Shown in pieces: positions 1 to 64,000 of a DNA stretch of 64,000 nucleotides; within the stretch, counting starts at the first letter, position 1; each line of letters begins with the position of its first letter. The DNA lies in NCBI GenBank assembly GCA_051294905.1, contig CM119371.1:35466001-35530000 (forward strand), given 5' to 3'. This DNA is from Botryllus schlosseri. Taxonomy: Eukaryota. The translations under genes were made by a program, and so were the position numbers. Under the pieces are notes generated by a model. That model did not search any database. It was not told where the DNA came from and worked only from the letters and a program-made list of their open reading frames with translations.

Positions 1-849
1 TAGACAAGTGCTCCACTTTTATTCACGTTCAGGAGTCGAGGCTTGTCCCAAAGCATAATCGAACCGAGTTTTAGCCAATTCTACCGTCTAGTTCGAGTCG
101 AATTTCATCTCTACTTTTCAGAGAAATTGCACGAGTATCATCACCTGGCCAACGTCTTTCGCAAAATTACACGTATAGCTCTCGGATTAAAGACGCCGAT
201 ATTTCTATCTTAGACAAGTGCTCCACTTTTAACCACGTTCAGGAGTCGAGGCTTGTCCCAAAGCATAATCGAACCTAATTCAAGCCAATTCTACCGTCTA
301 GTTCGAGTCGAATATCATCTCTACTTTTCAGAGAAATAGCGCGAGTATCATCACCTGGCTAACGTCTTTCGCAAAATTACACGTATAGCTCTCGGATTAA
401 AGACGCCGACATTTCTATCTTAGACAAGTGCTCCACTTTCAAAAACGTTCAGGATTCGAGGCTTGTCCCAAAGCATAATCGAACCGAATTTCAGCCAATT
501 CTACCGTTTAGTTCGAGTCGAATCTCATCTCTACTTTTCAGAGAAATTGCACGAGTATCATCACCTGGCCAACGTTTTTCGCAAAATTACACGTATAGCT
601 CTCGGATTAAAGACGCCGATATTTCTATCTTAGACAAGTGCTCCACTTTTAATCACGTTCAGGAGTCGAGGCTTAACCCAAAGCATATTCGAACTGAGTT
701 TTAGCCAATTCTACCGTCTAGTTCGAGTCGAATTTCATCTCTACTTTTCAGAGAAATTGCACGAGTATCATCACCTGGCCAACGTCTTTCGCAAAATTAC
801 ACGTATAGCTCTCGGAATAAAGACGCCAATATTTCTATCTTAGACAAGT

Positions 850-3800
850 GCTCCACTTTTAATCACGTTCAGGAGTCGAGGCTTGTCCCAAAGCATAATC
901 GAACCGAGTTTTAGCCAATTCTACCGTCTAGTTCGAGTCGAATTTCATCTCTACTTTTCAGAGAAATTGCACGAGTATCATCACCTGGCCAACGTCTTTC
1001 GCAAAATTACACGTATAGCTCTCGGATTAAAGACGCCGATATTTCTATCTTAGACAAGTGCTCCACTTTTAACCACGTTCAGGAGTCGAGGCTTGTCCCA
1101 AAGCATAATCGAACCTAATTTCAGCCAATTCTACCGTCTAGTTCGAGTCGAATATCATCTCTACTTTTCAGAGAAATAGCGCGAGTATCATCACCTGGCT
1201 AACGTCTTTCGCAAAATTACACGTATAGCTCTCGGATTAAAGACGCCGAAATTTCTATCTTAGACAAGTGCTCCACTTTTAACCACGTTCAGGAGTCGAA
1301 GCTTGTCCTAAAGCATAATCGAACCGAGTTTTAGCCAATTCTACCGTCTAGTTCGAGTCCAATTTCATCTCTACTTTTCAGAGAAATTGCACGAGTATCA
1401 TCACCCGGCCAACGTCTTTCGCAAAATTACACGTATAGCTCTCGGATGAAAGACGCCGATATTTCTTTTTTAGACAAGTGCTCCACTTTTAACCACGTTC
1501 AGGAGTCGAGGCTTGTCCCAAAGCATAATCGAACCGAGTTTTAGCCAATTCTACCGTCTAGTTCGAGTCGAATTTCATCTCTACTTTTCAGAGAAATTGC
1601 ACGAGTATCATCACCTGGCCAACGTCTTTCGCAAAATTACACGTATAGCTCTCGGAATGAAGACGCCGATATTTCTATCTTAGACAAGTGCTCCACTTTT
1701 TATCACGTTCAGAAGTCGAGGCTTGTCCCAAAGCATAATCGAACCGAGTTTTAGCCAATTCTACCGTCTAGTTCGAGTCAAATTTCATCCCTACTTTTCA
1801 GAGAAATTGCACGAGTATCATCACCTGGCCAACGTCTTTCGCAAAATTACACGTATAGCTCTCGGATTAAAGACGCCGATATTTCTATCTTAGACAAGTG
1901 CTCCACTTTTAATCACGTTCAGGAGTCGAGGCTTAACCCAAAGCATATTCGAACTGAGTTTTAGCCAATTCTACCGTCTAGTTCGAGTCGAATTTCATCT
2001 CTACTTTTCAGAGAAATTGCACGAGTATCATCACCTGGCCAGCGTCTTTCGCAAAATTACACGTATAGCTCTCGGATTAAAGACGCCGATATTTCTATCT
2101 TAGACAAGTGCTCCACTTTTAATCACGTTCAGGAGTCGAGGCTTGTCCCAAAGCATAATCGAACCTAATTTCAGCCAATTCTACCGTCTAGTTCGAGTCG
2201 AATATCATCTCTACTTTTCAGAGAAATAGCGCGAGTATCATCACCTGGCTAACGTCATTCGCAAAATTACACGTATAGCTCTCGGATTAAAGACGCCGAT
2301 ATTTCTATCTTAGACAAGTGCTTAACTTTTAACCACGTTCAGGAGTCGAAGCTTGTCCTAAAGCATAATCGAACCGAGTTTTAGCCAATTCTACCGTCTA
2401 GTTCGAGTCCAATTTCATCTCTACTTTTCAGAGAAATTGCACGAGTATCATCACCCGGCCAACGTCTTTCGCAAAATTACACGTATAGCTCTCGGATTAA
2501 AGACGCCGATATTTCTTTTTTAGACAAGTGCTCCACTTTTAACCACGTTCAGGAGTCGAGGCTTGTCCCAAAGCATAATCGAACCGAGTTTTAGCCAATT
2601 CTACCGTCTAGTTCGAGTCGAATTTCATCTCTACTTTTCAGAGAAATTGCACGAGTATCATCACCTGGCCAACGTCTTTCGCAAAATTACACGTATAGCT
2701 CTCGGAATAAAGACGCCGATATTTCTATCTTAGACAAGTGCTCCACTTTTTATCACGTTCAGAAGTCGAGGCTTGTCCCAAAGCATAATCGAACCGAGTT
2801 TTAGCCAATTCTACCGTCTAGTTCGAGTCAAATTTCATCCCTACTTTTCAGAGAAATTGCACGAGTATCATCACCTGGCCAACGTCTTTCGCAAAATTAC
2901 ACGTATAGCTCTCGGATTAAAGACGCCGATATTTCTATCTTAGACAAGTGCTCCACTTTTAATCACGTTCAGGAGTCGAGGCTTAACCCAAAGCATATTC
3001 GAACCAAGTTTTAGCCAATTCTACCGTCTAGTTCGAGTCGAATTCCATCTCTACTTTTCAGAGAAATTGCACGAGTATCATCACCTGGCCAACGTCTTTC
3101 GCAAAATTACACGTATAGCTCTCGGATTGAAGACGCCGATATTTCTATCTTAGACAAGTGCTCCACTTTTAATCACGTTCAGGAGTCGAGGCTTAACCCA
3201 AAGCATATTCGAACCGAGTTTTAGCCAATTCTACCGTCTAGTTCGAGTCGAATTTCATCTCTACTTTTCAGAGAAATTGCACGAGTATCATCACCTGGCC
3301 AACGTCTTTCGCAAAATTACACGTATAGCTCTCGGATTAAAGACGCCGATATTTCTTTTTTAGACAAGTGCTCCACTTTTAACCACGTTCAGGAGTCGAG
3401 GCTTGTCCCAAAGCATAATCGAACCGAGTTTTAGCCAATTCTACCGTCTAGTTCGAGTCGAATTTCATCTCTACTTTTCAGAGAAATTGCACGAGTATCA
3501 TCACCTGGCCAACGTCTTTCGCAAAATTACACGTATAGCTCTCGGATTAAAGACGCCGATATTTCTATCTTAGACAAGTGCTCCACTTTTAACCACGTTC
3601 AGGAGTCGAGGCTTGTCCCAAAGCATAATCGAACCTAATTTCAGCCAATTCTACCGTCTAGTTCGAGTCGAATATCATCTCTACTTTTCAGAGAAATAGC
3701 GCGAGTATCATCACCTAACTAACGTCTTTCGCAAAATTACACGTATAGCTCTCGGATTAAAGACGCCGATATTTCTATCTTAGACAAGTGCTCCACTTTT

Positions 3801-6800
3801 AACCACGTTCAGGAGTCGAAGCTTGTCCTAAAGCATAATCGAACCGAGTTTTAGCCAATTCTACCGTCTAGTTCGAGTCCAATTTCATCTCTACTTTTCA
3901 GAGAAATTGCACGAGTATCATCACCCGGCCAACGTCTTTCGCAAAATTACACGTATAGCTCTCGGATTAAAGACGCCGATATTTCTTTTTTAGACAAGTG
4001 CTCCACTTTTAACCACGTTCAGGAGTCGAGGCTTGTCCCAAAGCATAATCGAACCGAGTTTTAGCCAATTCTACCGTCTAGTTCGAGTCGAATTTCATCT
4101 CTACTTTTCAGAGAAATTGCACGAGTATCATCACCTGGCCAACGTCTTTCGCAAAATTACACGTATAGCTCTCGGATTAAAGACGCCGATATTTCTATCT
4201 TAGACAAGTGCTCCACTTTTAACCACGTTCAGGAGTCGAGGCTTGTCCCAAAGCATAATCGAACCTAATTTCAGCCAATTCTACCGTCTAGTTCGAGTCG
4301 AATATCATCTCTACTTTTCAGAGAAATAGCGCGAGTATCATCACCTGGCTAACGTCTTTCGCAAAATTACACGTATAGCTCTCGGATTAAAGACGCCGAA
4401 ATTTCTATCTTAGACAAGTGCTCCACTTTTAACCACGTTCAGGAGTCGAAGCTTGTCCTAAAGCATAATCGAACCGAGTTTTAGCCAATTCTACCGTCTA
4501 GTTCGAGTCCAATTTCATCTCTACTTTTCAGAGAAATTGCACGAGTATCATCACCCGGCCAACGTCTTTCGCAAAATTACACGTATAGCTCTCGGATTAA
4601 AGACGCCGATATTTCTTTTTTAGACAAGTGCTCCACTTTTAACCACGTTCAGGAGTCGAGGCTTGTCCCAAAGCATAATCGAACCGAGTTTTAGCCAATT
4701 CTACCGTCTAGTTCGAGTCGAATTTCATCTCTACTTTTCAGAGAAATTGCACGAGTATCATCACCTGGCCAACGTCTTTCGCAAAATTACACGTATAGCT
4801 CTCGGAATGAAGACGCCGATATTTCTATCTTAGACAAGTGCTCCACTTTTTATCACGTTCAGAAGTCGAGGCTTGTCCCAAAGCATAATCGAACCGAGTT
4901 TTAGCCAATTCTACCGTCTAGTTCGAGTCAAATTTCATCCCTACTTTTCAGAGAAATTGCACGAGTATCATCACCTGGCCAACGTCTTTCGCAAAATTAC
5001 ACGTATAGCTCTCGGATTAAAGACGCCGATATTTCTATCTTAGACAAGTGCTCCACTTTTAATCACGTTCAGGAGTCGAGGCTTAACCCAAAGCATATTC
5101 GAACTGAGTTTTAGCCAATTCTACCGTCTAGTTCGAGTCGAATTTCATCTCTACTTTTCAGAGAAATTGCACGAGTATCATCACCTGGTCAACGTCTTTC
5201 GCAAAATTACACGTATAGCTCTCGGATTAAAGACGCCGATATTTCTATCTTAGACAAGTGCTCCACTTTTAATCACGTTCAGGAGTCGAGGCTTGTCCCA
5301 AAGCATAATCGAACCTAATTTCAGCCAATTCTACCGTCTAGTTCGAGTCGAATATCATCTCTACTTTTCAGAGAAATAGCGCGAGTATCATCACCTGGCT
5401 AACGTCATTCGCAAAATTACACGTATAGCTCTCGGATTAAAGACGCCGATATTTCTATCTTAGACAAGTGCTCAACTTTTAACCACGTTCAGGAGTCGAA
5501 GCTTGTCCTAAAGCATAATCGAACCGAGTTTTAGCCAATTCTACCGTCTAGTTCGAGTCCAATTTCATCTCTACTTTTCAGAGAAATTGCACGAGTATCA
5601 TCACCCGGCCAACGTCTTTCGCAAAATTACACGTATAGCTCTCGGATTAAAGACGCCGATATTTCTTTTTTAGACAAGTGCTCCACTTTTAACCCCGTTC
5701 AGGAGTCGAGGCTTGTCCCAAAGCATAATCGAACCGAGTTTTAGCCAATTCTACCGTCTAGTTCGAGTCGAATTTCATCTCTACTTTTCAGAGAAATTGC
5801 ACGAGTATCATCACCTGGCCAACGTCTTTCGCAAAGTTACACGTATAGCTCTCGGAATAAAGACGCCGATATTTCTATCTTAGACAAGTGCTCCACTTTT
5901 TATCACGTTCAGAAGTCGAGGCTTGTCCCAAAGCATAATCGAACCGAGTTTTAGCCAATTCTACCGTCTAGTTCGAGTCAAATTTCATCCCTACTTTTCA
6001 GAGAAATTGCACGAGTATCATCACCTGGCCAACGTCTTTCGCAAAATTACACGTATAGCTCTCGGATTAAAGACGCCGATATTTCTATCTTAGACAAGTG
6101 CTCCACTTTTAATCACGTTCAGGAGTCGAGGCTTAACCCAAAGCATATTCGAACCGAGTTTTAGCCAATTCTACCGTCTAGTTCGAGTCGAATTTCATCT
6201 CTACTTTTCAGAGAAATTGCACGAGTATCATCACCTGGCCAACGTCTTTCGCAAAATTACACGTATAGCTCTCGGATTAAAGACGCCGATATTTCTAACT
6301 TAGACAAGTGCTCCACTTTTAATCACGTTCAGGAGTCGAGGCTTAACCCAAAGCATATTCGAACCGAGTTTTAGCCAATTCTACCGTCTAGTTCGAGTCG
6401 AATTTCATCTCTACTTTTCAGAGAAATTGCACGAGTATCATCACCTGGCCAACGTCTTTCGCAAAATTACACGTATAGCTCTCGGATTAAAGACGCCGAT
6501 ATTTCTTTTTTAGACAAGTGCTCCACTTTTAACCACGTTCAGGAGTCGAGGCTTGTCCCAAAGCATAATCGAACCGAGTTTTAGCCAATTCTACCGTCTA
6601 GTTCGAGTCGAATTTCATCTCTACTTTTCAGAGAAATTGCACGAGTATCATCACCTGGCCAACGTCTTTCGCAAAATTACACGTATAGCTCTCGGATTAA
6701 AGACGCCGATATTTCTATCTTAGACAAGTGCTCCAGTTTTAACCACGTTCAGGAGTCGAGGCTTGTCCCAAAGCATAATCGAACCTAATTTCAGCCAATT

Positions 6801-7150
6801 CTACCGTCTAGTTCGAGTCGAATATCATCTCTACTTTTCAGAGAAATAGCGCGAGTATCATCACCTGGCTAACGTCTTTCGCAAAATTACACGTATAGCT
6901 CTCGGATTAAAGACGCCGATATTTCTATCTTAGACAAGTGCTCCACTTTTAACCACGTTCAGGAGTCGAAGCTTGTCCTAAAGCATAATCGAACCGAGTT
7001 TTAGCCAATTCTACCGTCTAGTTCGAGTCCAATTTCATCTCTACTTTTCAGAGAAATTGCACGAGTATCATCACCCGGCCAACGTCTTTCGCAAAATTAC
7101 ACGTATAGCTCTCGGATTAAAGACGCCGATATTTCTTTTTTAGACAAGTG
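850..7150. repeat. 15-monomer (3150 bp) tandem duplication containing a nested 5-monomer (1050 bp) duplication; boundaries approximate
   Basis: Rare variants 3150 bp apart: agacgccgaa 1241/4391, ctcggaatga 1651/4801, gaactgag 1951/5101, aacgtcattc 2251/5401. Variants 1050 bp apart: tatcacgttcagaag 1701/2751 and 4851/5901. Confidence 0.85.
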
Positions 7151-10100
7151 TTCCACTTTTAACCACGTTCAGGAGTCGAGGCTTGTCCCAAAGCATGATC
7201 GAACCGAGTTTTAGCCAATTCTACCGTCTAGTTCGAGTCGAATTTCATCTCTACTTTTCAGAGAAATTGCACGAGTATCATCACCTGGCCAACGTCTTTC
7301 GCAAAATTACACGTATAGCTCTCGGAATAAAGACGCCGATATTTCTATCTTAGACAAGTGCTCCACTTTTCATCACGTTCAGAAGTCGAGCCTTGTCCCA
7401 AAGCATAATCGAACCGAGTTTTAGCCAATTCTACCGTCTAGTTCGAGTCAAATTTCATCCCTACTTTTCAGAGAAATTGCACGAGTATCATCACCTGGCC
7501 AACGTCTTTCGCAAAATTACACGTATAGCTCTCGGATTAAAGACGCCGATATTTCTATCTTAGACAAGTGCTCCACTTTTAATCACGTTCAGGAGTCGAG
7601 GCTGAACCCAAAGCATATTCGAACCGAGTTTTAGCCAATTCTACTGTCTAGTTCGAGTCGAATTTCATCTCTACTTTTCAGAGAAATTGCACGAGTATCA
7701 TCACCTGGCCAACGTCTTTCGCAAAATTACACGTATAGCTCTCGGATTAATGACGCCGATATTTTTATCTTAGACAAGTGCTCCACTTTTAATCACGTTC
7801 AAGAGTCGAGGCTTAACCCAAAGCATATTCGAACCGAGTTTTAGCCAATTCTACCGTCTAGTTCGAGTCGAATTTCATCTCTACTTTTCAGAGAAATTGC
7901 ACGAGTATCATCACCTGGCCAACGTCTTTCGCAAAATTACACGTATAGCTCTCGGATTAAAGACGCCGATATTTCTTTTTTAGACAAGTGCTCCACTTTT
8001 AACCACGTTCAGGAGTCGAGGCTTGTCTCAAAGCATAATCGAACCGAGTTTTAGCCAATTCTACCGTCTAGTTCGAGTCGAATTTCATCTCTACTTTTCA
8101 GAGAAATTGCACGAGTATCATCACCTGGCCAACGTCTTTCGCAAAATTACACGTATAGCTCTCGGATTAAAGACGCCGATATTTCTATCTTAGACAAGTG
8201 CTCCACTTTTAATCACGTTCAGGAGTCGAGGCTTGTCACAAAGCATAATCGAACCGAGTTTTAGCCAATTCTACCGTCTAGCTCGAGTCGAATCTCATCT
8301 CTACTTTTCAGAGAAATTGCACGAGTATCATCACCTGGCCAACGTCTGTCGCAAAATTACACGTATAGCTCTCGGATTGAAGACGCCGATATTTCTATCT
8401 TAGACAAGTGCTCCACTTTTAATCACGTTCAGGAGTCGAGGCTTGTCCCAAAGCATAATCGAACCGAGTTTTAGCCAATTCTACCGTCTAGTTCGAGTCT
8501 AATTTCATCTCTACTTTTCAGAGAAATTGCACGAGTATCATCACCTGGCCAACGTCTTTCGCAAAATTACACGTATAGCTCTCGGATTGAAGACGCCGAT
8601 ATTTCTATCTTAGACAAGTGCTCCACTTTAAACCACGTTCAGGAGTCGAGGCTTGTCCCAAAGCATAATCGAACCGAATTTCAGCCAATTCTACCGTCTA
8701 GTTCGAGTCGAATCTCATCTCTACTTTTCAGAGAAATAGCGCGAGTATCATCACCTGGCCAACGTCTTTCGCAAAATTACACGTATAGCTCTCGGATTAA
8801 AGACGCCGATATTTCTATCTTAGCCAAGTGCTCCACTTTTAATCACGTTCACGAGTCGAGGCTTGTCCCAAAGCATAATCGAACCGAGTTTTAGCCAATT
8901 CTACCGTCTAGTTCAAGTCGAATTTCATCTCTACTTTTCAGAGAAATTGCACGAGTATCATCACCTGGCCAACGTCTTTCGCAAAATTACACGTATAGCT
9001 TTCGGATTAAAGACGCCGATATTTCTATCTTAGACAAGTGCTCCACTAATCACGTTCAGGAGTCGAGGCTTGTCCCAAAGCATAATCGAACCGAGTTTTA
9101 GCCAATTCTACCGTCTAGTTTGAGTCGAATTTCATCTCTACTTTTCAGAGAAATTGCACGAGTATCATCACCTGGCCAACGTCTTTCGCAAAATTACACG
9201 TATAGCTCTCGGATTAAAGACGCCGATATTTCTATCTTAGACAAGTGCTCCACTTTTAACCACGTTCAGGAGTCGAGGCTTGTCCCAAAGCATAATCGAA
9301 CCTAATTCAAGCCAATTCTACCGTCTAGTTCGAGTCGAATATCATCTCTACTTTTCAGAGAAATAGCGCGAGTATCATCACCTGGCTAACGTCTTTCGCA
9401 AAATTACACGTATAGCTCTCGGATTAAAGACGCCGACATTTCTATCTTAGACAAGTGCTCCACTTTCAACCACGTTCAGGATTCGAGGCTTGTCCCAAAG
9501 CATAATCGAACCGAATTTCAGCCAATTCTACCGTCTAGTTCGAGTCGAATCTCATCTCTACTTTTCAGAGAAATTGCACGAGTATCATCACCTGGCCAAC
9601 GTCTTTCGCAAAATTACACGTATAGCTCTCGGATTAAAGACGCCGATATTTCTATCTTAGACAAGTGCTACACTTTTAATCACGTTCAGGAGTCGAGGCT
9701 TGTCCCAAAGCATAATCGAACCGAGTTTTAGCCAATTCTACCGTCTAGTTCGAGTCGAATTTCATCTCTACTTTTCAGAGAAATAGCGCGAGTATCATCA
9801 CCTGGCCAACGGCTTTCGCAAAATTACACGTATAGCTCTCGGATTAAAGTCGCCGATATTTCTATCTTAGCCAAGTGCTCCACTTTTAATCACGTTCACG
9901 AGTCGAGGCTTGTCCCAAAGCATAATCGAACCGAGTTTTAGCCAATTCTACCGTCTAGTTCGAGTCGAATTTCATCTCTACTTTTCAGAGAAATTGCACG
10001 AGTATCATCACCTGGCCAACGTCTTTCGCAAAATTACACGTATAGCTCTCGGATTAAAGACGCCGATATTTCCATCTTAGACAAGTGCTCCACTTTTAAT

Positions 10101-13100
10101 CACGTTCAGGAGTCGAGGCTTGTCCCAAAGCATAATCGAACCGAGTTTAAGCCAATTCTACCGTCTAGTTCGAGTCGAATTTCATCTCTACTTTTCAGAG
10201 AAATTGCACGAGTATCATCACCTGGCCAACGTCTGTCGCAAAATTACACGTATAGCTCTCGGATTGAAGACGCCGATATTTCTATCTTAGACAAGTGCTC
10301 CACTTTTAATCACGTTCAGGAGTCGAGGCTTGTCCCAAAGCATAATCGAACCGAGTTTTAGCCAATTCTACCGTCTAGTTCGAGTCGAATTTCATCTCTA
10401 CTTTTCAGAGAAATTGCACGAGTATCATCACCTGGCCAACGTCTTTCGCAAAATTACACGTATAGCTTTCGGATTAAAGACGCCGATATTTCTATCTTAG
10501 ACAAGTGCTCCACTTTTAATCACGTTCAGGAGTCGAGGCTTGTCCCAAAGCATAATCGAACCGAGTTTTAGCCAATTCTACCGTCTAGTTCGAGTCGAAT
10601 TTCATCTCTACTTTTCAGAGAAATTGCACGAGTATCATCACCTGGCCAACGTCTTTCGCAAAATTACACGTATAGCTCTCGGATTAAAGACGCCAATATT
10701 TCTATCTTAGACAAGTGCTCCACTTTTAACCACGTTCAGGAGTCGAGGCTTGTCCCAAAGCATAATCGAACCTAATTTAAGCCAATTCTACCGTCTAGTT
10801 CGAGTCGAATATCATCTCTACTTTTCAGAGAAATAGCGCGAGTATCATCACCTGGCTAACGTCTTTCGCAAAATCACACGTATAGCTCTCGGAATAAAGA
10901 CGCCGACATTTCTATCTTAGACAAGTGTTCCACTTTTAACCACGTTCAGGATTCGAGGCTTGTCCCAAAGCATAATCGAACCGAATTTCAGCCAATTCTA
11001 CCGTCTAGTTCGAGTCGAATCTCATCTCTACTTTTCAGAGAAATTGCACGAGTATCATCACCTGGCCAACGTTTTTCGCAAAATTACACGTATAGCTCTC
11101 GGATTAAAGACGCCGATATTTCTATCTTAGACAAGTGCTCCACTTTTAATCACGTTCAGGAGTCGAGGCTTAACCCAAAGCATATTCGAACCGAGTTTTA
11201 GCCAATTCTACCGTCTAGTTCGAGTCGAATTTCATCTCTACTTTTCAGAGAAATTGCACGAGTATCATCACCTGGCCAACGTCTTTCGCAAAATTACACG
11301 TATAGCTCTCGGATTAAAGACGCCGATATTTCTTTTTTAGACAAGTGCTCCACTTTTAACCACGTTCAGGAGTCGAGGCTTGTCTCAAAGCATAATCGAA
11401 CCGAGTTTTAGCCAATTCTACCGTCTAGTTCGAGTCGAATTTCATCTCTACTTTTCAGAGAAATTGCACGAGTATCATCACCTGGCCAACGTCTTTCGCA
11501 AAATTACACGAATAGCTCTCGGATTAAAGACGCCGATATTTCTATCTTAGACAAGTGCTCCACTTTTAACCACGTTCAGGAGTCGAGGCTTGTCCCAAAG
11601 CATAATCGAACCTAATTTCAGCCAATTCTACCGTTTAGTTCGAGTCGAATATCATCTCTACTTTTCAGAGAAATAGCGCGAGTATCATCACCTGGCTAAC
11701 GTCTTTCGCAAAATTACACGTATAGCTCTCGGATTAAAGACGCCGATATTTCTATCTTAGACAAGTGCTCCACTTTTAACCACGTTCAGGAGTCGAAGCT
11801 TGTCCTAAAGCATAATCGAACCGAGTTTTAGCCAATTCTACCGTCTAGTTCGAGTCCAATTTCATCTCTACTTTTAAGAGAAATTTTACGAGTATCATCA
11901 CCCGGCCAACGTCTTTCGCAAAATTACACGTATAGCTCTCGGATTAAAGACGCCGATATTTCTTTTTTAGACAAGTGCTCCACTTTTAACCACGTTCAGG
12001 AGTCGAGGCTTGTCCCAAAGCATAATCGAACCGAGTTTTAGCCAATTCTACCGTCTAGTTCGAGTCGAATTTCATCTCTACTTTTCAGAGAAATTGCACG
12101 AGTATCATCACCTGGCCAACGTCTTTCGCAAAATTACACGTATAGCTCTCGGAATAAAGACGCCGATATTTCTATCTTAGACAAGTGCTCCACTTTTTAT
12201 CACGTTCAGAAGTCGAGGCTTGTCCCAAAGCATAATCGAACCGAGTTTTAGCCAATTCTACCGTCTAGTTCGAGTCGAATTTTATCCCTACTTTTCAGAG
12301 AAATTGCACGAGTATCATCACCTGGCCAACGTCTTTCGCAAAATTACACGTATAGCTCTCGGATTAAAGACGCCGATATTTCTATCTTATACAAGTGCTC
12401 CACTTTTAATCACGTTCAGGAGTCGAGGCTTAACCCAAAGCATATTCGAACCGAGTTTTAGCCAATTCTACCGTCTAGTTCGAGTCGAATTTTATCTCTA
12501 CTTTTCAGAGAAATTGCACGAGTATCATCACCTGGCCAACGTCTTTCGCAAAATTACACGTATAGCTCTCGGATTAAAGACGCCGATATTTCTATTTTAG
12601 ACAAGTGCTCCACTTTTAATCACGTTCAGGAGTCGAGGCTTAACCCAAAGCATATTCGAACCGAGTTTTAGCCAATTCTACCGTCTAGTTCGAGTCGAAT
12701 TTCATCTCTACTTTTCAGAGAAATTGCACGAGTATCATCACCTGGCCAACGTCTTTCGCAAAATTACACGTATAGCTCTCGGATTAAAGACGCCGATATT
12801 TCTTTTTTAGACAAGTGCTCCACTTTTACCCACGTTCAGGAGTCGAGGCTTGTCCCAAAGCATAATCGAACCGAGTTTTAGCCAATTCTACCGTCTAGTT
12901 CGAGTCGAATTTCATCTCTACTTTTCAGAGAAATTGCACGAGTATCATCACCTGGCCAACGTCTTTCGCAAAATTACACGTATAGCTCTCGGATTAAAGA
13001 CGCCGATATTTCTATCTTAGACAAGTGCTCCACTTTTAATCACGTTCAGGAGTCGAGGCTTGTCACAAAGCATAATCGAACCGAATTTTAGCCAATTCTA

Positions 13101-16100
13101 CCGTCTAGCTCGAGTCGAATCTCATCTCTACTTTTCAGAGAAATTGCACGAGTATCATCACCTGGCGAACGTCTGTCGCAAAATTACACGTATAGCTCTC
13201 GGATTGAAGACGCCGATATTTCTATCTTAGACAAGTGCTCCACTTTTAATCACGTTCAGGAGTCGAGGCTTGTCCCAAAGCATAATCGAACCGAGTTTTA
13301 GCCAATTCTACCGTCTAGTTCGAGTCTAATTTCATCTCTACTTTTCAGACAAATTGCACGAGTATCATCACCTGGCCAACGTCTTTCGCAAAATTACACG
13401 TATAGCTCTCGGATTGAAGACGCCGATATTTCTATCTTAGACAAGTGCTCCACTTTTAACCACGTTCAGGAGTCGAGGCTTGTCCCAAAGCATAATCGAG
13501 CCGAATTTCAGCCAATTCTACCGTCTAGTTCGAGTCGAATCTCATCTCTACTTTTCAGAGAAATAGCGCGAGTATCATCACCTGGCCAACGTCTTTCGCA
13601 AAATTACACGTATAGCTCTCGGATTAAAGACGCCGATATTTCTATCTTAGCCAAGTGCTCCACTTTTAATCACGTTCACGAGTCGAGGCTTGTCCCAAAG
13701 CATAATCGAACCGAGTTTTAGCCAATTCTACCGTCTTGTTCGAGTCGAATTTCATCTCTACTTTTCAGAGAAATTGCACGAGTATCATCACCTGGCCAAC
13801 GTCTTTCGCAAAATTACACGTATAGCTTTCGGATTAAAGACGCCGATATTTCTATCTTAGACAAGTGCTCCACTTTTAATCACGTTCACGAGTCGAGGCT
13901 TGTCCCAAAGCATAATCGAACCGAGTTTTAGCCAATTCTACCGTCTAGTTCGAGTCGAATTTCATCTCTACTTTTCAGAGAAATTGCACGAGTATCATCA
14001 CCTGGCCAACGTCTTTCGCAAAATTACACGTATAGCTTTCGGATTAAAGACGCCGATATTTCTATCTTAGACAAGTGCTCCACTTTTAATCACGTTCAGG
14101 AGTCGAGGCTTGTCCCAAAGCATAATCGAACCGAATTTCAGCCAATTCTACCGTCTAGTTCGAGTCGAATCTCATCTCTACTTTTCAGAGAAATAGCGCG
14201 AGTATCATCACCTGGCCAACGTCTTTCGCAAAATTACACGTATAGCTCTCGGATTAAAGACGCCGATATTTCTATCTTAGACAAGTGTTCCACTTTTAAC
14301 CACGTTCAGGATTCGAGGCTTGTCCCAAAGCATAATCGAACCGAATTTCAGCCAATTCTACCGTCTAGTTCGAGTCGAATCTCATCTCTACTTTTCAGAG
14401 AAATAGCGCGAGTATCATCACCTGGCCAACGTCTTTCGCAAAATTACACGTATAGCTCTCGGATTAAAGTCGCCGATATTTCTATCTTAGCCAAGTGCTC
14501 CACTTTTAATCACGTTCACGAGTCGAGGCTTGTCCCAAAGCATAATCGAACCGAGTTTTAGCCAATTCTACCGTCTAGTTCGAGTCGAATTTCATCTCTA
14601 CTTTTCAGAGAAATTGCACGAGTATCATCACCTGGCCAACGTCTTTCGCAAAATTACACGTATAGCTCTCGGATTAAAGACGCCGATATTTCTATCTTAG
14701 ACAAGTGCTCCACTTTTAATCACGTTCAGGAGTCGAGGCTTGTCCCAAAGCATAATCGAACCGAGTTTAAGCCAATTCTACCGTCTAGTTCGAGTCGAAT
14801 TTCATCTCTACTTTTCAGAGAAATTGCACGAGTATCATCACCTGGCCAACGTCTGTCGCAAAATTACACGTATAGCTCTCGGATTGAAGACGCCGATATT
14901 TCTATCTTAGACAAGTGCTCCACTTTTAATCACGTTCAGGAGTCGAGGCTTGTCCCAAAGCATAATCGAACCGAGTTTTAGCCAATTCTACCGTCTAGTT
15001 CGAGTCTAATTTCATCTCCACTTTTCAGAGAAATTGCACGAGTATCATCACCTGGCCAACGTCTTTCGCAAAATTACACGTATAGCTCTCGGATTGAAGA
15101 CGCCGATATTTCTATCTTAGACAAGTGCTCCACTTTTAACCACGTTCAGGAGTCGAGGCTTGTCCCAAAGCATAATCGAACCGAATTTCAGCCAATTCTA
15201 CCGTCTAGCTCGAGTCGAATCTCATCTCTACTTTTCAGAGAAATAGCGCGAGTATCATCACCTGGCCAACGTCTTTCGCAAAATTACACGTATAGCTCTC
15301 GGATTAAAGACGCCGATATTTCTATCTTAGACAAGTGCTCCACTTTTAATCACGTTCAGGAGTCGAGGCTTGTCCCAAAGCATAATCGAACCGAGTTTGA
15401 GCCAATTCTACCGTCTAGTTCGAGTCGAATTTCATCTCTACTTTTCAGAGAAATTGCACGAGTATCATCACCTGGCCAACGTCTGTCGCAAAATTACACG
15501 TATAGCTCTCGGATTGAAGACGCCGATATTTCTATCTTAGACAAGTGCTCCACTTTTAATCACGTTCAGGAGTCGAGGCTTGTCCCAAAGCATAATCGAA
15601 CCGAGTTTTAGCCAATTCTACCGTCTAGTTCGAGTCTAATTTCATCTCCACTTTTCAGAGAAATTGCACGAGTATCATCACCTGGCCAACGTCTTTCGCA
15701 AAATTACACGTATAGCTCTCGGATTGAAGACGCCGATATTTCTATCTTAGACAAGTGCTCCACTTTTAACCACGTTCAGGAGTCGAGGCTTGTCCCAAAG
15801 CATAATCGAACCGAATTTCAGCCAATTCTACCGTCTAGTTCGAGTCGAATCTCATCTCTACTTTTCAGAGAAATAGCGCGAGTATCATCATCTGGCCAAC
15901 GTCTTTCGCAAAATTACACGTATAGCTTTCGGATTAAAGACGCCGATATTTCTATCTTAGACAAGTGCTCCACTTTTAATCACGTTCAGGAGTCGAGGCT
16001 TGTCCCAAAGCATAATCGAACCGAGTTTTAGCCAATTCTACCGTCTAGTTCGAGTCGAATTTCATCTCTACTTTTCAGAGAAATTGCACGAGTATCATCA

Positions 16101-19100
16101 CCTGGCCAACGTCTTTCGCGAAATTACACGTATAGCTCTCGGATTAAAGACGCCGATATTTCTATCTTAGACAAGTGCTCCACTTTTAACCACGTTCAGG
16201 AGTCGAGGCTTGTCCCAAAGCATAATCGAACCTAATTTAAGCCAATTCTACCGTCTAGTTCGAGTCGAATCTCATCTCTACTTTTCAGAGAAATTGCACG
16301 AGTATCATCACCTGGCCTACGTCTTTCGCAAAATTACACGTATAGCTCTCGGATTAAAGTCGCCGATATTTCTATCTTAGCCAAGTGCTCCACTTTTAAT
16401 CACGTTCACGAGTCGAGGCTTGTCCCAAAGCATAATCGAACCGAGTTTTAGCCAATTCTACCGTCTAGTTCGAGTCGAATTTCATCTCTACTTTTCAGAG
16501 AAATTGCACAAGTATGATCACCTGGCCAGCGTCTTTCGCAAAATTACACGTATAGCTTTCGGATTAAAGACGCCGATATTTCTATCTTAGACAAGTGCTC
16601 CACTTTTAATCACGTTCAGGAGTCGAGGCTTGTCCCAAAGCATAATCGAACCGAGTTTTAGCCAATTCTACCGTCTAGTTCGAGTCGAATTTCATCTCTA
16701 CTTTTCAGAGAAATTGCACGAGTATCATCACCTGGCCAACGTCTTTCGCAAAATTACACGTATAGCTCTCGGATTAAAGACGCCGATATTTCTATCTTAG
16801 ACAAGTGCTCCACTTTTAACCACGTTCAGGAGTCGAGGCTTGTCCCAAAGCATAATCGAACCTAATTTAAGCCAATTCTACCGTCTAGTTCGAGTCGAAT
16901 CTCATCTCTACTTTTCAGAGAAATAGCGCGAGTATCATCACCTGGCCAACGTCTTTCGCAAAATTACACGTATAGCTCTCGGATTAAAGACGCCGATATT
17001 TCTATCTTAGACAAGTGCTCCACTTTTAATCACGTTCAGGAGTCGAGGCTTGTCCCAAAGCATAATCGAACCGAGTTTTAGCCAATTCTACCGTCTAGTT
17101 CGAGTCGAATTTCATCTCTACTTTTCAGAGAAATTGCACGAGTATCATCACCTTGCCAACGTCTTTCGCAAAATTACACGTATAGCTCTCGGATTAAAGA
17201 CGCCGATATTTCTATCTTAGACAAGTGCTACACTTTTAATCACGTTCAGGAGTCGAGGCTTGTCGAAAAGCATAATCGAACCGAGTTTTAGCCAATTCTA
17301 CCGTCTAGTTCGAGTCGAATTTCATCTCTACTTTTCAGAGAAATTGCACGAGTATCATCACCTGGCCAACGTCTTTCGCAAAATTACACGTATAGCTCTC
17401 GGATTAAAGACGCCGATATTTCTATCTTAGACAAGTGCTCCACTTTTAATCACGTTCAGGAGTCGAGGCTTGTCCCAAAGCATAATCGAACCGAGTTTTA
17501 GCCAATTCTACCGTCTTGTTCGAGTCGAATTTCATCTCTACTTTTCAGAGAAATTGCACGAGTATCATCACCTGGCCAACGTCTTTCGCAAAATTACACG
17601 TATAGCTCTCGGATTAAAGACGCCGATATTTCTATCTTAGACAAGTGCTCCACTTTTAATCACGTTCAGGAGTCGTGGCTTGTCCCAAAGCATGATCGAA
17701 CCGAGTTTTAGCCAATTCTACCGTCTAGTTCGAGTCGAATTTCATCTCTACTTTTCAGAGAAATTGCACGAGTATCATCACCTGGCCAACGTCTTTCGCA
17801 AAATTACACGTATAGCTCTCGGATTAAAGACGCCGATATTTCTATCTTAGACAAGTGCTCCACTTTTAACCACGTTCAGGAGTCGAGGCTTGTCCCAAAG
17901 CATAATTGAACCTAATTTCAGCCAATTCTACCGTCTAGTTCGAGTCGAATATCATCTCTACTTTTCAGAGAAATAGCGCGAGTGTCATCACCTGGCTAAC
18001 GTCTTTCGCAAAATTACACGTATAGCTCTCGGATTAAAGACGCCGACATTTCTATCTTAGACAAGTGCTCCACTTTTAATCACGTTCACGAGTCGAGGCT
18101 TGTCCCAAAGCATAATCGAACCGAGTTTTAGCCAATTCTACCGTCTAGTTCGAGTCGAATTTCATCTCTACTTTTCAGAGAAATTGCACGAGTATCATCA
18201 CCTGGCCAACGTCTTTCGCAAAATTACACGTATAGCTCTCGGATTAAAGACGCCGATATTTCTATCTTAGACAAGTGCTCCACTTTTAATCACGTTCAGG
18301 AGTCGAGGCTTGTCCCAAAGCATAATCGAACCGAGTTTTAGCCAATTCTACCGTCTAGTTCGAGTCGAATTTCATCTCTACTTTTCAGAGAAATTGCACG
18401 ATTCTCATCACCTGGCCAACGTCTTTCGCAAAATTACACGTATAGCTCTCGGATTAAAGACGCCGATATTTCTATCTTAGACAAGTGCTCCACTTTTAAT
18501 CACGTTCAGGAGTCGAGGCTTGTCCCAAAGCATAATCGAACCTAATTTAAGCCAATTCTACCGTCTAGTTCGAGTGGAATATCATCTCTACTTTTCAGAG
18601 AAATTGCACGAGTATCATCACCTGGCCAACGTCTTTCGCAGAATTACACGTATAGCTCTCGGATTAAAGACGCCGATATTTCTATCTTAGACAACTGTTC
18701 CACTTTTAACCACGTTCAGGAGTCGAGGCTTGTCCCAAAGCATAATCGAACCTAATTTAAGCCAATTCTACCGTCTAGTTCGAGTCGAATATCATCTCTA
18801 CTTTGCAGAGAAATAGCGCGAGTATCATCACCTGGCTAACGTCTTTCGCAAAATTACACGTATAGCTCTCGGATTGAAGACGCCGACATTTCTATCTTAG
18901 ACAAGTGCTCCACTTTTAACCACGTTCAGGATTCGAGGCTTGTCCCAAAGCATAATCGAACCGAATTTCAGCCAATTCTACCGTCTAGTTCCAGTCGAAT
19001 CTCATCTCTACTTTTCAGAGAAATTGCACGAGTATCATCACCTGGCCAACGTTTTTCGCAAAATTACACGTATAGCTCTCGGATTAAAGACGCCGATATT

Positions 19101-19539
19101 TCTATCTTAGACAAGTGCTACACTTTTAATCACGTTCAGGAGTCGAGGCTTGTCACAAAGCATAATCGAACCGAGTTTTAGCCAATTCTACCGTCTAGCT
19201 CGAGTCGAATTTCATCTCTACTTTTCAGAGAAATTGCACGAGTATCATCACCTGGCCAACGTCTTTCGCAAAATTACACGTATAGCTCTCGGATTAAAGA
19301 CGCCGATATTTCTTTTTTAGACAAGTGCTCCACTTTTAACCACGTTCAGGATTCGAGGCTTGTCCCAAAGCATAATCGAACCGAGTTTTAGCCAATTCTA
19401 CCGTCTAGTTCGAGTCTAATTTCATCACTACTTTTCAGAGAAATTGCACGAGTATCATCACCTGGCCAACGTCTTTCGCAAAATTACACGTATAGCTCTC
19501 GGATTGAAGACGCCGATATTTCTATCTTAGACAAGTGCT

Positions 19540-22500
19540 CCACTTTTAACCACGTTCAGGAGTCGAGGCTTGTCCCAAAGCATAATCGAACCGAATTTCA
19601 GCCAATTCTACCGTCTAGTTCGAGTCGAATCTCATCTCTACTTTTCAGAGAAATAGCGCGAGTATCATCACCTGGCCAACGTCTTTCGCAAAATTACACG
19701 TATAGCTCTCGGATTAAAGTCGCCGATATTTCTATCTTAGCCAAGTGCTCCACTTTTAATCACGTTCACGAGTCGAGGCTTGTCCAAAACCATAATCGAA
19801 CCGAGTTTTAGCCAATTCTACCGTCTAGTTCGAGTCGAATTTCATCTCTACTTTTCAGAGAAATTGCACGAGTATCATCACCTGGCCAACGTCTTTCGCA
19901 AAATTACACGTATAGCTTTCGGATTAAAGACGCCGATATTTCTATCTTAGACAAGTGCTCCACTTTTAATCACGTTCAGGAGTCGAGGCTTGTCCCAAAG
20001 CATAATCGAACCGAGTTTTAGCCAATTCTACCGTCTAGTTCGAGTCGAATTTCATCTCTACTTTTCAGAGAAATTGCACGAGTATCATCACCTGGCCAAC
20101 GTCTTTCGCAAAATTACACGTGTAGCTCTCGGATTAAAGACGCCGATATTTCTATCTTAGACAAGTGCTCCACTTTTAATCACGTTCAGGAGTCGAGGCT
20201 TGTCCCAAAGCATAATCGAACCTAATTTAAGCCAATTCTACCGTCTAGTTCGAGTCGAATCTCATCTCTACTTTTCAAAGAAATAGCGCGAGTATCATCA
20301 CCTGGCCAACGTCTTTCGCAAAATTACACGTATAGCTCTCGGATTAAAGACGCCGATATTTCTATCTTAGACAAGTGCTCCACTTTTAATCACGTTCAGG
20401 AGTCGAGGCTTGTCCCAAAGCATAATCGAACCGAATTTCAGCCAATTCTACCGTCTAGTTCGAGTCGAATCTCATCTCTACTTTTCAGAGAAATAGCGCG
20501 AGTATCATCACCTGGCCAACGTCTTTCGAAAAATTACACGTATAGCTCTCGGATTAAAGACGCCGATATTTCTATCTTAGACAAGTGCTACACTTTTAAT
20601 CACGTTCAGGAGTCGAGGCTTGTCGAAAAGCATAATCGAACCGAGTTTTAGCCAATTCTACCGTCTAGTTCGAGTCGAATTTCATCTCTACTTTTCAGAG
20701 AAATTGCACGAGTATCATCACCTGGCCAACGTCTTTCGCAAAATTACACGTATAGCTCTCGGATTAAAGACGCCGATATTTCTATCTTAGACAAGTGCTT
20801 CACTTTTAATCACGTTCAGGAGTCGAGGCTTGTCCCAAAGCATAATCGAACCGAGTTTTAGCCAATTCTACCGTCTTGTTCGAGTCGAATTTCATCTCTA
20901 CTTTTCAGAGAAATTGCACGAGTATCATCACCTGGCCAACGTCTTTCGCAAAATTACACGTATAGCTCTCGGATTAAAGACGCCGATATTTCTATCTTAG
21001 ACAAGTGCTCCACTTTTAATCACGTTCAGGAGTCGAGGCTTGTCCCAAAGCATGATCGAACCGAGTTTTAGCCAATTCTACCGTCTAGTTCGAGTCGAAT
21101 TTCATCTCTACTTTTCAGAGAAATTGCACGAGTATCATCACCTGGCCTACGTCTTTCGCAAAATTACACGTATAGCTCTCGGATTAAAGTCGCCGATATT
21201 TCTATCTTAGCCAAGTGCTCCACTTTTAATCACGTTCACGAGTCGAGGCTTGTCCCAAAGCATAATCGAACCGAGTTTTAGCCAATTCTACCGTCTAGTT
21301 CGAGTCGAATTTCATCTCTACTTTTCAGAGAAATTGCACAAGTATCATCACCTGGCCAGCGTCTTTCGCAAAATTACACGTATAGCTTTCGGATTAAAGA
21401 CGCCGATATTTCTATCTTAGACAAGTGCTCCACTTTTAATCACGTTCAGGAGTCGAGGCTTGTCCCAAAGCATAATCGAACCGAGTTTTAGCCAATTCTA
21501 CCGTCTAGTTCGAGTCGAATTTCATCTCTACTTTTCAGAGAAATTGCACAAGTATCATCACCTGGCCAGCGTCTTTCGCAAAATTACACGTATAGCTTTC
21601 GGATTAAAGACGCCGATATTTCTATCTTAGACAAGTGCTCCACTTTTAACCACGTTCAGGAGTCGAGGCTTGTCCCAAAGCATAATCGAACCGAATTTCA
21701 GCCAATTCTACCGTCTAGTTCGAGTCGAATCTCATCTCTACTTTTCAGAGAAATAGCGCGAGTATCATCACCTGGCCAACGTCTTTCGCAAAATTACACG
21801 TATAGCTCTCGGATTAAAGTCGCCGATATTTCTATCTTAGCCAAGTGCTCCACTTTTAATCACGTTCACGAGTCGAGGCTTGTCCAAAACCATAATCGAA
21901 CCGAGTTTTAGCCAATTCTACCGTCTAGTTCGAGTCGAATTTCATCTCTACTTTTCAGAGAAATTGCACGAGTATCATCACCTGGCCAACGTCTTTCGCA
22001 AAATTACACGTATAGCTTTCGGATTAAAGACGCCGATATTTCTATCTTAGACAAGTGCTCCACTTTTAATCACGTTCAGGAGTCGAGGCTTGTCCCAAAG
22101 CATAATCGAACCGAGTTTTAGCCAATTCTACCGTCTAGTTCGAGTCGAATTTCATCTCTACTTTTCAGAGAAATTGCACGAGTATCATCACCTGGCCAAC
22201 GTCTTTCGCAAAATTACACGTATAGCTCTCGGATTAAAGACGCCGATATTTCTATCTTAGACAAGTGCTCCACTTTTAATCACGTTCAGGAGTCGAGGCT
22301 TGTCCCAAAGCATAATCGAACCTAATTTAAGCCAATTCTACCGTCTAGTTCGAGTCGAATCTCATCTCTACTTTTCAAAGAAATAGCGCGAGTATCATCA
22401 CCTGGCCAACGTCTTTCGCAAAATTACACGTATAGCTCTCGGATTAAAGACGCCGATATTTCTATCTTAGACAAGTGCTCCACTTTTAATCACGTTCAGG

Positions 22501-23600
22501 AGTCGAGGCTTGTCCCAAAGCATAATCGAACCGAATTTCAGCCAATTCTACCGTCTAGTTCGAGTCGAATCTCATCTCTACTTTTCAGAGAAATAGCGCG
22601 AGTATCATCACCTGGCCAACGTCTTTCGAAAAATTACACGTATAGCTCTCGGATTAAAGACGCCGATATTTCTATCTTAGACAAGTGCTACACTTTTAAT
22701 CACGTTCAGGAGTCGAGGCTTGTCGAAAAGCATAATCGAACCGAGTTTTAGCCAATTCTACCGTCTAGTTCGAGTCGAATTTCATCTCTACTTTTCAGAG
22801 AAATTGCACGAGTATCATCACCTGGCCAACGTCTTTCGCAAAATTACACGTATAGCTCTCGGATTAAAGACGCCGATATTTCTATCTTAGACAAGTGCTT
22901 CACTTTTAATCACGTTCAGGAGTCGAGGCTTGTCCCAAAGCATAATCGAACCGAGTTTTAGCCAATTCTACCGTCTTGTTCGAGTCGAATTTCATCTCTA
23001 CTTTTCAGAGAAATTGCACGAGTATCATCACCTGGCCAACGTCTTTCGCAAAATTACACGTATAGCTCTCGGATTAAAGACGCCGATATTTCTATCTTAG
23101 ACAAGTGCTCCACTTTTAATCACGTTCAGGAGTCGAGGCTTGTCCCAAAGCATGATCGAACCGAGTTTTAGCCAATTCTACCGTCTAGTTCGAGTCGAAT
23201 TTCATCTCTACTTTTCAGAGAAATTGCACGAGTATCATCACCTGGCCTACGTCTTTCGCAAAATTACACGTATAGCTCTCGGATTAAAGTCGCCGATATT
23301 TCTATCTTAGCCAAGTGCTCCACTTTTAATCACGTTCACGAGTCGAGGCTTGTCCCAAAGCATAATCGAACCGAGTTTTAGCCAATTCTACCGTCTAGTT
23401 CGAGTCGAATTTCATCTCTACTTTTCAGAGAAATTGCACAAGTATCATCACCTGGCCAGCGTCTTTCGCAAAATTACACGTATAGCTTTCGGATTAAAGA
23501 CGCCGATATTTCTATCTTAGACAAGTGCTCCACTTTTAATCACGTTCAGGAGTCGAGGCTTGTCCCAAAGCATAATCGAACCGAGTTTTAGCCAATTCTA
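19540..23600. repeat. 10-monomer (2100 bp) tandem duplication; a third copy lies near 27100-29100; boundaries approximate
   Basis: tgtccaaaac 19791/21891/27351; cttttcaaag 20271/22371/27831; gtctttcgaa 20521/22621/28081; cctggcctac 21141/23241/28701. Confidence 0.85.
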
Positions 23601-26600
23601 CCGTCTAGTTCGAGTCGAATTTCATCTCTACTTTTCAGAGAAATTGCACGAGTATCATCACCTGGCCAACGTCTTTCGCAAAATTACACGTATAGCTCTC
23701 GGATCAAAGACGCCGACATTTCTATCTTAGACAAGTGCTCCACTTTTAACCACGTTCAGGATTCGAGGCTTGTCCCAAAGCATAATCGAACCGAATTTCA
23801 GCCAATTCTACCGTCTAGTTCCAGTCGAATCTCATCTCTACTTTTCAGAGAAATTGCACGAGTATCATCACCTGGCCAACGTTTTTCGCAAAATTACACG
23901 TATAGCTCTCGGATTAAAGACGCCGATATTTCTATCTTAGACAAGTGCTACACTTTTAATCACGTTCAGGAGTCGAGGCTTGTCACAAAGCATAATCGAA
24001 CCGAGTTTTAGCCAATTCTACCGTCTAGTTCGAGTCGAATATCATCTCTACTTTTCAGAGAAATAGCGCGAGTATCATCACCTGGCTAACGTCTTTCGCA
24101 AAATTACACGTATAGCTCTCGGATTAAAGACGCCGACATTTCTATCTTAGACAAGTGCTCCACTTTTAACCACGTTCAGGATTCGAGGCTTGTCCCAAAG
24201 CATAATCGAACCGAATTTCAGCCAATTCTACCGTCTAGTTCGAGTCGAATCTCATCTCTACTTTTCAGAGAAATAGCGCGAGTATCATCACCTGGCCAAC
24301 GTCTTTTGCAAAATTACACGTATAGCTCTCGGATTAAAGTCGCCGATATTTCTATCTTAGCCAAGTGCTCCACTTTTAACCACGTTCACGAGTCGAGGCT
24401 TGTCCCAAAGCATAATCGAACCGAGTTTTAGCCAATTCTACCGTCTAGTTCGAGTCGAATTTCATCTCTACTTTTCAGAGAAATTGCACGAGTATCATCA
24501 CCTGGCCAACGTCTTTCGCAAAATTACACGTATAGCTCTCGGATTAAAGACGCCGATATTTCTATCTTAGACAAGTGCTCCACTTTTAATCACGTTCAGG
24601 AGTCGAGGCTTGTCCCAAAGCATAATCGAACCGAGTTTAAGCCAATTCTACCGTCTAGTTCGAGTCGAATTTCATCTCTACTTTTCAGAGAAATTGCACG
24701 AGTATCATCACCTGGCCAACGTCTGTCGCAAAATTACACGTATAGCTCTCGGATTGAAGACACCGATATTTCTATCTTAGACAAGTGCTCCACTTTTAAT
24801 CACGTTCAGGAGTCGAGGCTTGTCCCAAAGCATAATCGAACCGAGTTTTATCCAATTCTACCGTCTAGTTCGAGTCGAATTTCATCTCTACTTTTCAGAG
24901 AAATTGCACGAGTATCATCACCTGGCCAACGTCTTTCGCAAAATTACACGTATAGCTCTCGGATTGAAGACGCCGATATTTCTATCTTAGACAAGTGCTC
25001 CACTTTTAACCACGTTCAGGAGTCGAGGCTTGTCCCAAAGCATAATCGAACCGAATTTCAGCCAATTCTACCGTCTAGTTCGAGTCGAATCTCATCTCTA
25101 CTTTTCAGAGAAATAGCGCGAGTATCATCACCTGGCCAACGTCTTTCGCAAAATTACACGTATAGCTCTCGGATTAAAGTCGCCGATATTTCTATCTTAG
25201 CCAAGTGCTCCACTTTTAATCACGTTCACGAGTCGAGGCTTGTCCCAAAGCATAATCGAACCGAGTTTTAGCCAATTCTACCGTCTAGTTCGAGTCGAAT
25301 TTCATCTCTACTTTTCAGAGAAATTGCACAAGTATCATCACCTGGCCAGCGTCTTTCGCAAAATTACACGTATAGCTTTCGGATTAAAGACGCCGATATT
25401 TCTATCTTAGACAAGTGCTCCACTTTTAATCACGTTCAGGAGTCGAGGCTTGTCCCAAAGCATAATCGAACCGAGTTTTAGCCAATTCTACCGTCTAGTT
25501 CGAGTCGAATTTCATCTCTACTTTTCAGAGAAATTGCACGAGTATCATCACCTGGCCAACGTCTTTCGCAAAATTACACGTATAGCTCTCGGATTAAAGA
25601 CGCCGATATTTCTATCTTAGACAAGTGCTCCACTTTTAACCACGTTCAGGAGTCGAGGCTTGTCCCAAAGCATAATCGAACCTAATTTAAGCCAATTCTA
25701 CCGTCTAGTTCGAGTCGAATCTCATCTCTACTTTTCAGAGAAATAGCGCGAGTATCATCACCTGGCCAACGTCTTTCGCAAAATTACACGTATAGCTCTC
25801 GGATTAAAGACGCCGATATTTCTATCTTAGACAAGTGCTCCACTTTTAATCACGTTCAGGAGTTGAGGCTTGTCCCAAAGCATAATCGAACCGAGTTTTA
25901 GCCAATTCTACCGTCTAGTTCGAGTCGAATTTCATCTCTACTTTTCAGAGAAATTGCACGAGTATCATCACCTGGCCAACGTCTTTCGCAAAATTACACG
26001 TATAGCTCTCGGATTAAAGACGCCGATATTTCTTTTTTAGACAAGTGCTCCACTTTTAACCAAGTTCAGGAATCGAGGCTTGTCTCAAAGCATAATCGAA
26101 CCGAGTTTTAGCCAATTCTACCGTCTAGTTCGAGTCGAATATCATCTCTACTTTTCAGAGAAATAGCGCGAGTATCATCACCTGGCTAACGTCTTTCGCA
26201 AAATAACACGTATAGCTCTCGGATTAAAGACGCCGACATTTCTATCTTAGACAAGTGCTCCACTTTTAACCACGTTCAGGATTCGAGGCTTGTCCCAAAG
26301 CATAATCGAACCGAATTTCAGCCAATTCTACCGTCTAGTTCGAGTCGAATCTCATCTCTACTTTTCAGAGAAATAGCGCGAGTATCATCACCTGGCCAAC
26401 GTCTTTTGCAAAATTACACGTATAGCTCTCGGATTAAAGTCGCCGATATTTCTATCTTAGCCAAGTGCTCCACTTTTAACCACGTTCACGAGTCGAGGCT
26501 TGTCCCAAAGCATAATCGAACCGAGTTTTAGCCAATTCTACCGTCTAGTTCGAGTCGAATTTCATCTCTACTTTTCAGAGAAATTGCACGAGTATCATCA

Positions 26601-29600
26601 CCTGGCCAACGTCTTTCGCAAAATTACACGTATAGCTCTCGGATTAAAGACGCCGATATTTCTATCTTAGACAAGTGCTCCACTTTTAATCACGTTCAGG
26701 AGTCGAGGCTTGTCCCAAAGCATAATCGAACCGAGTTTAAGCCAATTCTACCGTCTAGTTCGAGTCGAATTTCATCTCTACTTTTCAGAGAAATTGCACG
26801 AGTATCATCACCTGGCCAACGTCTGTCGCAAAATTACACGTATAGCTCTCGGATTGAAGACACCGATATTTCTATCTTAGACAAGTGCTCCACTTTTAAT
26901 CACGTTCAGGAGTCGAGGCTTGTCCCAAAGCATAATCGAACCGAGTTTTAGCCAATTCTACCGTCTAGTTCGAGTCTAATTTCATCTCTACTTTTCAGAG
27001 AAATTGCACGAGTATCATCACCTGGCCAACGTCTTTCGCAAAATTACACGTATAGCTCTCGGATTGAAGACGCCGATATTTCTATCTTAGACAAGTGCTC
27101 CACTTTTAACCACGTTCAGGAGTCGAGGCTTGTCCCAAAGCATAATCGAACCGAATTTCAGCCAATTCTACCGTCTAGTTCGAGTCGAATCTCATCTCTA
27201 CTTTTCAGAGAAATAGCGCGAGTATCATCACCTGGCCAACGTCTTTCGCAAAATTACACGTATAGCTCTCGGATTAAAGTCGCCGATATTTCTATCTTAG
27301 CCAAGTGCTCCACTTTTAATCACGTTCACGAGTCGAGGCTTGTCCAAAACCATAATCGAACCGAGTTTTAGCCAATTCTACCGTCTAGTTCGAGTCGAAT
27401 TTCATCTCTACTTTTCAGAGAAATTGCACGAGTATCATCACCTGGCCAACGTCTTTCGCAAAATTACACGTATAGCTTTCGGATTAAAGACGCCGATATT
27501 TCTATCTTAGACAAGTGCTCCACTTTTAATCACGTTCAGGAGTCGAGGCTTGTCCCAAAGCATAATCGAACCGAGTTTTAGCCAATTCTACCGTCTAGTT
27601 CGAGTCGAATTTCATCTCTACTTTTCAGAGAAATTGCACGAGTATCATCACCTGGCCAACGTCTTTCGCAAAATTACACGTATAGCTCTCGGATTAAAGA
27701 CGCCGATATTTCTATCTTAGACAAGTGCTCCACTTTTAATCACGTTCAGGAGTCGAGGCTTGTCCCAAAGCATAATCGAACCTAATTTAAGCCAATTCTA
27801 CCGTCTAGTTCGAGTCGAATCTCATCTCTACTTTTCAAAGAAATAGCGCGAGTATCATCACCTGGCCAACGTCTTTCGCAAAATTACACGTATAGCTCTC
27901 GGATTAAAGACGCCGATATTTCTATCTTAGACAAGTGCTCCACTTTTAATCACGTTCAGGAGTCGAGGCTTGTCCCAAAGCATAATCGAACCGAATTTCA
28001 GCCAATTCTACCGTCTAGTTCGAGTCGAATCTCATCTCTACTTTTCAGAGAAATAGCGCGAGTATCATCACCTGGCCAACGTCTTTCGAAAAATTACACG
28101 TATAGCTCTCGGATTAAAGACGCCGATATTTCTATCTTAGACAAGTGCTACACTTTTAATCACGTTCAGGAGTCGAGGCTTGTCGAAAAGCATAATCGAA
28201 CCGAGTTTTAGCCAATTCTACCGTCTAGTTCGAGTCGAATTTCATCTCTACTTTTCAGAGAAATTGCACGAGTATCATCACCTGGCCAACGTCTTTCGCA
28301 AAATTACACGTATAGCTCTCGGATTAAAGACGCCGATATTTCTATCTTAGACAAGTGCTTCACTTTTAATCACGTTCAGGAGTCGAGGCTTGTCCCAAAG
28401 CATAATCGAACCGAGTTTTAGCCAATTCTACCGTCTTGTTCGAGTCGAATTTCATCTCTACTTTTCAGAGAAATTGCACGAGTATCATCACCTGGCCAAC
28501 GTCTTTCGCAAAATTACACGTATAGCTCTCGGATTAAAGACGCCGATATTTCTATCTTAGACAAGTGCTCCACTTTTAATCACGTTCAGGAGTCGAGGCT
28601 TGTCCCAAAGCATGATCGAACCGAGTTTTAGCCAATTCTACCGTCTAGTTCGAGTCGAATTTCATCTCTACTTTTCAGAGAAATTGCACGAGTATCATCA
28701 CCTGGCCTACGTCTTTCGCAAAATTACACGTATAGCTCTCGGATTAAAGTCGCCGATATTTCTATCTTAGCCAAGTGCTCCACTTTTAATCACGTTCACG
28801 AGTCGAGGCTTGTCCCAAAGCATAATCGAACCGAGTTTTAGCCAATTCTACCGTCTAGTTCGAGTCGAATTTCATCTCTACTTTTCAGAGAAATTGCACA
28901 AGTATCATCACCTGGCCAGCGTCTTTCGCAAAATTACACGTATAGCTTTCGGATTAAAGACGCCGATATTTCTATCTTAGACAAGTGCTCCACTTTTAAT
29001 CACGTTCAGGAGTCGAGGCTTGTCCCAAAGCATAATCGAACCGAGTTTTAGCCAATTCTACCGTCTAGTTCGAGTCGAATTTCATCTCTACTTTTCAGAG
29101 AAATTGCACGAGTATCATCACCTGGCCAACGTCTTTCGCAAAATTACACGTATAGCTCTCGGATTAAAGACGCCGATATTTCTATCTTAGACAAGTGCTC
29201 CACTTTTAACCACGTTCAGGAGTCGAGGCTTGTCCCAAAGCATAATCGAACCTAATTTAAGCCAATTCTACCGTCTAGTTCGAGTCGAATCTCATCTCTA
29301 CTTTTCAGAGAAATAGCGCGAGTATCATCACCTGGCCAACGTCTTTCGCAAAATTACACGTATAGCTCTCGGATTAAAGACGCCGATATTTCTATCTTAG
29401 ACAAGTGCTCCACTTTTAATCACGTTCAGGAGTCGAGGCTTGTCCCAAAGCATAATCGAACCGAGTTTTAGCCAATTCTACCGTCTAGTTCGAGTCGAAT
29501 TTCATCTCTACTTTTCAGAGAAATTGCACGAGTATCATCACCTGGCCAACGTCTTTCGCAAAATTACACGTATAGCTCTCGGATTAAAGACGCCGATATT

Positions 29601-29659
29601 TCTATCTTAGACAAGTGCTACACTTTTAATCACGTTCAGGAGTCGAGGCTTGTCGAAAA

Positions 29660-32600
29660 GCATAATCGAACCGAGTTTTAGCCAATTCTACCGTCTAGTT
29701 CGAGTCGAATTTCATCTCTACTTTTCAGAGAAATTGCACGAGTATCATCACCTGGCCAACGTCTTTCGCAAAATTACACGTATAGCTCTCGGATTAAAGA
29801 CGCCGATATTTCTATCTTAGACAAGTGCTCCACTTTTAATCACGTTCAGGAGTCGAGGCTTGTCCCAAAGCATAATCGAACCGAGTTTTAGCCAATTCTA
29901 CCGTCTTGTTCGAGTCGAATTTCATCTCTACTTTTCAGAGAAATTGCACGAGTATCATCACCTGGCCAACGTCTTTCGCAAAATTACACGTATAGCTCTC
30001 GGATTAAAGACGCCGATATTTCTATCTTAGACAAGTGCTCCACTTTTAATCACGTTCAGGAGTCGAGGCTTGTCCCAAAGCATGATCGAACCGAGTTTTA
30101 GCCAATTCTACCGTCTAGTTCGAGTCGAATTTCATCTCTACTTTTCAGAGAAATTGCACGAGTATCATCACCTGGCCAACGTCTTTCGCAAAATTACACG
30201 TATAGCTCTCGGATTAAAGACGCCGATATTTCTATCTTAGACAAGTGCTCCACTTTTAACCACGTTCAGGAGTCGAGGCTTGTCCCAAAGCATAATTGAA
30301 CCTAATTTCAGCCAATTCTACCGTCTAGTTCGAGTCGAATATCATCTCTACTTTTCAGAGAAATAGCGCGAGTATCATCACCTGGCTAACGTCTTTCGCA
30401 AAATTACACGTATAGCTCTCGGATTAAAGACGCCGACATTTCTATCTTAGACAAGTGCTCCACTTTTAATCACGTTCACGAGTCGAGGCTTGTCCCAAAG
30501 CATAATCGAACCGAGTTTTAGCCAATTCTACCGTCTAGTTCGAGTCGAATTTCATCTCTACTTTTCAGAGAAATTGCACGAGTATCATCACCTGGCCAAC
30601 GTCTTTCGCAAAATTACACGTATAGCTCTCGGATTAAAGACGCCGATATTTCTATCTTAGACAAGTGCTCCACTTTTAATCACGTTCACGAGTCGAGGCT
30701 TGTCCCAAAGCATGATCGAACCGAGTTTTAGCCAATTCTACCGTCTAGTTCGAGTCGAATTTCATCTCTACTTTTCAGAGAAATTGCACGATTCTCATCA
30801 CCTGGCCAACGTCTTTCGCAAAATTACACGTATAGCTCTCGGATTAAAGACGCCGATATTTCTATCTTAGACAAGTGCTCCACTTTTAATCACGTTCAGG
30901 AGTCGAGGCTTGTCCCAAAGCATAATCGAACCTAATTTAAGCCAATTCTACCGTCTAGTTCGAGTGGAATATCATCTCTACTTTTCAGAGAAATTGCACG
31001 AGTATCATCACCTGGCCAACGTCTTTCGCAAAATTACACGTATAGCTCTCGGATTAAAGACGCCGATATTTCTATCTTAGACAACTGCTCCACTTTTAAC
31101 CACGTTCAGGAGTCGAGGCTTGTCCCAAAGCATAATCGAACCTAATTTAAGCCAATTCTACCGTCTAGTTCGAGTCGAATATCATCTCTACTTTGCAGAG
31201 AAATAGCGCGAGTATCATCACCTGGCTAACGTCTTTCGCAAAATTACACGTATAGCTCTCGGATTGAAGACGCCGACATTTCTATCTTAGACAAGTGCAC
31301 CACTTTTAACCACGTTCAGGATTCGAGGCTTGTCCCAAAGCATAATCGAACCGAATTTCAGCCAATTCTACCGTCTAGTTCCAGTCGAATCTCATCTCTA
31401 CTTTTCAGAGAAATTGCACGAGTATCATCACCTGGCAAACGTTTTTCGCAAAATTACACGTATAGCTCTCGGATTAAAGACGCCGATATTTCTATCTTAG
31501 ACAAGTGCTACACTTTTAATCACGTTCAGGAGTCGAGGCTTGTCACAAAGCATAATCGAACCGAGTTTCAGCCAATTCTACCGTCTAGCTCGAGTCGAAT
31601 TTCATCTCTACTTTTCAGAGAAATTGCACGAGTATCATCACCTGGCCAACGTCTGTCGCAAAATTACACGTATAGCTCTCGGATTAAAGACGCCGATATT
31701 TCTATCTTAGACAAGTGCTCCACTTTTAATCACGTTCAGGAGTCGAGGCTTGTCCCAAAGCATAATCGAACCGAGTTTTAGCCAATTCTACCGTCTAGTT
31801 CGAGTCTAATTTCATCTCTAATTTTCAGAGAAATTGCACCAGTATCATCACCTGGCCAACGTCTTTCGCAAAATTACACGTATAGCTCTCGGATTAAAGA
31901 CGCCGATATTTCTATCTTAGACAAGTGCTCCACTTTTAACCACGTTCAGGAGTCGAGGCTTGTCCCAAAGCATAATCGAACCGAGTTTTAGCCAATTCTA
32001 CCGTCTAGTTCGAGTCTAATTTCATCTCTACTTTTCAGAGAAATTGCACGAGTATCATCACCTGGCCAACGTCTTTCGCAAAATTACACGAATAGCTCTC
32101 GGATTAAAGACGCCGATATTTCTATCTTAGACAAGTGCTCCACTTTTAACCACGTTCAGGAGTCGAGGCTTGTCCCAAAGCATAATCGAACCTAATTTCA
32201 GCCAATTCTACCGTCTAGTTCGAGTCGAATATCATCTCTACTTTTCAGAGAAATAGCGCGAGTATCATCACCTGGCTAACGTCTTTCGCAAAATTATACG
32301 TATAGCTCTCGGATTAAAGACGCCGATATTTCTATCTTAGACAAGTGCTCCACTTTTAACCACGTTCAGGAGTCGAAGCTTGTCCTAAAGCATAATCGAA
32401 CCGAGTTTTAGCCAATTCTACCGTCTAGTTCGAGTCCAATTTCATCTCTACTTTTCAGAGAAATTGCACGAGTATCATCACCCGGCCAACGTCTTTCGCA
32501 AAATTACACGTATAGCTCTCGGATTAAAGACGCCGATATTTCTTTTTTAGACAAGTGCTCCACTTTTAACCACGTTCAGGAGTCGAGGCTTGTCCCAAAG

Positions 32601-35600
32601 CATAATCGAACCGAGTTTTAGCCAATTCTACCGTCTAGTTCGAGTCGAATTTCATCTCTACTTTTCAGAGAAATTGCACGAGTATCATCACCTGGCCAAC
32701 GTCTTTCGCAAAATTACACGTATAGCTCTCGGATTAAAGACGCCGATATTTCTATCTTAGACAAGTGCTCCACTTTTAATCACGTTCAGGAGTCGAGGCT
32801 TGTCCCAAAGCATAATCGAACCGAGTTTTAGCCAATTCTACCGTCTTGTTCGAGTCGAATTTCATCTCTACTTTTCAGAGAAATTGCACGAGTATCATCA
32901 CCTGGCCAACGTCTTTCGCAAAATTACACGTATAGCTCTCGGATTAAAGACGCCGATATTTCTATCTTAGACAAGTGCTCCACTTTTAATCACGTTCAGG
33001 AGTCGAGGCTTGTCCCAAAGCATGATCGAACCGAGTTTTAGCCAATTCTACCGTCTAGTTCGAGTCGAATTTCATCTCTACTTTTCAGAGAAATTGCACG
33101 AGTATCATCACCTGGCCAACGTCTTTCGCAAAATTACACGTATAGCTCTCGGATTAAAGACGCCGATATTTCTATCTTAGACAAGTGCTCCACTTTTAAC
33201 CACGTTCAGGAGTCGAGGCTTGTCCCAAAGCATAATTGAACCTAATTTCAGCCAATTCTACCGTCTAGTTCGAGTCGAATATCATCTCTACTTTTCAGAG
33301 AAATAGCGCGAGTATCATCACCTGGCTAACGTCTTTCGCAAAATTACACGTATAGCTCTCGGATTAAAGACGCCGACATTTCTATCTTAGACAAGTGCTC
33401 CACTTTTAATCACGTTCACGAGTCGAGGCTTGTCCCAAAGCATAATCGAACCGAGTTTTAGCCAATTCTACCGTCTAGTTCGAGTCGAATTTCATCTCTA
33501 CTTTTCAGAGAAATTGCACGAGTATCATCACCTGGCCAACGTCTTTCGCAAAATTACACGTATAGCTCTCGGATTAAAGACGCCGATATTTCTATCTTAG
33601 ACAAGTGCTCCACTTTTAATCACGTTCAGGAGTCGAGGCTTGTCCCAAAGCATGATCGAACCGAGTTTTAGCCAATTCTACCGTCTAGTTCGAGTCGAAT
33701 TTCATCTCTACTTTTCAGAGAAATTGCACGATTCTCATCACCTGGCCAACGTCTTTCGCAAAATTACACGTATAGCTCTCGGATTAAAGACGCCTATATT
33801 TCTATCTTAGACAAGTGCTCCACTTTTAATCACGTTCAGGAGTCGAGGCTTGTCCCAAAGCATAATCGAACCTAATTTAAGCCAATTCTACCGTCTAGTT
33901 CGAGTGGAATATCATCTCTACTTTTCAGAGAAATTGCACGAGTATCATCACCTGGCCAACGTCTTTCGCAAAATTACACGTATAGCTCTCGGATTAAAGA
34001 CGCCGATATTTCTATCTTAGACAACTGCTCCACTTTTAACCACGTTCAGGAGTCGAGGCTTGTCCCAAAGCATAATCGAACCTAATTTAAGCCAATTCTA
34101 CCGTCTAGTTCGAGTCGAATATCATCTCTACTTTGCAGAGAAATAGCGCGAGTATCATCACCTGGCTAACGTCTTTCGCAAAATTACACGTATAGCTCTC
34201 GGATTGAAGACGCCGACATTTCTATCTTAGACAAGTGCTCCACTTTTAACCACGTTCAGGATTCGAGGCTTGTCCCAAAGCATAATCGAACCGAATTTCA
34301 GCCAATTCTACCGTCTAGTTCCAGTCGAATCTCATCTCTACTTTTCAGAGAAATTGCACGAGTATCATCACCTGGCCAACGTTTTTCGCAAAATTACACG
34401 TATAGCTCTCGGATTAAAGACGCCGATATTTCTATCTTAGACAAGTGCTACACTTTTAATCACGTTCAGGAGTCGAGGCTTGTCACAAAGCATAATCGAA
34501 CCGAGTTTTAGCCAATTCTACCGTCTAGCTCGAGTCGAATTTCATCTCTACTTTTCAGAGAAATTGCACGAGTATCATCACCTGGCCAACGTCTGTCGCA
34601 AAATTACACGTATAGCTCTCGGATTAAAGACGCCGATATTTCTATCTTAGACAAGTGCTCCACTTTTAATCACGTTCAGGAGTCGAGGCTTGTCCCAAAG
34701 CATAATCGAACCGAGTTTTAGCCAATTCTACCGTCTAGTTCGAGTCTAATTTCATCTCTAATTTTCAGAGAAATTGCACCAGTATCATCACCTGGCCAAC
34801 GTCTTTCGCAAAATTACACGTATAGCTCTCGGATTAAAGACGCCGATATTTCTATCTTAGACAAGTGCTCCACTTTTAACCACGTTCAGGAGTCGAGGCT
34901 TGTCCCAAAGCATAATCGAACCGAGTTTTAGCCAATTCTACCGTCTAGTTCGAGTCTAATTTCATCTCTACTTTTCAGAGAAATTGCACGAGTATCATCA
35001 CCTGGCCAACGTCTTTCGCAAAATTACACGAATAGCTCTCGGATTAAAGACGCCGATATTTCTATCTTAGACAAGTGCTCCACTTTTAACCACGTTCAGG
35101 AGTCGAGGCTTGTCCCAAAGCATAATCGAACCTAATTTCAGCCAATTCTACCGTCTAGTTCGAGTCGAATATCATCTCTACTTTTCAGAGAAATAGCGCG
35201 AGTATCATCACCTGGCTAACGTCTTTCGCAAAATTATACGTATAGCTCTCGGATTAAAGACGCCGATATTTCTATCTTAGACAAGTGCTCCACTTTTAAC
35301 CACGTTCAGGAGTCGAAGCTTGTCCTAAAGCATAATCGAACCGAGTTTTAGCCAATTCTACCGTCTAGTTCGAGTCCAATTTCATCTCTACTTTTCAGAG
35401 AAATTGCACGAGTATCATCACCCGGCCAACGTCTTTCGCAAAATTACACGTATAGCTCTCGGATTAAAGACGCCGATATTTCTTTTTTAGACAAGTGCTC
35501 CACTTTTAACCACGTTCAGGAGTCGAGGCTTGTCCCAAAGCATAATCGAACCGAGTTTTAGCCAATTCTACCGTCTAGTTCGAGTCGAATTTCATCTCTA

Positions 35601-35670
35601 CTTTTCAGAGAAATTGCACGAGTATCATCACCTGGCCAACGTCTTTCGCAAAATTACACGTATAGCTCTC
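29660..35670. repeat. 14-monomer (2940 bp) tandem duplication; boundaries approximate
   Basis: ccgtcttgtt 29901/32841; cataattgaa 30291/33231; attttcagagaaattgcacc 31821/34761; aaattatacg 32291/35231. Confidence 0.87.
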
Positions 35671-37049
35671 GGAATAAAGACGCCGATATTTCTATCTTAG
35701 ACAAGTGCTCCACTTTTTATCACGTTCAGAAGTCGAGGCTTGTCCCAAAGCATAATCGAACCGAGTTTTAGCCAATTCTACCGTCTAGTTCGAGTCAAAT
35801 TTCATCCCTACTTTTCAGAGAAATTGCACGAGTATCATCACCTGGCCAACGTCTTTCGCAAAATTACACGTATAGCTCTCGGATTAAAGACGCCGATATT
35901 TCTATCTTATACAAGTGCTCCACTTTTAATCACGTTCAGGAGTCGAGGCTTAACCCAAAGCATATTCGAACCGAGTTTTAGCCAATTCTACCGTCTAGTT
36001 CGAGTCGAATTTCATCTCTACTTTTCAGAGAAATTGCACGAGTATCATCACCTGGCCAACGTCTTTCGCAAAATTACACGTATAGCTCTCGGATTAAAGA
36101 CGCCGATATTTCTATCTTAGACAAGTGCTCCACTTTTAATCACGTTCAGGAGTCGAGGCTTAACCCAAAGCATATTCGAACCGAGTTTTAGCCAATTCTA
36201 CCGTCTAGTTCGAGTCGAATTTCATCTCTACTTTTCAGAGAAATTGCACGAGTATCATCACCTGGCCAACGTCTTTCGCAAAATTACACGTATAGCTCTC
36301 GGATTAAAGACGCCGATATTTCTTTTTTAGACAAGTGCTCCACTTTTAACCACGTTCAGGAGTCGAGGCTTGTCCCAAAGCATAATCGAACCGAGTTTTA
36401 GCCAATTCTACCGTCTAGTTCGAGTCGAATTTCATCTCTACTTTTCAGAGAAATTGCACGAGTATCATCACCTGGCCAACGTCTTTCGCAAAATTACACG
36501 TATAGCTCTCGGATTAAAGACGCCGATATTTCTATCTTAGACAAGTGCTCCACTTTTAATCACGTTCAGGAGTCGAGGCTTGTCACAAAGCATAATCGAA
36601 CCGAATTTTAGCCAATTATACCGTCTAGCTCGAGTCGAATCTCATCTCTACTTTTCAGAGAAATTGCACGAGTATCATCACCTGGCCAACGTCTGTCGCA
36701 AAATTACACGTATAGCTCTCGGATTGAAGACGCCGATATTTCTATCTTAGACAAGTGCTCCACTTTTAATCACGTTCAGGAGTCGAAGCTTGTCCCAAAG
36801 CATAATCGAACCGAGTTTTAGCCAATTCTACCGTCTAGTTCGAGTCTAATATCATCTCTACTTTTCAGAGAAATTGCACGAGTATCATCACCTGGCCAAC
36901 GTCTTTCGCAAAATTACACGTATAGCTCTCGGATTGAAGACGCCGATATTTCTATCTTAGACAAGTGCTCCACTTTTAATCACGTTCAGGAGTCGAGGCT
37001 TAACCCAAAGCATATTCGAACCGAGTTTTAGCCAATTCTACTGTCTAGT

Positions 37050-40000
37050 TCGAGTCGAATTTCATCTCTACTTTTCAGAGAAATTGCACGAGTATCATCA
37101 CCTGGCCAACGTCTTTCGCAAAATTACACGTATAGCTCTCGGATTAATGACGCCGATATTTCTATCTTAGACAAGTGCTCCACTTTTAATCACGTTCAAG
37201 AGTCGAGGCTTAACCCAAAGCATATTCGAACCGAGTTTTAGCCAATTCTACCGTCTAGTTCGAGTCGAATTTCATCTCTACTTTTCAGAGAAATTGCACG
37301 AGTATCATCACCTGGCCAACGTCTTTCGCAAAATTACACGTATAGCTCTCGGATTAAAGACGCCGATATTTCTTTTTTAGACAAGTGCTCCACTTTTAAC
37401 CAAGTTCAGGAATCGAGGCTTGTCTCAAAGCATAATCGAACCGAGTTTTAGCCAATTCTACCGTCTAGTTCGAGTCGAATTTCATCTCTACTTTTCAGAG
37501 AAATTGCACGAGTATCATCACCTGGCCAACGTCTTTCGCAAAATTACACGTATAGCTCTCGGATTAAAGACGCCGATATTTCTATCTTAGACAAGTGCTC
37601 CACTTTTAATCACGTTCAGGAGTCGAGGCTTGTCACAAAGCATAATCGAACCGAGTTTTAGCCAATTCTACCGTCTAGCTCGAGTCGAATCTCATCTCTA
37701 CTTTTCAGAGAAATTGCACGAGTATCATCACCTGGCCAACGTCTGTCGCAAAATTACACGTATAGCTCTCGGATTGAAGACGCCGATATTTCTATCTTAG
37801 ACAAGTGCTCCACTTTCAATCACGTTCAGGAGTCGAGGCTTGTCCCAAAGCATAATCGAACCGAGTTTTAGCCAATTCTACCGTCTAGTTCGAGTCTAAT
37901 TTCATCTCTACTTTTCAGAGAAATTGCACGAGTTTCATCACCTGGCCAACGTCTTTCGCAAAATTACACGTATAGCTCTCGGATTGAAGACGCCGATATT
38001 TCTATCTTAGACAAGTGCTCCACTTTTAACCACGTTCAGGAGTCGAGGCTTGTCCCAAAGCATAATCGAACCGAATTTCAGCCAATTCTACCGTCTAGTT
38101 CGAGTCGAATCTCATCTCCACTTTTCAGAGAAATAGCGCGAGTATCATCACCTGGCCAACGTCTTTCGCAAAATTACACGTATAGCTCTCGGATTAAAGA
38201 CGCCGATATTTCTATCTTAGCCAAGTGCTCCACTTTTAATCACGTTCACGAGTCGAGGCTTGTCCCAAAGCATAATCGAACCGAGTTTTAGCCAATTCTA
38301 CCGTCTAGTTCGAGTCGAATTTCATCTCTACTTTTCAGAGAAATTGCACGAGTATCATCACCTGGCCAACGTCTTTCGCAAAATTACACGTATAGCTTTC
38401 GGATTAAAGACGCCGATATTTCTATCTTAGACAAGTGCTCCACTTTTAATCACGTTCAGGAGTCGAAGCTTGTCCCAAAGCATAATCGAACCGAGTTTTA
38501 GCCAATTCTACCGTCTAGTTCGAGTCGAATTTCATCTCTACTTTTCAGAGAAATTGCACGAGTATCATCACCTGGCCAACGTCTTTCGCAAAATTACACG
38601 TATAGCTCTCGGATTAAAGACGCCGATATTTCTATCTTAGACAAGTGCTCCACTTTTAACCACGTTCAGGAGTCGAGGCTTGTCCCAAAGCATAATCGAA
38701 CCGAGTTTTAGCCAATTCTACCGTCTAGTTCGAGTCGAATATCATCTCTACTTTTCAGAGAAATAGCGCGAGTATCATCACCTGGCTAACGTCTTTCGCA
38801 AAATTACACGTATAGCTCTCGGATTAAAGACGCCGACATTTCTATCTTAGACAAGTGCTCCACTTTTAACCACGTTCAGGATTCGAGGCTTGTCCCAAAG
38901 CATAATCGAACCGAATTTCAGCCAATTCTACCGTCTAGTTCGAGTCGAATCTCATCTCTACTTTTCAGAGAAATAGCGCGAGTATCATCACCTGGCCAAC
39001 GTCTTTTGCAAAATTACACGTATAGCTCTCGGATTAAAGTCGCCGATATTTCTATCTTAGCCAAGTGCTCCACTTTTAACCACGTTCACGAGTCGAGGCT
39101 TGTCCCAAAGCATAATCGAACCGAGTTTTAGCCAATTCTACCGTCTAGTTCGAGTCGAATTTCATCTCTACTTTTCAGAGAAATTGCACGAGTATCATCA
39201 CCTGGCCAACGTCTTTCGCAAAATTACACGTATAGCTCTCGGATTAAAGACGCCGATATTTCTATCTTAGACAAGTGCTCCACTTTTAATCACGTTCAGG
39301 AGTCGAGGCTTGTCCCAAAGCATAATCGAACCGAGTTTAAGCCAATTCTACCGTCTAGTTCGAGTCGAATTTCATCTCTACTTTTCAGAGAAATTGCACG
39401 AGTATCATCACCTGGCCAACGTCTTTCGCAAAATTACACGTATAGCTCTCGGATTAATGACGCCGATATTTCTATCTTAGACAAGTGCTCCACTTTTAAT
39501 CACGTTCAAGAGTCGAGGCTTAACCCAAAGCATATTCGAACCGAGTTTTAGCCAATTCTACCGTCTAGTTCGAGTCGAATTTCATCTCTACTTTTCAGAG
39601 AAATTGCACGAGTATCATCACCTGGCCAACGTCTTTCGCAAAATTACACGTATAGCTCTCGGATTAAAGACGCCGATATTTCTTTTTTAGACAAGTGCTC
39701 CACTTTTAACCAAGTTCAGGAATCGAGGCTTGTCTCAAAGCATAATCGAACCGAGTTTTAGCCAATTCTACCGTCTAGTTCGAGTCGAATTTCATCTCTA
39801 CTTTTCAGAGAAATTGCACGAGTATCATCACCTGGCCAACGTCTTTCGCAAAATTACACGTATAGCTCTCGGATTAAAGACGCCGATATTTCTATCTTAG
39901 ACAAGTGCTCCACTTTTAATCACGTTCAGGAGTCGAGGCTTGTCACAAAGCATAATCGAACCGAGTTTTAGCCAATTCTACCGTCTAGCTCGAGTCGAAT

Positions 40001-41730
40001 CTCATCTCTACTTTTCAGAGAAATTGCACGAGTATCATCACCTGGCCAACGTCTGTCGCAAAATTACACGTATAGCTCTCGGATTGAAGACGCCGATATT
40101 TCTATCTTAGACAAGTGCTCCACTTTCAATCACGTTCAGGAGTCGAGGCTTGTCCCAAAGCATAATCGAACCGAGTTTTAGCCAATTCTACCGTCTAGTT
40201 CGAGTCTAATTTCATCTCTACTTTTCAGAGAAATTGCACGAGTTTCATCACCTGGCCAACGTCTTTCGCAAAATTACACGTATAGCTCTCGGATTGAAGA
40301 CGCCGATATTTCTATCTTAGACAAGTGCTCCACTTTTAACCACGTTCAGGAGTCGAGGCTTGTCCCAAAGCATAATCGAACCGAATTTCAGCCAATTCTA
40401 CCGTCTAGTTCGAGTCGAATCTCATCTCCACTTTTCAGAGAAATAGCGCGAGTATCATCACCTGGCCAACGTCTTTCGCAAAATTACACGTATAGCTCTC
40501 GGATTAAAGACGCCGATATTTCTATCTTAGCCAAGTGCTCCACTTTTAATCACGTTCACGAGTCGAGGCTTGTCCCAAAGCATAATCGAACCGAGTTTTA
40601 GCCAATTCTACCGTCTAGTTCGAGTCGAATTTCATCTCTACTTTTCAGAGAAATTGCACGAGTATCATCACCTGGCCAACGTCTTTCGCAAAATTACACG
40701 TATAGCTTTCGGATTAAAGACGCCGATATTTCTATCTTAGACAAGTGCTCCACTTTTAATCACGTTCAGGAGTCGAAGCTTGTCCCAAAGCATAATCGAA
40801 CCGAGTTTTAGCCAATTCTACCGTCTAGTTCGAGTCGAATTTCATCTCTACTTTTCAGAGAAATTGCACGAGTATCATCACCTGGCCAACGTCTTTCGCA
40901 AAATTACACGTATAGCTCTCGGATTAAAGACGCCGATATTTCTATCTTAGACAAGTGCTCCACTTTTAACCACGTTCAGGAGTCGAGGCTTGTCCCAAAG
41001 CATAATCGAACCGAGTTTTAGCCAATTCTACCGTCTAGTTCGAGTCGAATATCATCTCTACTTTTCAGAGAAATAGCGCGAGTATCATCACCTGGCTAAC
41101 GTCTTTCGCAAAATTACACGTATAGCTCTCGGATTAAAGACGCCGACATTTCTATCTTAGACAAGTGCTCCACTTTTAACCACGTTCAGGATTCGAGGCT
41201 TGTCCCAAAGCATAATCGAACCGAATTTCAGCCAATTCTACCGTCTAGTTCGAGTCGAATCTCATCTCTACTTTTCAGAGAAATAGCGCGAGTATCATCA
41301 CCTGGCCAACGTCTTTTGCAAAATTACACGTATAGCTCTCGGATTAAAGTCGCCGATATTTCTATCTTAGCCAAGTGCTCCACTTTTAACCACGTTCACG
41401 AGTCGAGGCTTGTCCCAAAGCATAATCGAACCGAGTTTTAGCCAATTCTACCGTCTAGTTCGAGTCGAATTTCATCTCTACTTTTCAGAGAAATTGCACG
41501 AGTATCATCACCTGGCCAACGTCTTTCGCAAAATTACACGTATAGCTCTCGGATTAAAGACGCCGATATTTCTATCTTAGACAAGTGCTCCACTTTTAAT
41601 CACGTTCAGGAGTCGAGGCTTGTCCCAAAGCATAATCGAACCGAGTTTAAGCCAATTCTACCGTCTAGTTCGAGTCGAATTTCATCTCTACTTTTCAGAG
41701 AAATTGCACGAGTATCATCACCTGGCCAAC
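37050..41730. repeat. 11-monomer (2310 bp) tandem duplication; boundaries approximate
   Basis: ggattaatga 37141/39451; caagttcaggaatc 37401/39711; agtttcatca 37931/40241; gtcttttgca 39001/41311; ccgagtttaa 39331/41641. Confidence 0.87.
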
Positions 41731-44700
41731 GTCTGTCGCAAAATTACACGTATAGCTCTCGGATTGAAGACACCGATATTTCTATCTTAGACAAGTGCTC
41801 CACTTTTAATCACGTTCAGGAGTCGAGGCTTGTCCCAAAGCATAATCGAACCGAGTTTTAGCCAATTCTACCGTCTAGTTCGAGTCTAATTTCATCTCTA
41901 CTTTTCAGAGAAATTGCACGAGTATCATCACCTGGCCAACGTCTTTCGCAAAATTACACGTATAGCTCTCGGATTGAAGACGCCGATATTTCTATCTTAG
42001 ACAAGTGCTCCACTTTTAACCACGTTCAGGAGTCGAGGCTTGTCCCAAAGCATAATCGAACCGAATTTCAGCCAATTCTACCGTCTAGTTCGAGTCGAAT
42101 CTCATCTCTACTTTTCAGAGAAATAGCGCGAGTATCATCACCTGGCCAACGTCTTTCGCAAAATTACACGTATAGCTCTCGGATTAAAGTCGCCGATATT
42201 TCTATCTTAGCCAAGTGCTCCACTTTTAATCACGTTCACGAGTCGAGGCTTGTCCAAAACCATAATCGAACCGAGTTTTAGCCAATTCTACCGTCTAGTT
42301 CGAGTCGAATTTCATCTCTACTTTTCAGAGAAATTGCACGAGTATCATCACGTGGCCAACGTCTTTCGCAAAATTACACGTATAGCTCTCGGATTAAAGA
42401 CGCCGATATTTCTATCTTAGACAAGTGCTACACTTTTAATCACGTTCAGGAGTCGAGGCTTGTCGAAAAGCATAATCGAACCGAGTTTTAGCCAATTCTA
42501 CCGTCTAGTTCGAGTCGAATTTCATCTCTACTTTTCAGAGAAATTGCACGAGTATCATCACCTGGCCAACGTCTTTCGCAAAATTACACGTATAGCTCTC
42601 GGATTAAAGACGCCGATATTTCTATCTTAGACAAGTGCTCCACTTTTATTCACGTTCAGGAGTCGAGGCTTGTCCCAAAGCATAATCGAACCGAGTTTTA
42701 GCCAATTCTACCGTCTTGTTCGAGTCGAATTTCATCTCTACTTTTCAGAGAAATTGCACGAGTATCATCACCTGGCCAACGTCTTTCGCAAAATTACACG
42801 TATAGCTCTCGGATTAAAGACGCCGATATTTCTATCTTAGACAAGTGCTCCACTTTTAATCACGTTCAGGAGTCGAGGCTTGTCCCAAAGCATGATCGAA
42901 CCGAGTTTTAGCCAATTCTACCGTCTAGTTCGAGTCGAATTTCATCTCTACTTTTCAGAGAAATTGCACGAGTATCATCACCTGGCCAACGTCTTTCGCA
43001 AAATTACACGTATAGCTCTCGGATTAAAGACGCCGATATTTCTATCTTAGACAAGTGCTCCACTTTTAACCAGGTTCAGGAGTCGAGGCTTGTCCCAAAG
43101 CATAATCGAACCTAATTTCAGCCAATTCTACCGTCTAGTTCGAGTCGAATATCATCTCTACTTTTCAGAGAAATAGCGCGAGTATCATCACCTGGCTAAC
43201 GTCTTTCGCAAAATTACACGTATAGCTCTCGGATTAAAGACGCCGACATTTCTATCTTAGACAAGTGCTCCACTTTTAATCACGTTCACGAGTCGAGGCT
43301 TGTCCCAAAGCATAATCGAACCGAGTTTTAGCCAATTCTACCGTCTAGTTCGAGTTGAATTTCATCTCTACTTTTCAGAGAAATTGCACGAGTATCATCA
43401 CCTGGCCAACGTCTTTCGCAAAATTACACGTATAGCTCTCGGATTAAAGACGCCGATATTTCTATCTTAGACAAGTGCTCCACTTTTAATCACGTTCAGG
43501 AGTCGAGGCTTGTCCCAAAGCATAATCGAACCGAGTTTTAGCCAATTCTACCGTCTAGTTCGAGTCGAATTTCATCTCTACTTTTCAGAGAAATTGCACG
43601 ATTCTCATCACCTGGCCAACGTCTTTCGCAAAATTACACGTATAGCTCTCGGATTAAAGACGCCGATATTTCTATCTTAGACAAGTGCTCCACTTTTAAT
43701 CACGTTCAGGAGTCGAGGCTTGTCCCAAAGCATAATCGAACCTAATTTAAGCCAATTCTACCGTCTAGTTCGAGTCGAATATCATCTCTACTTTTCAGAG
43801 AAATTGCACGAGTATCATCACCTGGCCAACGTCTTTCGCAAAATTACACGTATAGCTCTCGGATTAAAGACGCCGATATTTCTATCTTAGACAACTGCTC
43901 CACTTTTAACCACGTTCAGGAGTCGAGGCTTGTCCCAAAGCATAATCGAACCTAATTTAAGCCAATTCTACCGTCTAGTTCGAGTCGAATATCATCTCTA
44001 CTTTGCAGAGAAATAGCGCGAGTATCATCACCTGGCTAACGTCTTTCGCAAAATTACACGTATAGCTCTCGGATTGAAGACGCCGACATTTCTATCTTAG
44101 ACAAGTGCTCCACTTTTAACCACGTTCAGGATTCGAGGCTTGTCCCAAAGCATAATCGAACCGAATTTCAGCCAATTCTACCGTCTAGTTCCAGTCGAAT
44201 CTCATCTCTACTTTTCAGAGAAATTGCACGAGTATCATCACCTGGCCAACGTTTTTCGCAAAATTACACGTATAGCTCTCGGATTAAAGACGCCGATATT
44301 TCTATCTTAGACAAGTGCTACACTTTTAATCACGTTCAGGAGTCGAGGCTTGTCACAAAGCATAATCGAACCGAGTTTTAGCCAATTCTACCGTCTAGCT
44401 CGAGTCGAATTTCATCTCTACTTTTCAGAGAAATTGCACGAGTATCATCACCTGGCCAACGTCTTTCGCAAAATTACACGTATAGCTCTCGGATTAAAGA
44501 CGCCGATATTTCTATCTTAGACAAGTGCTCCACTTTTAATCACGTTCAGGAGTCGAGGCTTGTCCCAAAGCATAATCGAACCGAGTTTTAGCCAATTCTA
44601 CCGTCTAGTTCGAGTCTAATTTCATCTCTACTTTTCAGAGAAATTGCACGAGTATCATCACCTGGCCAACGTCTTTCGCAAAATTACACGTATAGCTCTC

Positions 44701-47700
44701 GGATTAAAGACGCCGATATTTCTATCTTAGACAAGTGCTCCACTTTTAATCACGTTCAGGAGTCGAGGCTTGTCCCAAAGCATAATCGAACCGAGTTTTA
44801 GCCATTTCTACCGTCTAGTTCGAGTCTAATTTCATCTCTACTTTTCAGAGAAATTGCACGAGTATCATCACCTGGCCAACGTCTTTCGCAAAATTACACG
44901 TCTAGCTCTCGGATTAAAGACGCCGATATTTCTATCTTAGACAAGTGCTCCACTTTTAACCACGTTCAGGAGTCGAGGCTTGTCCCAAAGCATAATCGAA
45001 CCGAATTTCAGCCAATTCTACCGTCTAGTTCGAGTCGAATCTCATCTCTACTTTTCAGAGAAATAGCGCGAGTATCATCACCTGGCCAACGTCTTTCGCA
45101 AAATTACACGTATATCTCTCGGATTAAAGACGCCGATATTTCTATCTTAGCCAAGTGCTCCACTTTTAATCACGTTCACGAGTCGAGGCTTTTCCCAAAG
45201 CATAATCGAACCGAGTTTTAGCCAATTCTACCGTCTAGTTCGAGTCGAATATCATCTCTACTTTTCAGAGAAATTGCACGAGTATCATCACCTGGCCAAC
45301 GTCTTTTGCAAAATTACACGTATAGCTCTCGGATTAACGACGCCGATATTTCTATCTTAGACAAGTGCTACACTTTTAATCACTTTCAGGAGTCGAGGCT
45401 TGTCCAAAAGCATAATCGAACCGAGTTTTAGCCAATTCTACCGTCTAGTTCGAGTCGAATTTCATCTCTACTTTTCAGAGAAATTGCACGAGTATCATCA
45501 CCTGGCCAACGTCTGTCGCAAAATTACACGTATAGCTCTCGGATTGAAGACACCGATATTTCTATCTTAGACAAGTGCTCCACTTTTAATCACGTTCAGG
45601 AGTCGAGGCTTGTCCCAAAGCATAATCGAACCGAGTTTTAGCCAATTCTACCGTCTAGTTCGAGTCTAATTTCATCTCTACTTTTCAGAGAAATTGCACG
45701 AGTATCATCACCTGGCCAACGTCTTTCGCAAAATTACACGTATAGCTCTCGGATTGAAGACGCCGATATTTCTATCTTAGACAAGTGCTCCACTTTTAAC
45801 CACGTTCAGGAGTCGAGGCTTGTCCCAAAGCATAATCGAACCGAATTTCAGCCAATTCTACCGTCTAGTTCGAGTCGAATCTCATCTCTACTTTTCAGAG
45901 AAATAGCGCGAGTATCATCACCTGGCCAACGTCTTTCGCAAAATTACACGTATAGCTCTCGGATTAAAGTCGCCGATATTTCTATCTTAGCCAAGTGCTC
46001 CACTTTTAATCACGTTCACGAGTCGAGGCTTGTCCAAAACCATAATCGAACCGAGTTTTAGCCAATTCTACCGTCTAGTTCGAGTCGAATTTCATCTCTA
46101 CTTTTCAGAGAAATTGCACGAGTATCATCACGTGGCCAACGTCTTTCGCAAAATTACACGTATAGCTCTCGGATTAAAGACGCCGATATTTCTATCTTAG
46201 ACAAGTGCTACACTTTTAATCACGTTCAGGAGTCGAGGCTTGTCGAAAAGCATAATCGAACCGAGTTTTAGCCAATTCTACCGTCTAGTTCGAGTCGAAT
46301 TTCATCTCTACTTTTCAGAGAAATTGCACGAGTATCATCACCTGGCCAACGTCTTTCGCAAAATTACACGTATAGCTCTCGGATTAAAGACGCCGATATT
46401 TCTATCTTAGACAAGTGCTCCACTTTTATTCACGTTCAGGAGTCGAGGCTTGTCCCAAAGCATAATCGAACCGAGTTTTAGCCAATTCTACCGTCTTGTT
46501 CGAGTCGAATTTCATCTCTACTTTTCAGAGAAATTGCACGAGTATCATCACCTGGCCAACGTCTTTCGCAAAATTACACGTATAGCTCTCGGATTAAAGA
46601 CGCCGATATTTCTATCTTAGACAAGTGCTCCACTTTTAATCACGTTCAGGAGTCGAGGCTTGTCCCAAAGCATGATCGAACCGAGTTTTAGCCAATTCTA
46701 CCGTCTAGTTCGAGTCGAATTTCATCTCTACTTTTCAGAGAAATTGCACGAGTATCATCACCTGGCCAACGTCTTTCGCAAAATTACACGTATAGCTCTC
46801 GGATTAAAGACGCCGATATTTCTATCTTAGACAAGTGCTCCACTTTTAACCAGGTTCAGGAGTCGAGGCTTGTCCCAAAGCATAATCGAACCTAATTTCA
46901 GCCAATTCTACCGTCTAGTTCGAGTCGAATATCATCTCTACTTTTCAGAGAAATAGCGCGAGTATCATCACCTGGCTAACGTCTTTCGCAAAATTACACG
47001 TATAGCTCTCGGATTAAAGACGCCGACATTTCTATCTTAGACAAGTGCTCCACTTTTAATCACGTTCACGAGTCGAGGCTTGTCCCAAAGCATAATCGAA
47101 CCGAGTTTTAGCCAATTCTACCGTCTAGTTCGAGTTGAATTTCATCTCTACTTTTCAGAGAAATTGCACGAGTATCATCACCTGGCCAACGTCTTTCGCA
47201 AAATTACACGTATAGCTCTCGGATTAAAGACGCCGATATTTCTATCTTAGACAAGTGCTCCACTTTTAATCACGTTCAGGAGTCGAGGCTTGTCCCAAAG
47301 CATAATCGAACCGAGTTTTAGCCAATTCTACCGTCTAGTTCGAGTCGAATTTCATCTCTACTTTTCAGAGAAATTGCACGATTCTCATCACCTGGCCAAC
47401 GTCTTTCGCAAAATTACACGTATAGCTCTCGGATTAAAGACGCCGATATTTCTATCTTAGACAAGTGCTCCACTTTTAATCACGTTCAGGAGTCGAGGCT
47501 TGTCCCAAAGCATAATCGAACCTAATTTAAGCCAATTCTACCGTCTAGTTCGAGTCGAATATCATCTCTACTTTTCAGAGAAATTGCACGAGTATCATCA
47601 CCTGGCCAACGTCTTTCGCAAAATTACACGTATAGCTCTCGGATTAAAGACGCCGATATTTCTATCTTAGACAACTGCTCCACTTTTAACCACGTTCAGG

Positions 47701-49050
47701 AGTCGAGGCTTGTCCCAAAGCATAATCGAACCTAATTTAAGCCAATTCTACCGTCTAGTTCGAGTCGAATATCATCTCTACTTTGCAGAGAAATAGCGCG
47801 AGTATCATCACCTGGCTAACGTCTTTCGCAAAATTACACGTATAGCTCTCGGATTGAAGACGCCGACATTTCTATCTTAGACAAGTGCTCCACTTTTAAC
47901 CACGTTCAGGATTCGAGGCTTGTCCCAAAGCATAATCGAACCGAATTTCAGCCAATTCTACCGTCTAGTTCCAGTCGAATCTCATCTCTACTTTTCAGAG
48001 AAATTGCACGAGTATCATCACCTGGCCAACGTTTTTCGCAAAATTACACGTATAGCTCTCGGATTAAAGACGCCGATATTTCTATCTTAGACAAGTGCTA
48101 CACTTTTAATCACGTTCAGGAGTCGAGGCTTGTCACAAAGCATAATCGAACCGAGTTTTAGCCAATTCTACCGTCTAGCTCGAGTCGAATTTCATCTCTA
48201 CTTTTCAGAGAAATTGCACGAGTATCATCACCTGGCCAACGTCTTTCGCAAAATTACACGTATAGCTCTCGGATTAAAGACGCCGATATTTCTATCTTAG
48301 ACAAGTGCTCCACTTTTAATCACGTTCAGGAGTCGAGGCTTGTCCCAAAGCATAATCGAACCGAGTTTTAGCCAATTCTACCGTCTAGTTCGAGTCTAAT
48401 TTCATCTCTACTTTTCAGAGAAATTGCACGAGTATCATCACCTGGCCAACGTCTTTCGCAAAATTACACGTATAGCTCTCGGATTAAAGACGCCGATATT
48501 TCTATCTTAGACAAGTGCTCCACTTTTAATCACGTTCAGGAGTCGAGGCTTGTCCCAAAGCATAATCGAACCGAGTTTTAGCCATTTCTACCGTCTAGTT
48601 CGAGTCTAATTTCATCTCTACTTTTCAGAGAAATTGCACGAGTATCATCACCTGGCCAACGTCTTTCGCAAAATTACACGTCTAGCTCTCGGATTAAAGA
48701 CGCCGATATTTCTATCTTAGACAAGTGCTCCACTTTTAACCACGTTCAGGAGTCGAGGCTTGTCCCAAAGCATAATCGAACCGAATTTCAGCCAATTCTA
48801 CCGTCTAGTTCGAGTCGAATCTCATCTCTACTTTTCAGAGAAATAGCGCGAGTATCATCACCTGGCCAACGTCTTTCGCAAAATTACACGTATATCTCTC
48901 GGATTAAAGACGCCGATATTTCTATCTTAGCCAAGTGCTCCACTTTTAATCACGTTCACGAGTCGAGGCTTTTCCCAAAGCATAATCGAACCGAGTTTTA
49001 GCCAATTCTACCGTCTAGTTCGAGTCGAATATCATCTCTACTTTTCAGAG
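41660..49050. repeat. Duplication with an 18-monomer (3780 bp) period; boundaries approximate
   Basis: caccgat 41771/45551; cgtggccaac 42351/46131; caggttcagg 43071/46851; gccatttcta 44801/48581; tatatctctc 45111/48891; tttcccaaag 45191/48971. Confidence 0.87.
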
Positions 49051-52000
49051 AAGTAGCGCGAGTATCATCACCTGGCTAACGTCTTTCGCAAAATTACACG
49101 TATAGCTCTCGGATTAAAGACGCCGACATTTCTATCTTAGACAAGTGCTCCACTTTTAATAACGTTCACGAGTCGGGGCTTGTCCCAAAGCATAATCGAA
49201 CCGAGTTTTAGCCAATTCTACCGTCTAGTTCGAGTCGAATTTCATCTCTACTTTTCAGAGAAATTGCACGAGTATCATCACCAGGCCAACGTCTTTCGCA
49301 AAATTACACGTATAGCTCTCGGATTAAAGACGCCGATATTTCTATCTTAGACAAGTGCTCCACTTTTAATCACGTTCAGGAGTCGAGGCTTGTCCCAAAG
49401 CATAATCGAACCGAGTTTTAGCCAATTCTACCGTCTAGTTCGAGTCGAATTTCATCTCTACTTTTCAGAGAAATTGCACGATTCTCATCACCTGGCCAAC
49501 GTCTTTCGCAAAATTACACGTATAGCTCTCGGATTAAAGACGCCGATATTTCTATCTTAGACAAGTGCTCCACTTTTAATTACGTTCAGGAGTCGAGGCT
49601 TGTCCCAAAGCATAATCGAACCGAGTTTTAGCCAATTCTACCGTCTAGTTCGAGTCGAATTTCATCTCTACTTTTTCAGAGAAATTGCACGAGTATCATC
49701 ACCTGGCAAACGTCTTTCGCAAAATCACACGTATAGCTCTCGGATTAAAGACGCCGATATTTCTATCTTAGACAAGTGCTCCACTTTTAATCACGTTCAG
49801 GAGTCGAGGCTTGTCACAAAGCATAATCGAACCGAGTTTTAGCCAATTCTACAGTCTAGCTCGAGTCGAATTTCATCTCTACTTTTCAGAGAAATTGCAC
49901 GAGTATCATCACCTGGCCAACGTCTGTCGCAAAATTACACGTATAGCTCTCGGATTAAAGACGCCGATATTTCTATCTTAGACAACTGCTCCACTTTTAA
50001 CCACGTTCAGGAGTCGAGGCTTGTCCCAAAGCATAATCGAACCTAATTTAAGCCAATTCTACCGTCTAGTTCGAGTCGAATATCATCTCTACTTTGCAGA
50101 GAAATAGCGCGAGTATCATCACCTGGCTAACGTCTTTCGCAAAATTACACGTATAGCTCTCGGATTGAAGACGCCGACATTTCTATCTTAGACAAGTGCT
50201 CCACTTTTAACCACGTTCAGGATTCGAGGCTTGTCCCAAAGCATAATCGAACCGAATTTCAGCCAATTCTACCGTCTAGTTCCAGTCGAATCTCATCTCT
50301 ACTTTTCAGAGAAATTGCACGAGTATCATCACCTGGCCAACGTTTTTCGCAAAATTACACGTATAGCTCTCGGATTAAAGACGCCGATATTTCTATCTTA
50401 GACAAGTGCTACACTTTTAATCACGTTCAGGAGTCGAGGCTTGTCACAAAGCATAATCGAACCGAGTTTTAGCCAATTCTACCGTCTAGCTCGAGTCGAA
50501 TTTCATCTCTACTTTTCAGAGAAATTGCACGAGTATCATCACCTGGCCAACGTCTTTCGCAAAATTACACGTATAGCTCTCGGATTAAAGACGCCGATAT
50601 TTCTATCTTAGACAAGTGCTCCACTTTTAATCACGTTCAGGAGTCGAGGCTTGTCCCAAAGCATAATCGAACCGAGTTTTAGCCAATTCTACCGTCTAGT
50701 TCGAGTCTAATTTCATCTCTACTTTTCAGAGAAATTGCACGAGTATCATCACCTGGCCAACGTCTTTCGCAAAATTACACGTATAGCTCTCGGATTAAAG
50801 ACGCCGATATTTCTATCTTAGACAAGTGCTCCACTTTTAATCACGTTCAGGAGTCGAGGCTTGTCCCAAAGCATAATCGAACCGAGTTTTAGCCATTTCT
50901 ACCGTCTAGTTCGAGTCTAATTTCATCTCTACTTTTCAGAGAAATTGCACGAGTATCATCACCTGGCCAACGTCTTTCGCAAAATTACACGTCTAGCTCT
51001 CGGATTAAAGACGCCGATATTTCTATCTTAGACAAGTGCTCCACTTTTAACCACGTTCAGGAGTCGAGGCTTGTCCCAAAGCATAATCGAACCGAATTTC
51101 AGCCAATTCTACCGTCTAGTTCGAGTCGAATCTCATCTCTACTTTTCAGAGAAATAGCGCGAGTATCATCACCTGGCCAACGTCTTTCGCAAAATTACAC
51201 GTATATCTCTCGGATTAAAGACGCCGATATTTCTATCTTAGCCAAGTGCTCCACTTTTAATCACGTTCACGAGTCGAGGCTTTTCCCAAAGCATAATCGA
51301 ACCGAGTTTTAGCCAATTCTACCGTCTAGTTCGAGTCGAATATCATCTCTACTTTTCAGAGAAGTAGCGCGAGTATCATCACCTGGCTAACGTCTTTCGC
51401 AAAATTACACGTATAGCTCTCGGATTAAAGACGCCGACATTTCTATCTTAGACAAGTGCTCCACTTTTAATAACGTTCACGAGTCGGGGCTTGTCCCAAA
51501 GCATAATCGAACCGAGTTTTAGCCAATTCTACCGTCTAGTTCGAGTCGAATTTCATCTCTACTTTTCAGAGAAATTGCACGAGTATCATCACCAGGCCAA
51601 CGTCTTTCGCAAAATTACACGTATAGCTCTCGGATTAAAGACGCCGATATTTCTATCTTAGACAAGTGCTCCACTTTTAATCACGTTCAGGAGTCGAGGC
51701 TTGTCTCAAAGCATAATCGAACCGAGTTTTAGCCAATTCTACCGTCTAGTTCGAGTCGAATTTCATCTCTACTTTTCAGAGAAATTGCACGATTCTCATC
51801 ACCTGGCCAACGTCTTTCGCAAAATTACACGTATAGCTCTCGGATTAAAGACGCCGATATTTCTATCTTAGACAAGTGCTCCACTTTTAATTACGTTCAG
51901 GAGTCGAGGCTTGTCCCAAAGCATAATCGAACCGAGTTTTAGCCAATTCTACCGTCTAGTTCGAGTCGAATTTCATCTCTACTTTTTCAGAGAAATTGCA

Positions 52001-52259
52001 CGAGTATCATCACCTGGCAAACGTCTTTCGCAAAATCACACGTATAGCTCTCGGATTAAAGACGCCGATATTTCTATCTTAGACAAGTGCTCCACTTTTA
52101 ATCACGTTCAGGAGTCGAGGCTTGTCACAAAGCATAATCGAACCGAGTTTTAGCCAATTCTACAGTCTAGCTCGAGTCGAATTTCATCTCTACTTTTCAG
52201 AGAAATTGCACGAGTATCATCACCTGGCCAACGTCTGTCGCAAAATTACACGTATAGCT
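47650..52259. repeat. 11-monomer (2311 bp) tandem duplication abutting the retrotransposon
   Basis: acaactg 47671/49982; gccattt 48581/50892; aagtagcgcg 49051/51362; ccaggcc 49281/51592; shared 1-bp T insertion 49672-49676/51983-51987; acagtctagc 49851/52162. Confidence 0.9.
52247..52259 (+). repeat. Target-site duplication, left copy (TACACGTATAGCT)
   Basis: Identical to 57815-57827. The first two bases (TA) are ambiguous with the TAA tail, so the TSD is 11-13 bp. Confidence 0.95.
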
Positions 52260-52456
52260 GGCATTCCCGTCTGACCGTCGTCGAGTACGGAGGTCTCTCG
52301 TGAAAGAATAATTATCGCTAGTCTTCGTTTGCCTCATTAGGTATCGATACTCCGCGAGGTTAGGTCTTTACGTAGTGTATATGCAGACGTGTCTCTTGGG
52401 ATCTTTGTCAGGTAGTTAGTAGAGTGTATACCCTCACCGCCTTGAAAGGGTAGGTG
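52260..52456 (+). promoter_or_regulatory. 5' UTR with probable internal Pol II promoter (initiator-like CATT at 52262)
   Basis: The element begins GG-CATTCCCG. CA(G/T)T starts are typical of I/Jockey-type internal promoters. CGGAGGT at about +26 to +32 is only a weak match to the downstream GACGT-type promoter element. Confidence 0.55.
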
Positions 52457-53950
52457 ATGGAGGGTATAACCTCTAATCTCAAACGTAGAATGGAAGATCC
52501 AGATAGCGACGAGGGAGCTGTTGGATCTTGCGGGAATACCAAGATTCCTGCGAGGAAATTCGCGATCGTAGATAATCCCAACGCTACGACGACTTCTCAG
52601 CCATCGTCTAGCCAAAACTTAGATAGCTCTTCACCGAGCATTATCCCCAGTGCATCATTGGCCACTCCGGTGTCAAGTGGGGGATCCGCATTCGTGACGG
52701 ATCCCGTCAATAGTATGACCGTTATAATTTCGGGCAGAGATAGGGTGATGACACGATATCACCCTGTGAAAGTTAACAGAGCTCTATACGCTATCATCGA
52801 CAGCTATGCTGGTATCAAGCCACTCCCTTCGGGAGATCTTCTACTTACGTGTCATAACCACAAGCAAGTGACTAAAATGTTAGAATGCGTTTCATTAAGT
52901 GACACGACCACAAATACTAAAATTGCTATCTCAGTTACACCTCACACCGCACAGAAGCCATACGCCAGTCGCGCAGTCATCAAAGGGGTACCCTTAGAAA
53001 TACCGGAGAGTGAGTTGTTAGAAGACCTGGCTGCCAGTAGTGTGTCACACCTCAAACGCCTGAAACGGAGGGCAGAGAAAGGGTTTGAGCCAAGCCTGTC
53101 CGTCTTGCTATACTTTAGTTCAACAGAAGTACCCAACTACGTCACGTTCGGTTACCTTCGCTTCCGCACGAACACTTACAACCCACCACCAACTCGCTGC
53201 TTCAGATGTAACAAATTCGGACATACCTCTAAATCTTGCCGCGGAAAACCGAGCTGCACAAAATGTGGCGCCATGGACCATGCATACAATGACTGCCAAA
53301 ATAACAGAAAATGCATCAATTGCAATGAAAATCATAGTGCCGCTTATGGTGGGTGCCCCGTCTATAAAGAAGAGGCAAAAATCCAAATCGTCAAAGAGAG
53401 GGAAAACCTCTCCTTCCCCGAGGCGAGGCATCAAGTACGTACACAGGATCTCGTATCGGACTCTTCGACAACGCCGCAGGATTCCATTTCTGCTTCGTCA
53501 ACAATGCCAAAAGAGTCCTACGCACATAAAGTCACCGCCAAGAACAAATCTTTGAGAGTCAGAAATCCCCTAAACAGAAATATACCAACCGCGCCATCAC
53601 CCAATGAAGGGGACTTTAGAGAACTACAGAGAAATCAATCAGAACAATCTGCGTTACGTAAACCCACCGCAACACAGACTGATAATACTGCAGGCAACAC
53701 GACAGTTCACCCGAATCAATTAGAACCGATGCAACTGCTGGTGATGGTAGCAGAAATCGTCCAGGTTACGATTACAGCTTGCCAAACTGGCAACGGAAAC
53801 ATATTTAACATCGTCGCAGAAGCGTTTGGAAAGTACTTTGGACAGCATATCGACTCGACCTTGTTGCAGAAAATGTCGAAAAACGCAAACAATCAGAATT
53901 CGGAGGCACGAAAGGAAGCCACGGTCCCACAAAATCGCAATGGACAATAA
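52457..53950 (+). CDS. ORF1: gag-like nucleic-acid-binding protein of a non-LTR retrotransposon (497 aa from the ATG)
   Basis: Three zinc knuckles: CFRCNKFGHTSKSC, CTKCGAMDHAYNDC and CINCNENHSAAYGGC. They follow an RRM-like segment (RAVIKGVPLEIPESELLEDL) and are flanked by low-complexity S/T/P/Q regions. The ATG at 52457 is in a good Kozak context (GTGATGG); the track start at 52454 is a GTG. Confidence 0.93.
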   Translation: MEGITSNLKRRMEDPDSDEGAVGSCGNTKIPARKFAIVDNPNATTTSQPSSSQNLDSSSPSIIPSASLATPVSSGGSAFVTDPVNSMTVIISGRDRVMTRYHPVKVNRALYAIIDSYAGIKPLPSGDLLLTCHNHKQVTKMLECVSLSDTTTNTKIAISVTPHTAQKPYASRAVIKGVPLEIPESELLEDLAASSVSHLKRLKRRAEKGFEPSLSVLLYFSSTEVPNYVTFGYLRFRTNTYNPPPTRCFRCNKFGHTSKSCRGKPSCTKCGAMDHAYNDCQNNRKCINCNENHSAAYGGCPVYKEEAKIQIVKERENLSFPEARHQVRTQDLVSDSSTTPQDSISASSTMPKESYAHKVTAKNKSLRVRNPLNRNIPTAPSPNEGDFRELQRNQSEQSALRKPTATQTDNTAGNTTVHPNQLEPMQLLVMVAEIVQVTITACQTGNGNIFNIVAEAFGKYFGQHIDSTLLQKMSKNANNQNSEARKEATVPQNRNGQ

Positions 53951-56900
53951 AACGCTAACCATATTACAATGGAATTGCCGTAGTATATATAAAAAATTGC
54001 CGGAGTTCAAGCATTTTCTTTCGACCCTAGATCACAAACCAGATGTTATTCTTTTGCAAGAGACTCACCTAATCGACAAATATACTCCGAAATTACGGGG
54101 CTATCGGCTTTTCCGACGCGACAAGACGGTTCACAAGGGTGGTCTGGCAGCTTTCGTTGCAGAATCTCTGAGTTGTAGCGAGGACGTTTCCGTGGCGTCG
54201 AATTGCTTCGAGTTGATGTGCCTGAGACTTGCCGACATAACTATATGCAACGTCTATATACCTCCCGATTACACTTTGAGCCAAGACGACCTCTCTTTCC
54301 TGTCATCTTTAGAGTCGCGGTCACTCATTTGTGGTGACTTTAATGCTCACCATTGGGCATGGAGCCATCGCTCAAACCAACGGGGTAACCGACTTTATGA
54401 TTATATTGACAGGCATAACTTCGTTTTGCTCAACAATTCGCAACCTACGAGAATCAACCTGTCCGCAGATGCCATACATCGCTCATCCCTGATTGATTTA
54501 ACCCTTGCGTCACCAGACATTGCGGCTTGTTGTCACACCAGCGTTTCAGGTCACCTCATTGGCAGCGATCACTTTTTAGTGTCCACGACATTTCACTGCA
54601 ATGTGGCACGTTCGCAAAAAATACCAAGATGGTGTTTGAAAAAAGCCAACTGGCTGGATTTCTCGCAGAACGTGGACCGTGCCCTCAGCAGCCCAATGCC
54701 GGAAAATGTACAGCAACTCAATACTGCTCTCACAAATATCATAGTCAATTCCGCCAAAATCACAATTCCCCGGACGCGAAACACCAACAAGATCCCTGTG
54801 CCTTGGTGGAATAAGGACTGTGAAAGGGCCGTTCGACGCAAGAAAGCTGCATTCTTGAAAATGAAAAGATCTTTCAATTACCGTGACGTGATCTGCTTTA
54901 GGCGACTGCGGTCGGAATGCCGCAAAACCATTCTGACTGCAAAGAGGTCGTGCTGGGAAGAGTTTTGCGATTCTATTAACCGAAAAACGGACTTCCGCAA
55001 GGTGTGGAAAATTGTGGCATCGATGTCCAGGGCCTCCGCACCTCGCTCAATACCAATACTCAATGTCAACAACACTACATTGAAGACCGATCGACGCAAA
55101 ACCGAAGCCCTCTCGGTGGCCTTCTGTAAAGTCAGTAGTAACGCGAATTACCCAGTGACCTTCATGCAATATAGAAATGAAATCGAAAGAATTCAAATGC
55201 CCACCGCAAATTCAAATCGTATTGGAGGTGAATTGAACATACCCTTCAGTATGTCAGAGTTGGAATGCGCAATACGCTCCCGGAAAGACACGTCTCCAGG
55301 GGGCGATTCAATCTGTTATGCAATGTTGAAACACCTTTCCGGCAACTCGCTGCAGCATCTACTACGCCTCTTCAATGAATCCTGGGTCAGCGGAGAAATT
55401 CCCTCCGACTGGAAGCATTCTATTGTAATCCCGATTTTCAAGCAAGGCAAAGATGGCACCGATCCCAAGTCATATCGACCAATTTCTCTTACGAGTCATC
55501 TCTGCAAAGTGATGGAGGTTATGGTCGCAAACAGAATACGCTGGCACTTGGAGGCCCACAATTTGCTACATCCCTCTCAGTCAGGCTTCCGAAAGGGGAG
55601 GTGTACTCTAGACCACGCCATACGACTCCATGACTCGATATACAAGGCTATCAATAACCAACGGTCAACGATAGCCGTATTTCTCGATATAGAACGCGCT
55701 TACGACATGGTTTGGCGAAAAGGTTTACTATTGAAGCTATCTCGGCTTGGTATTGGTGAGAAAGCACTCTGCTGGATCCAGAATTTCCTTACAAATCGAA
55801 CCTACCAAGTGCGTGTCGGAAATACGCTGTCCGATGTAAACAGCCTCGATAACGGAATCCCCCAAGGAAGCGTTTTGAGTCCGTTGCTTTTCACCGTGAT
55901 GTTGAACGATGTGCCCCTAGATGTTCGAAGCAGCGTTGGCATTTACGCGGATGACTGTGCCATATGGGAGAGCGGTCTTGGTATACCCACGATCGTTTCA
56001 TCAATTCAGAGGTCTCTTGACTCGGTGCAGGAATGGTGTAGTAAATGGGGATTCGTTCTCTCAAAAACGAAGTCTGTAGCAATGCTCTTCACTAGGAAAA
56101 GAAAGATTCCCGATGTGCACTTGCACATTGACGGAAATCGCATCAACCTCGTTGACAACTTCAAGTATCTTGGTATTACTTTTGATAAGTTGTTGACGTA
56201 CAAAACACATATTGACAACGTCGCGAAAAAATGCTCCAGACGAATGGGATTACTTCGTGTCGTCACACACACCGCATGGGGTGCTAATAAACACGCACTT
56301 CTACAGTTATACAGATCTCTTATCAGATCCGTCATCGACTATGGTATGCCAGCATACTTTTTCACATCGAAATATAACACTCACAAATTAGGGCTAATAC
56401 AGAACCAAGCTTTACGCTTGTGTTGCGGAGCAATGCGGAGTACACCCATATGTGCTTTGCAAGCCGCCTGTAACGAACCTCCTCTCCACATTCGACACAA
56501 ATATTTGTGTATGAATTATCGGTGCCACTTGCTTGGTCAGGAATACAACCAACACCCATCAACTGAACTACTAACTGATTCATGGCATGAAATTTACTCC
56601 TTGATAAGACCGAACTTCAAGACGTTCAATACCCTGTCAAAATCCCCTATTCTGGAACGGTTAATGGTGGAAAAAGAACGAATTCAGTTCGTGGCACCCT
56701 GGACAGTTCCACTTCCCACGGTCGACAGATCATTAACTCGGCTTATACGAAAGGGGGACTCGCCAATCTCAGTGAACTCGTGTTTCAGAGATTACCTTTT
56801 CGAGTGCCACGACCAAGCCGTCGAGATCTACACAGACGGTTCAAAGACGGATACAGCAACGGCTTTCGCGATTTACATACCATCACAGTCAGTCCGACTT

Positions 56901-57668
56901 AGCCAGATCTGCCCGAGTTTATTTTCCGTTTTTCAAGTGGAGATGCTAGCTATCGCTAATGCTCTATCGTGGATAATCCATCATGGCAGTCGAACCGATA
57001 AATATGTTATTCTGACAGATTGTCTTAGTGTTCTGAACACAATCGCCACCCCGAACCGCACACCGAGCAGAACGTTCAATAAGATTTTTCCTCTCTTCCT
57101 GCAGATTGTAGGGATGGGGATCGACGTTGCCTTCTCCTGGGTTCCAGGACATAGTGGCATTCCCGGCAATGAGGTTGCAGATGAACTTGCACGTTCCACC
57201 GCCTCTTTCGCATTTGACAGTCAGGGAATACCTCAAATTACCTATAGAGATGTCAAGAACGAAGTACGAAAATACGTCCGGACTGAGTGGCAGACCGAGT
57301 ACCGTTCAACAGAGACGGGAAACCACTACAAACGTTTCCACCGAACGGTACGAACAACGTTTCCCTCGATGCACAGATCGCGTTTGTATGAAACGATAAT
57401 ATTCCGTCTCCGGTCCGGCCATTGTCGCCTAAAGGGGCATTTATTTAAAATAGGCTGCATCGACACGCCTTTGTGTGACTTATGCCACGTACCCGAGAAT
57501 GTAGATCACTTCCTCCTCGCATGCTCAAAATACGATTGGCACCGAGCATATTTAATTGATTTCTGCTTGAACTTGAAAGTTGAGTTGACCACATATAACC
57601 TTCTCGTACGACCAGAACTTCTCTCGCCTCTCGTCGAGTTCGTCCTGGCAAGCAATGTTTTGATTTGA
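53940..57668 (+). CDS. ORF2: APE endonuclease / reverse transcriptase / RNase H / CCHC polyprotein (1242 aa from the ATG)
   Basis: APE motifs: QWNCRS, LQETH, GDFNAHH, IDLTL, GSDH. RT motifs: YRPISLTS, QSGFR, FLDIERAYD, GIPQGSVLSP, YADD (55944-55955), YLGI. RNase H motifs: IYTDGSK (from 56826), TDCLS, WVPGHSGIPGNEVADELAR. C-terminal CDLCHVPENVDHFLLAC (57474-57524). No stops or frameshifts. The ATG at 53940 (GCAATGG) is preferred to the TTG at 53826 because APE begins immediately after it. Confidence 0.97.
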   Translation: MDNKTLTILQWNCRSIYKKLPEFKHFLSTLDHKPDVILLQETHLIDKYTPKLRGYRLFRRDKTVHKGGLAAFVAESLSCSEDVSVASNCFELMCLRLADITICNVYIPPDYTLSQDDLSFLSSLESRSLICGDFNAHHWAWSHRSNQRGNRLYDYIDRHNFVLLNNSQPTRINLSADAIHRSSLIDLTLASPDIAACCHTSVSGHLIGSDHFLVSTTFHCNVARSQKIPRWCLKKANWLDFSQNVDRALSSPMPENVQQLNTALTNIIVNSAKITIPRTRNTNKIPVPWWNKDCERAVRRKKAAFLKMKRSFNYRDVICFRRLRSECRKTILTAKRSCWEEFCDSINRKTDFRKVWKIVASMSRASAPRSIPILNVNNTTLKTDRRKTEALSVAFCKVSSNANYPVTFMQYRNEIERIQMPTANSNRIGGELNIPFSMSELECAIRSRKDTSPGGDSICYAMLKHLSGNSLQHLLRLFNESWVSGEIPSDWKHSIVIPIFKQGKDGTDPKSYRPISLTSHLCKVMEVMVANRIRWHLEAHNLLHPSQSGFRKGRCTLDHAIRLHDSIYKAINNQRSTIAVFLDIERAYDMVWRKGLLLKLSRLGIGEKALCWIQNFLTNRTYQVRVGNTLSDVNSLDNGIPQGSVLSPLLFTVMLNDVPLDVRSSVGIYADDCAIWESGLGIPTIVSSIQRSLDSVQEWCSKWGFVLSKTKSVAMLFTRKRKIPDVHLHIDGNRINLVDNFKYLGITFDKLLTYKTHIDNVAKKCSRRMGLLRVVTHTAWGANKHALLQLYRSLIRSVIDYGMPAYFFTSKYNTHKLGLIQNQALRLCCGAMRSTPICALQAACNEPPLHIRHKYLCMNYRCHLLGQEYNQHPSTELLTDSWHEIYSLIRPNFKTFNTLSKSPILERLMVEKERIQFVAPWTVPLPTVDRSLTRLIRKGDSPISVNSCFRDYLFECHDQAVEIYTDGSKTDTATAFAIYIPSQSVRLSQICPSLFSVFQVEMLAIANALSWIIHHGSRTDKYVILTDCLSVLNTIATPNRTPSRTFNKIFPLFLQIVGMGIDVAFSWVPGHSGIPGNEVADELARSTASFAFDSQGIPQITYRDVKNEVRKYVRTEWQTEYRSTETGNHYKRFHRTVRTTFPSMHRSRLYETIIFRLRSGHCRLKGHLFKIGCIDTPLCDLCHVPENVDHFLLACSKYDWHRAYLIDFCLNLKVELTTYNLLVRPELLSPLVEFVLASNVLI

Positions 57669-57796
57669 ACAAATTTTCGTTAAGGTACACACACGACTTG
57701 CGAAGGTACACGACTTGCAACTGGTAATACAACATTTCTGTCGTGGCGCACCAGACCGATAAGGTGACAAGCGCCACAATGTCCCATTTTCAAAAT
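57669..57796 (+). other. 3' UTR of the retrotransposon, with a short tandem duplication and a stem-loop
   Basis: Lies between the ORF2 stop (TGA ending 57668) and the TAA tail. Contains the inverted repeat GTGGCGC (57743-57749) / GCGCCAC (57771-57777). Confidence 0.85.
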
Positions 57797-57814
57797 TAAT
57801 AATAATAATAATAA
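57797..57814 (+). repeat. (TAA)6 3' tail
   Basis: Six TAA units between CAAAAT and the TSD. A tandem TAA tail instead of poly(A) is characteristic of I-factor-like elements. Confidence 0.93.
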
Positions 57815-57827
57815 TACACGTATAGCT
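57815..57827 (+). repeat. Target-site duplication, right copy (TACACGTATAGCT)
   Basis: Follows (TAA)6 and is identical to 52247-52259. Confidence 0.95.
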
Positions 57828-58710
57828 CTCGGATTAAAGACGCCGATATTTCTATCTTAGACAAGTGCTCCACTTTTAATCACGTTCAGGAGTCGAGGCT
57901 TGTCCCAAAGCATAATCGAACCGAGTTTTAGCCAATTCTAATGTCTAGTTCAAGTCTAATTTCATCTCTACTTTTCAGAGAAATTGCACGAGTATCATCA
58001 CCTGGCCAACGTCTTTCGCAAAATTACACGTATAGCTCTCGGATTAAAGACGCCAATATTTCTTTCTTAGACAGGTGCTCCACTTTTAACCACGTTCAGG
58101 AGTCGAGGCTTGTCCCAAAGCATACTCGAACCGAATTTCAGCCAATTCTACCGTCTAGTTCGAGTCGAATCTCATCTCTACTTTTCAGAGAAATAGCGCG
58201 AGTATCATCACCTGGCCAACGTCTTTCGCAAAATTACACGTATAGCTCTCGGATTAAAGACGCCGATATTTCTATCTTAGCCAAGTGCTCCACTTTTAAT
58301 CACGTTCACGAGTCAAGGCTTGTCCCAAAGCATAATCGAACCGAGTTTTAGCCAATTCTACCGTCTAGTTCGAGTCGAATTTCATCTCTACTTTTCAGAG
58401 AAATTGCACGAGTATCATCACCTGGCCAACGTCTTTCGCAAAATTACACGTATAGCTTTCGGATTAAAGACGCCGATATTTCTATCTTAGACAAGTGCTC
58501 CACTTTTAATCACGTTCAGGAGTCGAGGCTTGTCCCAAAGCATAATCGAACCGAGTTTTACCCAATTCTACCGTCTAGTTCGAGTCGAATTTCATCTCTA
58601 CTTTTCAGAGAAATTGCACGAGTATCATCACCTGGCCAACGTCTTTCGCAAAATTACACGTATAGCTCTCGGATTAAAGACGCCGATATTTCTATCTTAG
58701 ACAAGTGCTC

Positions 58711-61700
58711 TACTTTAAACCACGTTCAGGAGTCGAGGCTTGTCCCAAAGCATAATCGAACCTAATTTAAGCCAATTCTACCGTCTAGTTCGAGTCGAAT
58801 ATCATCTCTACTTTTCAGAGAAATAGCGCGAGTATCATCACCTGGCTAACGTCTTTCGCAAAATTACACGTATAGCTCTCGGATTAAAGACGCCGACATT
58901 TCTATCTTAGACAAGTGCTCCACTTTTAACCACGTTCAGGATTCGAGGCTTGTCCCAAAGCATAATCGAACCGAATTTCAGCCAATTCTACCGTCTAGTT
59001 CGAGTCGAATCTCATCTCTACTTTTCAGAGAAATTGCACGAGTATCATCACCTGGCCAACGTTTTTCGCAAAATTACACGTATAGCTCTCGGATTAAAGA
59101 CGCCGATATTTCTATCTTAGACAAGTGCTCCACTTTTAATCACGTTCAGGAGTCGAGGCTTGTCCCAAAGCATAATCGAACCGAGTTTTAGCCAATTCTA
59201 CCGTCTAGTTCGAGTCGAATTTCATCTCTACTTTTCAGAGAAATTGCACGAGTATCATCACCTGGCCAACGTCTTTCGCAAAATTACACGTATAGCTCTC
59301 GGATTAAAGACGCCGATATTTCTATCTTAGACAAGTGCTACACTTTTAATCACGTTCAGGAGTCGAGGCTTGTCACAAAGCATAATCGAACCGAGTTTTA
59401 GCCAATTCTACCGTCTAGTTCGAGTCTAATTTCATCTCTACTTTTCAGAGAAATTGCACGAGTATCATCACCTGGCCAACGTCTTTCGCAAAATTACACG
59501 TATAGCTCTCGGATTAAAGACGCCGATATTTCTATCTTAGACAAGTGCTCCATATTTAATCACGTTCAGGAGTCGAGGCTTGTCCCAAAGCATATTCGAA
59601 CCGAGTTTTAGCCAATTCTACCGTCTAGTTCGAGTCTAATTTCATCTCTACTTTTCAGAGAAATTGCACGAGTATCATCACCTGGCCAACGTCTTTCGCA
59701 AAATTACACGTATAGCTCTCGGATTAAAGACGCCGATATTTCTATCTTAGACAAGTGCTCCACTTTTAACCACGTTCAGGAGTCGAGGCTTGTCCCAAAG
59801 CATAATCGAACCGAATTTCAGCCAATTCTACCGTCTAGTTCGAGTCGAATCTCATCTCTACTTTTCAGAGAAATAGCGCGAGTATCATCACCTGGCCAAC
59901 GTCTTTCGCAAAATTACACGTATAGCTCTCGGATTAAAGACGCCGATATTTCTATCTTAGCCAAGTGCTCCACTTTTAATCACGTTCATGAGTCGAGGCT
60001 TGTCCCAAAGCATAATCGAACCGAGTTTTAGCCAATTCTACCGTCTAGTTCGAGTCGAATTTCATCTCTACTTTTCAGAGAAATTGCATGAGTATCATCA
60101 CATGGCCAACGTCTTTCGCAAAATTACACGTATAGCTTTCGGATTAAAGACGCCGATATTTCTATCTTAGACAAGTGCTCCACTTTTAATCACGTTCAGG
60201 AGTCGAGGCTTGTACCAAAGCATAATCGAACCGAGTTTTAGCCAATTCTACCGTCTAGTTCGAGTCGAATTTCATCTCTACTTTTCAGAGAAATTGCACG
60301 AGTATCATCACCTGGCCAACGTCTTTCGCAAAATTACACGTATAGCTCTCGGATTAAAGACGCCGATATTTCTATCTTAGACAAGTGCTCCACTTTAAAC
60401 CACGTTCAGGAGTCGAGGCTTGTCCCAAAGCATAATCGAACCTAATTTAAGCCAATTCTACCGTCTAGTTCGAGTCGAATATCATCTCTACTTTTCAGAG
60501 AAATAGCGCGAGTATCATCACCTGGCTAACGTCTTTCGCAAAATTACACGTATAGCTCTCGGATTAAAGACGCCGACATTTCTATCTTAGACAAGTGCTC
60601 CACTTTTAACCACGTTCAGGATTCGAGGCTTGTCCCAAAGCATAATCGAACCGAATTTCAGCCAATTCTACCGTCTAGTTCGAGTCGAATCTCATCTCTA
60701 CTTTTCAGAGAAATTGCACGAGTATCATCACCTGGCCAACGTTTTTCGCAAAATTACACGTATAGCTCTCGGATTAAAGACGCCGATATTTCTATCTTAG
60801 ACAAGTGCTCCACTTTTAATCACGTTCAGGAGTCGAGGCTTGTCCCAAAGCATAATCGAACCGAGTTTTAGCCAATTCTACCGTCTAGTTCGAGTCGAAT
60901 TTCATCTCTACTTTTCAGAGAAATTGCACGAGTATCATCACCTGGCCAACGTCTTTCGCAAAATTACACGTATAGCTCTCGGATTAAAGACGCCGATATT
61001 TCTATCTTAGACAAGTGCTACACTTTTAATCACGTTCAGGAGTCGAGGCTTGTCACAAAGCATAATCGAACCGAGTTTTAGCCAATTCTACCGTCTAGTT
61101 CGAGTCTAATTTCATCTCTACTTTTCAGAGAAATTGCACGAGTATCATCACCTGGCCAACGTCTTTCGCAAAATTACACGTATAGCTCTCGGATTAAAGA
61201 CGCCGATATTTCTATCTTAGACAAGTGCTCCATATTTAATCACGTTCAGGAGTCGAGGCTTGTCCCAAAGCATATTCGAACCGAGTTTTAGCCAATTCTA
61301 CCGTCTAGTTCGAGTCTAATTTCATCTCTACTTTTCAGAGAAATTGCACGAGTATCATCACCTGGCCAACGTCTTTCGCAAAATTACACGTATAGCTCTC
61401 GGATTAAAGACGCCGATATTTCTATCTTAGACAAGTGCTCCACTTTTAACCACGTTCAGGAGTCGAGGCTTGTCCCAAAGCATAATCGAACCGAATTTCA
61501 GCCAATTCTACCGTCTAGTTCGAGTCGAATCTCATCTCTACTTTTCAGAGAAATAGCGCGAGTATCATCACCTGGCCAACGTCTTTCGCAAAATTACACG
61601 TATAGCTCTCGGATTAAAGACGCCGATATTTCTATCTTAGCCAAGTGCTCCACTTTTAATCACGTTCATGAGTCGAGGCTTGTCCCAAAGCATAATCGAA

Positions 61701-62070
61701 CCGAGTTTTAGCCAATTCTACCGTCTAGTTCGAGTCGAATTTCATCTCTACTTTTCAGAGAAATTGCATGAGTATCATCACATGGCCAACGTCTTTCGCA
61801 AAATTACACGTATAGCTTTCGGATTAAAGACGCCGATATTTCTATCTTAGACAAGTGCTCCACTTTTAATCACGTTCAGGAGTCGAGGCTTGTACCAAAG
61901 CATAATCGAACCGAGTTTTAGCCAATTCTACCGTCTAGTTCGAGTCGAATTTCATCTCTACTTTTCAGAGAAATTGCACGAGTATCATCACCTGGCCAAC
62001 GTCTTTCGCAAAATTACACGTATAGCTCTCGGATTAAAGACGCCGATATTTCTATCTTAGACAAGTGCTC
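58711..62070. repeat. 8-monomer (1680 bp) tandem duplication; boundaries approximate
   Basis: actttaaac 58712/60392; catatttaat 59551/61231; cacgttcatg 59981/61661; tgtaccaaag 60211/61891. Confidence 0.88.
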
Positions 62071-64000
62071 CACTTTTAACCACGTTCAGGAGTCGAGGCT
62101 TGTCCCAAAGCATATTCGAACCGAGTTTTAGCTAATTCTACCGTCTAGTTCGAGTCTAATTTCATCTCTACTTTTCAGAGAAATTGCACGAGTATCATCA
62201 CCTGACCAACGTCTTTCGCAAAATTACACGTATAGCTCTCGGATTAAAGACGCCGATATTTCTATCTTAGACAAGTGCTCCACTTTTAACCACGTTCAGG
62301 AGTCGAGGCTTGTCCCAAAGCATAATCGAACCGAATTTCAGCCAATTCTACCGTCTAGTTCGAGTCGAATCTCATCTCTACTTTTCAGAGAAATAGCGCG
62401 AGTATCATCACCTGGCCAACGTCTTTCGCAAAATTACACGTATAGCTCTCGGATTAAAGACGCCGATATTTCTATCTTAGCCAAGTGCTCCACTTTTAAT
62501 CACGTTCACGAGTCGAGGCTTGTCCCAAAGCATAATCGAACCGAGTTTTAGCCAATTCTACCGTCTAGTTCGAGTCGAATTTCATCTCTACTTTTCAGAG
62601 AAATTGCACGAGTATCATCACCTGGCCAACGTCTTTCGCAAAATTACACGTATAGCTTTCGGATTAAAGACGCCGATATTTCTATCTTAGACAAGTGCTC
62701 CACTTTTAATCACGTTCACGAGTCGAGGCTTGTCCCAAAGCATAATCGAACCGAGTTTTAGCCAATTCTACCGTCTAGTTCGAGTCGAATTTCATCTCTA
62801 CTTTTCAGAGAAATTGCACGAGTATCATCACCTGGCCAACGTCTTTCGCAAAATTACACGTATAGCTTTCGGATTAAAGACGCCGATATTTCTATCTTAG
62901 ACAAGTGCTCCACTTTTAATCACGTTCAGGAGTCGAGGCTTGTCCCAAAGCATAATCGAACCGAGTTTTAGCCAATTCTACCGTCTAGTTCGAGTCGAAT
63001 CTCATCTCTACTTTTCAGAGAAATAGCGCGAGTATCATCACTTGGCCAACGTCTTTCGCAAAATTACACGTATAGCTCTCGGATTAAAGACGCCGATATT
63101 TCTATCTTAGCCAAGTGCTCCACTTTTAATCACGTTCACGAGTCGAGGCTTGTCCCAAAGCATAATCGAACCGAGTTTTAGCCAATTCTACCGTCTAGTT
63201 CGAGTCGAATTTCATCTCTACTTTTCAGAGAAATTGCACGAGTATCATCACCTGGCCAACGTCTTTCGCAAAATTACACGTATAGCTCTCGGATTAAAGA
63301 CGCCGATATTTCTATCTTAGACAAGTGCTCCACGTTTAACCACGTTCAGGAGTCGAGGCTTGTCCCAAAGCATAATCGAACCTAATTTAAGCCAATTCTA
63401 CCGTCTAGTTCGAGTCGAATATCATCTCTACTTTTCAGAGAAATTGCACGAGTATCATCACCTGGCCAACGTTTTTCGCAAAATTACACGTATAGCTCTC
63501 GGATTAAAGACGCCGATATTTCTATCTTAGACGAGTGCTCCACTTTTAATTACGTTCACGAGTCGAGGCTTGTCCCAAAGCATAATCGAACCGAGTTTTA
63601 GCCAATTCTACCGTCTAGTTCGAGTCGAATTTCATCTCTACTTTTCAGAGAAATTGCACGAGTATCATCACCTGGCCAACGTCTTTCGCAAAATTACACG
63701 TATAGCTTTCGGATTAAAGACGCCGATATTTCTATCTTAGACAAGTGCTCCACTTTTAATCACGTTCAGGAGTCGAGGCTTGTCCCAAAGCATAATCGAA
63801 CCGAGTTTTAGCCAATTCTACCGTCTAGTTCGAGTCGAATTTCATCTCTACTTTTCAGAGAAATTGCACGAGTATCATCACCTGGCCAACGTCTTTCGCA
63901 AAATTACACGTATAGCTCTCGGATTAAAGACGCCGATATTTCTATCTTAGACAAGTGCTCCACTTTTAATCACGTTCAGGAGTCGAGGCTTGTCCCAAAG

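What the first reader, a model, noticed from the sequence alone, without database searches (positions are those of the whole stretch)
57785..57827. The element's 3' end reproduces the target sequence across the insertion site (CAAAAT|TA)
Seen: the empty site reads CAAAAT-TACACGTATAGCT (52241-52259). The 3' junction reads CAAAAT-(TAA)6-TACACGTATAGCT (57791-57827), so it looks like the target with the tail dropped into the cut site. CAAAATTA (57791-57798) equals 52241-52248, and the upstream TTTT loosely matches consensus TTTCG. Inference, with three readings: (a) the RNA 3' end pairs with target DNA to guide or prime TPRT, giving a mechanism for satellite specificity; (b) the true TSD is 19 bp with TAA slippage inside it; (c) an AT-rich coincidence.
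Basis: partly seen in the sequence, partly recalled or inferred. Interest (0 to 1): 0.7.

Follow-up and report, generated by a model that had tools for sequence, protein, structure and literature searches.

The report
Satellite LINE with target-like pre-tail hexamer
A complete jumping gene (LINE) sits in a satellite repeat, and six bases just before its TAA tail equal the six bases just before its landing site, but they lie on the side of the cut that would not prime copying, so the match is most likely a coincidence of two A-rich sequences and not RNA-guided targeting.

Summary
An intact I-group-like LINE (52260-57814; ORF1, APE-RT-RNase H) sits in a 210-bp satellite with a 13-bp duplication and a (TAA)6 tail. 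CAAAAT precedes both the tail and the insertion site, the best match among 420 satellite positions (about 0.2% by chance under A-rich composition). The priming half of reading (a) fails for this copy: the hexamer matches the non-primer side of the nick and the tail was copied. The hybrid is weak (-1.7 kcal/mol against -3.4 for the DNA duplex), similarity does not extend upstream, and 2 of 2 relatives with a readable target show no such match. The decisive test, the 3' ends of other family copies, could not be run: no genome is held and the read lay skipped the tail end. Odds: coincidence at an A-tract/TpA site 0.60, target-derived hexamer 0.20, RNA guidance 0.12, inherited capture 0.08. An earlier unchecked scan note reports several dispersed I-like families hitting one or two nucleotides of a 210-bp satellite 60 kb away, which fits an endonuclease hot spot; none of the notes returned mentioned the hexamer match.

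The parts
1..52259 (+). 210-bp satellite array, left of the insertion (about 249 copies)
   Evidence: TRF; 274 regular monomers in the window, mean 97.7% identity to consensus
52241..52246 (+). CAAAAT directly upstream of the duplication (A-tract next to the nick)
   Evidence: present in 272 of 278 monomers
52247..52259 (+). left copy of the 13-bp target-site duplication
52260..57814 (+). full-length non-LTR retrotransposon, 5555 bp
52457..53950 (+). ORF1, gag-like, three Cys-His knuckles
   Evidence: no Pfam hit
53940..57668 (+). ORF2: APE endonuclease, reverse transcriptase, RNase H, C-terminal Cys-His motif; no internal stop
   Evidence: Pfam
57743..57777 (+). 3' UTR stem-loop shared with relatives, likely the RT recognition signal
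   Evidence: fold z = -3.4; 40 of 42 cells paired in 7 sequences, one compensatory pair
57791..57796 (+). pre-tail CAAAAT, equal to 52241-52246; last 6 nt of a 20-nt spacer between stem and tail
57797..57814 (+). (TAA)6 tail
57815..57827 (+). right copy of the 13-bp duplication; its first TA is shared with the tail phase
57815..64000 (+). 210-bp satellite array, right of the insertion (about 29.5 copies)

Best explanation
An intact I-group-like LINE lies in the satellite with a 13-bp duplication and a (TAA)6 tail, likely inserted by ordinary target-primed reverse transcription, and the CAAAAT before its tail is probably the element's own A-rich spacer that happens to equal the A-tract beside the cut. 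Shown: boundaries, duplication, tail, hexamer identity, open ORFs, the conserved 3' stem-loop. Inferred: the APE domain nicked the bottom strand at or next to the TpA step of 5'-GTGTAATTTTG-3'; the primer end (GTGT or GTGTA) paired with 1-2 nt of the UAA tail; RT, positioned by the stem-loop, copied tail, spacer and body; the second nick fell 13 bp away. Site choice would come from the endonuclease and DNA shape (A-tract/TpA), not from RNA-DNA pairing.
For: The match is on the non-primer side and the tail was retained. In SART1 and R1Bm the target-like RNA matches the primer side and RT starts there (PMC7265360 passages); L1 priming also depends on the primer's last 4-10 nt (PMC3649969 passages). 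Hybrid dG37 -1.7 (6-mer) and -2.5 (8-mer) against -3.4 and -5.0 for DNA:DNA. No similarity beyond the hexamer. Relatives with a readable target, L001 (15-bp duplication) and L004 (neighbouring repeat copy taken as the empty site), have a 0-nt run, 1/6 and 2/6 identity. Pre-tail hexamers of 8 relatives are 23/48 A and 16/48 C, and 2 of 8 already match CAAAAT at 4 of 6 positions; L005/L007 end in CAAA(TAA)n. The site is 1 of 4 A4 tracts in the monomer. The tail is a lineage feature (L001, L005, L007, in a 98/92 clade with the window element).
Against: The site is the unique best of 420 positions; chance for one element is only about 0.04-0.5% for 6/6 and 0.6-5% for at least 5/6, so this reading leans on post-hoc selection among many junctions scanned. 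The stem-to-tail spacer (20 nt) is longer than in all 6 relatives measured (9-16 nt), which leaves room for a target-derived addition. The control is only 2 distant relatives (ORF2 32% and 44% identical).
Confidence: 0.6

Rival explanations
1. The hexamer comes from the target (effective 19-bp duplication with the tail inside). RT copied the tail, switched to the upstream top strand through the TA microhomology (or aborted and was re-nicked 6 nt further), copied 5-6 nt, and returned to the RNA just before the tail.
For: Exact register; spacer 20 nt against 9-16 nt in 6 relatives, 14 nt without the hexamer; 19 bp is within the 7-20 nt range for L1 duplications, and the target is unzipped during L1 TPRT (PMC7617806 passages).
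Against: Needs two template switches or two nicks. Simple slippage has no seed: AAAATTAA occurs 0 times in the satellite. Relatives carry the TAA tail as their own.
Confidence: 0.2
2. RNA-assisted site choice: the fixed pre-tail CAAAAU pairs with the melted bottom strand upstream of the nick while the tail loops out and primes, biasing insertion to CAAAAT|TA sites, which occur once per satellite monomer.
For: Unique best match among 420 positions; target DNA is unzipped in L1 and R2 TPRT complexes (PMC7617806 passages); the hexamer and tail are unpaired in the predicted fold of the last 77 nt.
Against: Wrong side for priming; hybrid weaker than the duplex; 8-mer expected every 8-14 kb so it cannot give satellite specificity by itself; absent in 2 of 2 testable relatives; the hexamer is partly paired in the longer 155-nt fold; target-specific APE elements are reported mainly in the R1 and Tx1 clades (PMC4640811 passages).
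Confidence: 0.12
3. Inherited capture without function: an ancestor inserted in this satellite with a nick 6 nt upstream, read-through fixed CAAAAT in a subfamily's 3' end, and the site is re-hit because it is an endonuclease hot spot.
For: The window copy differs from all or nearly all laid contigs at several positions, so it may be a distinct subfamily; long spacer.
Against: Read-through puts target sequence behind the old tail, not in front of it; no older tail lies upstream of the hexamer; the target continues TAC, not TAA.
Confidence: 0.08

Closest known systems
I-group non-LTR retrotransposons (Drosophila I factor; Nimb-like elements of aquatic invertebrates)
   Same: ORF1 with three Cys-His motifs, ORF2 APE-RT-RNase H-Cys/His (PMC2881922 passages), TAA-repeat tail (PMC3747384 passages), short duplication
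   Different: Nearest database ORF2 is 48% identical (P0001), so the family has no close relative among the proteins found; clade (I or Nimb) not resolved; lies in a satellite
SART1Bm and R1Bm (R1 clade), where target-like RNA anneals to the target
   Same: A target-like sequence near the RNA 3' end of an APE element sitting in a tandem repeat
   Different: There the RNA matches the primer (downstream) side and RT starts on it; here the match is upstream and the tail was copied (PMC7265360 passages)
Human L1 snap-velcro priming
   Same: Tail-primer complementarity at an A/T-rich nick
   Different: Here only 1-2 nt (TA) of tail-primer complementarity; tail is (TAA)n (PMC3649969 passages)

Membership tests
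I group non-LTR retrotransposon | ORF1 with three Cys-His knuckles | tested here: met
   motifs at residues 249, 268, 287 of the ORF1 frame
I group non-LTR retrotransposon | ORF2 with APE, RT and RNase H in that order | tested here: met
   Pfam PF14529/PF03372, PF00078, PF00075
I group non-LTR retrotransposon | short tandem (TAA)n tail and target-site duplication | tested here: met
   (TAA)6 and 13 bp
I group non-LTR retrotransposon | RT phylogeny against named reference clades (I, Nimb, Ingi, Loa, Tad1, R1) | not testable with these tools
   tree holds no classified references; the labels I-like and Nimb-like rest on domain anatomy and recall
Site-specific LINE with RNA-target pairing (SART1/R1Bm type) | target-like RNA matches the primer side of the nick | tested here: not met
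   match is upstream of the duplication; 57814 A against 52246 T
Site-specific LINE with RNA-target pairing (SART1/R1Bm type) | reverse transcription starts at the target-like sequence | tested here: not met
   18-nt tail lies between hexamer and duplication
Site-specific LINE with RNA-target pairing (SART1/R1Bm type) | most copies at one target nucleotide | tested here: inconclusive
   no genome; the lay skipped the tail end

The most novel reading that the evidence does not exclude
An I-group LINE uses a fixed hexamer in front of its UAA tail to pair with the melted strand upstream of the nick while the tail loops out and primes: a two-point RNA clamp across the cut that steers insertions into a satellite, a form of RNA-assisted targeting not described for APE elements in the papers read here.
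Probability: 0.12. Interest if true: 0.75.

Novelty: new member of a known kind. Interest (0 to 1): 0.2.

Why it matters
If the best reading holds, this is an ordinary young LINE in a satellite, useful only as one more data point for a possible insertion hot spot. If the hexamer is target-derived, it records a rare template switch at a 3' junction. If the RNA-clamp reading were true, it would be a new way for an APE retrotransposon to choose sites, re-programmable by six RNA bases, and would explain LINE accumulation in a satellite. One alignment of family 3' ends separates the three.

Tried and rejected
No whole genome is held, so no copy census. Runs holding the element: 20 of 24 listed, best share of words 0.52; no RNA holder listed on record. 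Lay of 4 runs on the last 600 bp: 55 and 914 contigs, 0 and 4 RNA reads, but the tail-containing end was skipped as a repeat, so neither pre-tail bases nor 3' flanks were shown; 12 of 112 loose-end rows were shown. By eye, 3 of the 4 upstream loose ends shown for X1 look like diverged ORF2 sequence and 1 may be a non-satellite 5' flank; I draw no conclusion on dispersion from them. Spurious-ORF route: antisense frames across the junction found 0 homologues and 4 unrelated proteins. A 20-nt pattern in viral contigs: 0 hits. Relatives from collection scans: 12 metagenome loci, 80 kept of 114 from prokaryote-genome contigs, 0 and 4 viral; 22 loci were examined for 3' ends (plus L002) and only L001/L002 and L004 gave a readable target. 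My first hairpin bracket string was one column off, corrected. Extended spacer-satellite similarity rejected. Replication slippage inside a 19-bp duplication rejected for lack of a seed. The R1Bm read-through paper (PMC1074724) is not held. Paper searches listed nothing on upstream-side RNA pairing in an I-group element; I saw listings for most and passages for eight papers, and subscription journals are missing, so this is no proof of absence. No supplements were read.

Full report
What is there. The window is a 210-bp satellite (1-52259 and 57815-64000), 274 regular monomers at 97.7% mean identity to consensus, interrupted once by a 5555-bp element (52260-57814). The element has ORF1 (52457-53950, three Cys-His knuckles) and an open ORF2 (53940-57668) with APE endonuclease, RT and RNase H. 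It ends in (TAA)6 and is flanked by a 13-bp duplication. This is the anatomy of I-group non-LTR retrotransposons (PMC2881922 and PMC3747384, passages). The nearest protein found is 48% identical. The clade within the group was not resolved, because the tree has no classified references.

Observation. All coordinates and strings in the finding are right. The match is more than a loose impression: of 420 positions in the monomer, only the real site has a 6-nt run equal to the bases before the tail, and it is 1 of 28 sites followed by TA. The TA itself is ordinary tail-primer microhomology, so six bases need explaining. Chance is 4e-4 at element composition and about 2e-3 at the pre-tail composition of 8 relatives; at least 5 of 6 matches has 0.6-5% depending on A-richness. 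The suggested TTTT/TTTCG extension adds nothing (p 0.31-0.49), and the real left monomer reads TGTCG.

Geometry. In TPRT the primer is the bottom strand under the duplicated sequence (established knowledge). Base 57814 is A and target base 52246 is T, so the primer ended at 5'-...GTGT(A)-3' unless trimmed. CAAAAT lies across the nick. Had the primer included ATTTTG and paired with CAAAAUUA, RT would have started there and no tail would be present. In SART1 and R1Bm the target-like RNA matches the primer side and RT starts on it (PMC7265360, passages); L1 priming depends on the last 4-10 primer bases (PMC3649969, passages). So this copy was not primed by the hexamer. A guiding role needs the RNA to hold the upstream strand: the hybrid is -1.7 (6-mer) or -2.5 kcal/mol (8-mer) against -3.4 and -5.0 for the duplex, and the 8-mer is expected every 8-14 kb at 36-42% GC. 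Protein-driven unzipping of the target is real in L1 and R2 (PMC7617806, passages), which keeps the idea alive but does not support it.

Relatives. Collection scans gave 96 loci; 22 were examined for 3' ends. Six distinct ones share a 3' stem-loop with the window element: 40 of 42 cells paired, one compensatory pair, 12 of 500 shuffles as high; the window stem folds at z = -3.4. L001, L005 and L007 end in (TAA)n and group with the window element at 98/92, so the tail is the lineage's own. Only two had a readable target. L001 (15-bp duplication; L002 is nearly the same locus) and L004 (neighbouring repeat copy taken as the empty site; 5' junction not found) show a 0-nt run and 1/6 and 2/6 identity. 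Pre-tail hexamers of 8 relatives are A/C-rich, and 2 of them match CAAAAT at 4 of 6 positions without any link to this satellite. Against coincidence: the stem-to-tail spacer is 20 nt here and 9, 9, 9, 10, 10 and 16 nt in relatives, which leaves room for six target-derived bases.

The test that could not be run. No genome is held. Twenty of 24 listed runs hold part of the element. The lay shows a diverse multi-copy family (55 and 914 contigs on 600 bp; 47 of 55 and 818 of 914 at 90% identity or more), but it skipped the tail-containing end, so other copies' pre-tail bases and flanks remain unseen. Searches with translations across the junction and a pattern scan gave nothing. Whether CAAAAT is fixed in the family, and where other copies sit, is therefore open.

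Earlier notes (leads, not evidence). e1-7804641 reports several distinct, dispersed I-like families at the same one or two nucleotides of a 210-bp satellite 60 kb beyond this window. I could not check it, nor whether it is the same nucleotide. If it is, different 3' ends using one site would favour the endonuclease over RNA pairing. e1-7884193 says I-type LINEs in this genome end in TAA repeats, in line with the tail being the element's own. Other notes call the host a sea squirt; I did not test that.

Mechanism and odds. Most likely (0.60) an ordinary TPRT event at a TpA next to one of four A4 tracts in the monomer, with an A-rich spacer that matches by chance and was picked out of many junctions. 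Next (0.20) a target-derived hexamer by template switching or abort-and-re-nick; plain slippage is rejected as AAAATTAA never occurs in the satellite. RNA-assisted site choice 0.12; inherited capture 0.08. These odds are my judgement, not a computation. Target-specific APE elements are reported mainly in the R1 and Tx1 clades (PMC4640811, passages), with specificity attributed to the endonuclease (PMC3812793, passages). PMC11481361 (passages) notes SINEs sharing 3' ends with Nimb LINEs, which fits the shared stem-loop.

Verdict. A real sequence match in a new member of a known LINE group. It works like an I factor, and it fails two tests of SART1/R1Bm-type pairing. Interest 0.2; the novel reading has probability 0.12 and would merit 0.75.

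Noticed in passing
window 57743-57777; L001:8708-8741, L004:8615-8648, L005:3281-3313, L007:2761-2793, L012:4031-4063, L042:2057-2089: A 6-bp stem (TGGCRC/GYGCCA) is kept in the 3' UTR of 7 elements with about 30-44% ORF2 identity, with one compensatory pair; in the lay this stretch is far deeper (9764) than the UTR before it (274), and contigs join ORF2 to it over other sequence, so many families or SINEs likely share it.
   Followed up: partly
window 52241-52259 and its copies: The 19-bp target is tied for the least variable 19-bp window of the monomer by frequency (0.4% against 2.4% elsewhere; rank 2 of 210 overlapping windows), but unremarkable by number of distinct alleles (60 of 210 windows as low); part of it served as my anchor.
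   Followed up: partly
L004:2919 and 8675: The 44% relative also ends against a repeat that has a second copy upstream, and has a CAAA-type tail instead of TAA; its 5' junction was not located.
   Followed up: partly
L013-L027, L040, L042: Many prokaryote genome assemblies carry contigs with whole or partial eukaryote-type APE-RT-RNase H LINEs, probably host contamination.
   Followed up: no
window 57239-57660: The window copy differs from all or nearly all laid contigs at about 8 positions, so the runs hold a sister subfamily or a related species.
   Followed up: no
satellite monomer position 170 (for example window 57985): The monomer has a second look-alike of the target (GAAAT|TGCACG), 40 bp upstream, the joint second-best match to the pre-tail.
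   Followed up: no
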